Shown here: piece after piece, positions 1 to 55,765 of the stretch
Layout: each line of letters opens with the position of its first letter
Position numbering within the stretch: position 1 is the first letter of the stretch
Source: a virus
Lineage: Duplodnaviria > Caudoviricetes
Virus record (IMG/VR): IMGVR_UViG_3300044825_002268
Coordinates: 1 to 55,765 of that record
Direction: 5' to 3' (one strand)
DNA length: 55,765 nt
Notes under the pieces: generated by a model
Told to the model about the DNA's origin: nothing
Seen by the model: only the letters and a program-made list of their open reading frames with translations
Database searches by the model: none
Program-made: the position numbers and the translations under genes

Positions 1-170
1 ATCCAAGCGCCCGCCGCCATGCGGTGGTGCTGTTTTACGGCTTTTTGTTGCTCGTCTTTCTCAGTGGTTGCCATGGTTAACCTCCTAGTTGGCGTTGAAC
101 TTCGTTATTAAGTCTTACTGCGGTCTCGACCTGCTCTTTTCGGAGCTTCTGCTCGTCCAAAACCAGCTCT
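1..170. repeat. Terminal overlap, left copy (circular assembly overlap)
   Basis: 1-170 is identical to 55596-55765 except T44 vs C55639. Confidence 0.97.
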
Positions 171-2611
171 GCACTGCGTATACGCTCCTCAGTCAGGTTG
201 TTCTCGGCGTTCATGGCAATGTCTGCCTGAAGCCTTGCGGCCGCCTCTGCGGCCTTCTGCTGGTCTTTGCGCATACTGTCTTGCAGGTCAGCCTGTAGCT
301 TCTGGGTCTTGAACTGTAGGTCTGCCTGATCTGCCGCGGCCCGGCGCTGGGTTTCAGCCAAGGAAGCCTGCAATACCGCCTGAGCCTCAGCGTCAGGAGG
401 TGCCTGCATAGCCTGCTGGGCAAACTGCTGATTCATCTGGATGAGCTGCTGGAGCATAGGCATCAGAGAACCAAAGATCTGCTGGCTTTCGGCCTTTACG
501 TTGTCTGCGGCCATGGCGATCTGGTGATCCACCCCCATGACCTCGGGCATATCCTCGTACTTGGCCTGATCCATTGGCACATAGCCATTCATCCGGTTGG
601 TGTACCAAAGGACCATATGTTGCTTAACGTGCTCCAAGACCTGAGGAATCAACTGCTTGGCCATAATCGGGTTAGATCCTAAGGCTGGATCAAGGGCAAA
701 GCTCAGGTGGGTATGGATATGGGCGATCTGATCCTGCCGCGGGTAGGCGTAGGCGGTCTTACCCAAAGCCATAGCGGCATTTTCCTCGGCGGCCGATATC
801 TCATCGGTCGTTGGTGCCGTTGGCATGAGCTCGTTGACGTTGGGAACCTTTAACTGTTTGAGCATCCGAGACACCACCACCCGCTGATCAAAGAGTTGCG
901 GGTAGGCAGAGGCCATCTGCAGGACTGCCTGCATCTGGGATATCCGCTGGGTCTCGGAGAAGATGTGCGGATCAGAGACCGGCACTACGTCGCTATTGCG
1001 TTTAAAGTCCTCCCGCTGAACCGGAAGCTCGGCAACGATATCGCCCCTGCGCTGATCATCCAGATACCACCGGTTGATGCGGCCAAGCACCATTAGGAGC
1101 CGGCGCTGACTGTCATGCAGTCGGGCATGGATGGCAGAAAAGACTGCCGCACCCTGTTCGATTAGGGCTTGAGTCGTGCCTACCGGGGTGTTTTGCCCGA
1201 TGTCTGAAATCTTCTCTTCTGCGGTCGTTACAACCCCTTTGGCGGCGCTCGTAAGCCAACCCAAGAGCTGATACAGAACCGGGGAGGGTGGGTTAAAGGG
1301 CATCGGCATAGCGATCTTGCGGATATCGTCCACCCCCGGCGCACCCTCAATCTCAGTTACTTGGGTGACATCGACCTGCTGGGACTGCCCAGAGATCTTG
1401 GCTCCTTTAATCTTGAGCATGGTCGCTGAGTTATTGATATGCGCCGTGTCCAGCAAAGCCCGTAGAGCGCCTGTCAGAGCGGCCGACAAGCCCCCGATAA
1501 GGTGGGGAAGACCGATTGCATAGGCTCCACGCCAAGGGATGAACTTGAACTCAATGAGCCAGTCCAGCTTGGTCATGGTCTCATCGCCTTCCTCCCAGTT
1601 CCGATATAGACCAATGACCTCATGCTCAAGATCGTCGATCATCAGAATGTAAGGGGCGTTTTGGCCGTCGCTATAAGGATCGTCATCCAGCGTCAGGTAG
1701 GTATAGATATGAAATACTCGCCGTAGACCGTCCTCGTTATCCTCAAACTTCTTACCCTCAATCTTGTTGTTGGCCTTCTCGGCTGCGGTCTCATCCGGCT
1801 CCATGGTGGCCCGGATAAAGTCAATGTCTCGGTAAAGGCCGCGATCAATCCGGCGCTTGAACTCCCACTCCGTGATGTCGTGGATTTCTGACACCCGCTG
1901 GGCGGTATAGAAGTTAGCTGCGGCAAAAGGAATTAGAATGTTGTCTATGGGCACGAACTCTGCGCAGGGGCGCTTTTTTTCCTCGTCGTACCAGAGCTTC
2001 ATGTATTGAGAGCCGCCAAGGGGCAGCTGAGTCAGTAACTGCTCCTGCTCATCCCTAAATTCCTCGATCTGCTCAGTCAACTGCCAATTGATGTAATCCC
2101 GCTTACGCTCGGCAATCTCAGTCTTGGTCTCATCGACCTCACCCAAGATCTTGGTTCGGGCAGGGCCGTCGGGCGGGAATAGCTCTTTGATCGCCCGGGC
2201 AGCAAAGTCCACACAGGCTTCAGCCATCACGGGGTGAACCACCCGGGAAGCGCCCATGAACTGCGCTCCACCCGGGGCGTCATCACCTAAACCTGTCCGG
2301 CGGATGCCCTCTTCGTACTGCTTATCCCGCTTCTCCCTTGCCTCTTTATCCTTCTTCAGAAGGTCAAGGTAACGCATAGCGATAGCGTTCAGATCGGACA
2401 AATCATAAGAGTCGGCCAAGTTCTCATAGAAGTCTTTAGACTCCATCGGGCCGGTAAACTGATCGCTTAGGTTCACCACAGCCGATCCGTCAGGCATTTC
2501 CTCAACCTGAGTGATTTCCTCTGTCAGCTCAACGACCGCACCGCCATCCGGCGTAGTCTTTAAGCCTTGAATAAAGCGCCCGAACTCCGGGTCAATTGGC
2601 ATTTCAGGCAT
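77..2611 (-). CDS. Portal protein
   Basis: 844 aa, downstream of TerL and upstream of the head genes. 'VVHPVMAEACVDFAARA', acidic core and Q/A-rich coiled-coil C-terminus are typical of P22-like portals. Confidence 0.85.
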   Translation of the reverse strand: MPEMPIDPEFGRFIQGLKTTPDGGAVVELTEEITQVEEMPDGSAVVNLSDQFTGPMESKDFYENLADSYDLSDLNAIAMRYLDLLKKDKEAREKRDKQYEEGIRRTGLGDDAPGGAQFMGASRVVHPVMAEACVDFAARAIKELFPPDGPARTKILGEVDETKTEIAERKRDYINWQLTEQIEEFRDEQEQLLTQLPLGGSQYMKLWYDEEKKRPCAEFVPIDNILIPFAAANFYTAQRVSEIHDITEWEFKRRIDRGLYRDIDFIRATMEPDETAAEKANNKIEGKKFEDNEDGLRRVFHIYTYLTLDDDPYSDGQNAPYILMIDDLEHEVIGLYRNWEEGDETMTKLDWLIEFKFIPWRGAYAIGLPHLIGGLSAALTGALRALLDTAHINNSATMLKIKGAKISGQSQQVDVTQVTEIEGAPGVDDIRKIAMPMPFNPPSPVLYQLLGWLTSAAKGVVTTAEEKISDIGQNTPVGTTQALIEQGAAVFSAIHARLHDSQRRLLMVLGRINRWYLDDQRRGDIVAELPVQREDFKRNSDVVPVSDPHIFSETQRISQMQAVLQMASAYPQLFDQRVVVSRMLKQLKVPNVNELMPTAPTTDEISAAEENAAMALGKTAYAYPRQDQIAHIHTHLSFALDPALGSNPIMAKQLIPQVLEHVKQHMVLWYTNRMNGYVPMDQAKYEDMPEVMGVDHQIAMAADNVKAESQQIFGSLMPMLQQLIQMNQQFAQQAMQAPPDAEAQAVLQASLAETQRRAAADQADLQFKTQKLQADLQDSMRKDQQKAAEAAARLQADIAMNAENNLTEERIRSAELVLDEQKLRKEQVETAVRLNNEVQRQLGG

Positions 2612-5600
2612 AGCGTTTTAGCTCCTGTTGGAGGGAAAAGTTAATTAAATTTCCCGCATCTGTTACGTCTGGAACGGTATTAAACGGGGCAATGATTGGG
2701 CCGCCGCGTTGCATCTTGACTGCGCCGCCCTTTTTGTAGGGCTGGCCTTTCAGCGCAGATTTCTTCAACTCCGGGGTAAATTCAATCATATAGACCGGCT
2801 CAGTCAGGTCTGCGTAACCGCCCTCCTCGGTCACACCTCTACCTACTTTGGTTTTGGTCTCATAAAACCGACCACCCATCTGCTTGGCATAGTCTTGTAA
2901 GGCTTTCTTCAGTTTATTGTCATAAAACGCCAGCATCCCTTCTTCCCGTGGGGCGCTGACGCCGGTATCAAACTTTTGCATCCGATCCCATGTCTTTTTC
3001 GTTATCCGATCAATTTGATTTTCGGACAGCCGGCGACCAATGGACTCGACTAACTCTCGTAATTCCGCTTGCGTCTTAATTGGGACGCTTTTGCGTTCTT
3101 TTAAAATTCCCCTAGCCCGAGCCTCGGCTTCTAGGTTCATACGGCCTGCAAGACCGCCTTTTTGTTCTGTGGCCGATACATTCCACCCGTCTTCGGTCTT
3201 TTCCCAAGCAATCTCTTGTGTTCCCCAGCGCTTAATCTGAGGGCTGGCGGCTGAAAATCCTACGCGGTCGTAACCGTTTCGGGCTGCGTAGTTGAGCGCT
3301 CGTTTTAGACCCAGTTTGTGCCATGTTTCTTTTAACGGCGCGTTTGGCAGAAGTTCATTTAATTTTTCGTATGGTTTTTTTGCTTCATCATATTCTTTGA
3401 GTGCTTGGTCAGCAATTTGTCGCAACTTTTGGAATTCTGGATCTTGTCCAATTTGTCCTACTATATCTCCACTTAAATATCTTTTTCCAAGTTTTTGTAA
3501 AAATTCAATTTCTTTTTGATTTTTATATTGATTTACGTTGCCCTGCGCTTCCCTTGCTAGACTTTGTTTTTCCAGATAATTTGATCTAATCTCATCAGCG
3601 TTGGCCATATTCTCTGGCGTCCGATAACCACGGTCTGCGCCCTGCTGATGCCAGTCGGACTGCAGCTCGTCCACATAAAGCATAGGCTTGCCATCGGTAG
3701 TGATTCGGTCTTGTAGTCGCAGGTGGGCTATAACATCCGGCTCCTCGATGTGCGGGTTGTCGTTATATTCATCCCGCTCGTTGGCCAACTTCGCCTTTGT
3801 CTTTAGACGATTAAAATTGACTGTGTCTTCAGGCGTCATGACCGGTCTATCTTTGTCAGGGCCAATAGATTTTCTGAACTTCTCATACAGCCCTTCGAGC
3901 TGCGCCTGCTCCCGCTTCGTAAGAGCCGGGTTTGGCTGCGGTTGATACTGAATCCAAATCTCTCGGTAGTTCTCGCCCAAAGGTAATTGATAGTCGTGAT
4001 ACAACGTCTGTCCTTCAGAGACTAGCCCCATGTCGATAGCGTGAGTGTTGGCTGCGCCTTCTGCCTCTTCCTGAGTTCGGAAGTAATCTCCGACCGGACG
4101 ACCTCTGGCATCACGAACCGTAAAACCAACATCATCGTTACCTAAAATTTCGTAACCAAGGTCGTTTTCATATCGATAGTAAGGACTTTCCCAATATTGA
4201 CTATAGGCAATGTCGTAGGCTTCTTGACGGATGTTGTCATCAATCTTCGAGTCTATGTCTGCCTTTATCGCAGGGTTAGCCAACTCTTCCGGGGTGTATT
4301 CATCATAAATACGTTGAGCTATTTCATCCCTACGACCGGGATTGTAGTTATCAAAATCATTAAAAATGTCATCAGCGTTGCTGCTTATGTAATCCGGATC
4401 ATCGATAGAATCACCCCGAAACTTCATTTCAGCCTGATCGCCTTTAGCGGCTTCGTACTGGATTTCTGAAAACTTGTATTTATTGGCCTCTGTGAACTCT
4501 TGGATATCTTCCTTAGTGACTTTCGCTTGACCCGACAGGAAGGACTGCAAGCCAGAAAACTCCAGCTCTTCGTTTGATACGCCGCCGCGTTTGAGGTCAT
4601 TCAAAAAGGCATCGCCCGTTCCCTGCTTGCGCTGAAGGTTCAATGCGGCCTTCTCTGCTTGCGAAAAAAGTCCCAGCTCGTTTGCCGGCGCCTTAATCTC
4701 TGCTGGCTTTCCGGTCTTGACTTCAGTCTTTAATACCTCAGTTATGGGCTTACCTACCGGCTCAATCGATAGGCCAACCGGTAGCGGCGGGACTTCAGAT
4801 ACCGCCTCTTTTACAGCCGTGCCTGCTTTGCCAGCTATCGATCTGAGCTGCGGTGCCATCCCGGTCAGCGAACCCGTCACCGGCCCAAACACCTCCGGCA
4901 TTAGCGGGGGCAGCTTGTACTTAGTCTCAAGCTCCTCCATGAACTTACCGAACTGTCCGACCTTCTCAGCCGCTGCGGGGGAAAGATCTCCGCTCGGAAG
5001 CATGAACTCTTCCATAGCCTTTTCCCCGGCCTTGATACCTTCTTGGGTTCCAAACTTCCCTGAGGTAATGGTTTTGTAAGCCCCGACAAACGGGGAGACC
5101 AAAGCCTTGGGGATTTGGGAGGCGATGAACTTCGTAGCCTCAAAGGTCGGGCTGCCAGAAGACTCTTGGTTCGGATCTAAGGCGGGCAACATTCCGCTGA
5201 TCTCATCCGTAATCGGTGTGCCGCCGGCCTGCATATGGACAGGTCCACCAGCCTTGTAAGCCCTAAATTGCTCTTCAAAGTTTACTGGGCCACCAGACTT
5301 TTTCTTGTATTTATTTATGCCGCCAAAAAGATCGGCCAGCCGGTTAAATTCATCTTTTGATATGACCGGCTCTCCGTTGAACTCAGCAATAATATTGACA
5401 TCAATGCCACGATCTTGGGCATTTTTAAGAATATTTGGTCTAAGCCACACCAAGTCTGCATTAGAAAGATCGCCAATGTGCGACCATTGTTGAGACTTGA
5501 TAAAGTCTTGCACGAAAGGAATGAATTCATCGTCCGGGCGCTGATTTTTCGGACCTTTAATCTGGCTAATCAACGGTGGGCGGGGCGGAACCCCAGCTTC

Positions 5601-8600
5601 TGCCAAAGCCATAGCGGTATGCTCATCTGTCAGTTCTTCCACATCCGGATGCCGCTGGCGCCACTGACGAACATATTCGCGGTACTGCGCCTTGGTCTCC
5701 CCATCGAGCTTGGCAAAATCTTCGCCGCTTACAGGATACGGTTGCGGATTGGGCGTGACTTCTATTGTGACCGCCGGTTTGCCGGCCTTATCCCGTAGAC
5801 TGAAGATCCGAGACTGGCCGCTCACGACATCCGGGCAGTAGCCCCCAACGCAGTGCTGCATTACGTCGCCTTCGTAGCGCAAGGCTTCTTCTAATGCTTT
5901 GCGCGGATTACCGGGGGTGTCTGGATAATGCTTGTAAATTCCTTCAATTACATCCTTGAGATCAGTTCCGGTGATAAGTGCGCCTCGGCCGTCATCCCCA
6001 ATTTTTCTGACCGACATAGCCCTTGGCGCCTGATTGACCACCTCAAAACCTTCTGGGAGTTTTTCAGGATACGGCAACATCTTCATCTCAACCCAGCGCA
6101 AGCCCTTCTCTGTTTCGGGATACTCTTTAACAACCTCAACAGACTTCTGGGCAGACAAGGCATTGGCTTCAGCCTTCTGCACCGAGCGGTAGGCGTTGAT
6201 TCTGTCTACAAGGTCAGCCGCCTGCTGGACGGTCATCTTCTCTAAATCTTTTGGTTTGATCAGAAGATTCTCAGGCAGGCCAGAGTTTGGATTCAGAGCG
6301 TTTTTTAGCTCGTCAACCATGTGCTGAAAGCCGGTGGTGTACTCATCCATACCGGTATTGACCATGTTGACCCGAGTCTCAGGTGGCACCTTAAACAACC
6401 ATGGATTCTCAGAGTAGACACGCTTTGCGTCGCCTTCTCTCAAATAGTAGTTTGGCTGAATGATCTCGCCGGCTTTTGAACCATATCCGACATATTTGTC
6501 AGCCGTGTCCTCCCATAACCGACCAATTTCAGAAGACGCGGTAGCTTTTTTTGGAAATCCTGCGGCGATACGTCTTTGCTCTAATGCACTCATCAATTGA
6601 GTTTCTTGGGGAGAAAAGTGCAACCCGGTACGATTAGCAATGAAGTCACGTTCCTTTTGGAGCTTTAGTAGATCCTGCCGGGACTGGGTCAGCATCTCCG
6701 GGGTAACCCCGCGCTGCCTTGCCACCTCTTCCATCTTGTCCGTAGCTCTCTGAATCTCAGCGTCTTTGTCGGCCAACAACTTTTGCTGCTTTTGCGCCCA
6801 GTCGTCAGCCCCTAAACGAAGCGGATCTTCCGGAGTGCCCATCTCGTTTTTGATATACCGATTTAACTTTTGGTCGATCCACTTATTGATCGCCACCATT
6901 GGCTTTAAATTTTCAGTCGAAACCTCAAACTGCGTTCTAATGTCTCCCGACAACTCTGGCCTTGCCAATGCCTTTTCCATTTCTACCAACGCTGCAGCAG
7001 GGTCAGTTCCACCTGCCAATTTTTCCCTGATCGGCTCAGTCTTCTTTTCGACCTGACCGGCTAACCAGTTCCCACCTTTTGGCTTAACGATTGCAGGCGC
7101 TCCCAGCTTAGTGATGGCCTCGGTGTCACCCATCGCCTTATAGATCTGCTCTGCGGTCAGATCCGGCTTACCGGTGATTGCTCTTGTTGCCGCGGTTCCT
7201 ACGCTCTCCGCCCCTCTTGCAGCTCCTCGGGCAACCGGCGGGGCAAACGGAACCATCGACAGGGTTTCGGCCACATACGGCTTATCGGTCGTAATCGGGA
7301 TATTGCTTTGCTGGGGCATCCGGAAAAGCGGGTCACCGTAGCTTAACTTCTCAACCGTTTCTGATGTCGGCAGGATTAGGTCAAGCAACGTCCCTGTCGG
7401 GGAGTTCAGCCCCTTCTGAGCTTCTTCCCTAAACTTCAGGGCTTTGGCCAAAGCGCCTAACAGGGCGTTCTGCGGCGTAGCGCTGATCGATCCGGGGTTA
7501 CCACCGTCTTGCATATGAACAGGCCCACCAGCCTTATATGCCTGATACTGCGCCTCCAAATCTGACACCACCGGTGGAATGCCTTCTGGGCTAGCAAGAC
7601 CGCCCTCGGCCATGCCCTGCTTTTGCAGGTAGGTGAGGTATTCCTCGTTGATGTCCTGAGTCGGCAGGCCCTTGCCCTTTTCACCTAAGGTCCACTCGTA
7701 GTAACCGATCCTTGCCTTGCCTTGATCTTTCAGCCTTTGCGCATAGTCCCGCATGATCTTCTCGGCCTCACCGGGCTTAAACACCATGCCGGTATCCTCA
7801 CCGGTCAGAAGATAAGGAAAGCCCGGGTGCAGGTCTGGACGGTAGACGACATTTCCCTCAAGGTTAAATAGCCGCGGTCCGACCGCAAACGTCGGGACAT
7901 CTCCGCCGTGCTCTGGGTGCAGCAAAAGAGGTTCAGTCTCTTGTTTCAGAATATCGGTCGGGCGGAAGATCACGCCCTTGCCGCTCTTCTCACCGCCCAG
8001 TGCCACGCCGCCCTTAGACGGTGGGATGCCCTTACCCAACATGATGTCTGCAAGAGCCGCCCGTTTCTCAAAGGTGTCGGCCTTCTGCCAAATCTTCGGG
8101 TCGCGGATCTCGGCACCCTCCCCGAAGGTCAGGGCCAGATTGTGATTGATCTTCTTCTCAAGCTCTTTAGTGAGCTTGCCCTCTTTCATGGCGTCAGTAA
8201 AACCTTTACGCAACTTGTTGAACACTAGCGGGTTTGACTTCAACTGGTCTTCGGCGCCAAGGATGGTTGACCAAAACGTGAAAGGATCGGACTGGCCAAT
8301 CATTTTGCTGGCTGTGCCCTTCTCACCCACGCCCCAGACCAATCCCTCATAAAAAGGGTCGACCTGCTGTAAGCCGGAGAACATGGCACCGCCGATATTC
8401 CCGCCGCCGACTCTAGTGCGGTCGGACTGGGTGACTTTTAATTTGCCCTTACCCTCGACGTTTAGGTTACCTAACGCCTCGGAGAGTTTCATCGGCTCCG
8501 TCGCCTTAGCTACATCTGCAGCCCGCCGTCCAGCCGCCGCCCGATCCGCCGCCTTAGCCGCCTCAACCAAAGCCTCTTGGTCAGTGGCCTTGGCTGCCTT

Positions 8601-8645
8601 GCCTGCGCCTTTAGCTCCAATCGTTAGGGCTGCTTTAATTGGCAT
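2604..8645 (-). CDS. Large multi-domain (polyvalent-type) protein, probably virion-packaged; includes a PcfJ-like and a 'DELQSDWHQ' domain
   Basis: 2013 aa ORF. Contains 'EGDVMQHCVGGY...IFSLRD...VTIEV' (PcfJ-like) and 'LYVDELQSDWHQQG'. Modules are separated by clusters of xxGG motifs. Confidence 0.6.
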   Translation of the reverse strand: MPIKAALTIGAKGAGKAAKATDQEALVEAAKAADRAAAGRRAADVAKATEPMKLSEALGNLNVEGKGKLKVTQSDRTRVGGGNIGGAMFSGLQQVDPFYEGLVWGVGEKGTASKMIGQSDPFTFWSTILGAEDQLKSNPLVFNKLRKGFTDAMKEGKLTKELEKKINHNLALTFGEGAEIRDPKIWQKADTFEKRAALADIMLGKGIPPSKGGVALGGEKSGKGVIFRPTDILKQETEPLLLHPEHGGDVPTFAVGPRLFNLEGNVVYRPDLHPGFPYLLTGEDTGMVFKPGEAEKIMRDYAQRLKDQGKARIGYYEWTLGEKGKGLPTQDINEEYLTYLQKQGMAEGGLASPEGIPPVVSDLEAQYQAYKAGGPVHMQDGGNPGSISATPQNALLGALAKALKFREEAQKGLNSPTGTLLDLILPTSETVEKLSYGDPLFRMPQQSNIPITTDKPYVAETLSMVPFAPPVARGAARGAESVGTAATRAITGKPDLTAEQIYKAMGDTEAITKLGAPAIVKPKGGNWLAGQVEKKTEPIREKLAGGTDPAAALVEMEKALARPELSGDIRTQFEVSTENLKPMVAINKWIDQKLNRYIKNEMGTPEDPLRLGADDWAQKQQKLLADKDAEIQRATDKMEEVARQRGVTPEMLTQSRQDLLKLQKERDFIANRTGLHFSPQETQLMSALEQRRIAAGFPKKATASSEIGRLWEDTADKYVGYGSKAGEIIQPNYYLREGDAKRVYSENPWLFKVPPETRVNMVNTGMDEYTTGFQHMVDELKNALNPNSGLPENLLIKPKDLEKMTVQQAADLVDRINAYRSVQKAEANALSAQKSVEVVKEYPETEKGLRWVEMKMLPYPEKLPEGFEVVNQAPRAMSVRKIGDDGRGALITGTDLKDVIEGIYKHYPDTPGNPRKALEEALRYEGDVMQHCVGGYCPDVVSGQSRIFSLRDKAGKPAVTIEVTPNPQPYPVSGEDFAKLDGETKAQYREYVRQWRQRHPDVEELTDEHTAMALAEAGVPPRPPLISQIKGPKNQRPDDEFIPFVQDFIKSQQWSHIGDLSNADLVWLRPNILKNAQDRGIDVNIIAEFNGEPVISKDEFNRLADLFGGINKYKKKSGGPVNFEEQFRAYKAGGPVHMQAGGTPITDEISGMLPALDPNQESSGSPTFEATKFIASQIPKALVSPFVGAYKTITSGKFGTQEGIKAGEKAMEEFMLPSGDLSPAAAEKVGQFGKFMEELETKYKLPPLMPEVFGPVTGSLTGMAPQLRSIAGKAGTAVKEAVSEVPPLPVGLSIEPVGKPITEVLKTEVKTGKPAEIKAPANELGLFSQAEKAALNLQRKQGTGDAFLNDLKRGGVSNEELEFSGLQSFLSGQAKVTKEDIQEFTEANKYKFSEIQYEAAKGDQAEMKFRGDSIDDPDYISSNADDIFNDFDNYNPGRRDEIAQRIYDEYTPEELANPAIKADIDSKIDDNIRQEAYDIAYSQYWESPYYRYENDLGYEILGNDDVGFTVRDARGRPVGDYFRTQEEAEGAANTHAIDMGLVSEGQTLYHDYQLPLGENYREIWIQYQPQPNPALTKREQAQLEGLYEKFRKSIGPDKDRPVMTPEDTVNFNRLKTKAKLANERDEYNDNPHIEEPDVIAHLRLQDRITTDGKPMLYVDELQSDWHQQGADRGYRTPENMANADEIRSNYLEKQSLAREAQGNVNQYKNQKEIEFLQKLGKRYLSGDIVGQIGQDPEFQKLRQIADQALKEYDEAKKPYEKLNELLPNAPLKETWHKLGLKRALNYAARNGYDRVGFSAASPQIKRWGTQEIAWEKTEDGWNVSATEQKGGLAGRMNLEAEARARGILKERKSVPIKTQAELRELVESIGRRLSENQIDRITKKTWDRMQKFDTGVSAPREEGMLAFYDNKLKKALQDYAKQMGGRFYETKTKVGRGVTEEGGYADLTEPVYMIEFTPELKKSALKGQPYKKGGAVKMQRGGPIIAPFNTVPDVTDAGNLINFSLQQELKRYA

Positions 8646-8833
8646 CAGGGCTCCCCGATCACATACTTAGACTTATTGCCGTTGCGGATTGCCAAGATGG
8701 TGTAGCCCTTTGCCCTAAGTCTATGGATTTGCGCCGGCAGACGACCGATCCCCTTCTTCTTTGCGTAGGCTTCATCGATCCAGCCGTTTGAGAGAAGTCG
8801 GTCAAGGGTTAGCATCAGTTGGCTACGCTGCAT
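8645..8833 (-). CDS. Small winged-HTH protein
   Basis: 62 aa. 'GIGRLPAQIHRLRAKGYTI' resembles phage HTH_39-type proteins. Fills the gap between TerL and the next gene with overlaps. Confidence 0.55.
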   Translation of the reverse strand: MQRSQLMLTLDRLLSNGWIDEAYAKKKGIGRLPAQIHRLRAKGYTILAIRNGNKSKYVIGEP

Positions 8834-10229
8834 AAGGGTTCACGCGCTTAGGTCTGAATTCGGCGTAATCATCATCGTCCCTTGCCGGTGGGTCTATGTC
8901 AAGGAACCCCGCATCTCTGAGGTATCTGAGCGCCTGAGTACAGGTATCGACAAAGTCGTCATGGGTGGATTCTGGGAATGAGCAAATCTGACTGACGAAC
9001 CCCTCAGCCCAGTCTCGGACGTATCCCTTCTTGACCATTGACTCGGGGATGTAGACCCGCTTATGGGCGATGATGTTGGCCACAATCGATAGCCTCTGGA
9101 TCTTATCCGCCCGGCCGGGGTTGTACGCCCTCACCGGCAGACGCGCCCGCTGCAGGTCTTGGATGAGACTTATGCCCGAGGCTTTGTCTTCAATGAGGAT
9201 TAGGTCAACCTTCTTGCCGTCTTTGCCCTCCCCGTAGGTCACCTTGTATTCCTCGATGACCTTCGGCCGCAGGTCGGGGTACTGGAGCCTATCCTGCCAT
9301 GCGTCTATCAGCATGACCGCGGTTGGGCCGTCCATGGGCTGGAAGATCCCCCAAGTCGTGCAGGCGGTGGGATCGTTGACGGTCTTCTCGGTATAGGCGC
9401 AGTCGTAGGACTGCAGGATGAAGTCGAACTTCGGAAACGGCTTCTCAGCCGGCCAGAGCTTGAACATTTCCCGCTTGACGATCCCCGACTCCTCGGGATC
9501 GATGATCTCAGCGTAGATCTCCTGCCGCCCCAGCTTGGTTCCCTCGTACTGAAGGATCTGCTTTTGGAAATTAGGGGACAGGTTGGCTAGGTTGTCATAG
9601 GTGGACGCAGTAGTAAGCGTTACATCGTCCCCATCCCGGCCGACCAGATCGATGATCAAGTCTTTAGGCCGCGGGGTAGTGGTGGCGATAATCCGGGTTC
9701 TGGAGCCAAGCCGGACCGAGAACATGATCTGATCCCACGCCTCATCGAGGTAGTCCCAAGCGGCCAGCTCGTCTAGCCATGCCCCGTGGAACTGCGGCCC
9801 CCGGAAGCGCTCTGGCTCCGAGGCTGGGATGCCTTTGATCAGGCTGCCATTAGTCAATTTAATCTCGTGGAAGGCGCGGTTGTAATCTGCCACAAGTGAA
9901 TCGGGTATAACTGATAGGAGCCCTGAATCTCCTTCAAAACAGGTCGCCCGAACATCGGAGCTGGTGGGCGCTCCAACCAGCCAGCGAGTGCCTGCTTCCT
10001 GCCATGCCCACCACCCCACTTGCTCCGCAGCCGTCCGGGTTTTGCCGGCACCGCGGCCGGCGAGCATAAGCCATATCGTCCACCAATCCCCAGCCGGCAC
10101 AATCTGGTGCTTATGGGCCTTAGTGAGCCAGTTAGCCCGCCAAGCCCATGCGGCCTGATCCTCGGCTGGCAAAATGGAGAACTTGGCCTGAATCTCTGGG
10201 TCGGCCAGCAACTCAGCAAGATCAGTCAT
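8823..10229 (-). CDS. terL: Terminase large subunit
   Basis: Walker A 'AGRGAGKT', Walker B 'AWLDELA', motif III 'TTTP', RNase H-like nuclease 'SYD...HDDFVD'. Confidence 0.96.
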   Translation of the reverse strand: MTDLAELLADPEIQAKFSILPAEDQAAWAWRANWLTKAHKHQIVPAGDWWTIWLMLAGRGAGKTRTAAEQVGWWAWQEAGTRWLVGAPTSSDVRATCFEGDSGLLSVIPDSLVADYNRAFHEIKLTNGSLIKGIPASEPERFRGPQFHGAWLDELAAWDYLDEAWDQIMFSVRLGSRTRIIATTTPRPKDLIIDLVGRDGDDVTLTTASTYDNLANLSPNFQKQILQYEGTKLGRQEIYAEIIDPEESGIVKREMFKLWPAEKPFPKFDFILQSYDCAYTEKTVNDPTACTTWGIFQPMDGPTAVMLIDAWQDRLQYPDLRPKVIEEYKVTYGEGKDGKKVDLILIEDKASGISLIQDLQRARLPVRAYNPGRADKIQRLSIVANIIAHKRVYIPESMVKKGYVRDWAEGFVSQICSFPESTHDDFVDTCTQALRYLRDAGFLDIDPPARDDDDYAEFRPKRVNPYAA

Positions 10230-10232
10230 CCC

Positions 10233-10874
10233 TCATTCCTGAGCCTGCTTCTTTAGCTCTAGGTTCTGCAGGATGGTCGAAAAGAGGGTCTTGGTCTCCA
10301 CCTGAGCGTTGATGTGCAGGGGGTTATCTTTATCCCCAGTCAGCTCCACCCGGTCCCCGTACTTCCGGGGCTTCAGTTTGGCGGCCACCCATTTGCGGGC
10401 ATCGATCCGGTTCTTCTGCCACTGGATATAGGCGCTGTGCATCTCAATTTTGATCAGCTCCCCGGTCTTACTGTAGATCGGATTCGTCTCAGGAGTTTCG
10501 TCAGCAATGGCTTGGATTTCGTCAGCCAGCGTATCGGCCTGCTCTTCCCGTGCTCGCGTGTACATCTCGGAAAACTCAGGGTGACGCGCCAACCACAAAT
10601 ACACCGACGACTGGTTTGGCATATCCTCTCTCATACAGATCTGTCTTAATGCTTCTCCGTTAGATATGCGAGTACAGATCTCTGAAGCGAGTTTTAGGTT
10701 GTAGTCTGTTGGGCGACCGGTCTTTTGTTTTGGCGGGTCTTGAACCGGCGGTTGGCCGATGGTTGAACCGTCCGTTGACGGGCCGTTTACCGGATCGTTA
10801 GCCTTCGGTTTACCCTTCGGCTGCTTAGTTGTTTCAGGCATCACCCTTAATCCAATCGAATTGATATCGGGCAA
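10233..10874 (-). CDS. terS: Terminase small subunit (Sf6 gp1-like); start may be ATG at 10841
   Basis: 'GRPTDY...EICTRISNGEALRQIC...MP..SSVYLWL...F..MY.RARE.QAD' and 'RIDARKW.AAKLKP.KYGD'. Directly upstream of TerL. Confidence 0.9.
   Translation of the reverse strand: MPDINSIGLRVMPETTKQPKGKPKANDPVNGPSTDGSTIGQPPVQDPPKQKTGRPTDYNLKLASEICTRISNGEALRQICMREDMPNQSSVYLWLARHPEFSEMYTRAREEQADTLADEIQAIADETPETNPIYSKTGELIKIEMHSAYIQWQKNRIDARKWVAAKLKPRKYGDRVELTGDKDNPLHINAQVETKTLFSTILQNLELKKQAQE
10743..10787. repeat. Array of four 11-bp imperfect palindromes (AACCG-N-CGGTT type) inside terS
   Basis: aaccggcggtt, ggccgatggtt, (1-nt spacer), aaccgtccgtt, gacgggccgtt. Confidence 0.7.
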
Positions 10875-10879
10875 TGATA

Positions 10880-11290
10880 CGGCCTCGCTCTCTTTCCCGC
10901 TACTGTTTCATCACCCAGACTGCCCCCTACCCCAAAAGGCATGAGACAGGCTAGGCATCACCCCCAGTCAGAGCTGGACCCCCATGCTACGGATTGGATA
11001 CCGTACACCCTCGACTTAGGGGCACTGCCAGTCGGCGGATTCTTACGGATTTGCACCGGGTCGCCTAAGCGCCTTACCGCTACCCTTTCCTTCCGAGCGC
11101 CGAGGTTACGGCCCTACTGTCGTGCGGAGTACGGCCCAAGAAAAGAAAAAGCCCCATTACGGCTGGGTTCCAAGCTCCGACGGAAGTGAGCGGCAGAAGA
11201 TCGCTCTCGACAACCGAAACCCATGCGTAATAGGGCTAGGTCTTCTGCTAGTTCACCCTTCCGAGGTGGCCTGATCTTTTTCTCAGACGA
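10880..11290 (-). ncRNA. Candidate structured RNA / late-operon leader
   Basis: No credible minus-strand ORF. Several inverted repeats, a T-loop-like CGG-UGCAAAU-CCG (11046-11058) and an upstream promoter-like element. Confidence 0.5.
11141..11236 (-). terminator. Long terminator-like hairpin followed by UUUUUCUUUU
   Basis: Minus strand GCCCTATTACGCATGGGTTTC...GAACCCAGCCGTAATGGGGC followed by a U-tract at 11150-11141. Confidence 0.65.
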
Positions 11291-11294
11291 GCCA

Positions 11295-11323
11295 ATTATG
11301 AGATCTCCTGATCAGTCTTGCAA
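11295..11323 (-). promoter_or_regulatory. Sigma70-like promoter (putative late promoter)
   Basis: TTGCAA-N17-CATAAT on the minus strand. Confidence 0.6.
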
Positions 11324-11532
11324 GTAGGAAGGGAGAGAGATGGAGTATTAGTTTCTCAATTTTCCTCCAAACCCGCACCAGTGCTCGATCTTAGGGCTTC
11401 GGCAGTGGATTTGGGGCGGGAGCCAGTTGTGTACAACAACCGAACCCACGTTGCCGGAAATTCGTTTGTTCTGGCTCCCAAGACGGCTGGGTGCTACCCG
11501 GACCGGACGACTGTTGGCAGCACCCATGCGTC

Positions 11533-11727
11533 TTAGGCCATTGCTTCCTTAGTCTCTTGCCGCAGCACCCACGCCCGAACCTGATCGAGCTCGGCCTGCA
11601 TCTGAACCGTAGCGCGGTGGATACCGGTCGTATCAACACCATTGGCGGCCATCTTCTGGAGCTGGGTCGCTAGGATCGTCAGGCGGGCCACATTAAACCC
11701 TAAGTTATTACCGTCATCTATCTTCAA
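11533..11727 (-). CDS. Hypothetical protein
   Basis: 64 aa, TTG start with GAGAGGA upstream, collinear with the operon. Confidence 0.55.
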   Translation of the reverse strand: MKIDDGNNLGFNVARLTILATQLQKMAANGVDTTGIHRATVQMQAELDQVRAWVLRQETKEAMA

Positions 11728-11738
11728 TTTGTCCTCTC

Positions 11739-11782
11739 AACGGGCGGTTAGCCAACCGTTAACGGCCGGTTAACCGTCGGTT
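11739..11782. repeat. Intergenic array of four contiguous 11-bp imperfect palindromes
   Basis: aacgggcggtt agccaaccgtt aacggccggtt aaccgtcggtt. Confidence 0.8.
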
Positions 11783-12041
11783 AAATTGTCTTATTCTTAG
11801 CCTCTTCGATGGTGATGGTGTAAGCCTTACCCTGCACATCAATCACCGTAATTCGCTTAGTTGTGGATAGCATACTCCCGTCCTTATCTAAGTCAAACCG
11901 GACCTTTCCTACCGAGTCGATTAGCTGGTTTTGGTCATGGGCCTTCAAGTACTTAGAAATCAGGTGGGCAAGGTAGTCGCAGTAAGCGGGATGCACGGTC
12001 AGCTTATCCATGGTTTCTGTCTCGGTTCTCAAATAGTTCAA
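11781..12041 (-). CDS. Hypothetical protein (start may be 12011)
   Basis: 86 aa ORF tiling the early operon. Confidence 0.65.
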   Translation of the reverse strand: MNYLRTETETMDKLTVHPAYCDYLAHLISKYLKAHDQNQLIDSVGKVRFDLDKDGSMLSTTKRITVIDVQGKAYTITIEEAKNKTI

Positions 12042-12213
12042 AGGCGGTAATAAAAAGCTCTGGCCAAGTCGCTTGGATCTTCTCCCGGTTCAGGGAATCA
12101 GCCCGAAACCAAGTCAAGGCTAGGGACTCAGCAAAGCCCCCAAGATGGCCGTTAGCCATGATGTTAGCGGCTTGGTGGAAGTCCACCGGCCGGCGCATTT
12201 TGATGACTGTCAT
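12004..12213 (-). CDS. Hypothetical protein
   Basis: 'GGFAESLALTWFRADSLN...IQATWPELF' is a small phage protein pattern. ATGA overlap with the upstream ORF supports a start at 12213. Confidence 0.7.
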   Translation of the reverse strand: MTVIKMRRPVDFHQAANIMANGHLGGFAESLALTWFRADSLNREKIQATWPELFITAFELFENRDRNHG

Positions 12214-12365
12214 CTGTTTTTCTCCCATCCATAAAAGACCCCCTCGGGGGCGGTTTCGTTAAGCCTCTCAGCCTCTTCCTGCGCCTCAAACTTCTCCTCA
12301 AACCAAGCCACCTGCTTGGCTGAGGTAAAGCCCACAAACTTAACTACGATCCATCCTAGTGCCAT
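12210..12365 (-). CDS. Hypothetical 51-aa protein (not in ORF track)
   Basis: MALGWIVVKFVGFTSAKQVAWFEEKFEAQEEAERLNETAPEGVFYGWEKNR. GGAGA upstream; fills the gap and overlaps the next gene by ATGA. Confidence 0.65.
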   Translation of the reverse strand: MALGWIVVKFVGFTSAKQVAWFEEKFEAQEEAERLNETAPEGVFYGWEKNR

Positions 12366-12367
12366 GA

Positions 12368-12649
12368 CTATCTCCCCGGGATCGGATAAAACTTGTTAAA
12401 CAGCAAAACACCAGTGACCCCCGACCGAAGAGCAGCTGACTCCAAGCTGGCCTTGACCACTAAGTCGCGGTCCAAAGCCTCGACGGTTTCTACAGCCACC
12501 GAGCCAACATCACCCTCCGTGTAGGTTGACCGATTCTTGCTCCGGAGCCGGCAAATAATTTTGTCACCGGCCTCTTCGAGGCACTGAGCGATGATCCATT
12601 CATCGCCAGCGAAATCTACTGATGCGCGACCTTCGATTGCTGTTGCCAT
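12368..12649 (-). CDS. Hypothetical protein
   Basis: 93 aa, AAGGAG RBS. Confidence 0.65.
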   Translation of the reverse strand: MATAIEGRASVDFAGDEWIIAQCLEEAGDKIICRLRSKNRSTYTEGDVGSVAVETVEALDRDLVVKASLESAALRSGVTGVLLFNKFYPIPGR

Positions 12650-12660
12650 GATTTGTCTCC

Positions 12661-12957
12661 TTATCGTGCGGTAGTTTTGACAGAGAACACTGCGGTCGTC
12701 TTGGTGTACTCGGCAACGACCTCAGCAGGAATCTTGTACTTGGCCATGATTGCCTTGTAATCAACCGTAGAACGGTTGGACTCGATAACGATAGCCTTGA
12801 AGAGATTGCCCTCAAAGACCTTGGAGCCGCCGGGAGCAGTAGCTGCATCCTTAAGCTCGTCCTTGATTGCGTCAGCCTTGGCGGTCAGATCTGCGATGGT
12901 GGCCAGCAGAGTGCCGAGTTCGTCGATCTGGGTCAGTTGGATGTCTACGGTTTTCAT
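12661..12957 (-). CDS. Hypothetical coiled-coil early protein
   Basis: ATG at 12957 with AAGGA RBS; first gene after the 13000-13029 promoter. Confidence 0.75.
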   Translation of the reverse strand: MKTVDIQLTQIDELGTLLATIADLTAKADAIKDELKDAATAPGGSKVFEGNLFKAIVIESNRSTVDYKAIMAKYKIPAEVVAEYTKTTAVFSVKTTAR

Positions 12958-12999
12958 TTCGCTTTCCTTTCGCTGTCCGGTCACTGCGACCGTAAGGAG

Positions 13000-13029
13000 A
13001 GTGTAATTTCAAGTTAGATTCTCTTGCAA
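13000..13029 (-). promoter_or_regulatory. Sigma70-like promoter with A-rich UP-like element
   Basis: TTGCAA-N18-TACACT, preceded by A-tracts, intergenic. Confidence 0.55.
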
Positions 13030-13065
13030 GCCCTTTTTCAACTTTTTTTGAATACCCCCTAAGTT

Positions 13066-13365
13066 TTAGTCGGGTATTACCTTGAGGTGTCCCTGCTCGA
13101 ACAGCCATCCGATGGTCTTGCGGTGGGCTTCCTCCCACAGCTCATGACGCTCCTCCCTGTTTAGGGAAGCTCCCTGATCAAGCTCCATGTGGCAGCGGTG
13201 GCAGAGGGCGGCTATCCGGTAATCGTGGGCCTTGATTGAGCGCCCTTTTCCGTCCCGTAGCTGGTTTGAATGGGCCGCCACCACCGTTCCATCCTCCCGG
13301 CCGCAGGATTGGCAGGGAGAGGCTCTGACGACCTCCAGAAGGGTTTTATTCCGGTAATGGGTCAC
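13066..13365 (-). CDS. Zn-binding HNH-like nuclease (DUF1364/YbcO-like)
   Basis: 'PCQSCG...VVAAH...GKG..IKAHD...AALCHRCH'. Confidence 0.75.
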   Translation of the reverse strand: MTHYRNKTLLEVVRASPCQSCGREDGTVVAAHSNQLRDGKGRSIKAHDYRIAALCHRCHMELDQGASLNREERHELWEEAHRKTIGWLFEQGHLKVIPD

Positions 13366-13565
13366 TTGTTTTTGTTAAACCACTTTTTGTTTTGCTCCCC
13401 AACCCACATCCCGGCGCACCGCAGCTCCAGCTCTTCTGATGGGGGGTCAGCCTTTAAAGCGTAGTTCATTCCCAATTTAAAACCCTCCGCATGGGCCTTA
13501 TCGATTTGATGGTCAGCCAGCAACCATGCCACCGCAATCATGAAACCATAAAGAACGATTTTCAT
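13362..13565 (-). CDS. Hypothetical protein with N-terminal membrane anchor
   Basis: MKIVLYGFMIAVAWLLA...; ATGA overlap with the upstream gene. Confidence 0.6.
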   Translation of the reverse strand: MKIVLYGFMIAVAWLLADHQIDKAHAEGFKLGMNYALKADPPSEELELRCAGMWVGEQNKKWFNKNK

Positions 13566-13903
13566 AGTCTTGTCGTGCCTCCACTGTTTCGATTTGCACA
13601 CGGCCAAATATTCCGAAAGGCATCTCGGAGTAAAACATCGGCGGTTCGGTGACGAATGGCTGGATTGTTTTGTAAGTACATTTTTGCAATGTCAGTTACT
13701 TGACCTATGGTTACGTTGACATTTGCAGGCAGGCAGTGGTTGATATGCTGATGGGCATCAAATACCCCAACCACATAACCCATCACATACATTCGCTCCC
13801 CACCGCTTTGATCTTGCATCTTGGTATACAAGGTATTACCTGTCTCAAACTCAGCCCGGGCCATGGCCGGGATCATCAGCATGGCGATAAGTAGTTTTTT
13901 CAC
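13562..13903 (-). CDS. Rap1a/Tai-like periplasmic immunity-family protein
   Basis: Signal peptide MKKLLIAMLMIPAMARA; 'TGNTLY...GYVVGVFD...CLP..VTIGQV......YLQNNP..RH..A..L...AF...WPC'. Confidence 0.75.
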   Translation of the reverse strand: MKKLLIAMLMIPAMARAEFETGNTLYTKMQDQSGGERMYVMGYVVGVFDAHQHINHCLPANVNVTIGQVTDIAKMYLQNNPAIRHRTADVLLRDAFRNIWPCANRNSGGTTRL

Positions 13904-14106
13904 ATTTTCCTCTGGCAGTTAAATGCTTGAGTTCCCACCCTGAACGACCCCGAATACCTACAGTCTTCTATGATGTCGCTTTGCTTATAAAGCAATCCAA
14001 GTATTAAACCGAGTATTAGCGCAATCGCAGCTCCAAGAGATTCAGCCCAGACTGTCTTGCACCATGCCTTAAACTTTTTCCATTCAATTAAAGGATGTCC
14101 GTTCAT
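13900..14106 (-). CDS. Hypothetical membrane protein
   Basis: One hydrophobic segment, LGAAIALILGLILGLLY. Confidence 0.65.
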   Translation of the reverse strand: MNGHPLIEWKKFKAWCKTVWAESLGAAIALILGLILGLLYKQSDIIEDCRYSGSFRVGTQAFNCQRKM

Positions 14107-14903
14107 TGCGTTGCCCCCGTAACGTAGTCGTGAACTATCAGACCTCTTTCAATGTTTCCTACCCATGTCGGTTTCACCCACGACACTTTTCCGGTTCTTA
14201 ATTTTCTAAAATGCCCGCGGCGCTGATGCCGTGCCGGACTTGCATGGGTTCCGCCTTGATGCTCTTTTCTCGGCGCACTCGGTTTTAATTCAATCGTGAC
14301 CCACTCATAAATCGGTGGTTTGTTTTTAGCTCTACGCTTTTTGTTGATAAACGATGATTTTTCCTCGCCGCGATAAGCGGTCAACATGGTGTTATTAACC
14401 TCTGCTTTCCGGTTTAGTAACGCTAATGTCTTGACGGGTTTAGTCATCATAATTTGCTCTAACCCCTCGCACATTTTTTTAAAGTCTCCCCTTTCAAACG
14501 TTTTTTGAAGATCCGATCTAACGTGCAAAAAGGTATTGGTGAAACGGTTTTTTCTGTTACAGATTATGGCGGCTGGAGTGGGGTCTGGATATTCTGAGTA
14601 GTAAGCACAGATTGCTGGGCCTTCGTAACTAACTTTATAGACTTCATCGTCAAATGTTATTTGCTTACTGTAAGTGATGATGAATTGAGGTTTTTCGCCG
14701 TCATGATTAAAAATAATTGCTACGTCATCCGCAGGCATTGGAATTTCGTCTAAAGCAAAATTAGCTACATCCCAACCGATGGAACGCGAATACTCGTTAA
14801 ATTCGTCCTCATAGTCTTTTGGTAAATCAGTCAAATCAAACCAAGTGTATTCACCAGCATCAAATCCAACTTTTGATGCGTAGTGCGCAACGTTTTTGTT
14901 CAT
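14103..14903 (-). CDS. Hypothetical protein
   Basis: 266 aa. C-terminal 'HASPARHQRRGHFR...WVKPTWVG' motif recurs in phage proteins; AGGAG RBS. Confidence 0.75.
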   Translation of the reverse strand: MNKNVAHYASKVGFDAGEYTWFDLTDLPKDYEDEFNEYSRSIGWDVANFALDEIPMPADDVAIIFNHDGEKPQFIITYSKQITFDDEVYKVSYEGPAICAYYSEYPDPTPAAIICNRKNRFTNTFLHVRSDLQKTFERGDFKKMCEGLEQIMMTKPVKTLALLNRKAEVNNTMLTAYRGEEKSSFINKKRRAKNKPPIYEWVTIELKPSAPRKEHQGGTHASPARHQRRGHFRKLRTGKVSWVKPTWVGNIERGLIVHDYVTGATQ

Positions 14904-14913
14904 TTCATTCTCC

Positions 14914-15144
14914 TCACAATAAAGTTATTTGATGCCATTTCACTTCTAGCTTTTTCGGTTTCGGTGTACGAATCCGTCTTATCTTTTCGACCATCACATG
15001 GAATCGTTTTGGGTGCGGCCACTCGTTATCGCCCTCGACCACCACTAGAAACCGCTCCCCCTTATCGAATACCGCCTCGACCACTCCTTTTTCATTGGTC
15101 TCGCAGATCAATACCCAGTCCCCTTCCACGATCTCCGGTGCCAT
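14914..15144 (-). CDS. Hypothetical protein (SH3/KOW-like pattern)
   Basis: 76 aa, 'EGDWVLI....EKGVVEAV'. Confidence 0.6.
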   Translation of the reverse strand: MAPEIVEGDWVLICETNEKGVVEAVFDKGERFLVVVEGDNEWPHPKRFHVMVEKIRRIRTPKPKKLEVKWHQITLL

Positions 15145-15474
15145 TTAAATCGTTACCCTGCCCTCGGCTCTAAGGTTGGCCTGCTCGGTTCTCCAGATCT
15201 CGACCCGTGTCTGTGCAGCGACTAACTCCCAGCGCAACCGCTCTTCCATCTCAACTGCCGCCTGCAAACCTTTAATTAGCTTCCGGTAGTCCTCATGGGC
15301 ATACGCCTCTCGCTCTTGTGCCCCGATGGATTCCTCAAGGCTTCGTTTCATCAGCAATGCTTTTTGAGATTTCCGAAACTCTTCCAAATACACTCGCTCC
15401 GCTTTTGCCTTTGCGTATAGCTTTGCGTTATCAAAAATGTAATCAACTGCATCGTGCGGGTCTCTTTCATTCAT
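15145..15474 (-). CDS. Conserved helical phage protein (possibly UvsY-like)
   Basis: 109 aa, predicted all-helical; 'AQEREAYAH..Y...WRTEQAN.R'. Confidence 0.6.
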   Translation of the reverse strand: MNERDPHDAVDYIFDNAKLYAKAKAERVYLEEFRKSQKALLMKRSLEESIGAQEREAYAHEDYRKLIKGLQAAVEMEERLRWELVAAQTRVEIWRTEQANLRAEGRVTI

Positions 15475-15646
15475 TTTTTAGCTCCTCTTCTCTTCGCTCT
15501 AACATCGCTTTCGCTATCTCAAACGCATCTTTTGCTAATGAGGATGGTGGTTCCATTACATCTGCCCGACCCACCAATCCAGCCAAGGCAAACCCTGCGT
15601 ACAGATCCAGCAATCCCGGCTCCTCTACTTTCTTTTGTCTAGCCAT
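15467..15646 (-). CDS. Hypothetical protein
   Basis: 'DLYAGFALAGL...AKDAFEIAKAML.RR' small phage family pattern; GGAGG RBS before ATG 15646. Confidence 0.65.
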   Translation of the reverse strand: MARQKKVEEPGLLDLYAGFALAGLVGRADVMEPPSSLAKDAFEIAKAMLERREEELKNE

Positions 15647-15744
15647 AACACCCCTCCGATAATTGCCACCATTGAAACTACGAATATCCAAACATCAGTT
15701 GCGTGTGATGCCTTGACCATCGACATCCAGATCTCTGCGTTCAT
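15625..15744 (-). CDS. Small membrane protein (39 aa)
   Basis: MNAEIWMS...WIFVVSMVAIIGGVLWLDKRK; GGAG RBS and ATGA overlap. Confidence 0.55.
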   Translation of the reverse strand: MNAEIWMSMVKASHATDVWIFVVSMVAIIGGVLWLDKRK

Positions 15745-15944
15745 GTTCCGTACTCCTTCACAGTGACTATTACTTTCACAACTTCCCCTTTCAGGGCCCA
15801 AAACTGATTCTCTTTTAACCACGCCTGCGCCTGCCGCCGGGTTCTGAATAACATCGTCCTGTCGGCTTCCCAATACTCTCTTGGCGGGTAATTCACAAAG
15901 TACTCTCGCTTCGTTTTAATTGCCCACGCTTCTCTTCTGGCCAT
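15741..15944 (-). CDS. Hypothetical protein
   Basis: 67 aa ORF tiling the operon. Confidence 0.6.
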   Translation of the reverse strand: MARREAWAIKTKREYFVNYPPREYWEADRTMLFRTRRQAQAWLKENQFWALKGEVVKVIVTVKEYGT

Positions 15945-16287
15945 CTAATTCCTCTACTTTTATTTTCAACATCCCGCCGATGCTCTCGGCCCAATAAATT
16001 CTCAGATCTACAATCAATGAGTCATCGATATAAATACCTGCGTGACCCAGCGAATCAAGAACTGCCTTTAATAAATTGTCCAAGTCCCTTCTGCGGTTAT
16101 CCGGCCGATAGGCTTCAATCACCACCTTTACCGGCCCAACCGTAGACTTGCCGCGGCTTTGCAAAAAGACTTGCTCACCAACAGCTTTCCGATACTTCCT
16201 GCCGGCTTCGCTGATCACCACCATCCCGCGGTAAGACCTCCAGTAATGATTTACTGATGGTGGCCATGGCAGCGTTAGTTCAACCAC
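15916..16287 (-). CDS. rusA: RusA-family Holliday junction resolvase
   Basis: 'LPWPPSVNHYWR', 'PDNRRRDLDNLLKAVLDSL..AG...DDS.I..L'. Confidence 0.93.
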   Translation of the reverse strand: MVELTLPWPPSVNHYWRSYRGMVVISEAGRKYRKAVGEQVFLQSRGKSTVGPVKVVIEAYRPDNRRRDLDNLLKAVLDSLGHAGIYIDDSLIVDLRIYWAESIGGMLKIKVEELDGQKRSVGN

Positions 16288-16556
16288 TGGCGCTCCTCTT
16301 TTGCAAAGTCCCTTGCCTGAGCTTCGATCATTTGTTTAAGGCTTTTCAGCATCCTCTTGAAACGCTCCTCGTCACCATCGGCAACCATGGCCATCGCTTT
16401 CGCACAAAGCAGGGTTCCAGTCTCATTCATCACCGCCAAAGCAAACGCCATGTCATGCTCATGAGCCAACTCCCTTAATTCTTCCAAGGCGACATTTGCA
16501 ACCCGTCCGGCCTCTTCGCATATTTCTTGAACTTTTTCTTTATTGATCATTTCCAT
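16275..16556 (-). CDS. Hypothetical protein
   Basis: Helical ORF; GAGG upstream of ATG 16556. Confidence 0.6.
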   Translation of the reverse strand: MEMINKEKVQEICEEAGRVANVALEELRELAHEHDMAFALAVMNETGTLLCAKAMAMVADGDEERFKRMLKSLKQMIEAQARDFAKEERQWLN

Positions 16557-16792
16557 GTATCGCCTCGATTTCCTTTTTTCCATTGATCCATCACATCGGA
16601 TTCCAAAATAGAGCCGGGATGTTTTTCATTCCAGCCTTGTAACCACTTATGCGTTTTGTCTCGATCTGCAAGACGCATTCGTATGACCCATCGGACAAGG
16701 TGCCGATGTCGGTCTTGATCTTCGCCCTGCCCTTCTTTCCAGTTTTTATATTTTTCATATACATCCACATCAAAAATCGCCTTTCTGATCAA
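16547..16792 (-). CDS. Hypothetical protein (start may be GTG 16768)
   Basis: 'HRHLVRWVI...W....QWKKGNRG' small phage protein following the helicase. Confidence 0.6.
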   Translation of the reverse strand: MIRKAIFDVDVYEKYKNWKEGQGEDQDRHRHLVRWVIRMRLADRDKTHKWLQGWNEKHPGSILESDVMDQWKKGNRGDTWK

Positions 16793-17720
16793 ACGTCATC
16801 GGCATCGAGTCTGGGTTTTCCAAAAACTGATGACTGTCTTTATGGAACCAAAGTGAGTACCAATCCTCGCTTTCCCCGTTTCGCTGCTTCTCACACATCA
16901 ACATCGCATCCGGTGTGGCGTTATCTACGCTGTTACCTGCCTGTGCGGAATGCTCCTTCTTTTTGTTTCTCCAGACAAGCAAAACGTTATCCACCTGATC
17001 TGCAATCGATCCAGTTCCCTTGATGTCGTTTTTATTTGGCGTCACTTCCTCGCTTGTAAGTTTTCTGATGTGATGAATAAGATGAATATGAATGTTGTGA
17101 TCTCTGGCCAATGCCGTCAGCTCATCAACAAAATACTTTTGAGCGTTGTAATCGTCTTCGCTTGGGACGCATTTCATAAGTGAGTCGATAAATACATGGG
17201 TGATACCAAGTTTTACCGCGCAATATCTCGCCATGGCGATCACTTGCTGTGCATTCGTAGTCCCCTGCTGGTCGTAAAACCACAAGTGATTTGCAGAAAA
17301 GTCTCTGAATCGATCCACCAGCTCTCCGATGTATCGACTCTTATCTGAGAACCGCGGCTTATCGATGTTCTCTCCCGAGAACTGTCTGATCATTCGGTAG
17401 ATCGACCGCTTGGGTTTCATCTCAAATGAGGCGATACAGACTTTCTGCCCTTGCTTTATGAGTCCCATGGCGATCTGCCCGGTGATTAGGGATTTCCCTC
17501 CCCCGTTGCCTCCGGCATACACCGTGACCTCCCCGGGCCGGAAATGGAACGACGCCTGAGTCTTAGTCCAAGGCATGGCGATCAGCGCCTCCTTGGGTGG
17601 ATTGACTACGTCTTGCTTGATGTCCTCTAACCAGACACCGGCCTCCCGAATCTTCTGCTGCGGCTCGGTAGCGTGTAGGTAGGCAGAGAAATCGATCTGG
17701 TCAGACTGCAGGATGTTCAA
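16770..17720 (-). CDS. SF4 (DnaB/T7 gp4-like) replicative helicase
   Basis: Walker A 'GGNGGGKS', 'ASFEM', 'VFIDSL', 'IHH.RK', 'DIKGTGSIADQVDNV', 'KQRNG'. Confidence 0.9.
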   Translation of the reverse strand: MNILQSDQIDFSAYLHATEPQQKIREAGVWLEDIKQDVVNPPKEALIAMPWTKTQASFHFRPGEVTVYAGGNGGGKSLITGQIAMGLIKQGQKVCIASFEMKPKRSIYRMIRQFSGENIDKPRFSDKSRYIGELVDRFRDFSANHLWFYDQQGTTNAQQVIAMARYCAVKLGITHVFIDSLMKCVPSEDDYNAQKYFVDELTALARDHNIHIHLIHHIRKLTSEEVTPNKNDIKGTGSIADQVDNVLLVWRNKKKEHSAQAGNSVDNATPDAMLMCEKQRNGESEDWYSLWFHKDSHQFLENPDSMPMTFDQKGDF

Positions 17721-18048
17721 CTTTTACTCCCTCGTTGTAGATGAGATTTCCCTCGATTAGGGTGAAAACCGACTTGGCCCCGGCAAGACTGAAAGCTCGG
17801 TGGGCAGACAGAATCCGATCCCGGGTATCGTTGCCATCGATGTGAACCTGCAACCCAACCGCAAACCGAAGGTCCAAAAGATCAATCCGGTCGGCAGGCA
17901 AAATGTCCACCTCGGGGTGATTCCAAAACTCAGGAATTTCAGGCCATAGCGAGGCTAGGGATGAGGGGTTGATACCTACCCATACCCACACCGCTTTGGG
18001 AGCCTTACGGTTCATCCTCATGCGTCTGAGAGGCACATCTCCGGTCAT
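17701..18048 (-). CDS. Hypothetical protein
   Basis: 115 aa, overlapping both the initiator and helicase genes. Confidence 0.65.
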   Translation of the reverse strand: MTGDVPLRRMRMNRKAPKAVWVWVGINPSSLASLWPEIPEFWNHPEVDILPADRIDLLDLRFAVGLQVHIDGNDTRDRILSAHRAFSLAGAKSVFTLIEGNLIYNEGVKVEHPAV

Positions 18049-18749
18049 ACAACCTTCCTCCCAGCAAAAACTCCCTCATTTGGACTGTCCCCATTAGGGT
18101 CTCCATCAAGCCACCGGGACTGGTTGATGTAGGTCATCGGAGCAGGCACAAACCCCTCCTTCCACTGCTGGGTCTGCTTCATCGCCCGGACATGGGTCAG
18201 GATCTGTTTGGCAACATCGTTTAACCCATGAGCCAGCCACTTGTCCCGACAACCGGTTTTGTTGATCTTTCGAGGTCCGGTAGGCCAAATCGACCAAAAC
18301 TCATCAAAAGGGGATATAGGGGTTTCTTTTATTGGTTCTTGGTTATTGGTTATGCCCCCCATCGGCTCGCCGCCGGTTGACGGCTGGTTAACCGCCGGTT
18401 CAGAGCCTTTACTGGCGCGGCTCTTAGAGTCTTTCTTTTTCCTGACAGACACGCTTTTTTTGGCGTTTTCGACGTTTTGTTTAACGAATCTTTGGTACTT
18501 TTTTATTTCATTTTCGCAACGCTCGTTAAACCATCCGTCAACCGTCCGTTCAAAGAACTCGTTTAGCACCGGCTCGATGACTTCCAAATCAAGCCTTACC
18601 CGCTTGGCAAGCGCACCCATATCCAAAGTCAGGGGCTTTTCAGTGATGTAGTAAAGGTCTAAAAGCCGCCTGTAGGCCAAGTCCTCGGCATCCGCTAGGT
18701 GCATGGTCCGGGTCAGGTAGTCTCCGATGTGGAATTTGTAGTAGTTCAC
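18045..18749 (-). CDS. Replication initiator, YdaU/DUF1376-like (lambda O analogue)
   Basis: GTG 18749 with GGAGG RBS; 'NYYKFHIGDY...HL...EDLAYRRLLDLYY.TE.PL'; C-terminal 'FDEFWSIWP...P.TYINQ.RW.D'. Confidence 0.85.
   Translation of the reverse strand: MNYYKFHIGDYLTRTMHLADAEDLAYRRLLDLYYITEKPLTLDMGALAKRVRLDLEVIEPVLNEFFERTVDGWFNERCENEIKKYQRFVKQNVENAKKSVSVRKKKDSKSRASKGSEPAVNQPSTGGEPMGGITNNQEPIKETPISPFDEFWSIWPTGPRKINKTGCRDKWLAHGLNDVAKQILTHVRAMKQTQQWKEGFVPAPMTYINQSRWLDGDPNGDSPNEGVFAGRKVV
18368..18550. promoter_or_regulatory. Putative replication origin: 11-bp iteron arrays flanking a T-rich tract
   Basis: cgccgccggtt gacggctggtt aaccgccggtt (18368-18400) and aacgctcgtta aaccatccgtc aaccgtccgtt (18518-18550) surround T-rich 18431-18514, inside the initiator gene. 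Confidence 0.6.
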
Positions 18750-18955
18750 TTGACCTCCCCGAATAGGTCTGGGCGAAGGTCTACCCGCTTTACACACCCC
18801 TCCGTAATCCGCTCGATCTCTAAGGCCAGCTCTGGACTGGGAACCTTGAACCCGTTTGTGATCTGCCCAAGCCATGTCCTGCTGATCCCCAAAGCCTTAG
18901 CCAGCTTGGCTTTAGAGCCATAGGGTTTAGTTGAAAAATACTCTTTTAAAGTCAT
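18746..18955 (-). CDS. Cro/YdaS-like HTH regulator
   Basis: 'MTLKEYF...SKAKLAKALGIS...LGQI..G...PSPELALEIE..T.G.V...DLRPD'. Confidence 0.88.
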   Translation of the reverse strand: MTLKEYFSTKPYGSKAKLAKALGISRTWLGQITNGFKVPSPELALEIERITEGCVKRVDLRPDLFGEVK

Positions 18956-18980
18956 CTCATCCCTTTCAGAAGATAACTGG

Positions 18981-19042
18981 ATGTTACACTCTTTTTCAGC
19001 CATTGCAAGAGGCTTGTATTTCCCAGTTAGATACTTTATGCT
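18981..19042. promoter_or_regulatory. Divergent sigma70-like promoters
   Basis: Minus: TTGCAA(19008-19003)-N16-TAACAT. Plus: TTGTAT(19014)-N17-TATGCT(19037-19042). Located at the strand switch. Confidence 0.55.
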
Positions 19043-19071
19043 TTAGGCTCCTTAAACACCGAAAGCGAACT

Positions 19072-19233
19072 ATGGAAGACGACAGAGCGATGTGGGAACA
19101 AGCGAATTTAGAGCTAATGCAAGAGACCGAGGATGCCCTGCATAGGGCAGAGGCAGGTCAGGCCAGTCAGGACGACTGGAAGCTGATTTGGGCCGCCTGC
19201 GGTCTTTCTAAACAAAAGGAAAGCGAAAAATGA
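19072..19233 (+). CDS. Hypothetical protein (53 aa)
   Basis: MEDDRAMWEQ...; the 18931 start in the ORF track overlaps the promoters and cro, so the start was shortened. Confidence 0.6.
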   Translation: MEDDRAMWEQANLELMQETEDALHRAEAGQASQDDWKLIWAACGLSKQKESEK

Positions 19234-19877
19234 GTCTAACAGTCAAAGCCGGTAATGAAAGCAGTTTCGCCCCCGTACCCCCGGGAATGCACTTGGCCCG
19301 TTGCTATCGAATTATCGATCTTGGAACTCAGAAGTCTGAGTACATGGGTCAAACCAGATACCTACCTAAGGTCATGATTCAGTTTGAGGTTCACGGTGAG
19401 GATGATCAAGGTAACCCCTTGGTGACCCCTAAGGGTGAGCCGATGGCGATCAGCAAGAACTACACGGCATCGCTATCTGAAAAAGCCACGCTTCGTGTGG
19501 ATCTTAAAAACTGGCGTGGCCGGGACTTTACTCCTGAGGAACTTAAGGGGTTTGAGCTTAAAAACATCCTTGATAAGTGGGCCATGATCACCGTGACCCG
19601 ATCACCCGGTAAAGATGGCAAGGAATACACCAACATCGGGGCGGTCATGCCGGTTCCGGCCAACATCAAAAAAGCTGGGCTACCGGCTGGATTCAACGAG
19701 CCTGTAATTTTTTCCATTGAAACCCCAGACATGGAGTTATTTCAGACTTTCAGTGACGGCATTAAAAACAAAATCATGGCCTCACCAGAGTGGCAAGAGC
19801 GTTCCGGTGGAGTTACAGAAGGCATTCCGTCAGCAATGAACAACATTGCAAAGCTCGATGACGACATTCCTTTTTGA
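19230..19877 (+). CDS. Putative single-stranded DNA-binding protein
   Basis: 'PVPPGMHLARCYRIIDLGTQ' family pattern; acidic SSB-type tail 'DDDIPF'. Confidence 0.75.
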   Translation: MSLTVKAGNESSFAPVPPGMHLARCYRIIDLGTQKSEYMGQTRYLPKVMIQFEVHGEDDQGNPLVTPKGEPMAISKNYTASLSEKATLRVDLKNWRGRDFTPEELKGFELKNILDKWAMITVTRSPGKDGKEYTNIGAVMPVPANIKKAGLPAGFNEPVIFSIETPDMELFQTFSDGIKNKIMASPEWQERSGGVTEGIPSAMNNIAKLDDDIPF

Positions 19878-20368
19878 TGGACATAAAGACTGAACGTGGG
19901 CAGCAAACCCTTCGGGATGAACAAGACGCTGCGCTTATTTGGGAAAGAAACTTCCCGGCGTATCAATATGTTCAAACCCCGAAGGACCAGCCCGCTTTGG
20001 TCGATGCCATGCTGGTCAAGGATAAGGTCATTATGTATTGCGTAGAAACTAAGTGTCGATACGACATGACCTTAAACGATCTGTTTACCCATCGAAACGG
20101 TGAATGGCTCGTGACCTACGAAAAGATTTTAAAGGCCAAACAGATTGCTTTAGGGCTTGGTGTTCCTCTGATTGGCTTTCTTTATTTGGTGTCAGATAAG
20201 ATTTTGCTGACCCAAAAACTTACCGACGCCTTAGGTAACTTTGTTTGCAAGATGCGCACCGAAGACACCGAAACTCAGAGAACGGTAAACGGCGGGGTAA
20301 TTACAAGAAAAAACGCTTTTATCGATATGGATGAGGCAAAAATTCTAATGAATAAGACGAAGGATTAA
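19874..20368 (+). CDS. PD-(D/E)xK nuclease-like protein
   Basis: 'VDAML...CVETKCR'. Confidence 0.6.
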   Translation: MMDIKTERGQQTLRDEQDAALIWERNFPAYQYVQTPKDQPALVDAMLVKDKVIMYCVETKCRYDMTLNDLFTHRNGEWLVTYEKILKAKQIALGLGVPLIGFLYLVSDKILLTQKLTDALGNFVCKMRTEDTETQRTVNGGVITRKNAFIDMDEAKILMNKTKD

Positions 20369-20372
20369 GCGC

Positions 20373-21014
20373 ATGACATTTGTTTGCCCTTTGCCACCAA
20401 TTAAGGTTTTGGTTCGCCCTGAGTATCTTTATGACTTTCAGTGTGAACCCGACGCTCCCTTAATCAAAGGCATCTGGGTCAGTGTTAAGGCTATTCGTGG
20501 CGAGGCGTTCAGGTTTGAGACTTACCTGCCAGAATACGGCGCTTTGTACGACAAGCTACCCATTCACGCCTTCAATCATCTTGACTTTAAAGAAGAGGGC
20601 GAAGACTTGCCGCTCGATGTTCTTCAGATTTGGGATGCTTTGAGTTATTACGTCACCGTGGTTGATAAGCCTTTCCTCAAGGGACTACGAGCTGAGTTTT
20701 TTGGCAAGGATCGCAAGACTCATAAGGGGGAATATATGTTCACCTTGGACACTTGTAACCCAGACCCACGGATTCCAGACTTCACCTTATCGGAAACCGC
20801 TGATGAGCATAAGAGCTACAACCTCTTGAAGCTCGACAATGGCCAGTTTGCTTTGCAGCCCAATAACCGCTGCCGCTTCTTTGAACCAGCTTTCAATCCG
20901 GAACAACTGAAGCATCCCGACTTCAAGGTGGCAACCAAAAAGTATCGGGTAGAGCAGGCTGCCAAGTGGCGACTGGGGGATACCACCACATTTACTTACG
21001 AGACAGGAGACTGA
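20373..21014 (+). CDS. Conserved phage protein of unknown function
   Basis: 213 aa; 'GALYDKLPIHAF', 'YMFTLD', 'EHKS...LDNGQFALQPNNR'. Confidence 0.75.
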   Translation: MTFVCPLPPIKVLVRPEYLYDFQCEPDAPLIKGIWVSVKAIRGEAFRFETYLPEYGALYDKLPIHAFNHLDFKEEGEDLPLDVLQIWDALSYYVTVVDKPFLKGLRAEFFGKDRKTHKGEYMFTLDTCNPDPRIPDFTLSETADEHKSYNLLKLDNGQFALQPNNRCRFFEPAFNPEQLKHPDFKVATKKYRVEQAAKWRLGDTTTFTYETGD

Positions 21015-21015
21015 A

Positions 21016-21795
21016 GTGGCGGAGCTTATTGTTTCATCATTTAAATCAGAGGCTGGGCACTGGTACACCCGGGACGGAGAGCCAGCTTACACAACGGTCG
21101 GCAGCAACAAAAAAGAGCGACCTACAACCCTGCGGGATGCTAGAAAACTAAGCCTTGTCCCATCGGTCACTACAATCCTAAATGTAATGGCCAAGCCGGG
21201 ACTTGAGAACTGGAAGCTCCAGCAAGTATTGCTTGCCGCCCTAACCCTTCCCCGCTGGGATCAAGAGGCCGAAGGTGCTTACATCGACCGGATCATTGCC
21301 GACTCAAAAGAGCAGGGCAAAGCCGCAGCCGAGGTTGGCACTGACATCCATGCAGCCATTCAAACGCATTACGAGGGTAAAACCCCAGCCGCTTACCAAA
21401 ACTATGTCGACGGATGTACTAAGGCTATATTGGCACACTTCAATGACTGGGAGTGGATTGCGGAGAGAGCCTTTGCCCATGAGCTGGGATTCGGCGGAAA
21501 GTGTGACCTCCATGTACCTGCGTCTGATAAACACGCCGGTTTGGTGGTGGACATTAAGACCAAAGAGTTTACTGACCCGGACAAAGTCGAAGGCTTTGAT
21601 GACCACCTTATGCAGTTGGCCGCCTACCGGGTGGGTCTTGGCTGTCCAACGGCTCGATGCGCTAACGTCTTCGTATCACGGAATGTTCCGGGTCTAACCA
21701 AGATCATTGAATGGTCAGAAGAGGATTTAGAGCGAGGCTGGAAGATGTTCATCCGCCTTTTAGAATTTTGGCAACTGAAGAATAACCACAAATGA
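21016..21795 (+). CDS. PD-(D/E)xK exonuclease (Cas4/RecB-like fold)
   Basis: 'PSVTTIL', 'GTDIH', 'E.......GFGGKCD', 'VVDIKT', 'QLAAY'. Confidence 0.85.
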   Translation: MAELIVSSFKSEAGHWYTRDGEPAYTTVGSNKKERPTTLRDARKLSLVPSVTTILNVMAKPGLENWKLQQVLLAALTLPRWDQEAEGAYIDRIIADSKEQGKAAAEVGTDIHAAIQTHYEGKTPAAYQNYVDGCTKAILAHFNDWEWIAERAFAHELGFGGKCDLHVPASDKHAGLVVDIKTKEFTDPDKVEGFDDHLMQLAAYRVGLGCPTARCANVFVSRNVPGLTKIIEWSEEDLERGWKMFIRLLEFWQLKNNHK

Positions 21796-22004
21796 AAACA
21801 ATAACCGCATTTCAAACGTCTGATGGCAAAGTATTTACATCTGATGTCGATGCCAAAAGACATGAGAAGTTTCTTGAGCATAGGGACGTTGTAGAAGAGT
21901 TTTTAAAAAGCGACCTAAACAAATATCAGTCCGCTGTTCAGAAAAACATTGCGAGAAACACTATTACCTATTGGGAAATATGGAAGACCCAAAATTCTAA
22001 ATAA
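21792..22004 (+). CDS. Hypothetical protein
   Basis: 'AFQTSDGKVF....A..HE'; ATGA overlap. Confidence 0.7.
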   Translation: MKTITAFQTSDGKVFTSDVDAKRHEKFLEHRDVVEEFLKSDLNKYQSAVQKNIARNTITYWEIWKTQNSK

Positions 22005-22016
22005 ATTGAGGAAACC

Positions 22017-22196
22017 ATGACTACATATTCAATTGATTTGGTAAAAATTCCTAAAGACGTTTATGGAATATCAGAGGCAATCATTGATGATGAAACCGGA
22101 GAGACTGTATTCGTTGTTGGGGAAAACAGGGCGCTCGCAGAGCGATTGGTTGAATTTATGAACAGAATGGAACGATTAGAAAATGCTGACAAATGA
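22017..22196 (+). CDS. Hypothetical 59-aa protein (not in ORF track)
   Basis: MTTYSIDLVK...LENADK; GAGGA RBS. Confidence 0.6.
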   Translation: MTTYSIDLVKIPKDVYGISEAIIDDETGETVFVVGENRALAERLVEFMNRMERLENADK

Positions 22197-22335
22197 AGAC
22201 ATCAAGCAGGTTTTCTTTTACTGCGAAAACAAAGACCCGAATGGTTTTTACGCCAACGATGTAGACATCATTGAGTTCGCTAGGAAACTTGAGGCGTTAA
22301 TTCTTGCCGATGTGGCAAAAAAAGCCCCCGAGTAG
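22183..22335 (+). CDS. Hypothetical 50-aa protein (not in ORF track)
   Basis: MLTNEDIKQVFF...IEFARKLEA...; the 'LT.E.I...FAR.IE' pattern is common in small phage proteins. Confidence 0.55.
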   Translation: MLTNEDIKQVFFYCENKDPNGFYANDVDIIEFARKLEALILADVAKKAPE

Positions 22336-22340
22336 GGGGC
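22317..22340 (-). terminator. Rho-independent terminator at the convergence of late and early operons
   Basis: GCCCCC-N5-GGGGGC stem with a 7-nt A-run on the left (U-tract on the minus strand). Confidence 0.75.
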
Positions 22341-22393
22341 AAAAGAGGGTGTGGCAGGAGTGTTAAGGCCACGAATCCCCCTGAGGAGACAAT

Positions 22394-24199
22394 TTAATCA
22401 GTTGGTAGACCCATCGCTTCCTTGCGACGACGCATATCTTCAGCGAAGGTTGTTAGAGCGCCAACTGGAGCACCAGCAGCGGTTCCTAAAGCTCCGCCGG
22501 GAAGTCTAGAAATAATATTGGCTGCAGTCACACCGGGACCGCTATAAGCCCCTCGAAGCGCTGTTATAAGAGCCGGCACAGCCAATGACATCTCTGGCGA
22601 TATAAAGGCTTGTGCGGCTGGAATTTGAGATCCAACGGCTGGTACCGCACCGACCGTAGTTCCTAGGGCCCGAGTTCCGGGTCCACCCTCTGGCTGAACA
22701 ACACGCTTACCCATTACGTTTACAGCCGCATCCGCAAAATCACGGATTGGAACATCAACCCCCGTCATGTTTTTAGATGCCCGACGAAGCATTCCCGGGG
22801 TAATTACCCCATTTATCGCCTCTGCATATTTCGTTGCTCGGTCATAGGGCAAACTATTTTTAAATGCAGTATGAATTTGATTTAATTCGGTAGCTACATC
22901 TGGATTAGCGTCCCTTAGTTGCTGACGCATAAATTCTTGAAACTTAAAGATTCCAGATCCTGTGGTTCGGTCAACGGCGTCTTTTGAGGAAATATAATCC
23001 ATGGCTTTGCTGCCAAGTGAGCTTTCCATTTCTCTAAAATTCTTACCAGCGATGTTATTTCCAGTTACAGCGTTTCCTAGTGTTTGATTGATTTCGTTGC
23101 GAAACATCTTTGCAGCTTTTTTTGACATTCCAGAGGCCAACTGATCAATCTGTTGTTGAATCACAGCTTTTTCTGTTGGAGTAAATGGCAACGAAATTTG
23201 ATCGGCAATTGATTTGTATCGATCTGTAATTGTGTCTTTTACAAACTTATTTAATTCATAGCCGGGTTTGAGATTTGCAGGAATATCTACTTTCAGCGGA
23301 TCAAGAACGGTCTTGGCAGCACCGTAATTAAATGAGTCTAATGCCCTACGCTCTGCTTTGACCACAGGACCAGAAACAAACGGCAAAAATCTTTGACCAA
23401 GACTTTCGGCACTTTTCATAAATTGACTTAACATTCCCGGCGTTAAGTCTGTAACGCCAGCTTGTCTTAGGCGTTGTAATTCAGAAGTAGCTGGAGCGCC
23501 CAAGAAGGTGCCTAATGTGCCCCCTGTTAAAGCACCCAAACCAGTTTGCAAACCTTTCTCTTTTGCAAACTCTTCCCCATAAACACCGGGGGTTACCGGT
23601 TGCAATCCTGCCGCGCCAGCACCACCAATTGTTCCAGTAACCGCACTTGCAGTTCTTGGCAAATTCGGAAGGGCGCGACTAGTGACATCATAGATTTTCT
23701 TGCCCACACCTGCTGGACCAACTAATCCACCGATAAATTCTGCTGGGCGCGTAGTTGCATACGATAATGGACCAGCAACTTTATTGATGTTTTCCTGCAT
23801 TACATCTACTTCTTGAATCAATCGGTCTACAGCCGATAGATCACGCTTTGGTTTATCTGCAAACAAAATATCTTGAAGAGTTTGTGATGGTTTTTCTTCA
23901 AAAATTTTTGAAATTAGTTGAGCGCCACCAAGGATTGGTCTGGCAGCACTTGTTACTAACTGCAGAGGCATCAATGCCGCACCCGTTACTGCTTGTTGGG
24001 CTATTTTTGCGGGTCCAGTCAAAGGCTCAGTTGTGCGCTCTAAAAGCGTTGGATCTCCAAAAATTGGATCTATAACCGAACCTCGGACATCCGCTACCGA
24101 TGGTTTACCCACCGTAGCACCGCGTGGAAGTTCTGGCATACCAGACGGCCTTAATGAGGCCCCCGGCGGAAGTGGTGGCAAATTTTCTAAATCATTCAT
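22394..24199 (-). CDS. Putative ejection (internal virion) protein
   Basis: 601 aa, A/G-rich hydrophobic helices, N-terminal 'LPPLPPGA..' repeats; last gene of the late operon. Confidence 0.65.
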   Translation of the reverse strand: MNDLENLPPLPPGASLRPSGMPELPRGATVGKPSVADVRGSVIDPIFGDPTLLERTTEPLTGPAKIAQQAVTGAALMPLQLVTSAARPILGGAQLISKIFEEKPSQTLQDILFADKPKRDLSAVDRLIQEVDVMQENINKVAGPLSYATTRPAEFIGGLVGPAGVGKKIYDVTSRALPNLPRTASAVTGTIGGAGAAGLQPVTPGVYGEEFAKEKGLQTGLGALTGGTLGTFLGAPATSELQRLRQAGVTDLTPGMLSQFMKSAESLGQRFLPFVSGPVVKAERRALDSFNYGAAKTVLDPLKVDIPANLKPGYELNKFVKDTITDRYKSIADQISLPFTPTEKAVIQQQIDQLASGMSKKAAKMFRNEINQTLGNAVTGNNIAGKNFREMESSLGSKAMDYISSKDAVDRTTGSGIFKFQEFMRQQLRDANPDVATELNQIHTAFKNSLPYDRATKYAEAINGVITPGMLRRASKNMTGVDVPIRDFADAAVNVMGKRVVQPEGGPGTRALGTTVGAVPAVGSQIPAAQAFISPEMSLAVPALITALRGAYSGPGVTAANIISRLPGGALGTAAGAPVGALTTFAEDMRRRKEAMGLPTD

Positions 24200-27165
24200 T
24201 TTACGGGCGTCCCATCGTCTTTATATACCCAGCCAGTATTGGCGTCATTAGGAATGATTTCTCTGTTACCTAAATAAACCGGTGGTCGTGCTGATGGTGT
24301 TGGACGGCCTTCTGGTCTAGCCCCACCAAGTCGTGACTCAAACCGTTTAAGTTCAGGTTCAAATAAGAGTGGTGATTGCCTACGATTCCACGCATCAAAT
24401 GTTTTTTCAGCAGTAATTCCTACACCAGCGTGTTGGGAAATATATTCATATCGAGCAATATCTCGTAATGCCGCAGCTCGCCTCATATAAGTTGCAAATA
24501 AGATCAGTTCTTTTGGATCTGAAATATTTGGTAATGACTGTTCTAAGAACCGACGCTCTCCTTCGGTTGGCATTCCACCAAATGCAGCTCTAATTTCTTT
24601 TGCCACCATGTCTTTAGTAGTTTTATCTACAACACCGGTTGCAATCATTCGCTTATATTGTTGAGGATTGCTAAATCCTAAAGCGTCAATCAATCGATCA
24701 TAAATTTGAATAGGCGCGGCTAAAATCCCGCCTTGTATATCTTTTGTTGCTTCAATTACGGTATTGAAATTAGCAAGATTTTGATTTGCCGCTTCATACC
24801 GGGCACGGGATTTTTGCAAAATTCCATCTTTGCCATATACAAATTCACGTTCCTGACGAATTTGATCTTCCATAGCCTTTAAGGCTTCTGGGCTTCCCGG
24901 TTCAAATCCAGACGGAGCTTTTACAACCGGCGGAGCTGCTGGTAGAGGAACTTTAAATCCATCAGCAGTTGTAAACATTTCAACGTCCCTTGGAGCACCA
25001 CTAGAAACTCTGGGCGCTCCGCTAGGTGCGCCACCAGAAGTTGTTGGCGCTGTGCCAGTAGGCGCTACAGAACCCGAGGGTGTTGCCCCGGGAAGAATTG
25101 TTGGAATTAGTTTTTTAATTTCCGCTAATGCGTTTGATTGAACTGTTCCAGTTGGAGTTCTAATATCAATTGGCTTGATTGCCTCAGTTAGATATTTTGT
25201 TGCAATACCCTGTTTAACAACAGCAGATGTATTTGGGTCTTGCAGTAAAGTTAGGTCTTTAACAATATCTGTTGGCTCCGAGTATTTAATTCGAGCTTTG
25301 GCAATATCTCCAAGAACTGTTTTTGCGTCCCCGCCAGATGAAGCAAGCATCAGCTTTGTGGTTGTTGGGTCTGGTAACCAACCGCCGTCAGTTCCTACCC
25401 GTGGACCGGTTGTAGACGGTGCAGCCTCACCAGAAGGGGTTGTTGATGGTTTTATTAAATCACCACCATACAATTGATTTAGCGCTTTCATTGCCTCTTC
25501 GTTTTGAGACAATGTGTATCTTTGACCAGCAATCGTTGCTCTAGCTTGAGCTAATGGTAATGCAGCTTCCGATGCTTTTTCTAATTTGGCACCAATTACG
25601 CCTGATGCCCGTCCTAACGCCTCACCTGCACCTCCGGTCTTACCCGGATCTAATAAAGCGCCAGCAACTTGAAACCAATTTGGTTCACCTGATGCCTTTT
25701 TTTCTAAAGTTTCTAAAATTTTTGTGACTTCATCAAAATAGTCTTGTTGAGCCTGACCGCTCATACCAAGACCCGATGGCATCGACGGAACAACCGACCC
25801 GGCGGTGGCGTATCCGCGCACATCACCGCCGTGGCGATACTTTTTTACTGCACCACCATCTCTAAACAAAATATTTGACAAATCTTCTTCAGAAAATGGA
25901 AGTCCAGCGCTTCCTGATGACCCAGAGGTTGCCCAATTTAACCAATCTTGATCAGTTAAATTTCCGCCACTTGATTTATCACCAAAAAATTTACCTAACC
26001 ATCCGCCAATCTTGTTAGCGGCAGAGGAGCCAAATTTAGTTTGACCAAGACCACCGAGAAGGGCGGCGATACCAGCGATCTGCTGAAGCGGAGAAGCCGC
26101 ATACGCACCCGGAATCGGGCCGGTGTATTGGGTTGAAACACTGGTCGGAACGGCGTATCCACGCAGGACTGCCGCCTGATTGGCCAACTGCTGCAGCGGG
26201 AAAAGTTCCTTGTTCTGCTGGATGGCTTGTTGCTGCGCACCAAGGGTTGCAAGGGCATTGATATCCGCAATGTTCATGCCCTGACCGGCTTGGGCAAGAG
26301 CGCCTAACTGTTGGCCAGCGGTCAACTGACGGGATAGATCCCCTTGCGCGGCCGCTAGGGCTTGCGTATAGCCCGACTGTAGGGCTTGGGCCTGCTGACC
26401 AAGGATGTTTTGCTGAACGTCCCTAAGAGTCTGTCCTAGGGCTTCTGCGCCCCTTTTAGAGCCGAACTGCCCAGCCCCGACAAGTCCGGAGGTAACTCCG
26501 GGGGCGATATTTTGCTCAATCTGACGCTGACCTAGTTCCCCGATGCGTTTAACCACATCCTGAACATAGGGGTTCATGTAAGCGCCTACATTTTCATAAG
26601 CCTTTGCACCACCTGCGGTCTCAGCGAACCCTGCACCTTTTTGGAGCATCGGAGCATATTGACCAGCCGCCTGACCGGTCAGATCAAAAGCGCGTTGCTG
26701 AAGGGGAGATGCGCCGACATATTGAGCGCCTTGAGCGGCCTGAGCGCTCTTTTGGGCAAGCCCGGACAAATAATCCATGTACCAAGACGGGGCAGAGGTT
26801 GCCTGCGTCTGGGTGGTCGTAATGTTCGGAAGCGGCGCACCCTGAGTAAAACTCCCCCCGGTTTGAGTCGGGGTCGTTGTGGGCGTAGTTACCGTTGTTA
26901 CCGGGGTCGTAGTTGACGGCGTTGTTGGTTTTACTGGTGTGGTTGGTGTGGTTGGGGTTGTCGTTGGCGTTCCTGCTGAGAAAAATGGCTGAACAGCGCT
27001 CAGAGGAACTTCGCTTGGAAATCCAAATAATGCAGGGTTGGTATTGATGTAATTTGTTACATCCTGAGGGCTATAACCTTGACTCTGCGCAAGAGAAGCC
27101 GCACCGGCATAATCGCCGGACTGCATTAAATTTTGGAATTGAGATAACTGCTCTTGTGTAGCCAT
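24196..27165 (-). CDS. Putative ejection protein, apparent two-module fusion
   Basis: 989 aa. Q/A/G-rich N-half ('YMNPY', 'GQFGSKR') with a Pro/Thr linker and an internal FRDGG/YRHGG/YATAG cluster. Confidence 0.7.
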   Translation of the reverse strand: MATQEQLSQFQNLMQSGDYAGAASLAQSQGYSPQDVTNYINTNPALFGFPSEVPLSAVQPFFSAGTPTTTPTTPTTPVKPTTPSTTTPVTTVTTPTTTPTQTGGSFTQGAPLPNITTTQTQATSAPSWYMDYLSGLAQKSAQAAQGAQYVGASPLQQRAFDLTGQAAGQYAPMLQKGAGFAETAGGAKAYENVGAYMNPYVQDVVKRIGELGQRQIEQNIAPGVTSGLVGAGQFGSKRGAEALGQTLRDVQQNILGQQAQALQSGYTQALAAAQGDLSRQLTAGQQLGALAQAGQGMNIADINALATLGAQQQAIQQNKELFPLQQLANQAAVLRGYAVPTSVSTQYTGPIPGAYAASPLQQIAGIAALLGGLGQTKFGSSAANKIGGWLGKFFGDKSSGGNLTDQDWLNWATSGSSGSAGLPFSEEDLSNILFRDGGAVKKYRHGGDVRGYATAGSVVPSMPSGLGMSGQAQQDYFDEVTKILETLEKKASGEPNWFQVAGALLDPGKTGGAGEALGRASGVIGAKLEKASEAALPLAQARATIAGQRYTLSQNEEAMKALNQLYGGDLIKPSTTPSGEAAPSTTGPRVGTDGGWLPDPTTTKLMLASSGGDAKTVLGDIAKARIKYSEPTDIVKDLTLLQDPNTSAVVKQGIATKYLTEAIKPIDIRTPTGTVQSNALAEIKKLIPTILPGATPSGSVAPTGTAPTTSGGAPSGAPRVSSGAPRDVEMFTTADGFKVPLPAAPPVVKAPSGFEPGSPEALKAMEDQIRQEREFVYGKDGILQKSRARYEAANQNLANFNTVIEATKDIQGGILAAPIQIYDRLIDALGFSNPQQYKRMIATGVVDKTTKDMVAKEIRAAFGGMPTEGERRFLEQSLPNISDPKELILFATYMRRAAALRDIARYEYISQHAGVGITAEKTFDAWNRRQSPLLFEPELKRFESRLGGARPEGRPTPSARPPVYLGNREIIPNDANTGWVYKDDGTPVK

Positions 27166-27167
27166 AT

Positions 27168-28925
27168 TTAACCCCTTAGGTATTCCAAAGGCGACTTGGC
27201 CTTAGGAGGTATTTTGTCCGTAGGCGCTTTACGCTTGTGCTCACGGATGTTTTCTCTCATTTTGTCCAGCATCTTGGCACCGGCCTTGTTTGAACCGTTC
27301 CCAAGTGCGGCTACGGTATCGGCATCAAACACATACTCACCGTCTGCCAGCATGGCTGGAATCTCATCTGACTGACCATCTCCACGACCCTGAACATAGT
27401 GTCCAGTGGCCCCGGTAATAAACTCAGGAATATGGCCACCCTTAGCCGCAGCTACGCCAGTTCGGGAGGCAATTGTTGATAACAAATTATCGTCTGCGCC
27501 ACGAAGCTCGGGATATAACTGCTTTAACTGCGACAGAAACTGAGCCTGTTGTTGGGTGGCACCGGATGCCGGAGCAAGATAGGTAGACTCAAGGCTTCCG
27601 GGTAAGGCATATTGTGATTGTCCGGGTTGGAGCATTGATAAGCCTTGAGCCAATAAACTTGCAGTATCTTTATTTACACCGCTCATTAAATCACCCGTGT
27701 CGCCACCGCCTCCGGTAAACGCATCGTAAATATTTTTCACCGTATTTGCGGTGCGTAGCGTTGTAAGCGGATTTTGAGTAAGAGTTTCTAATCCAGCTTT
27801 GGCAAGGTTAGATAAACCCGTAGTTGTCGATATTGCGTCCCATGCTTTTGGATCAAACGGTATGCTTCGGTCAATGATTTCTACGGGTAAATTGTTCACT
27901 AAATTACTAGCAGCAAGCGTCCCGGCAGCTTCTACTGCTGGAATGGATGTGATTGATGGAACTGCTAGTTCCCCCAAAGGAAACACCTCTACACCCGCAG
28001 CCGGCAAAACTTCCGCAGCGCCTAGACTGCCTAGACTGCTTAGTGCGTTAGTGACATACGGCGCACCAAAATAAGTTAGGGCTGCAAGAGCAGCTATATT
28101 TAACGGATTTTCATACCACTTATCTTTTTCCGGCTCTTTATAAAACTCACTGGGCTGGCTAAAACTTCCCAACACATTGGGATCGGGACTGATGTTAGTT
28201 CCGTATTTTGCGTTGTAATCCTGAATTGACTTTATATACTTATCATCAAGTTCTCTTTTTTGCTTGATAGCGGCTTCATCAGTATTCCATGGACGATCAA
28301 TGATGTTTCCAAATTGTTTTTGATAGCTCTGCGACCAAGGCTCATAGATATCTCGCCAATCCGGTGGCGGATTTTCCTTGATAACTTTGCCTTCAGGCGT
28401 ATTTCCATAGGTTTTATCCCACTCTTCCTGACGACGTTTTGTTTCTGCGGCAAGTTCAGTAGCCTGTCGTTGTAGGTTTTCTTGGCCAGACGTTGCCAAA
28501 TTTACAGGTGCTCCAAACCGTGCCTCATGGCTTTTATTCCATTCGGCAACCATACCGCTGAACGTGGGGCGCGGAGGAATAGCAGAGTCTTTTAAAACCC
28601 CACCTGACATTTGCATAATTTGATCGGCCGAAAGCCCAGTGATGCGGGCTAAATCTGCGGCTGATACTTTATTTGCCGCCGCCTCTCTAGCAATGTCGTA
28701 TTGACTACCACCCGATTGTTGAATTTCTGCTATTCGATTGGCGATGGCTTGATCTTGTCCACTGACTGCATCAAGCCGCTGCTGTATGTTTTCTATTGGA
28801 ACGCCTGTGGCCTGCGCCATTTGCATTGGCGAAACGCCATACTGCCCCATAGCGGCAGCGATCTGTTGATCGCTCATGCCGGGGTTAGCCTGCAAGTAAG
28901 AACGAATATCTTCTAAGGTTGCCAT
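27168..28925 (-). CDS. Putative internal virion protein with C-terminal 'GDGQSDEIPAMLADGEYV' domain
   Basis: 585 aa with a central hydrophobic segment; 'AAKGG...GRGDGQSDEIPAMLADGEYVFDADTVAALGNGS'. Confidence 0.7.
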   Translation of the reverse strand: MATLEDIRSYLQANPGMSDQQIAAAMGQYGVSPMQMAQATGVPIENIQQRLDAVSGQDQAIANRIAEIQQSGGSQYDIAREAAANKVSAADLARITGLSADQIMQMSGGVLKDSAIPPRPTFSGMVAEWNKSHEARFGAPVNLATSGQENLQRQATELAAETKRRQEEWDKTYGNTPEGKVIKENPPPDWRDIYEPWSQSYQKQFGNIIDRPWNTDEAAIKQKRELDDKYIKSIQDYNAKYGTNISPDPNVLGSFSQPSEFYKEPEKDKWYENPLNIAALAALTYFGAPYVTNALSSLGSLGAAEVLPAAGVEVFPLGELAVPSITSIPAVEAAGTLAASNLVNNLPVEIIDRSIPFDPKAWDAISTTTGLSNLAKAGLETLTQNPLTTLRTANTVKNIYDAFTGGGGDTGDLMSGVNKDTASLLAQGLSMLQPGQSQYALPGSLESTYLAPASGATQQQAQFLSQLKQLYPELRGADDNLLSTIASRTGVAAAKGGHIPEFITGATGHYVQGRGDGQSDEIPAMLADGEYVFDADTVAALGNGSNKAGAKMLDKMRENIREHKRKAPTDKIPPKAKSPLEYLRG

Positions 28926-28927
28926 AA

Positions 28928-29176
28928 TTATTCCACCGGCCTATTGATAGCGTTGACCAAAGCGGCCGCCCAGTCCTGCCAATTCATAAATGGCCCCGGA
29001 CCGGGAATAGCCTCATTTGTAAATACATCTATTGCTTTTAAACCTTCCGCCCAAGACTTCCAATCCGACTCCGGACCCGGAACTGACAACTGCTGGGCAG
29101 CAAATGCCTCCACCATCAGGGAAGCCCATGAATCCCATGTGTGGTATCTCGGATCGTAGACTATGGAAATTGTCAT
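28928..29176 (-). CDS. Hypothetical Trp-rich virion-module protein
   Basis: 82 aa with repeated 'W..WA' motifs. Confidence 0.7.
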   Translation of the reverse strand: MTISIVYDPRYHTWDSWASLMVEAFAAQQLSVPGPESDWKSWAEGLKAIDVFTNEAIPGPGPFMNWQDWAAALVNAINRPVE

Positions 29177-31251
29177 CAGTAGCCTCGAACATCACCGAAG
29201 TTAGCATTCAACAATACCCGACCCATCTGGTAGTTGCCACCGACCACGTTACTTCTGAATTTAAGCCTCAGCTCCCGCCGTTGCTCCCGCATATCGATTT
29301 TGTGGGTTCCGGGGGCAAAGACATAAGGATTAGAAATCTTGTCTTCGGCTTGGGCATATGGGCGGCCAACCACATAAAGCTCCATATCCCCGTTTTGCAG
29401 AAAATCTGGTTCTACCCGCTCAAGGTGGAGCCACTTATTTAGTCCATCCAGCCCCGTTTGGGACGGTCCTCCACCCACCCAGCCAAGATCTGAGGTCTCA
29501 AAATAGGACTCGATGGCCAACGAAACCTCCCCGTTGACCTCGTCTGTGCCGATCTCATGCTGCCAAAGGGTGGTAAGCCCGGGTGGGGTCAAGAAATTAG
29601 CGGTTTCCGTTTGGGTGGCCGTGGCCGCTGCGGATAGGGTAACTGTGATATTTCCGGGGGTAGCGCTTGGCGCTATCGCAACAACCGTCGTGCCGGCCGG
29701 AACGCTGGCTGAATCCACCACCAGCCCCGTCCGAATTTGATTGGTTTCGAGCATTTCAATGTCGGTTGAGGCATTGAAGGTATCAATGGTCGCCGAGAAT
29801 ACGGTCTCTTCGACTGACAAATTAGTCCCGGCATTTATTGGGTAGGCGAAGACCTGAGAGAAGTACCCGGCGGTCCTACGGGAGCCTAATGCCTGCCCAC
29901 CGTCATACCAAGTGTTCTCTCGGATGTTGTAAATAATGCAGTCATTGCACTCTTCTGAGTCTCCATTAGGGAAGAACCACCAAATCTCTCCAAACCGAGG
30001 AACCTTGGTAGCCCAGACCTTTTCCCGCTGGGAATAGTTCAGATTGTCAAAAAAGTAGTTTTGGTTCATGTTGTTCGGAATCTCTTTAACGACACCGTTA
30101 TAGAGCAGGAATCGATCAACACCTATCCAGTAATAAATTCCGTCATATTCAATAACTGACTGAGAAGACAGTATTGAGGTTTGGGTAGAAATGGTGTCAT
30201 AACGCCAGTAAAGGGTTGGGCCGTAGTTTCCTGTTCCGGCAACACCTACTGAGGTCGGAGCGTAGGACACACGAATTAAGGAATCCAGCGCCCAAAAAAG
30301 CCCTGACGGAGCGTTAGATCCGCCTCGAACTGGTAACCCTTTGACAATTTTAGTTGATGCTACATTAACCTCGTTTGCATCTGCACCGTTCCAATTAAAA
30401 GGATCTCCGGCAGATGAATTTTTAATCAGGCCGTTATCCCCATAAACAAAGACATAGGGGTGTAGGACAACTACTCCGCCGGAGACCGATATGGTTGCTC
30501 CGGTCGGATTTGAACCGTTGATGTCTTTTAAAGGTGTGGATATGCTTCCGGTAACCGGACAAGCCAATACTGGAGTGTTTACAGTGCTATCAATCTGAGC
30601 CAAGTTTTGACCGGGATGGGCTAACAGTAACGTTGCACCTACCCCTTGAGTGTCAAACATGGCGTCAAACTGCCATAAATTGTTAGGGTTAGAGTCAAAC
30701 CCGTCTTCAATAGTTGCTACAGGAACGCTGAACCCCGATCCAGTTCCGCCTATGCTTGCCGCCGTTGCGCTAAGAACATCTCCAACTTCGTAATAAGATC
30801 CGCCAGCCGTTAGGGTTACAGTAGTAACGGTATTCCCAGCGACCGTGATGGTGGCCTTTGCACCATTTCCTGACCCGCCGGTTAACGAAACATTTGTGTA
30901 TGTTCCATTAGTGTAAAGCGTTCCGCCGGTAATCGTTCCAAAAGTTACCACCGGCCCACCAAAGGTAATTTCGGTGATTCCTGATCCAACACCGTTATTG
31001 TCAATCTCTAATACTTCTAAACCGCTTTCATAACCATTAAAAACACGATTTAAGCCGTCCTCGGAGTTCACATAAATGCCTCTGGATAGGCCGTTAATTG
31101 CATTAGTGATTGCTCGATATCCAAGGATCTTACGGGGGCGCCCACGCTGAAACCTGACCCAACGACCCGCTGTATAAAAGTCTTTATCGAAATAAGTACC
31201 GTCCCGCTGAACGCCGGGACGAGTATCTAGGGCAAAAACCTTTTGTGTCAT
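29176..31251 (-). CDS. Tail hub/nozzle (P22 gp10/T7 gp12-like) protein
   Basis: 691 aa, beta-rich; 'WVRFQRGRPRK..GY', 'EIWWFFP', 'IIYN..EN.WY'; located before the ejection genes. Confidence 0.7.
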   Translation of the reverse strand: MTQKVFALDTRPGVQRDGTYFDKDFYTAGRWVRFQRGRPRKILGYRAITNAINGLSRGIYVNSEDGLNRVFNGYESGLEVLEIDNNGVGSGITEITFGGPVVTFGTITGGTLYTNGTYTNVSLTGGSGNGAKATITVAGNTVTTVTLTAGGSYYEVGDVLSATAASIGGTGSGFSVPVATIEDGFDSNPNNLWQFDAMFDTQGVGATLLLAHPGQNLAQIDSTVNTPVLACPVTGSISTPLKDINGSNPTGATISVSGGVVVLHPYVFVYGDNGLIKNSSAGDPFNWNGADANEVNVASTKIVKGLPVRGGSNAPSGLFWALDSLIRVSYAPTSVGVAGTGNYGPTLYWRYDTISTQTSILSSQSVIEYDGIYYWIGVDRFLLYNGVVKEIPNNMNQNYFFDNLNYSQREKVWATKVPRFGEIWWFFPNGDSEECNDCIIYNIRENTWYDGGQALGSRRTAGYFSQVFAYPINAGTNLSVEETVFSATIDTFNASTDIEMLETNQIRTGLVVDSASVPAGTTVVAIAPSATPGNITVTLSAAATATQTETANFLTPPGLTTLWQHEIGTDEVNGEVSLAIESYFETSDLGWVGGGPSQTGLDGLNKWLHLERVEPDFLQNGDMELYVVGRPYAQAEDKISNPYVFAPGTHKIDMREQRRELRLKFRSNVVGGNYQMGRVLLNANFGDVRGY

Positions 31252-32474
31252 GTAAAGGTTCCGCCTTCTATACCACTAGGAATTGTTAAACCGCTAGATG
31301 TAAGTGTAAATTCATTTACACCTCCAACAGCAATATTAAATTGACCCGACCCAGCTCGATAAATTCCAGTTGTTGTTTCTGCTGCAAAATTTAATGATGG
31401 AGCGCCTACTGCACCATTATTCAAACTAATAGTTGATGAGCCGGCTAAGACTGTATTTGCATTAAATAAATTTACTGAGTCGCACACTAAAGTTGCTTGT
31501 TGACCTGCAGTAATGATTGCATCGGCGCCTAAACCGGTTGAAATGGTAACGGTATAGTTACTTACTCCACCCACGGTTTCATTTACGATGTAATAAACTT
31601 GAACTGTAGGTGGAACGATGACCGTGACGTTTCCAGCTAAAGTTCCAGTGTATTTCTGTATAACATTTGATGCTTCTGACGGTGTAAGAGTAAAGGTTCC
31701 TCCGGCCGCTACATCCTTAGTCAACTGAGTAAAATTAAATAAGGTAGAGCGGCCCAAACCCACCGTATAAAACGCAGTTCCTGAACAGACTAAAACACAG
31801 GAATCCGCCGGCTGCATGACAAGTGATCCTGATCCGTTGATCAAGGTTCCGCCTGATGGAGAGATTGTTAAAGCTCCGGTCCCCCCGTTTCGGATCAGCA
31901 TGAACCAGTTATTACCAAGCGTTGCAGTTGTATCAAGAGTTAACGTGCCCGCTCCACCTGTCCAAACATAGGCTTGAGCCCTGAATGCTGAGGTTGCGGT
32001 TGTATCCCCGCTAAATGTCGTAACTGGATGGGACTGGTTTAAAGTTGTTGTGACAGCCAAAAGACCGTATCCGGCGAGGCTTGCCGCATCTGCTGAGGAA
32101 GATCCCACCCCGAAGGAAATAATTCCCCAAGTTCCTTGATTATTTGGGTTTGCGGTGATGTAAATATATTTAGCCTCACCCGCGGCAATCGTGATGATCG
32201 TATTGACCCCGTTATAGTCCTTAACCGTAAAGGATGTGGCACCGACATTTCGGATTAGGGCGTCTTGTCCTACGGAGGCTTGATCCGCAGGGGGCATATA
32301 GAGGTTCAGACTGCCGGCCGTGGCCGTCACATTCATGATCCGGGCGGCATAATCATCCGTGGCGTTGCCATTGATTGGCCACTCAAGCTGTGTGTTGGCC
32401 GACAGCGTAATGGCCCGGTAGGAGACATCCGTGGGCTGAATGACGTTTCCGGTAAATGGGCTGTTATAACTCAT
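31248..32474 (-). CDS. Tail structural protein
   Basis: 408 aa, T/G/S-rich repeated beta modules, ends in 'IEGGTFT'. Confidence 0.65.
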   Translation of the reverse strand: MSYNSPFTGNVIQPTDVSYRAITLSANTQLEWPINGNATDDYAARIMNVTATAGSLNLYMPPADQASVGQDALIRNVGATSFTVKDYNGVNTIITIAAGEAKYIYITANPNNQGTWGIISFGVGSSSADAASLAGYGLLAVTTTLNQSHPVTTFSGDTTATSAFRAQAYVWTGGAGTLTLDTTATLGNNWFMLIRNGGTGALTISPSGGTLINGSGSLVMQPADSCVLVCSGTAFYTVGLGRSTLFNFTQLTKDVAAGGTFTLTPSEASNVIQKYTGTLAGNVTVIVPPTVQVYYIVNETVGGVSNYTVTISTGLGADAIITAGQQATLVCDSVNLFNANTVLAGSSTISLNNGAVGAPSLNFAAETTTGIYRAGSGQFNIAVGGVNEFTLTSSGLTIPSGIEGGTFT

Positions 32475-32476
32475 GA

Positions 32477-33112
32477 TTAGCTATCCAATACGGTGGCTTG
32501 ACGGTCGCCAATCCTCTGGATGTCTTCGGCCTTCAGCGTCTGCATGATCAAGTCATACTGCTGCTGCCACATCGGGATGCGCTCATCGTTTTTAAGGAAC
32601 GGCATGGCCTGCAAAAGGGTGCCGTAAAGCAGCGCCTGAGGCGCATAAATCGTGAACCAATTGGTCTGATTTGAGGAATCAAGGGGCTGAATCCGCTCGT
32701 AGTACAGAACCTCAAAAACAAAGTCATCGGCCGGGGTCGGGGCGACCAGCCAGTGGGTATAGTCGTAATCGGCGTAAAACTTAGGCACCCCAGTCTCGGT
32801 GGCGTCCGGCCAATACTCCCTTAGGTACTCATACTTGCGGAGCAAAACAGGGGTTTTTGACCCGTTTACCGTCACGTTCATGGACACGGTTTTATGCCAT
32901 CTAGCCGGCTTATCGATGATTGGCTGGCTGGTAGTCATGGTGCTGGTATTTACCGTCAGATTGCCCAAAAACTTAATTTGGGAGGCTATTACCTGCTCGG
33001 CCAGCATAATGAACGTCGGGATCTTCTCCAGCGTGGCCGTGTCCGTCCTCTCAAGGTAGGACGAAATATCAGCCACCAAGCTGTCATAGGTCATAACTGC
33101 CGCAACCGTCAT
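32477..33112 (-). CDS. Head-tail adaptor protein
   Basis: 'TYDSLVADI..YL.R...IPTFI.LAE', 'G.PKFY', 'APTP', 'TNW...AP..LLYG.L'. Confidence 0.75.
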   Translation of the reverse strand: MTVAAVMTYDSLVADISSYLERTDTATLEKIPTFIMLAEQVIASQIKFLGNLTVNTSTMTTSQPIIDKPARWHKTVSMNVTVNGSKTPVLLRKYEYLREYWPDATETGVPKFYADYDYTHWLVAPTPADDFVFEVLYYERIQPLDSSNQTNWFTIYAPQALLYGTLLQAMPFLKNDERIPMWQQQYDLIMQTLKAEDIQRIGDRQATVLDS

Positions 33113-33519
33113 TACCAGCTCCTATATTTTGCGGTCTTCTCAGCAATACCCTTGGGCTGAGAGACAAACTGTTTACCGGCAGCCTTTCCCTCCCGCTTGG
33201 CGCGGGTTGTGGCGGCGTATTCAGCCGAAGAAAGTCCTTGGATGGCCTTTTTGGGCAGATACCGCTCCCCGGTGGCCTTAGGGCCCTGCGTAGAGGGCTT
33301 ACCGGACTTGGTGGTCCATTCCTGCTTACCCCATTGGGAAAGGCTGTTATCGGCCTTTTTCGGGCCTTTATAGCCCCCGCCCGAGGACTTGTACTTTTGG
33401 GTAGCCAATTGAGCCTTCCGAGCCGACCACTGACCCGGAGCGCCGCCCTTGCCCGAGGCTTTCACCGAGGCAACGATGCGCTTCCACTTAGAGGGGTCAG
33501 ATTTGACTGCGGTGCTCAT
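33112..33519 (-). CDS. Basic hypothetical protein (DUF5872-like)
   Basis: 'KGGAPGQWSARKAQL....YK..GGGY', 'W.KQEW.TKSG', 'ERYLPK'. Confidence 0.7.
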   Translation of the reverse strand: MSTAVKSDPSKWKRIVASVKASGKGGAPGQWSARKAQLATQKYKSSGGGYKGPKKADNSLSQWGKQEWTTKSGKPSTQGPKATGERYLPKKAIQGLSSAEYAATTRAKREGKAAGKQFVSQPKGIAEKTAKYRSW

Positions 33520-33602
33520 TTTTTGGCTTTTTTGGGTGTCGGCTTAATCTTTTGCTTTAGCTTTTGAAAAAAAGCCTTTATTTTTTCTATGAGTTGTTTC
33601 AT
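33516..33602 (-). CDS. 28-aa cationic amphipathic peptide (candidate lysis accessory; not in ORF track)
   Basis: MKQLIEKIKAFFQKLKQKIKPTPKKAKK. AGGGG lies 7 nt upstream; the ORF starts 2 nt after the endolysin stop and overlaps the next gene by ATGA. Confidence 0.65.
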   Translation of the reverse strand: MKQLIEKIKAFFQKLKQKIKPTPKKAKK

Positions 33603-33604
33603 TT

Positions 33605-34078
33605 TTAAACCCCTTTCAATAACGCAATCTCAGCTTTCCTGCGTTTGATTAGTCCCGGTAGCGGCCTAAAAACCCCCTGAACGGTACCGTTTACCCACCT
33701 TGTTAATTGCTCGGCAGCACCCTCCCAGTCTTGGGTGTTTATTTTACGGCGCAGAGTCGATCCCCGATACCGACCCACCCCTAGGTTGTAGGCAAAGTCA
33801 GTTATCGCCGCTAGCGCCCTAGTATGAGCAACCAAATTAGGAGAAGCGCGGAGGACGCCAACAAGATAATTATTCCGAAGCTCATGAAGTAGCCACTCCT
33901 CTGCGGTTTCTTTAGTAATCGGCGCATCCTGCATGGTGACTTTGGTTCCATCAGGCTTATATACCGTGCCATATCCAATCGTTGGATAGCCCGCCACACA
34001 GATATAGGGTTTAGATGAAAACCCCTCAAATTTTCGGCATAGGTCGGCAGCTATGTTTATCGCGTCGCTCGTTCCCAT
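33605..34078 (-). CDS. Endolysin, GH24 phage lysozyme
   Basis: 'FEGFSSKPY.C.AG.PTIGYG', 'DFAYNLG......STL...IN', 'LPGLIKRR.AE'. Start set to ATG 34078. Confidence 0.92.
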   Translation of the reverse strand: MGTSDAINIAADLCRKFEGFSSKPYICVAGYPTIGYGTVYKPDGTKVTMQDAPITKETAEEWLLHELRNNYLVGVLRASPNLVAHTRALAAITDFAYNLGVGRYRGSTLRRKINTQDWEGAAEQLTRWVNGTVQGVFRPLPGLIKRRKAEIALLKGV

Positions 34079-34527
34079 ACCCTGCCCACAAACCAAAAAC
34101 TTATGATCATGAACATGATCGTGACATCGTCTTGCGTCCAAATCTTGACGATGACCTCTTTCCAATCCCCGTCCTGCTCAAGGGCTAAAAGATATGCGGC
34201 TAACTTAACTAAGAAATAGGTTCCAACAAATGCGTAGGTAATGATTGGTCGAACTAAGGCAGAAACTGCGGCAACTAATTTTCCTGCCGCAGTGGCTGTT
34301 CGGCCCTGCTCTTTAAAGGCTTCAGCCATCGTGTCCATCTCAGCCATTGTCATCATGGCCTCGGTCTGACGCATAGCAATCTCACCACGAATCTTGGCAA
34401 ATTCCATCTCAGCCTGAACCATAGCCAGCTCATGCTTACGCTCGTTTGCTCGGTCAAATAACTTAAAGGCTTCCGGGGCTAGCCTCAGAAGACCTCCAAA
34501 TACACCGCCTAGCAAAGTCTCAACCAT
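34057..34527 (-). CDS. Putative holin (multi-TM)
   Basis: Hydrophobic N-terminus, 'ERKHELAM', 'VRPIITY', 'ISFWFVGR'; adjacent to the endolysin. Confidence 0.65.
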   Translation of the reverse strand: MVETLLGGVFGGLLRLAPEAFKLFDRANERKHELAMVQAEMEFAKIRGEIAMRQTEAMMTMAEMDTMAEAFKEQGRTATAAGKLVAAVSALVRPIITYAFVGTYFLVKLAAYLLALEQDGDWKEVIVKIWTQDDVTIMFMIISFWFVGRVWERATR

Positions 34528-34793
34528 TATCTGTCTGCCTTATTATTTAGACGATCAAATAACTGCCCAATCATGGACTCAATTTTGTTGAATCCCTGAT
34601 TCATGTCCTGACGCACCTCTTTAAAGGTCTCCCTCATCTCATCCTTTTTGGCGTAGATGTCGGGAAGATCTCGTTCAATACGGTGCATATCTCTGCGGAG
34701 CTCTTTCACGGCGTCCCAAATTTCTCTAGCAAACCATCCTAGAGCGGCTAAGAGGGAACCCCCGCCGATGTTTATGACGGTTTGCCATTCCAT
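34527..34793 (-). CDS. Membrane-anchored coiled-coil protein (holin/antiholin-like)
   Basis: N-terminal TM segment then heptads; located in the lysis cassette. Confidence 0.6.
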   Translation of the reverse strand: MEWQTVINIGGGSLLAALGWFAREIWDAVKELRRDMHRIERDLPDIYAKKDEMRETFKEVRQDMNQGFNKIESMIGQLFDRLNNKADR

Positions 34794-34967
34794 TCAATCA
34801 AAACCTCGCAAAGTTTTGGCTAATCGAGCCCGCTGGCCTAACTTTCCCGGGGCCTTGGTAGCCTTATTCAAGGTCTTGGCAGGAATCTTTTTGTCGGCAG
34901 GAACGCCCAGTTGTTTCTTTAAAGCGCCCGGTTTAGAAATTGCTTTTTGAATCCATTTTTCAGCCAT
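34794..34967 (-). CDS. Small basic protein, 57 aa (not in ORF track)
   Basis: MAEKWIQKAISKPGALKKQLGVPADKKIPAKTLNKATKAPGKLGQRARLAKTLRGFD; GGAG RBS; abuts the next gene. Confidence 0.75.
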   Translation of the reverse strand: MAEKWIQKAISKPGALKKQLGVPADKKIPAKTLNKATKAPGKLGQRARLAKTLRGFD

Positions 34968-34970
34968 GCT

Positions 34971-35249
34971 TTACTCCACAAGTTCAGCTTCTTTTGGTTG
35001 ATTCACTACTTTGACAACTTCAGCGCCAATGATTGCTGTTGAAGTTTTTCTGTCAATCGTCATATAACCTTTACAGCAAATGTTGTAATCAACGCCGTTT
35101 TCATCTTTTTCACTTTTAATGGAAACGCTGATGTCTAAGTTTTTAAACAAATATTCTTTACCGTTCTCAAAAACACGCCATACATGATCCATCGTGCCTC
35201 GACCGGGCTGGCCTCGTTGTTTATTAAAACGAATTGAGTATTTGTTCAT
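34971..35249 (-). CDS. Hypothetical protein
   Basis: 'YSIRFNK.RG......HVWRVFENGKEYL'; overlaps the oxygenase stop. Confidence 0.7.
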   Translation of the reverse strand: MNKYSIRFNKQRGQPGRGTMDHVWRVFENGKEYLFKNLDISVSIKSEKDENGVDYNICCKGYMTIDRKTSTAIIGAEVVKVVNQPKEAELVE

Positions 35250-35923
35250 ACAACCTCCGCAGGCTGTGCGGTGTTGATTATTGCCGGCATATAAGGACGC
35301 AAACCAAGATTAAAATGGATGAATTTCATTGGTTTGTCTGATTCATTTCGGCTAAAACTATGAGGAAGCCACGCGCTAGTAAACATTAGCATTCCCGGTT
35401 TAGCTTCAAAATTGATCATATTGCTAGCATAAGTTGCCTGCGAAACATCTTTTTCGGTCCAAGAGATCAAAGGCTTGCCAGCTCTAGGATCATGGAATAT
35501 CACACGGGAAGCGTTCTCAGGCACCTCAAGAAAATAAAATCCAACTATTTGAGACCCGGCCCCATGAACGTGTTGATCCATTCCAGAGTATTTGTAATGT
35601 TCTTGACACCACATTTCTGAAAAGTAAGTCTCAAAACCGTCGAGGTTATATCCTTGCTCAACCAAAATGTTGTAAGCCGTCTGACCGATGTAATACTGAA
35701 GCGGAATAATTTCTGGCTTATCAAACAAATTTCCAGTCATATTGACCGGATAAATATCGTTTGTTTGCCGTTCTTTACGCGCCTCTACAAGCGCCTCTTC
35801 CGATATCTTGTTTGCCGCTTCTAAAAACTCAGGTTTTTCAATGGTATAAATAATTGTCGGAAAATACATATTTGCGTTAAGCACATCTTGTTTTTGTTCT
35901 TCTTCTTTATTTGCGGCGCACAT
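35246..35923 (-). CDS. 2OG-Fe(II) oxygenase-like protein
   Basis: 'HVH...G.Y.L.VP...F.DPR...G....F.AWLPH' pattern of the phage TIGR02466/2OG-FeII_Oxy_5 type. Confidence 0.8.
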   Translation of the reverse strand: MCAANKEEEQKQDVLNANMYFPTIIYTIEKPEFLEAANKISEEALVEARKERQTNDIYPVNMTGNLFDKPEIIPLQYYIGQTAYNILVEQGYNLDGFETYFSEMWCQEHYKYSGMDQHVHGAGSQIVGFYFLEVPENASRVIFHDPRAGKPLISWTEKDVSQATYASNMINFEAKPGMLMFTSAWLPHSFSRNESDKPMKFIHFNLGLRPYMPAIINTAQPAEVV

Positions 35924-35933
35924 TTTTATCTCC

Positions 35934-36926
35934 CTACCACGAATAAACTATTACACGGCCACTTCCACCATTTCCACCAGCACCAGAATTTCCTGCTCCT
36001 CCACAAGGCTTCCTTCCTCCACCGCCTCCTCCTCCGGCTGGAGTTCCACCATTTCCACCTCTTCCCGGCGTTGGCCCTCCGCCGCCTCCTCCGCCGCCAG
36101 TACCGCTTCCATTAAAATTTGTAATTCCCGGCGTTCCGTTTGTACAAGCAGCGCCACCCGCTCCGCCGCCCCCGCTTGTATATCTATTTGATCCACCTGT
36201 ACCGCCCGAAGAACCAGTAGTAACACAAAAAGCGCTTCCACCACTCCCGCCTCCTGCGCCGCCATACATTGAACTACCGCCGTTTTGTCCTGCATATCCT
36301 GCCGAAGAAGAAGTAGACCCTCCACTGCCACCTCCCCATTCAGCGTTATTTCCTACTCCGGTGGTAAGTTTTCCTGCACCACCTAAACCTATATTGCAAA
36401 GCGGGGCTGAACTATTTCCAAAAAAAGTTCCTTGCGGAGATCCGCCAACTCTTGCCGATGTTGTGCCAGTAGTTCCCGCTCCCGCGGCGCCGCCACCAGA
36501 TCCACCAGAGGCGTTAGTAGATGTACTTGTTCCCCTGTATCCACCGCCGCCACCGAAAGCCTTTACATAACAACCAAATTGAGAAGTTCCACCAACTGAT
36601 CCATCGTTTCCCACACCGCTACAAGTTGATGCTCCTCCTGTACCTCCTGCCCCTACTGTTACAGTAACGCTTTGCGGAAGTTGGGTTGCAATAAATTGAT
36701 TGTAATTTCTAGCGCCACCACCACCGCCAGTTCCGCCTCGCTGTCCACAAGTACAACCTTTTGATCCAGAGCCACCACCACCGCCGCCACCCCAAACACA
36801 AACGCGGACAAAAGAAATGCAATTGGGTTTTAGCCAGACACCTGAACTGTTAAATATCTGAATATTTCCGCCACGATTATTGACTTGATAATTAAAAGCG
36901 GAAATGTTTTGGTTAGAACGCGGCAT
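35934..36926 (-). CDS. Glycine-rich adhesin-like fibre protein, paralogue 3
   Basis: 'IFNSSGVW.KP....VRVCVWGGGGGGG...A.GGGGG...GG.GGSGRVIVYSW'. Confidence 0.75.
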   Translation of the reverse strand: MPRSNQNISAFNYQVNNRGGNIQIFNSSGVWLKPNCISFVRVCVWGGGGGGGSGSKGCTCGQRGGTGGGGGARNYNQFIATQLPQSVTVTVGAGGTGGASTCSGVGNDGSVGGTSQFGCYVKAFGGGGGYRGTSTSTNASGGSGGGAAGAGTTGTTSARVGGSPQGTFFGNSSAPLCNIGLGGAGKLTTGVGNNAEWGGGSGGSTSSSAGYAGQNGGSSMYGGAGGGSGGSAFCVTTGSSGGTGGSNRYTSGGGGAGGAACTNGTPGITNFNGSGTGGGGGGGGPTPGRGGNGGTPAGGGGGGGRKPCGGAGNSGAGGNGGSGRVIVYSW

Positions 36927-36937
36927 AGTTACCTCGA

Positions 36938-37168
36938 TTACTGCTGAGTTGGCTCTTCAGGTGTTGGTTCTGGAGTTGGTTCTGGGATTGGCTCAGGTTC
37001 CGGGGGCGCAATAAAGTTTCCATTGTCATGTGTCCAACCGATGTCACACAAAATTTCTTCTGCTTTGACGGCAATATGACCCTCAGGAGGTCTCCATTGA
37101 GATGCCTCATCCCAAAGAACCACATTGACTACAATATTTTCAGAATTAACTACTGCGTAGCGTTTCAT
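36938..37168 (-). CDS. Small fibre-associated protein
   Basis: 'YAVV....VVNV..WD......IGW..D...F..P' followed by a Pro/Glu-rich tail. Confidence 0.7.
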   Translation of the reverse strand: MKRYAVVNSENIVVNVVLWDEASQWRPPEGHIAVKAEEILCDIGWTHDNGNFIAPPEPEPIPEPTPEPTPEEPTQQ

Positions 37169-37177
37169 TTTTTCTCC

Positions 37178-38185
37178 TTACCATGAATACACACGGACTA
37201 AGCCGCTGCCACCATCACCACCACTACCGCCAACTTGACACGCTCCGGTTGCTCTTCCACCGCCACCCCCACCACCTCCGTATCTACCCCCGTTTCCGCC
37301 TCTTTTTCCGGTTGTTAGACAGCCGGTTGCTCCGCCTCCACCACCTGTTCCACTGCAACAAGCAGCTGTTGTTCCTGCCGTTCCTGCTGCGCCGCAAACT
37401 CCAGCTGCGCCACCTCCTCCTGCGGAAAAACTACCTACACTTCCTCCGGCACTTGCTGCTCCCGATGTGCCACCACCACCACCGCCGCCACCAGCGCCAT
37501 GTATCGAACTACCACCAGCACCAGACTTAAACTGACATCCAGATAGCCTAAAAACGCCACCCCCGGCGCCGCCACCAAAAATAGAATTTCCACCATCTGC
37601 TGAAACAGAAGTTGAAAGAACCCCTCCACCACCGCCATAAAAATTATCTAATGTCGTGCGAGTATTACCGCCCCCCCAATAAGTGGTAACAGTTGGCAAT
37701 CCGCCTAAAGCACCTAATGTTCCGGCGGTTGCATTTGCGCCTAAACCACCGCTTCCTCCACCTCCACCACCAGCCGTTCCACTATTAGAACTTAATGACG
37801 ATCCGGCGGCTCCCCGTCCACCTCCATATGCTGTTACATAACAACCAAAAGATGAATTTCCACCAGCAGTTCCATTATTTCCGGTTGTAGCGCAAGACCC
37901 AGATCCTCCAGTTCCCCCGCTACCAGTTGTTACTGTTACTGTATTTGTTACACAATTTGCATTGAACAATGACCTAACTTTTGCACCGCCTCCACCACCG
38001 GTTGCGCCAGCCCAACACCCTCTTCCTGCTCCTCCACCACCGCCTCCTCCGCCCCAAAGGCAAACTTGGATCATGGTGACATTAGGAGGTTTTATCCAAA
38101 CACCGGATGAAGTAAATGTCTGAACATTGACATTTGGGGAGTCAACCGTGTAATTAAATGCAGATAATTGATTAGATGTCGGCAT
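37178..38185 (-). CDS. Glycine-rich adhesin-like fibre protein, paralogue 2
   Basis: Same N- and C-terminal motifs as 35934-36926. Confidence 0.75.
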   Translation of the reverse strand: MPTSNQLSAFNYTVDSPNVNVQTFTSSGVWIKPPNVTMIQVCLWGGGGGGGGAGRGCWAGATGGGGGAKVRSLFNANCVTNTVTVTTGSGGTGGSGSCATTGNNGTAGGNSSFGCYVTAYGGGRGAAGSSLSSNSGTAGGGGGGSGGLGANATAGTLGALGGLPTVTTYWGGGNTRTTLDNFYGGGGGVLSTSVSADGGNSIFGGGAGGGVFRLSGCQFKSGAGGSSIHGAGGGGGGGGTSGAASAGGSVGSFSAGGGGAAGVCGAAGTAGTTAACCSGTGGGGGATGCLTTGKRGGNGGRYGGGGGGGGRATGACQVGGSGGDGGSGLVRVYSW

Positions 38186-38191
38186 AACTTT

Positions 38192-39202
38192 TTACCAAGT
38201 GTAAACAACTACAAGGCCATTGCCACCTCTGCCACCAGCGCCGCTCGTTCCACATCTTCCTTGTCCACCACCACCTCCTCCACCAGCAGGAAACCCGCCA
38301 TTTCCACCTCTACCAGCATTACTAAAAGCATTAGATCCAGCACCTCCACCGCCTCCTCCAGATCCACTGCCATTTGACTGCGTCACTCCATTAGCACCAG
38401 ACGCACCAGTAGAGCCGCCTGTTCCGCCGCAAGTTCCAACAGCATATCCTTGTGATCCACCAGCCCCACCAAATCTGTAAGCAGTAAAGCCACAAGTTCT
38501 TATTCCGCCACCCGCTCCGCCGCCTGAACCTCCGTAAATTGAGCCAGCACCGCCACCAGAAATTATGCAATTACTTATCATTACTCCGCCAGCGCCACCG
38601 CCCCATTCAGCTCTTCCAAATCCTTGACTAGAACAAATTGGCGATGCTCCACCGACAACTCCTAGCGCACACGCTACAACGCAACCTCCCCAAAATGTGT
38701 TTTGAGGACGACCACCTTTTGCAAGACTTCCGCTACTGGTATCACCATTTCCATCTCCACCTCCTCCGCCACCACCTGTTGAAAATGAATTGGTTAATAA
38801 CCCACCGCGACCACCTCCGCCGCCACCTGCATATAATGCAGATCCAAATTGTGTTAAACCGCCACCAGTTCCGCCACATCCAACGGTTCCAGCGATTGAA
38901 ACTTCTCCACCACCAGCACCACCGGCACCAATAGTTACATAGACTTGAGATGGCAAAATACATGAAGCAAAAAATAAACTTGTTCTTGCTCCACCACCAG
39001 CTCCAGTTGCTGCGGTTGATGAACACGATGACCCAGTTTTAGCGCCACTACCACCACCACCGCCACCACCCCAAGCGCAAACACGCACAAACTTGGCATT
39101 AGCAGGCTTACTCCATACTCCAGACGAAGTAAAAATCTGCACATCAACTGCCCGTGTGTTAACTATGTAGTTAAAAGATGACGGCTGGTAGGACTGAGAC
39201 AT
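38192..39202 (-). CDS. Glycine-rich adhesin-like fibre protein, paralogue 1
   Basis: Start set at MSQSYQ (39202) by alignment to the paralogues and a GGAGG RBS. Confidence 0.75.
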   Translation of the reverse strand: MSQSYQPSSFNYIVNTRAVDVQIFTSSGVWSKPANAKFVRVCAWGGGGGGGSGAKTGSSCSSTAATGAGGGARTSLFFASCILPSQVYVTIGAGGAGGGEVSIAGTVGCGGTGGGLTQFGSALYAGGGGGGRGGLLTNSFSTGGGGGGGDGNGDTSSGSLAKGGRPQNTFWGGCVVACALGVVGGASPICSSQGFGRAEWGGGAGGVMISNCIISGGGAGSIYGGSGGGAGGGIRTCGFTAYRFGGAGGSQGYAVGTCGGTGGSTGASGANGVTQSNGSGSGGGGGGAGSNAFSNAGRGGNGGFPAGGGGGGGQGRCGTSGAGGRGGNGLVVVYTW

Positions 39203-39203
39203 C

Positions 39204-39686
39204 TTAGTAGTTTCCTCCGAAAGCCGACATAGCAATTGCAATGTTAGTGCCGCCGGCAGCTACAGTTAGTCCACCATAAATACGATAACTAGCCGGAATA
39301 TTCAGACCACCTGTTGGAAGTATTAGGGGATATGTTGTCAGGGCTGAAGTTGCTAACGCCGTGACCGCTGTTGCAGGAATTGCTACTTCGCCTAAGAAAA
39401 TGTTATTTCCTGCGGTTGTGTTTGCCGATCCATTGTTAATCCAAAAACGAACCACAGTTGCCGATGATGTTCCTGATGCAGTTGCGCCATTAGTTGACGA
39501 TAAACGACAAATAACTTGATCAATACGAGCGCCATCAGCACCAGCTGTAAAAACTAAAGCTAACGCTGTACCGGCGGTTTCTGTACCATCAAACGCTTTA
39601 GTATTAGTCATTGCTGTACTAACAATTGCGTTTAACGCACCGACATTAGGCGTTTGGGTAAAAATTGGGGTTGCTGTTACTGCCAT
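39204..39686 (-). CDS. Putative fibre/adaptor structural protein
   Basis: 160 aa, beta-rich, ends 'FGGNY'. Confidence 0.6.
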   Translation of the reverse strand: MAVTATPIFTQTPNVGALNAIVSTAMTNTKAFDGTETAGTALALVFTAGADGARIDQVICRLSSTNGATASGTSSATVVRFWINNGSANTTAGNNIFLGEVAIPATAVTALATSALTTYPLILPTGGLNIPASYRIYGGLTVAAGGTNIAIAMSAFGGNY

Positions 39687-39688
39687 GA

Positions 39689-40396
39689 TTAAAATCCTCC
39701 AAAGTTAGCTGCAAGATAAAGATTTCCTGCTGTTCCGCCACTACCTCCACCAGCAGTTGAAATTGTGATTGAACCGGTTCCGTTGGTTATTGAAATTCCA
39801 GTGCCAGCAGTCAAAGTTGCTTTTGTAAGAGTGTTACCAGTGGTATTTCCAATTAACAATTGACCATTGGTGTAGGAGGTTTGGCCAGTCCCACCCTGAG
39901 CAACGCCTAAACCTGTCGTAAAGTTAATATCGGCATTTGGTAAAGTTACTGTTCTGCTTGCAGTTAATGTGGTTGGGGTAAAAGTAACCTTATATGAGCT
40001 TGTTCCGCCTGCCCGACCAACCAGCTCAACACCGTCTTGAGTTGCGGCCGCCCTCGTTAAAATTCCCGAGGCACTTGTTGAAGTAATTGACCCAGCACCT
40101 GCAATATCACCAGTTGTATCAGCAATCGTAACTACTGAGTTTTGAATTAACTTTCCAGTGGTTAGATCAAATCGAGCGATTGCGTTATCGGTTGCACTAG
40201 CCGGTCCTACGACATCTCCTGAAGCCCCTGCGGAAGAGGCTAATAGGGTGACAGTTCCAGCGGAGTTCTCACAGTACAACTTCATATCAGCGATGTTCAG
40301 ACCCAGCTCTCCCGGTAATAGGTTAGCCGCGGTCGGAACTGCCGCACCCGTTGTGCTGTAATAAAGCCTAATCGGTGTATATCCTGCTTGTGCCAT
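39689..40396 (-). CDS. Fibre protein with Mtd-N-like anchor
   Basis: 'S.T..AVP..ANL..GEL.LN.AD.KLY', then 'GPASATDNAIARFD.TTGKLIQNS' and 'V.QGGTG'. Confidence 0.7.
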   Translation of the reverse strand: MAQAGYTPIRLYYSTTGAAVPTAANLLPGELGLNIADMKLYCENSAGTVTLLASSAGASGDVVGPASATDNAIARFDLTTGKLIQNSVVTIADTTGDIAGAGSITSTSASGILTRAAATQDGVELVGRAGGTSSYKVTFTPTTLTASRTVTLPNADINFTTGLGVAQGGTGQTSYTNGQLLIGNTTGNTLTKATLTAGTGISITNGTGSITISTAGGGSGGTAGNLYLAANFGGF

Positions 40397-40408
40397 AGCT
40401 TTACCTCG

Positions 40409-40852
40409 TTAAGTAACAACCTCTAATAAATGTTCCAAAACCACTTCCGGTTCAACGAACCGGTCTGCCTTGTACTCCACCATCTCCCACCACAGAAACT
40501 GGTTTTCCGCCAAGCAAGACCGATCTTTGAGAAGATTTATATTCTCCGGGTGACCGAAGATCAGCGGATCGGACACCGACCAAAGCACTATTCCGGGTTT
40601 CTTTTCGTCCCAAGCCAGATGTTGAAAAAAGCTGTCGCATCCGATCCATGTCCTGCACTCTTTAATCAATCCTCTTAATTCAGTAATCTTTAAATTCTTC
40701 CTAAAATCCTCAACTAACTGCTCTTCACCTTCCACACCTACTTGGATAATCGGTTCATCGATCATCTCAACTAAGGTTTTCCAATACGGATAGTCCTTTG
40801 GGTTTCGCTTTCCGTTTCTTAGCTTTTTTGCATATGGTGCTATCAAAATCAT
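40409..40852 (-). CDS. GT9-like (heptosyltransferase-type) C-terminal domain
   Basis: 'PKDYPYW..LV...IIQVG...E', 'IKECRTWIGCDSFFQHLA....PGIVLW'. Confidence 0.7.
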   Translation of the reverse strand: MILIAPYAKKLRNGKRNPKDYPYWKTLVEMIDEPIIQVGVEGEEQLVEDFRKNLKITELRGLIKECRTWIGCDSFFQHLAWDEKKPGIVLWSVSDPLIFGHPENINLLKDRSCLAENQFLWWEMVEYKADRFVEPEVVLEHLLEVVT

Positions 40853-41817
40853 AGGTACATCTTGCGGTAAGCGTTCTCCAAACTATCCTTCCAACCCCAC
40901 TGGTGCATCTTTTTATAAATACTGTACGGCTCAATATCTCCCAATAACTGCTGGGCCTCGGCGATTGACCTGCCCGGAATAATCTCGGGATAGCACCCAA
41001 AAATCACCGGATTTTTAACATCAGGTAATACATGAGTAAAGACAATATGATCGCCCATACCCCCGTTTAGCACCACTATGGTGTCGTCTTTGTGCTTTAG
41101 GAAGTTTCTAAAAATCTGCTCGTCGTGGGCATAAAGTTCGGGGTTTGTTTCCATCCGGATTCCCCCTTCAGACTTTAGGTGCCAAGTCACCGCATTTGGA
41201 ACTGCGAGGATCTTGTAGCCCTTCTTTTTTAGGCCGTAAGTAAATAAAGTCTCCTCCCGGTGGGCTACCCTCGAAAGTCCAAGGTTGTAGTCCACCACCC
41301 CAGCTCGGTATAAAAATGAGCAGTGCAGGTGATCGATTTCTCTTGCCTTTTTAAGCTCGTCCCACTGAAGATTTGTCTCATGGTCAATATTCTCAATCTT
41401 CCCGGTGGACTTTGAGGTATCGAACTGCTTTCCGGGAATCAGGATTGCCCCGCCCACGGCTCCGACATCACCATCGGTGTAAGACAAAAGGATCTCTAGG
41501 GTATGAGGTTCAGGGATGGCATCGTCATCCACCCGCCAGACCCACTGGTAGCCCATTAGATTGGCCATCTGATGGTTGTGGTGCTGCCCCTTCTTTGCTG
41601 CGAAGACCCACTCCCAAGCGATACCCTTGCGGTCCAACATGGTCAAAAGACCCAAATAGGTGGGATCTTTCCGGACATCCTGAGGCTCGTCGTTGTCATC
41701 AAATATGACCAACTTATCCACAGGACGGGTTTGGCTTAGAACCCCTTGGATAGCCAACGGCAGGGTCGTGTGATACCGCCCCCGGGTGGAGATAGAGCAG
41801 AGAACTACCTTGTCCAT
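40849..41817 (-). CDS. GT2 glycosyltransferase with a C-terminal GT9-like N-domain
   Basis: 'SQT....LVIFDD', 'WRVDDD', 'HREET'; C-terminal 'VVLNGGMGDHIVFTHVLP'. Confidence 0.8.
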   Translation of the reverse strand: MDKVVLCSISTRGRYHTTLPLAIQGVLSQTRPVDKLVIFDDNDEPQDVRKDPTYLGLLTMLDRKGIAWEWVFAAKKGQHHNHQMANLMGYQWVWRVDDDAIPEPHTLEILLSYTDGDVGAVGGAILIPGKQFDTSKSTGKIENIDHETNLQWDELKKAREIDHLHCSFLYRAGVVDYNLGLSRVAHREETLFTYGLKKKGYKILAVPNAVTWHLKSEGGIRMETNPELYAHDEQIFRNFLKHKDDTIVVLNGGMGDHIVFTHVLPDVKNPVIFGCYPEIIPGRSIAEAQQLLGDIEPYSIYKKMHQWGWKDSLENAYRKMYL

Positions 41818-43253
41818 ATTTCGTTAGTCCTGCCCAAGTCTCGGTAGTTGATCATCTCGCCCTGAGAGCCTAGATCCCAAGCACCAATATGTTTGCGATC
41901 TTTAAGGGTAAACCCGAATGACTGTAATTTCTTCTCTATTACCTCAATGCCCCGATATTTGGGGTGCAGGTCCCCGTGGACCTCTAGGGCAATCGTGGTG
42001 ATCCGCTCCATGTCCTCTTCTGAGGCGTTCATCAGGATGTCGTACTCAGCCCCCTCGCAATCCATCTTGAGGAAGACATTACTTCCTTCAACCATGTCTA
42101 AGAGGTTATTTAAGGTGACGGAATAGACCTCTTCAAAGTCCTCTTGGGCGTTATAAAGGCTGTTGTGGCCCGTTTTTTGCTGAATCCCTATCCGCACATA
42201 CTCCCCAGCGCGATCAGAAACCACGGCCTTCTGCGGCTTGATGACATCCAAACCCGACTTCCAGACATTTTTAATTAGGACGTCAAAGGTCGGGGTAACC
42301 GGCTCAATCGCTATGACCTTCCTAGCCCCAAGGCTAGCGGCCAAAATCGAAAAGGTGCCCATATTTGCCCCGATATCAATGACCTCCCGGCCACGCATGG
42401 TCTCTTCAGAGGCTCCATAGACATTACCGACCACCACCTCATCGAACAATTCCTTGGCCTCAGGGCCGTTTTCGCACATCCAAGCAAGGGATGACTTAAT
42501 TTGATGTTCTTTAGCCTGTCTGTGGGCGTTTTTGGCCCATTCCGGGTTGTGTTTTTCGGCCAACTTGAGCTGGTTTTGCAAAAAGGCTGATCTCCAGTCT
42601 TTAACTAAGACCGAATCGTGAACCGTTCCCTCGCCCTTGTGATAAATCGGGAAGGCTCCGGTGTTGGTTTGCCCGTTCCAGCCCTGACTTTCGCACTGAA
42701 TTACCTTAAATCCGGCGTTTTCAGTCTCTAGGCAAAACTCAATGTCCTCGCACCCGCCGGCCCCAAACTCTGGGTTCAGCAAACCCACGGTCTCAAAGAC
42801 CTTTCGGTCGATCATCACGCAGAAAAACACCGCAAAGTCCCGGCCGGTAATCTCTGAGTGAGTCTTTAAGACGGCTGAGATCCCGCATTTCTCGTCTTCA
42901 AAGGCAGAATTCAGCATCTTTAACCAAGATCCACGCTCCTGATCCAAGAGGATGCAGTCGTTATTCAGAAGGACGATCCGATTAGCTGTCGCATGGCGGA
43001 TGGCCACATTGTTGGCGACTGGATACCCCAAGGGGATATCGCTCCATAAGACCTTAAAGTGATCCCCGAATCCAACCCGATCAAATTGATTTTTCAGCGA
43101 CTCTAAGTACCAGCGGGTGTTATCCGTGCATCCGTTAGCCGATACGATTATCTCCACCTCGGACATAACGGAATGCTTAAAAACGGACTCAAGACACGGC
43201 CGCAGCAGATCATCACAGTGGTTATAGGTCGGGATGACGACTGAATACTTCAT
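41805..43253 (-). CDS. GT2 glycosyltransferase fused to an FkbM-family methyltransferase
   Basis: 'SVVIPTYN', 'LLNND', 'EDIEFC'; then 'VIDIGANMG', 'AIEP', 'LKMDCEGAEY'. Confidence 0.9.
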   Translation of the reverse strand: MKYSVVIPTYNHCDDLLRPCLESVFKHSVMSEVEIIVSANGCTDNTRWYLESLKNQFDRVGFGDHFKVLWSDIPLGYPVANNVAIRHATANRIVLLNNDCILLDQERGSWLKMLNSAFEDEKCGISAVLKTHSEITGRDFAVFFCVMIDRKVFETVGLLNPEFGAGGCEDIEFCLETENAGFKVIQCESQGWNGQTNTGAFPIYHKGEGTVHDSVLVKDWRSAFLQNQLKLAEKHNPEWAKNAHRQAKEHQIKSSLAWMCENGPEAKELFDEVVVGNVYGASEETMRGREVIDIGANMGTFSILAASLGARKVIAIEPVTPTFDVLIKNVWKSGLDVIKPQKAVVSDRAGEYVRIGIQQKTGHNSLYNAQEDFEEVYSVTLNNLLDMVEGSNVFLKMDCEGAEYDILMNASEEDMERITTIALEVHGDLHPKYRGIEVIEKKLQSFGFTLKDRKHIGAWDLGSQGEMINYRDLGRTNEIWTR

Positions 43254-45862
43254 CAGAAGGTTCCCCCTACAACCCCGCCTAGGAAAGCGTTTGTTGAGGC
43301 GTTGTAGCTCAGGTCAGAGTCCGTCAAGGCGCTTTGGCTTCCGGTTGTGCCGGCTACTAAAACTGGGTAGACCGGCGTCGTAGAAGTCGTAGCGACAGAG
43401 ACTGTTGTCGGCGGCGCACCCGAGAATCCCGATGTACCCGAAAAGCCACTCGTTCCCGAAAAACCGCTCGTTCCGGAAAACCCACTGATTCCCGAGGCGC
43501 CTGAAAATCCTGAGATTCCGCTAAATCCCGAGATTCCTGACGCACCGCTGAATCCCGAAATTCCAGAAAACCCGCTAATTCCTGAGGCTCCGCTAAATCC
43601 GGAAGTTCCCGAAAATCCTGAAATTCCTGACGCGCCGCTAAAGCCCGATGTGCCGCTGAATCCGGAAATTCCAGACGCCCCACTAAAACCTGAAGTTCCG
43701 GAAAATCCAGAGATTCCTGAAAAACCGGAGATTCCAGAAAATCCACTGAATCCCGATGTGCCGCTTTGAGCGACACCATCAAGCCCTGAATATCCTGAAA
43801 ATCCGCTAGTTCCCGAAAATCCGCTAGTTCCCGAAAATCCACTGGTTCCAGAAAAGCCACTGAGGCCCGAAGTAACAGCAAAAATTACAGGATCGTTATT
43901 AGCAAAACTGTAAGTCGATGTAATTAAAGTTACTGGATATGTCCAATAACTGTTAGACAAACCGGGATTAGTGTTCGTTGGAGTGCCATTAACTTCCCAA
44001 GTTTGATAATTAGCACTTGCAGTTTTGTCTTGAATTGTGAATCTTTGCGTTTGTTTGATCAGAGACAAAAAGATGTCAACATCGACGCCATCACTATCTT
44101 CATGGCTTACGATAATTTGTGTTGCGCTTGATTGAGTGGCGTTATTCCAAATCAGGAATCCAAGACCCGGATCACCGCTTGTTGATGTTGTTTTAGCGTT
44201 GTATGGGAAAAAGGTTGATGCAGATCCAACTGCACCTGAGAATCCACTTATTCCTGAAGCGCCGCTAAATCCTGAAATTCCGGAAAATCCTGAGAATCCC
44301 GAAGTTCCGCTAAATCCTGAAGTGCCGCTAAATCCGGATGTGCCACTAAATCCAGACTCGCCCGAAAAACCGCTAAATCCGCTTTCGCCTGAAAATCCGG
44401 AGATTCCGGAAAATCCTGAAGTTCCGCTGAAACCCGAAATTCCTGAGTCTCCGGAAAAACCTGAAATTCCGCTGAATCCCGAGAAACCCGAAATCCCCGA
44501 AAATCCGGACTCACCGGAAAATCCTGAGGTTCCTGAAAATCCGCTAAAACCCGACTCTCCCGAAAATCCGCTAAAACCAGACTGCCCAGAAAATCCCGAG
44601 AAGCCTGAAATTCCGCTAAAGCCGCTGAATCCGGATATTCCGCTAAAACCGCTAATTCCTGAAAAACCTGAGGTTCCTGAAAATCCGCTAACGCCATTTA
44701 CGATGGCAAAAATAACTTCAATATCGTCAGCAAAGCCTGTAGTTCCGGTGCCACTTGAGCTAATTAAAGTACACGGAATAGTGAAGTAATCGACAGCTTG
44801 GCTTGGAGTTCCAGTTACACGCCATTTTTGATTATTGGCGCTATTAGAAATATCCTGAATTATGAATTCTTCAGTGCTCTGAAGCAGTGCTAAGAAAACA
44901 CTGATATCAACGCCATCATCATTCAGATTACTTACATTGATTTGAGTGGCGCTAGTTTGGGTAACATTATTCCAAAGCAGTTTTCCGTATCCCGGATCTC
45001 CACCGGTGATCAAAGTATTTGTTTTGTACGGATAGTAGGTACTCGATACACCGCTGATACCTGAATAACCGGAAAAACCAGAAATGCCTGAAAACCCGGA
45101 AAATCCCGACGTTCCGCTAAAACCTGAAAATCCGCTAACACCGGACGCCCCCAAAGCGTTTGTCCAAGTGCCGCCAACCAAGCCCTCAAAGTATTGGGTG
45201 TCGGTGTTGTATCGAATCTGACCATCTGGTCCACCGCCGCGTTCAGCGGTAGTGCCGGTCGGAACCTGCATTCCGGCGTTACCCGGAATCTGAGGGTTGC
45301 TCGTAATCCCGATAGTCGGGTTGCCGGGGCCGGTGCCGTTTGTGACATCGATTTGATTGGTTGTTCCCTGAATCTCAACCGAAGTCACATTGGTGCCGTT
45401 GATGGCCACAATCCCAACGCTATTCAGGTTGGCCATCGAGGCGGCCGTGCCGGTTAGGGCGATGGTTGGGTTGCCTGCCACCCCGTTGCCGTTAGTAACG
45501 GCTAAACCAGCTCCGGTGACCGCAATAGATCGGTTTGTGACCGCATTTGCGGCGGTCTTGACTATTACCCCGTTACCCGCGGCTTCGAGGCTTCCTGCGG
45601 CCCCGTTTAGGCCAATCTCAATCGTTCCTTGAGCGCCGGTGTCGGTAAGGCTCACCCCAGTTCCGGCAGACAAAGCCCGGCTATTGATTAGGCTTGGCTC
45701 ATTATTGACCGTAATAAAGGTCTGAGTCTGGCTCGGGGAGGCCGCAATGGCCCCAGTCGTGGTCTGTACGGTCTGACCGTTTTGTACGATAGGAACCGAC
45801 TCGGTGCCCGTAATTGGGCCCGCAGCCGGTAGTTGGGTAATGGTGACTTGTGCTGAAGGCAT
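43253..45862 (-). CDS. Fibre protein with (Ser-Gly-X)n collagen-like blocks and a duplicated globular domain
   Basis: 869 aa with three SGx blocks, two copies of a 'GDPG.G.L.WNN.TQ.SATQI.VS' domain, and C-terminal 'VGGTF'. Confidence 0.8.
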   Translation of the reverse strand: MPSAQVTITQLPAAGPITGTESVPIVQNGQTVQTTTGAIAASPSQTQTFITVNNEPSLINSRALSAGTGVSLTDTGAQGTIEIGLNGAAGSLEAAGNGVIVKTAANAVTNRSIAVTGAGLAVTNGNGVAGNPTIALTGTAASMANLNSVGIVAINGTNVTSVEIQGTTNQIDVTNGTGPGNPTIGITSNPQIPGNAGMQVPTGTTAERGGGPDGQIRYNTDTQYFEGLVGGTWTNALGASGVSGFSGFSGTSGFSGFSGISGFSGYSGISGVSSTYYPYKTNTLITGGDPGYGKLLWNNVTQTSATQINVSNLNDDGVDISVFLALLQSTEEFIIQDISNSANNQKWRVTGTPSQAVDYFTIPCTLISSSGTGTTGFADDIEVIFAIVNGVSGFSGTSGFSGISGFSGISGFSGFSGISGFSGFSGQSGFSGFSGESGFSGFSGTSGFSGESGFSGISGFSGFSGISGFSGDSGISGFSGTSGFSGISGFSGESGFSGFSGESGFSGTSGFSGTSGFSGTSGFSGFSGISGFSGASGISGFSGAVGSASTFFPYNAKTTSTSGDPGLGFLIWNNATQSSATQIIVSHEDSDGVDVDIFLSLIKQTQRFTIQDKTASANYQTWEVNGTPTNTNPGLSNSYWTYPVTLITSTYSFANNDPVIFAVTSGLSGFSGTSGFSGTSGFSGTSGFSGYSGLDGVAQSGTSGFSGFSGISGFSGISGFSGTSGFSGASGISGFSGTSGFSGASGISGFSGTSGFSGASGISGFSGISGFSGASGISGFSGISGFSGASGISGFSGTSGFSGTSGFSGTSGFSGAPPTTVSVATTSTTPVYPVLVAGTTGSQSALTDSDLSYNASTNAFLGGVVGGTF
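43417..43868 (-). repeat. 9-bp-period coding repeat, (SGx) block 3
   Basis: About 50 triplets with one short interruption (LDGVAQ). Confidence 0.9.
44235..44690 (-). repeat. 9-bp-period coding repeat, (SGx) block 2
   Basis: About 51 uninterrupted SGx triplets with diverged synonymous codons. Confidence 0.9.
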
Positions 45863-46203
45863 TATGGACTCGGGCTAATAACGTCAAGATTTCCGTTGTT
45901 CTCGGGGTCGTCCTGATTGCCTTGAGTGGAGATCAGGAATTGGCCGTAACCACCGGTCTGAAGGGCAGGCTGGACATTAGCAACGCTGACATCCGGCCTT
46001 GGAAATCGAAGGTTGATTCTTTCGGTTTGCCTAGCAGGAAGCCTGTAGGGGTCTTTCTGGTCGGCGCATCCCTGATCACATACTCGTAAACCCGGGAAGT
46101 TTGGATCTGATCCAAGGCTTACATAGGTGCGCTTCATCTTGCACCGGTCGCAAACACCGATTGCTAGAGAAGTTAGTCCGGTAGTGTCAAGGAAAATAGG
46201 CAT
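45862..46203 (-). CDS. Small Cys-motif (Zn-finger-like) virion-module protein
   Basis: 'CDRC...GLRVC...C.D..DP......PRPD'. Confidence 0.7.
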   Translation of the reverse strand: MPIFLDTTGLTSLAIGVCDRCKMKRTYVSLGSDPNFPGLRVCDQGCADQKDPYRLPARQTERINLRFPRPDVSVANVQPALQTGGYGQFLISTQGNQDDPENNGNLDVISPSP

Positions 46204-47276
46204 TATTTTGTGTATACGCTAATATTCGGCGCCCAGTAAATTGGCGACTTATCACGCTCTTCTTGCTCTGCCTCGAAGAGGTATTTATCAGCCATTCTTT
46301 CCAAATACGCAATCCTGTCGGGCGCAACCTGCGGAAGCTCCAAAGCCATCCGGTGGGCAAGGATCATCACGACCGCCTCATACCAGCGCTGGGGAACTTC
46401 CAGCTCATCGGTCAGCGCCCCTACATCCATGATCTGGCGGGAATACCACACCGTCATTTGGATAAACGGATCTGATGGGGTTGGCCAAAGGTAAATGGAC
46501 GGCTGGGGGATCGTGCGGTCAAACCAAAACTGATAGGGCTGATTGGCCGTAAAGTTCTTATTCGGAAGATTTGTATAGTCATCCCGATTTAGTCTGGCCA
46601 TCATGATTTCTCGGCTATTGTTGCCGACATACCATTCTCTGATCGCCAAGGTCGTGCCGTTGTATCCCCGAATCCGGTAATACTCTACGGTCTCACCGGG
46701 GTCAACATCAGTCCAAATCCACTGATTGTCTCTAACAACTATTTCGCCTAAATCCTCTAACGTTTGCCAAGTGCTTCCATCCACAGAATACTCATAAATA
46801 ACGGACCAAGTAGCGCTACCGCCACCGGCAACGTAAGGCAAAAGACCAATAGATCCGGCGTATATTGGGTTGTCTGTGCCGTAGAAGACTGAGATGTTTC
46901 CGTTGGCTGAGGTTTGCTGACAATAAGTGTCAATATCGGAGTCTGCGACAAAGCTGACGTTCCCCCCTGCGCTGGTTGCGTAGTCACCGCTCGGACGGTT
47001 CATTGTCCGGTAAAGGGCGTTTAAAACATCAATTGACCCCAGCGGAAGCTGATAAATGTACTGGTCTGCTTTTAGACCGAAGACCTTTTTGCTGATTGCC
47101 CAATAATTGATGCCAATATTGGCCAAGGCAGATAGAGCGAAAAATAAAGATTCACGGGCAGATAATTGTTGCTCTGACGTTAACTCTTCAGCCAGCTTTC
47201 CGCACCGGCGGGCGCCGTGATCAATTAACGTTTGAACATCAACAACCGTCGTTCCGATTGTTCCTGAATAAGCCAT
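46203..47276 (-). CDS. Head-tail connector (P22 gp4/tubular A-like) with inserted beta-sandwich
   Basis: Helical termini ('ARESL', 'VPQRWYEA...LA..MALE') and 'R.DY.NLPNK...P.QFWFDR...LWPTP'. Confidence 0.7.
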   Translation of the reverse strand: MAYSGTIGTTVVDVQTLIDHGARRCGKLAEELTSEQQLSARESLFFALSALANIGINYWAISKKVFGLKADQYIYQLPLGSIDVLNALYRTMNRPSGDYATSAGGNVSFVADSDIDTYCQQTSANGNISVFYGTDNPIYAGSIGLLPYVAGGGSATWSVIYEYSVDGSTWQTLEDLGEIVVRDNQWIWTDVDPGETVEYYRIRGYNGTTLAIREWYVGNNSREIMMARLNRDDYTNLPNKNFTANQPYQFWFDRTIPQPSIYLWPTPSDPFIQMTVWYSRQIMDVGALTDELEVPQRWYEAVVMILAHRMALELPQVAPDRIAYLERMADKYLFEAEQEERDKSPIYWAPNISVYTK

Positions 47277-47684
47277 TTACCACCCCGGACAGTTCCAGCG
47301 TTTCATTGATGCACGGGCACGACTTCCCCGCTCGCTTTTTTCTGCTACTGGCCCCATACGAGCACAGAACGAATCACGCCGCTTTCCTCCCTGTGGTTGC
47401 GGTGCCTTTAAATTAGACCCGGTTTCCCGGTTATATTTTTCCCTGCCTTTAGCCGTAAGACCGGCTCCTTGAGATACCGGTAGCTTTTCTCCACGACCAA
47501 CTGCAAGGCTTACCTCACCGCCTTTTTTCTTATTTTCAGGCAGCTTGGCGTAAGACTTTTTGCCCACATTAGACTCGGTATATTCAGCGGCCACCGAAGG
47601 CTTAATCCCAACCTTCTTAGCAAACTTTGGGTTGTACTCGGCCGCTTTCATAAGCCTAAATTGGGCTTTGGATTTGGCTGGCAT
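47277..47684 (-). CDS. Basic protein, two modules joined by KKKGG (C-terminal part DUF6321-like)
   Basis: 'MPAKSKAQFRLM...FAKKVGI' plus 'GLTAKGR.KYN..TGSNLKAP...RRDSFCARM'. Confidence 0.7.
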   Translation of the reverse strand: MPAKSKAQFRLMKAAEYNPKFAKKVGIKPSVAAEYTESNVGKKSYAKLPENKKKGGEVSLAVGRGEKLPVSQGAGLTAKGREKYNRETGSNLKAPQPQGGKRRDSFCARMGPVAEKSERGSRARASMKRWNCPGW

Positions 47685-48266
47685 TTAGGCTACCTGCTGA
47701 ACAGTCACCAACATTGACGGAATTGCCGGATATAGCGCAGTTGACGGCAAATGCTCAAGCGTTACATCTAAACTCTCAGGTAACCAATAGAGTTGGACAT
47801 AATCAGCAGAATTAAGTTGGAAGAAAAAGTTCCAAGCCGCAACTTGATAACCGAAAATTCCTGCACTTTTTCTTGCCGGTATGGTTACATTTGTTGCTGA
47901 GTTTGCTAAATCTGAACCGTTAACCTTGACCCAAATTGTCACAATTTGCTGGGCATTTGAGACATTTTTAAATTGGGCGCTGAACTGAAGATCATAGATT
48001 CCGGTGTTTGGAACCGTTAACTTGCTGTTATCAACAAGCGTTACACCATCAGAAATATCTTGAGTGTTATAAGTAATTGCAGTTCCTGCAGTGGTGCTAC
48101 CTGTTTGGTCTGTGGAATCGCTCCATGCACCATACGCTCGGTTGTAAGCAATGATGTCGCCAACAGTTGTCTTCTTGTTATCACCGCTTTGAACGATAGG
48201 AACCAACTCTGCCCCGGTTAGGGGAAGAGCCGCTGCGGTCATTGCTGAAATCTTGGTATCTGCCAT
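47685..48266 (-). CDS. Virion appendage protein with C1q/TNF-like beta-sandwich
   Basis: N-terminal anchor 'KISAM...LTG.E.VPIVQ'; 'LTVPNTGIY.LQFSAQF...WVKVNG'. Confidence 0.65.
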   Translation of the reverse strand: MADTKISAMTAAALPLTGAELVPIVQSGDNKKTTVGDIIAYNRAYGAWSDSTDQTGSTTAGTAITYNTQDISDGVTLVDNSKLTVPNTGIYDLQFSAQFKNVSNAQQIVTIWVKVNGSDLANSATNVTIPARKSAGIFGYQVAAWNFFFQLNSADYVQLYWLPESLDVTLEHLPSTALYPAIPSMLVTVQQVA

Positions 48267-48491
48267 TTAGGACTCCAACTCAATCTTGTCGTCATTTTCC
48301 TGAAGGACATACCCTGCATCTTCCATCAGGATGTAGTACGGTCCGGCAGCAACTGGGCCTCGTACAATTACCGACTGCCCTCCCACATCATTGCCATATC
48401 CGTTATGTGCGTCGGCTACTACACCATCAGCTAAACCCGGATAGGTGTTAGCAAAATTCGCTACGAATTCAAAGCCGACGCCGCCAGCCAT
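48267..48491 (-). CDS. Small structural protein
   Basis: C-terminal 'ILMEDAGYVLQENDDKIELE' motif. Confidence 0.6.
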   Translation of the reverse strand: MAGGVGFEFVANFANTYPGLADGVVADAHNGYGNDVGGQSVIVRGPVAAGPYYILMEDAGYVLQENDDKIELES

Positions 48492-48796
48492 TACGCAATT
48501 CCTGCCTGAATAAGTTTCAGGGTAACGGTTCCATCACCAGAATTCATGGTCACTCGAATTGCCGTTACAGGGAAAGCATAGTTTCCGTCTGCATTAGCAA
48601 TTGCGGCCGCCACGGTAGGGTGCGGAAACCAAGTCGAAAACCCGACTGCAGGATCATCAAAGGTGTGCTGAACCGTGTAATTGACCGTTCCGGTCTTAAC
48701 CACGCCAAATCCAACATTAAACGGTGTGGCATTAAGGTTCATCACAATCGGTGTGCTTGACCCTACGCCAGTTTGAGAAACAGTTTGTAGTTTCAT
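48491..48796 (-). CDS. Small beta-sandwich structural protein
   Basis: 101 aa; 'YTVQHTFDDP...WF.H...FPVTAIR'. Confidence 0.7.
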   Translation of the reverse strand: MKLQTVSQTGVGSSTPIVMNLNATPFNVGFGVVKTGTVNYTVQHTFDDPAVGFSTWFPHPTVAAAIANADGNYAFPVTAIRVTMNSGDGTVTLKLIQAGIA

Positions 48797-48808
48797 CTTT
48801 TAATCCTT

Positions 48809-48834
48809 AAAAAGCGGGGGCTTAGAGCCCCCAC
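48809..48834 (-). terminator. Rho-independent terminator
   Basis: Minus strand GTGGGGGCT-CTA-AGCCCCCGC-TTTTT. Confidence 0.7.
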
Positions 48835-48839
48835 CTTGT

Positions 48840-49886
48840 TTAGCACATACCGCCAGACCGCATTTTCATTTTTCCATACTTGCTGTAGACCTCATTGCTG
48901 TCGGCCTTAGCAGCCTTCATTGCCGGGGCGTTTTCTCCCTCATGAATTGCCTGCAGTTTTGCTTGAGCAGGGGTCATCACTTGGCCGCCCTTTTTGAAGG
49001 TTCCGGAAAGCTGATTGATGCTTACGGGTGTAGAGGGTTTTTTCTGGCCTTGCGGCATATTCACCGCCTTACCAGAGTCATTTACCGACCCACCCTTAGC
49101 ATACTTTTTTGCGGCACCACCTTTCTTGTAAGCAAAGCCCTTGCCTTCTTCCCTGTAAGAGTCATCAGCAGATGTGTAACTTTGTTTCATCTGTTCTTTC
49201 TGCTCTTTTTGAGGTTTTTGCATACCTTGTGCCATACCGCCTGATTTGTAACCACCACCGTTTGATTTGGCCACACCACCGGTTTTGTAACCGCCTCGGT
49301 TACCCAGCTTTACCTCACCAGTTTTGGCAGGCGAATGGTCAGGTTTGGCTGTGACCACCTTGGTGTTTTTATAGGGGCCTGCATCACGGGAACCTTCTTG
49401 CTCGGTGATGATGCCGCTCTTGGCTAGACCGCCGGAAGCGTATTTCTTGACATTGCCGCCCTTTTTGTAGCCGCCCTGTCCGTAAGCAACACCGCCAGTC
49501 TTTAAGCCCTTGTGAGCCTTAGAAGCCGGCATAGAAGCGTGTTTTTCTAGCTTCTTCTCGGTAGATGCCATTTTCTTGGCCTCTTCCTTATGCTCTTTTT
49601 CGGTCTCTCCGCCTTCTTTCATGGTGCGACCCATCGGACGAACAGCCATCGCCTTGCGGCGGGCGGTCATTGCGGGACGCATCGGTGAACGAACCGGAGC
49701 GTTTACTGCCGGACGACCAATTAAGGCCGGGGTTCCGGACATGGCGCCCAAGGCACCACCATCCATCTTTTTAACTGCTTTTGTGCTGCCGCCTTTTTTC
49801 ATCATGACGGCACCGCCTTTTTTGAGCTTTAGCTCAACGGTGGGCTCCGTAGTCATCATCTTGACCATTGGTTTGAACTGACCCAT
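48840..49886 (-). CDS. Lys/Gly/Met-rich protein built of repeated xxGG motifs
   Basis: 348 aa; LKKGG, MKKGG, MKEGG, LKTGG, YKKGG (x2), YASGG, YKTGG, YKSGG, YAKGG, FKKGG, MRSGG. Confidence 0.8.
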   Translation of the reverse strand: MGQFKPMVKMMTTEPTVELKLKKGGAVMMKKGGSTKAVKKMDGGALGAMSGTPALIGRPAVNAPVRSPMRPAMTARRKAMAVRPMGRTMKEGGETEKEHKEEAKKMASTEKKLEKHASMPASKAHKGLKTGGVAYGQGGYKKGGNVKKYASGGLAKSGIITEQEGSRDAGPYKNTKVVTAKPDHSPAKTGEVKLGNRGGYKTGGVAKSNGGGYKSGGMAQGMQKPQKEQKEQMKQSYTSADDSYREEGKGFAYKKGGAAKKYAKGGSVNDSGKAVNMPQGQKKPSTPVSINQLSGTFKKGGQVMTPAQAKLQAIHEGENAPAMKAAKADSNEVYSKYGKMKMRSGGMC

Positions 49887-49899
49887 TTAATTCTCCTAA

Positions 49900-50634
49900 T
49901 TAGGCTTGGGTGACGCCAAGGGCGCCAGTACGGGTTGCGTTGGGACCGACTGCGATAGCGTTTAATAGGATTCCCATTACAAGGCGCTTGGAGCCATCCG
50001 CGGCGCTCGATGGGGCATAAGTCCCACGAACATCTCCGGTGGTTGTCGTTGCGGTTGCTGTATCAGCCGCTACAAAAGTTCCAGTGTCTTGCGCTAGGGT
50101 GTTATCCCATTTAACGCTGGCTACATAACCTGCGTCGGCAATCCGGACCGGGGCGCCAAAAATGTCGGTCGTTCCAACCGTGATAGCAGTGGTTGTGCCG
50201 CCGCTAACCGTGATTGAAGCAATCTCATAAAAGGCTTTCTGTCCGTCTACCGCACTACCTGCCGAACTGGTGATTACTTCACTCATCGGTTGACCGTAGT
50301 AGTCATAGCCCGAAACAGTGAAGTTACGGTTCGATCCGCCGCCAACTTGAGTTACCGAAACTGCACGGGGTACGTCCAGTCGATAAACAGTCAAGAAGTC
50401 GGTTTTACGAACCGCTGTTACACCAGCGCCAGCAGTAAGCGTCAATGCACCACTTCCGGCCGGAGTTACGCTTGTAACAAGGTTATTTGCGGCTTTCGCC
50501 TCAGGAACCGTGTCCCAAACATAAATACGACCGAGCGGTCCAACGCCCGCAGACATCGGGGAAGGGTCGCCCAAAGACAACCCCATCCCGGTAACCGCCG
50601 TCCCCAGAAACAAATCATCATCAAACTGAGGCAT
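49900..50634 (-). CDS. Putative capsid-associated structural protein
   Basis: 244 aa, A/T/G-rich; 'G.DYYGQ.MSE', 'TGDVRGTY'. Confidence 0.65.
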   Translation of the reverse strand: MPQFDDDLFLGTAVTGMGLSLGDPSPMSAGVGPLGRIYVWDTVPEAKAANNLVTSVTPAGSGALTLTAGAGVTAVRKTDFLTVYRLDVPRAVSVTQVGGGSNRNFTVSGYDYYGQPMSEVITSSAGSAVDGQKAFYEIASITVSGGTTTAITVGTTDIFGAPVRIADAGYVASVKWDNTLAQDTGTFVAADTATATTTTGDVRGTYAPSSAADGSKRLVMGILLNAIAVGPNATRTGALGVTQA

Positions 50635-50654
50635 GGTTATCCCTCCTTATTTAA

Positions 50655-51686
50655 TTAGGTGGGATTAACTGCGATACCTGTTGTTCCTGCTGTCGGCGCT
50701 CCACCATCAACATAGATTTGGCCACGGCTGGTTGCGTCAGTACCAAACTCGGTAATGCCGACCATCGTTGCGTTTTTCATGACGATCTGACCACCAGAAG
50801 AGGCGGCCAAAGTTGCCAAGCCGTCCATCGTCGTGGAGGTAGAACCTACGTTGTTGATGAAGGTGCAGTCTTGGAACAGTTGATAACGATCCATTGAGGC
50901 GGCAGCCGAGGCAATCACTCCAAGCGGCGTTGAAGCCGAGGTTTGGAAGTCCAGTGTGCAACCAAAGAACGCATTCCGAGCGGTGCCGGATGCAAATTCA
51001 ATCGTTGCGTTTGCTGCGCCACGGGGAACCGTGCTTGTTCCAAAAACGCAATTAGAGAAGGTGCGCTCGCCGCCGCCAACTAACTTCAATGTCCGGGCAT
51101 TTGCACCGCTAGCCGAAGCTGCGTCAGCCATACCTTGAATATTGACGTTGTCGTAAGCATTACGCGAACCAGAGTCAGTCCAAGCAATCATGCTGGCCGA
51201 ACCCGTGGAGAATCCACAGAACACGGACAGGTTAGCAAAGTAACAGCCAGAAGCGGTTACGTTGATGAAAGCATCACTGTTAAAGGTTGTTGCCGTATAG
51301 GTTCCCGTTGGGGGAGCAATACGGGCCCGCTGACCAACCCGAGTCGGAGAGGCAATACCAACCAAATGGGTGGCGTCCTTATTCCAAGTCAGAGTGCCAG
51401 TCGTTGCTGCAGAGTTAATCGTCTGAGCAAGTGCGGTTGACAGACGGGCAGAGCCAGTTGCGGCGCCATCGCCAATCAGTACAACCACATCGTTATTACC
51501 GGCCGTGCAAAGCTGCAGGGCGCGATACAGGGTTTTGAGGGGAAGCTCAACGCTACCCTCGTTGCCGTCGGCCCCATTTACGGGGTCAACGAAGAAGTAG
51601 TTACCCGTGAAGGTAGAACCACCGATAGAACCAAGTACGGGCACACCAAAGGAGGTGATCCCGTTGGGGAAGTTTGTTAAAGCCAT
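50655..51686 (-). CDS. Putative head fibre/spike with beta-helix (pectin-lyase-like) region
   Basis: 'FFVDPVNG.DGN.GS...PLKTL..AL...AG.NDVV' followed by 'F.NC.F' repeats. Confidence 0.65.
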   Translation of the reverse strand: MALTNFPNGITSFGVPVLGSIGGSTFTGNYFFVDPVNGADGNEGSVELPLKTLYRALQLCTAGNNDVVVLIGDGAATGSARLSTALAQTINSAATTGTLTWNKDATHLVGIASPTRVGQRARIAPPTGTYTATTFNSDAFINVTASGCYFANLSVFCGFSTGSASMIAWTDSGSRNAYDNVNIQGMADAASASGANARTLKLVGGGERTFSNCVFGTSTVPRGAANATIEFASGTARNAFFGCTLDFQTSASTPLGVIASAAASMDRYQLFQDCTFINNVGSTSTTMDGLATLAASSGGQIVMKNATMVGITEFGTDATSRGQIYVDGGAPTAGTTGIAVNPT

Positions 51687-51717
51687 CGTCTGCTCCTTGA
51701 AAAGTATGACGAGGTTG

Positions 51718-51745
51718 ATAAAAGGGGCCGGATTTCTCCGACCCC
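51718..51745 (-). terminator. Rho-independent terminator after the major capsid gene
   Basis: GGGGTCGGA-GAAA-TCCGGCCCC-TTTT (GNRA loop). Confidence 0.8.
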
Positions 51746-51752
51746 GACTGCT

Positions 51753-52667
51753 TTAGACGCCCGGAGTACCGTAGACGGCACGGGGATCAGTGAAGCCGAC
51801 GTCATAACGCTCAGTTGCCTTGTAGCGCATGGTGTCAGTCTCAAAGTCACCTTCCATCGTTTTCTCCAGCTTGCGACGCATCAGCAACTTCATGCCCTCA
51901 GGTGCGTCGGTCTGCACCCACCATGCGGTGGAGGAAGTCAGACGCGACAGAACTGCTGCGCCCTCATCCAGAAGACCAATCGACTTGATCGGGTTGATGT
52001 CGTTGTTTGCGTTACCAGCGCGGAGAACGGACTTCAGCAGAACCTCAGCTTGGAAGACGTTGCCCGGGGCCACGATCAATTGACGCGGAACCAGACGGAT
52101 CTTCTTGCCGTTGTTGTCCACTGCCTGACGGATCTGGATGAGCATCTGCTCAAGCGAGGTCTGTGACAGGTTAGCGGGCGTGGTCAGCAGGTTGCTGAAT
52201 GTGCCGTTGACGATTGGGTGTGAAGCACTATTCAGTGCAACACCGTCACCGCCGGGATAGGCAGAGTTAAACGCACGGTTGAGCACGTTTGCGCTCAGGG
52301 TCTCCTTGGTCTCAATCAGAGATTGGGCAAGGTGACGAGCGTAAACTTGACCGATACGGATATGGTCGCCGTCCTCAACAAGCACTTTGGTCAGAGCAAA
52401 AGCCAGACCATACACGTTATAAACGTAGCGCTTGAGGAACAGAACACCACCCTGCTGATACGAAACCGGGGTTCCGTCAGGCAGTTGGGGTGCCGCACCA
52501 AATCCATAAAGGACAGGCTCTTCGTGGTAGTTACGGGGAATACCTTCTTGCTCACGGAAAACCCGTGACCATTCATCGGTACGCTGATCATAGACTCCGT
52601 CGAAGCACTCATTGAGGATTGGCTCAACTATGCTTCTAAAGTCTGTACTGCGCATCGGGGCTGCCAT
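51753..52667 (-). CDS. Major capsid protein (HK97 fold)
   Basis: 304 aa; 'GGDGVAL.S.SHP', 'P..LIV.P', 'ERY..G..DPR..YG.PG'; followed by a terminator. Confidence 0.9.
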   Translation of the reverse strand: MAAPMRSTDFRSIVEPILNECFDGVYDQRTDEWSRVFREQEGIPRNYHEEPVLYGFGAAPQLPDGTPVSYQQGGVLFLKRYVYNVYGLAFALTKVLVEDGDHIRIGQVYARHLAQSLIETKETLSANVLNRAFNSAYPGGDGVALNSASHPIVNGTFSNLLTTPANLSQTSLEQMLIQIRQAVDNNGKKIRLVPRQLIVAPGNVFQAEVLLKSVLRAGNANNDINPIKSIGLLDEGAAVLSRLTSSTAWWVQTDAPEGMKLLMRRKLEKTMEGDFETDTMRYKATERYDVGFTDPRAVYGTPGV

Positions 52668-52680
52668 TTATCTGCCCTCC

Positions 52681-53304
52681 TTAAATAGCGATGGGCGAGT
52701 AATTGGCACCAGAGACACGGATCAGACCGTACTGGTACTCAGCGATTACTACGCGCACGATGGTGTAAGAATCTCCCCACGCATTATCTGGGTAGGGGGC
52801 TATGTCGATAACACGCATGGTCTTGACGTTATCTGCACCAGCGGCTGAGGTGCCAAGAGTGGCAGCCGACAGACCAGTACTGGTAGATCCCGAAGTTTCA
52901 TTTGTGATATCAAATTCATCGCCTACGGCAGTCTGAAGGAGCGAACCTGCAGCCTGAATTTCGTAAACGATGTTGGGGTCTTGGTAGAAATAAGCAACTA
53001 CGGAACCCACTTGGAAAGACTCGTTTGCGGGCCAAAAATTGCTTACTCGACGACGACCAGTTGCGTCGGTCCACTCAACACCAGCAAAGGCACCGAGGAT
53101 CGGCTCGCCAGTAGCGGCGACCTCAATCCAACCGGCGGTGTTCATTTTCACCGGCTGACCTTTGAAGATGTTATTAGCGTAACCGGCAGACACGTTTCCA
53201 GAAGTGGAAACGGCCTGAATGCCGTTGGCCAGCGCGAAAGCACGATCCAGTCCTGACGGATGGAATACTGGGCGCAGACCAAACGGAGCAGAGGTTGCAC
53301 TCAT
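52681..53304 (-). CDS. Capsid cement/decoration protein
   Basis: 'APFGLRPV...IFKGQPV...G.F.GV...DPNIVYEIQ'; directly upstream of the MCP. Confidence 0.75.
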   Translation of the reverse strand: MSATSAPFGLRPVFHPSGLDRAFALANGIQAVSTSGNVSAGYANNIFKGQPVKMNTAGWIEVAATGEPILGAFAGVEWTDATGRRRVSNFWPANESFQVGSVVAYFYQDPNIVYEIQAAGSLLQTAVGDEFDITNETSGSTSTGLSAATLGTSAAGADNVKTMRVIDIAPYPDNAWGDSYTIVRVVIAEYQYGLIRVSGANYSPIAI

Positions 53305-53337
53305 TTAACTACTCCTTAATGGTTGAAAGTCCTCCCC

Positions 53338-53880
53338 TCACTGAAATATCGGTGCGGGTAGGGGTTTGTCAATTTCGCCTAGCCCGTCGCCTTCAACCTT
53401 TCCGAGTGCTTTCCCGGAACTGTCCCGTGTCTGCATACTTTCCGCCTGAACACGAATCTTGTTGGCTTCCTCAAGAGGAGCCTCATGGTGAAAATGCGCC
53501 ATGATTTCTTGATAAATGTCTTCAGGGATTTTGAAAAGTAGCATTTCATTACACGCTACATAACCATCGTACTGTCCAGACTTTACGCGGTAATTTTCAA
53601 ACCCGGGAATATCATCGGCTTTAACCGGAACATATCCGAGGCGAATCCGCTTATCGATACTGTCGTAAGAATTGGTGGTTGATAACCAGCAAACGTGCCA
53701 CCCCGGAATCTCCGGAGCATTCGGCAGTGCGCTTTGTGTCCATTCGTCCTTCCACATCTTGCGACGCTCATCGGATGACACGAAATTGTCCTCAGGTGCG
53801 GATCTTTCCTTGTCTTGCAAGGCACGATTCTCACGACCACCAGCGGATAAAGATTTTTTTAAACGTGAGTCCATTCTCAA
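53338..53880 (-). CDS. Conserved head-module protein
   Basis: 'P.IPGWHVCWL....N....R.RLGY.PV'; lies between scaffold and cement genes. Confidence 0.7.
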   Translation of the reverse strand: MRMDSRLKKSLSAGGRENRALQDKERSAPEDNFVSSDERRKMWKDEWTQSALPNAPEIPGWHVCWLSTTNSYDSIDKRIRLGYVPVKADDIPGFENYRVKSGQYDGYVACNEMLLFKIPEDIYQEIMAHFHHEAPLEEANKIRVQAESMQTRDSSGKALGKVEGDGLGEIDKPLPAPIFQ

Positions 53881-54896
53881 CTCCTTTGTTGCCGAGCACT
53901 CTCGGCGTAGCGTTTGATCATTTTCATGCGTTTCTCAGGGTCATCCCACATACCCGCATCTTTCATGGCGCGAACTTGTTCAGGGGTCAACGTAAACGTG
54001 TTCCCCTTGCCGCCACTACTCGCTGCGTTTTCACGCCCTGATCCCGTCACTACTGACCTCGGCTTTCTAACTGGTTGAGCAGGCTCATCGTCTGCATCGT
54101 CAGTATATCGGTGCGGCAAATACTTCCGCAACCGATTCGTTAATTCTGTCCAATAGCGTTTCTGCTCGGGGTTAAACCCTTCCTCGGACAGACGCTTATC
54201 AATCTGAAGGGCGATGGCTGAGTCCTGATCCCGGCCGTTTGGGTCGTACCATGAGTTTTCGCTCATCCACTCGTTGGCGTATTGCTGAACGATTGGATTC
54301 GGAGCCCGGATGGTCTGTTCCTTTTGCGGTGCGGTAGCTTTTTTCTTCAGCTCCTGCAAGGCTTCGTGGTTTTTTCGTGCCTCAAACCACATTTCTTGGG
54401 CAGAAGCCAAAAGATCGCCGTTTCCGTTCTCGGTAGCCTCTTTAATCTTGGCTTTGGCAAAGGCAATCCGAGTTTCTTGGTCTTCAATCGCCTTATTTAT
54501 CTGGGCAATCTCCGATCCATGCGTTTTGCGCTCCAAAATGGCCATGCGCTCCCGCATTTCTTGGTTTTCTTGCCTCAAAAGCTGCAGCTCAATGTTCTTT
54601 TCGGCCGCAACCTGCTTGTGATACTCCTTGCGGGCCCTGCGTTTAGCCCTTTTTGCCTCCCGAACAGCCTCTTGGTCGGGATCTACCTCCCCACCAGCGG
54701 CCATTTCTGCCTCTCGGGCTGCCTCATCCTCCTCATCTGACCCCTCAGAGTCATCCGAAGCGGCAACTTCTGCCGGTTTTTCCTCTACATCCGGGCTAGG
54801 GATGTCTGCCGGTAGCTCAATAACGGCAGATCCGTCGGCAGACTCCTCAATCTTTATCAGATCAAGGTCTTTCTGTGCGTTTTGTGTCTCGCTCAT
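53877..54896 (-). CDS. Putative scaffolding protein
   Basis: Acidic N-terminus, long coiled coil, 'W...NSWY', C-terminal 'LTPEQV.AM...G'. Confidence 0.75.
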   Translation of the reverse strand: MSETQNAQKDLDLIKIEESADGSAVIELPADIPSPDVEEKPAEVAASDDSEGSDEEDEAAREAEMAAGGEVDPDQEAVREAKRAKRRARKEYHKQVAAEKNIELQLLRQENQEMRERMAILERKTHGSEIAQINKAIEDQETRIAFAKAKIKEATENGNGDLLASAQEMWFEARKNHEALQELKKKATAPQKEQTIRAPNPIVQQYANEWMSENSWYDPNGRDQDSAIALQIDKRLSEEGFNPEQKRYWTELTNRLRKYLPHRYTDDADDEPAQPVRKPRSVVTGSGRENAASSGGKGNTFTLTPEQVRAMKDAGMWDDPEKRMKMIKRYAESARQQRS

Positions 54897-55321
54897 ACCA
54901 GTGCCTTCATTTCTAATGGGTTTCCGGTGACCTTAGCGATCACTTCGTGGTCGTTTAAGACCATGAAAAGGGCTGGCTCTTCTTCGCCCGGGACTTTTAC
55001 CTCCCAGCGATCACCACCCCACTTGGGAACTCGTAAGTAGTCACCTACTTCGCACCACGACCCCTCAGGCCATGGCTCCATGGTGTCTCGCTTCTTAAAA
55101 GCAAGCGGGCCAATCTCAATGACTTTGGCCACCATGTTGTTCCACTTTTCGGCTTCTCTGGTCTCTTCGACCAAAATAATCCCGGCACTTGTCGTTTTCT
55201 TCTTTGTGCGACGCAACTGAACCAAAATTCTTGCGCCTAGAGGCTTCGCACCGGGGTCTACAGCAGGAAAGGCATCCCGCAAATCGGCGGATTCACCCGC
55301 CACCGGTTCATTCATCTTCAT
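54893..55321 (-). CDS. groES: GroES-like co-chaperonin
   Basis: 'KPLGARILV...TSAGIIL...AKVIEIGP...VGD.....K..G...LNDHEVIAKV'. Confidence 0.88.
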   Translation of the reverse strand: MKMNEPVAGESADLRDAFPAVDPGAKPLGARILVQLRRTKKKTTSAGIILVEETREAEKWNNMVAKVIEIGPLAFKKRDTMEPWPEGSWCEVGDYLRVPKWGGDRWEVKVPGEEEPALFMVLNDHEVIAKVTGNPLEMKALV

Positions 55322-55493
55322 CTTCTTCCTTTAAAAGGTTGTTAAGGATGGAAAGAGCCTGTTCAAGTCCTTGATATTCCCCGACTAAACGCTGATAGGC
55401 AGACCAATCGACAGGGTTACCCTGTGCCATGGACTGCTGGATCAGCGCCTGACGCGCCTTTACGGCGCCAATAAAGTCGGAGGTATACCTCAT
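55308..55493 (-). CDS. Hypothetical protein
   Basis: 'G...DW..YQRLVG..QGL..A' small protein lying between portal and GroES on the circle. Confidence 0.7.
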   Translation of the reverse strand: MRYTSDFIGAVKARQALIQQSMAQGNPVDWSAYQRLVGEYQGLEQALSILNNLLKEEDEDE

Positions 55494-55669
55494 GCGTTGG
55501 ACTTATCCACACCCTTGCCGCTTGAAAAATTACCGTGGTCGCTGTTGGCTTTTGGAAGTGTCGCTGTACCTTGCTCTTTTAGTTCGCTACCCGTAATCCA
55601 AGCGCCCGCCGCCATGCGGTGGTGCTGTTTTACGGCTTCTTGTTGCTCGTCTTTCTCAGTGGTTGCCAT
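55490..55669 (-). CDS. Hypothetical 59-aa protein following the portal (5' part duplicated at 1-74; not in ORF track)
   Basis: MATTEKDEQQEAVKQHHRMAAGAWITG...VDKSNA; AGGAGG RBS and ATGA overlap with the next gene. Confidence 0.7.
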   Translation of the reverse strand: MATTEKDEQQEAVKQHHRMAAGAWITGSELKEQGTATLPKANSDHGNFSSGKGVDKSNA

Positions 55670-55765
55670 GGTTAACCTCCTAGTTGGCGTTGAACTTCGT
55701 TATTAAGTCTTACTGCGGTCTCGACCTGCTCTTTTCGGAGCTTCTGCTCGTCCAAAACCAGCTCT
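55596..55765. repeat. Terminal overlap, right copy
   Basis: Matches 1-170 with one mismatch. Confidence 0.97.

Follow-up and report, generated by a model that had tools for sequence, protein, structure and literature searches.

Within the 55,765-nt window analysed here, the interval between the large terminase (terL) and portal genes encodes a 2013-residue protein (P0001) that is built of three modules, A, B and C, and the breakpoints at which it is mosaic among its relatives lie at a short motif, hydrophobic-[K/A]-x-G-G. This lineage-wide short linear motif, kept at orthologous positions, is what is new; the modular giant protein that fills the slot belongs to a class that is already known, the polyvalent proteins, which are thought to be a payload injected by phages to blunt host defences. 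We propose tentatively that proteins of the head interior use the motif as a tag for docking or co-incorporation, a reading that is plausible but falls short of probable.

Results

A giant modular gene between terL and portal

The preliminary description called a giant gene in this interval unusual. The open reading frame is real, shares the interval with a 62-residue ORF whose match to HTH_39 is weak and under the Pfam cut-off, and overlaps the start of the portal gene by 8 nt at its stop (Table 1), but a large gene occupies the slot in 79 of 80 related loci; a giant slot gene is the rule in this lineage, a podovirus-like phage group with genomes of roughly 55 kb.

Table 1. Positions in the window of the slot gene, its modules and linkers, its neighbours and the companion gene.
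Feature	Position (nt)	Strand	Basis or content
Portal, 844 aa, downstream slot boundary	77..2611	-	phrog_1216
Slot gene, P0001 (2013 aa, modular, polyvalent-type)	2604..8645	-	ORF open for 2013 codons
Linker 3 and C-terminal tail, aa 1970-2013	2604..2738	-	YKKGGAVKMQRGG (aa 1970-1982, nt 2700-2738), then 31-aa tail
Module C, aa 1146-1968	2742..5210	-	Stand-alone podovirus homologues
Linker 2, aa 1115-1142	5220..5303	-	Motif positions: KKSGG, short helix, then YKAGGPVHMQAGG
Module B, aa ~437-1112, PcfJ-like	5310..7337	-	Pfam PF14284
Linker 1, aa 345-382	7500..7613	-	Motif positions: MAEGG, short helix, then YKAGGPVHMQDGG
Module A, aa 1-349, end ...LQKxG-[YFLM]-[KA]-x-GG	7599..8645	-	Conserved domain
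62-aa ORF between terL and slot gene	8645..8833	-	Kept in L004
terL, large terminase subunit, upstream slot boundary	8823..10229	-	Pfam Terminase_6N/6C
Companion gene P0007, 348 aa, pI 10.1, 13 motif copies	48840..49886	-	Motif count, predicted disorder

The model of module A (pLDDT 78) has weak matches to PUA-like folds (YTH/ASCH/EVE/McrB-N), which make up at least 15 of the 50 matches listed and of which the best, with a Z score of 5.8 and 132 aligned residues at an rmsd of 3.6, is under the level that the tool treats as reliable; judging from this model, module A is possibly a PUA-like reader of nucleic acids. The sole Pfam match of P0001 lies in module B, where the PcfJ profile PF14284 aligns with residues 920-966 (nt 5748-5888) at 28.1 bits against a gathering cut-off of 25, spanning profile positions 75-123 of 147 only. 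The DSL-LC04 homologue carries a PcfJ-like annotation, and a search of the ESM Atlas with module B returned only PcfJ-type clusters (0.84). The PcfJ-like core was also considered as a Cys/His protease, which is unsupported as neither H931 nor C932 is invariant.

Module C is widespread in podoviruses as a protein in its own right, 650-740 residues long, with the invariant motifs EEIQSDW, PDAPFKxxW and GEGM. Its model (644 residues, pLDDT 69) matched 5l7j (Z 8.7, 101 aligned, rmsd 2.9), 6edw and 8g8k (both Z 8.3, 119 aligned), 6g96 (Z 8.2, 115 aligned) and 7ovu (Z 8.2, 126 aligned), all of which we take to be GNAT-fold entries and which stand among many helical-hairpin matches; module C is possibly GNAT-like, to go by these weak fold matches. 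A Foldseek search of the PDB with modules A and C gave nothing at E <= 0.001, and searching solved structures by sequence with P0001 and the module A profile gave no match. BFVD returned uncharacterised phage proteins only, and megablast of the slot gene found no match among phage records.

ART-PolyVal (PF18760) is present in four of six large same-slot proteins of relatives, which places the family among the known polyvalent proteins, and GHEGRHR, presumably a ParB-like motif, occurs in 15 of 102 slot proteins. In P0001 Pfam detected no ART-PolyVal, LPD, MuF, ArdC-N or MPTase domain at E <= 0.01, and neither Pfam nor PHROGs matched the MuF/SPP1 gp7 domain (Phage_Mu_F); a zincin peptidase was discarded as a candidate for want of an HExxH motif.

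A Gly-Gly motif closes modules and polypeptides

The three motif clusters that had been described in P0001 are present where they were placed, in linkers 1 to 3. P0001 has eight matches to the pattern [MFYL][AKQ]xGG, whereas 5000 shuffled versions averaged 0.64 and never exceeded 6; a 13-residue double motif, of which P0001 has three copies, appeared in none of the 5000. Across the 102 slot proteins [MFYLIVW]xxGG was observed 516 times where 244 were expected, with M/Y/F/L at -3, K/A at -2 and V/A at +2, and relatives have up to six tandem copies in a row. At the end of module A, G348 and G349 are at least 90% conserved in an alignment of 22 sequences with a mean column identity of 38%. Homologues that align continuously over the linkers without the motif would have spoken against the preliminary description; at linker 2 the motif is kept at the orthologous place in six of the seven homologues for which an alignment was attempted.

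The same motif marks the ends of separate polypeptides. In loci with two ORFs the first stops within 20 residues past the motif in 21 of 22 cases, four single-module stand-alone A proteins (among eight fetched of 71 matches) end 11-60 residues past it, and the last slot ORF usually closes with [K/R]xGG and a tail of 6-40 residues. The motif is not universal: of 177 matches to stand-alone C proteins, 12 were fetched, and nine of these have no GG at the C-terminus, while P0015, P0032 and P0120 have one near the end, two of them resembling the GG-L tail. A diluted form is seen in HTVC027P, a cultured pelagiphage of the wider portal-related group. The C-terminal GG of the portal protein was considered as part of the system and rejected: only 18 of 81 portal C-termini end in GG, and the conserved part is ...NLG-x.

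Mosaic breakpoints fall at the motif

That independent modules are joined by a reusable motif, as had been suggested, is borne out by the relatives, in which homologues of each module are arranged in a different order, stand alone, or are encoded by an ORF of their own that stops right after the motif. The flanking segments, which had been called mutually unrelated, indeed share no long internal repeats and behave as separate modules. Each of A, B and C matches many of the 102 slot proteins, and their orders differ among the 80 related loci: B precedes A in L073, A is internal in L025 and L039, and in at least 17 loci C is an ORF of its own adjoining the portal gene. In L004, the closest relative, whose terL and portal proteins are 98-99% identical to those of the window, the slot protein has 1274 residues and no module B, and DNA homology with the window stops at 7600 and resumes at 5262 and 2747, that is, at the three linkers. 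Of 4592 internal BLASTP alignment ends, 1190 lie within 12 residues of a motif GG, against 356 +/- 39 under a circular-shift null (maximum 466 in 500 shifts).

The linker containing AYKAGG had been described as duplicated at the DNA level. The two copies are similar, but they have diverged and do not form an exact repeat (34 of 41 nt identical between 5221-5261 and 7501-7541). It could be argued from their 76% identity over 59 nt, and from the presence of GCTGGTGG in both, that the linkers are passive, a duplicated flexible Gly-Gly cassette that acts as a hinge and offers microhomology, a Chi-like octamer included, for module swaps without any biochemical recognition; the position of the mosaic breakpoints and the low confidence of the module A model at residues 346-349 (pLDDT <50) favour this as well. 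However, the GG and the residues at -3 and -2 are conserved at orthologous sites where their neighbours vary, and the codons used for GG vary over the 21 motif copies listed for P0001 and P0007, so that what is conserved is the protein sequence. None of the 13 copies in P0007 contains the octamer, nor do six of the eight in P0001. The motif is also enriched in the unrelated P0007, which offers no modules to swap, and it ends single-module proteins. We reject a DNA-level repeat or Chi site as the main cause, and find a purely passive joint distinctly doubtful.

A basic companion protein is filled with the motif

P0007 is rich in lysine (16%) and glycine (15%) and predicted to be disordered (Atlas model pLDDT 0.40), and the gene for this conserved protein lies between those for the capsid and the adaptor. 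A scan of 83 loci located motif-rich ORFs, 298-482 residues long and with 9-16 copies each, downstream of portal in 37. The scaffold-like P0008 has one copy, which is not conserved. Querying the ESM Atlas with P0007 returned viral hypotheticals, tblastn against phage records returned nothing, possibly through low-complexity filtering, and NCBIfam gave nothing for P0001, P0007, P0008 or two neighbouring ORFs. A possible link to the KGG stress repeat of Pfam was dropped, as P0007 had no Pfam match. No P0007 homologue was detected in four complete podoviruses of 35-37 kb with a stand-alone module C (positive control 1/1), and Caulobacter phage RW has neither a slot protein nor a motif-rich protein.

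Discussion

A motif that ends modules and also fills a second, basic and disordered protein looks like a shared address or a processing signal. Were it the latter, the cut after or within the GG would be made by a protease that has escaped recognition, comes from the host or resides in the protein itself, freeing A, B and C and dicing the basic protein into short DNA-neutralising peptides, much as in the GG-specific processing of core and polyprotein precursors in adenovirus and ASFV or in the processing of the T4 prohead core. The motif stands at every module boundary, its conservation lies mainly on the P side, head-region proteins of three kinds carry it (P0001, the basic P0007 and, once, the scaffold-like P0008), and the 6-40 residues that follow the last GG could be removable propeptides. 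Proteolytic processing is also proposed for polyvalent proteins in the part of Iyer et al. (2017) that deals with it (PMC5512222, section 8). Yet no protease family was detected by Pfam, PHROGs or NCBIfam in the 34 window ORFs scanned, P0001 has no HExxH, the His and Cys of its PcfJ-like core are not invariant, and proline directly follows the GG in four of its eight motif copies. The hydrophobic residue occupies P5, where the adenain consensus has it at P4, and the homologues of P0007 retain a Cys one to four residues past the last GG, which would be odd in a discarded peptide. Cleavage of P0001 and P0007 seems to us unlikely. A broader version, in which the lineage runs a GG-directed maturation such as has been known hitherto from adenoviruses and ASFV-like viruses alone, with an unrecognised protease freeing effector modules and chopping the basic protein into a set of short DNA-condensing peptides inside the head, we consider quite unlikely.

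The window also has a GroES-like gene (Cpn10, 54893-55321), which adjoins portal in the lineage and appears among the annotated genes of those related phage records that were inspected. Its mobile-loop region may loosely resemble the motif, and K-x-G-G with the hydrophobic residues after it might imitate the GroEL-binding mobile loop of GroES and recruit host GroEL to fold the large protein. This we regard as very improbable: the loop has three hydrophobic residues in a row, which the motif lacks, its +2 position alone being weakly hydrophobic, and Caulobacter phage RW has a GroES-like gene but lacks the slot protein and the motif-rich protein.

P0001 thus belongs to a family of mosaic polyvalent proteins that is typical of this lineage and fills the terL-portal slot, and it is built from three independently circulating modules. 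Each module is closed by a bipartite motif, hydrophobic-[K/A]-x-G-G plus several further residues of which +2 is V/A, and after these there is often an amphipathic helix, short and rich in Met and Leu. Where relatives have split modules, the motif closes the separate polypeptides, and it accounts for much of the conserved, disordered, strongly basic protein. In the docking scheme that we prefer, we infer that P0001 and P0007 would be packaged in the virion and that the tag might dock them to a common partner, to each other or to DNA during head assembly, so that they would later leave with the genome. Internal copies could be the retained C-terminal tags of once-separate proteins, doubling as joints for module exchange. 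A co-folding prediction for the portal protein (alignment A4) with P0001 residues 1955-2013 scored 0.00, a value obtained without controls and neutral on binding. Several observations count against a tag. One copy would suffice for docking, and the tandem copies and the 13 in P0007 fit avidity or condensation, and fit repeated cleavage equally well; conservation lies mostly N-terminal of the GG, as it would in a protease site; P0001 itself has no Pfam match to MuF, LPD or ART-PolyVal; and the motif is neither universal among stand-alone C proteins nor conserved in P0008.

One short motif at every module end and at the ends of split genes, and filling a basic companion, gives something concrete to mutate when asking how cargo enters the head, whether it is cut, and where modules recombine. 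As the wider portal-related group includes cultured pelagiphages, the matter can be addressed by virion proteomics.

Comparison with known systems

Polyvalent proteins are predicted to be packaged in the virion in the passages of Iyer et al. (2017, PMC5512222) that treat the point, and P0001 shares with the proteins described there its very large size, multiple domains, location in a portal-terminase phage among virion genes and extreme mosaicism between close relatives. Polyvalent proteins combine at least two unrelated effector-type domains, and P0001 has three modules with separate homologue sets. It differs in having none of their named associated domains by Pfam, where its sole match is PcfJ, with no MuF and no zincin peptidase, and in the conserved hydrophobic-[K/A]-x-GG that marks off its modules and recurs in a separate basic disordered protein; neither 'linker' nor 'glycine' is a word of the main text of PMC5512222. 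A further comparison is with gp47 of phi24B, a 2811-residue polyvalent protein that, in the passages on it, was seen in podovirus virions by proteomics and, like the protein here, is a giant of a short-tailed phage, proposed to be encapsidated and ejected (10.64898/2026.04.10.717836); gp47 has LPD domains and a MuF-C metallopeptidase, and those passages do not describe GG punctuation. The parts of the literature on PcfJ(-like) phage proteins and polyvalent virion proteins that we consulted yielded no paper on the motif, which is not text-searchable.

GG-specific processing of core proteins and polyproteins is carried out by adenain in adenoviruses and by pS273R in ASFV. Like the motif, their sites have a hydrophobic residue ahead of GG, and they too occur repeatedly in the proteins inside the virion, among them polyproteins, scaffold-like proteins and basic core proteins. 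Here, however, the hydrophobic residue lies one position further from the GG (P5 against P4), no clan-CE or other protease was detected, and the hosts of the motif are tailed phages, not eukaryotic viruses. In T4 the prohead core is processed, and the capsid-targeting sequences of internal proteins are N-terminal and removed by a known protease; the C-terminal cargo-loading peptides of encapsulin systems are short terminal address tags into an HK97-fold shell, transferable between unrelated cargos. The sequences of these tags are other than the one described here, which is often internal and tandem. Should this putative tag prove transferable as well, it could serve to bring foreign proteins into phage heads.

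A modular protein joined at GG-motif linkers

P0001, the 2013-aa protein encoded between terL and portal (the slot), contains eight copies of the motif hydrophobic-[K/A]-x-G-G (counted as [MFYL][AKQ]xGG) where 0.64 are expected, and three copies of a 13-residue double motif (0 of 5000 shuffles). The three motif clusters lie exactly where the preliminary description had placed them; that description had also proposed a linker duplication at the DNA level, and the YKAGG linkers are indeed related copies, but diverged ones (76% over 59 nt) rather than an exact duplication. Three modules emerge when P0001 is compared by BLASTP with the slot proteins of relatives: A (residues 1–349), B (start about 437/515, end about 1066/1140) and C (start about 1326/1547, end about 1963). 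These are independent units, as had been suspected, each matching many relatives in arrangements that differ. Module A is N-terminal in some relatives and internal or C-terminal in L025, L039, L041, L069, L070, L073 and L079, and in 13 of the alignments listed its homology stops precisely at Gly349; module C is frequently its own ORF just upstream of portal.

One such rearrangement is seen in L004 and L005, whose terL and portal proteins are 98–99% identical to those of the window but whose slot protein is only 1274 aa. Their DNA follows that of the window at 94% identity down to position 7600, then over 5262–4734 at 89%, and from 2747 onward at 92%; each of the three junctions falls inside a linker. 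In place of module B there is a stretch of about 130 aa with MAEGG and FAQGG at its borders; module C, in its C-terminal half, is just 32% identical to that of the window. For the complete set of slot proteins, a motif GG lies no more than 12 aa away from 1190 of the 4592 internal alignment ends, where a circular-shift null gives 356 ± 39 (maximum 466 in 500 shifts); owing to the relatedness of the sequences, these ends do not count as independent events. C-terminal ends are more enriched (739/2276) than starts (451/2316).

The slot in the window and its relatives

The window is the entire virus record of 55,765 bases, and its gene content looks podovirus-like (see table).

Features of the window, with the portal neighbourhood continuing across the record ends
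Feature	Coordinates	Strand	Remark
terS			Sf6-type
terL	8823-10229	-	upstream slot boundary
62-aa ORF			terL-P0001 interval
P0001	2604-8645	-	2013-aa ORF
Portal	77-2611	-	
GroES-like gene	54893-55321	-	just downstream of portal, across record ends
Scaffold-like protein			acidic coiled coil; across record ends
Capsid protein	51753-52667		HK97-type
P0007	48840-49886	-	basic, motif-rich
Adaptor			SU10-type
Ejection-like proteins			
Collagen-like tail fibre	43253-45862		one of the collagen-like tail fibres
Methyltransferase/glycosyltransferase fusion	41805-43253		
GT2 glycosyltransferase	40849-41817		
Tail-fibre-like ORF	39689-40396		
Tail-fibre-assembly-like genes	35934-39241	-	three paralogues (phrog_863)
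2OG-Fe(II) oxygenase	35246-35923		
213-aa protein	20373-21014	+	phrog_3704
215-aa protein	19230-19877	+	phrog_862

A portal search in IMG/VR gave 80 related loci (portal identity 64–98%); among the 70 that hold both genes, the terL-portal interval varies between 1.8 and 8 kb. At least one slot ORF of at least 400 aa passed our ORF filter in 78 of the 80, and 22 have at least two large ones; L011 has a single open frame missed by the filter, and in L035 the slot is truncated by the contig end. A giant gene in this interval had been regarded as unusual, which was not borne out, as it is typical of the lineage. Among named phages, the slot holds an 825-aa ‘PcfJ-like protein’ in DSL-LC04, an unrelated 890-aa protein in MW202545, gp41 and gp42 in HTVC027P, and only a tRNA in Caulobacter phage RW; in CRP-901 terL directly adjoins portal.

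At 2577 codons from stop to stop, the frame in L011 (2263-10001) exceeds every other slot ORF seen and fills a 7.7-kb interval. A GroES-like co-chaperonin is also annotated in DSL-LC04, MW202545, Caulobacter phage RW and HTVC027P. In phage RW, the annotation splits terL (2445-5247) into two CDS of 223 and 481 aa on either side of a SAM-dependent methyltransferase gene, and a 501-aa ORF after the capsid gene has a sequence that may point to a homing-endonuclease-type insertion.

Across the whole window there are 18 copies of the octamer GCTGGTGG, where 1.9 are expected and none of 100 shuffles has as many; 17 of the copies are on the minus strand that carries most genes. Its sites include 5245-5252, 7525-7532 and the region 37488-39754, with ten copies in the tail-fibre-assembly-like paralogues and the adjoining tail-fibre-like ORF; its abundance may reflect Ala-Gly-Gly codons, and a role as a Chi site in the host would be speculative. 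These paralogues, which end V(Y)(S/T)W, adjoin the oxygenase, glycosyltransferase and fusion genes, with a collagen-like tail fibre next to them, and the group could be a hydroxylation/glycosylation set for collagen-like repeats. The plus-strand block 19230–22004 encodes a protein of the phrog_862 family (unknown function) ending ...DDDIPF, which we take to resemble the acidic C-terminal tip of bacterial SSB, and a match to phrog_3704 (‘ferredoxin’, E 2e-83).

Conservation and position of the motif

Conservation marks the motif as a short linear motif and more than a hinge. Across 22 aligned module A sequences the mean column identity is 38%, while conservation at G348 and G349 is 90% or more. 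Had homologues run continuously across the linkers without the motif, the proposed punctuation would have been hard to maintain; at linker 2, six of seven homologues tried keep it at the aligned place (MKRGG, YAHGG..MADGG, YAQGG..KDGG, YADGG..MTDGG) and the seventh alignment ended before the linker. A logo built from distinct GG contexts, 1000 of them taken from slot proteins and 506 from the companion family (below), shows M/Y/F/L at -3, K/A at -2 and V/A at +2. Relatives also have the motif in tandem, the copies being separated by spacers of about 23 or about 13 aa, and a short Met/Leu-rich helix (..NPDTMMLEL, ..DDLILEE, ..SQDEMLA) often follows the GG, both within proteins and at C-termini.

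Among the 22 two-ORF loci, ORF1 ends no more than 20 aa past a motif in 21 cases and 38 aa past one in L013, the usual ending being ..AxGG-(A/E)(I/V)xxDDLILEERPL with an ATGA overlap into ORF2. The expectation that stand-alone homologues would end at xxGG held for module A, as all four single-module proteins among eight taken on the longest contigs (from 71 hits) end 11–60 aa past a motif, but not for module C, where nine of 12 proteins examined (of 177 hits) end without any GG. These stand-alone C proteins, of 650–740 aa, lie just upstream of terL-portal in other podoviruses of about 36 kb; three (P0015, P0032 and P0120) have a GG near the C-terminus, two resembling a GG-L..R tail, and their occurrence casts doubt on a strictly lineage-specific origin.

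A companion basic protein shares the motif

When all window ORFs were scanned, P0007 (348 aa, pI 10.1, 16% Lys, 15% Gly) was found to carry 13 copies. It had no family hit in profile searches, and its Atlas model has a mean pLDDT of 0.40. Motif-rich ORFs (9–16 copies, 298–482 aa) lie downstream of portal in 37 of 83 loci, and the other 46 may not extend there. The eight P0007-type sequences examined, the window's included, have a conserved N-terminal segment in common. In six, P0007 itself being one, the C-terminus is GG plus 1–4 residues, the last of them Cys. A single motif copy is present in the scaffold-like protein and is not conserved.

DSL-LC04 has several small basic motif-bearing ORFs instead of one P0007-type protein. 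Between its capsid-side genes and adaptor (1315-2752) lie very basic ORFs of 62–94 aa, some with the GG motif and two ending in Cys or Cys-Lys, which by their sequences look like a split counterpart of P0007. No P0007-type protein was found in the capsid-adaptor interval of Caulobacter phage RW, which lacks the slot protein. None of four complete 35–37 kb podoviruses with stand-alone module C has a P0007 homologue (positive control 1/1), and the three of them examined further have no comparable basic motif-rich ORF.

It is tempting to speculate that the motif would serve as a shared docking or co-incorporation tag on proteins inside the head, a reading that we favour tentatively. Cleavage directed by GG, raised in the preliminary description, would fit the conservation on the P side of GG and the presence of the motif in several head-region proteins, but is rather doubtful given the Pro after four of the eight P0001 GGs, the hydrophobic residue at P5 and the conserved Cys just after the last GG in P0007 homologues; no protease family was detected in the 34 window ORFs scanned. 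That the motif is a passive hinge and recombination joint seems unlikely, as it is fixed at the C-termini of modules and polypeptides, is often followed by an amphipathic helix, and co-occurs with a basic protein predicted to be disordered. These same features, with the points against cleavage, lead us to place the tag first, ahead also of a GroEL-related motif, which we consider highly improbable; part of the probability is assigned to none of these readings.

The modules and their relation to polyvalent proteins

The sole recognised family in P0001 is PcfJ (PF14284; 28.1 bits, a partial match). In module B, S949, L950, T960, Q1028 and K1030 are invariant and D952 and E962 nearly so, and the His/Cys of the HCVGGY core are absent from this set. 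Foldseek found no match for the model of module A (pLDDT 78) in the PDB, or for that of module C (pLDDT 69). By VIA-align, module A gave matches that were weak but consistently of PUA-like readers (YTH, ASCH, EVE, McrB-N; best match Z 5.8, rmsd 3.6, 132 aligned), and module C, amid many helical-hairpin hits, five entries at Z 8.2–8.7 that we take to be GNAT-fold; the PUA-like and GNAT-like folds are leads only, drawn from predicted models.

Four of six large same-slot proteins of relatives contain ART-PolyVal and one GP88, and a presumably ParB-like GHEGRHR motif occurs in 15 of 102 slot proteins. With these features the slot family falls within the class of polyvalent proteins described by Iyer et al. 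(2017; PMC5512222), and P0001 is very probably modular and polyvalent in nature. Head packaging, injection and, in some cases, proteolytic processing have been predicted for such proteins (Iyer et al., 2017). P0001 is of a kind already known; its punctuation by the GG motif and the sharing of this motif with a basic protein are apparently undescribed, as we found no account of either in the literature searched, the main text of PMC5512222 included. A parallel is the 2811-aa polyvalent protein of phi24B, detected by proteomics in podovirus virions according to a 2026 preprint (10.64898/2026.04.10.717836).
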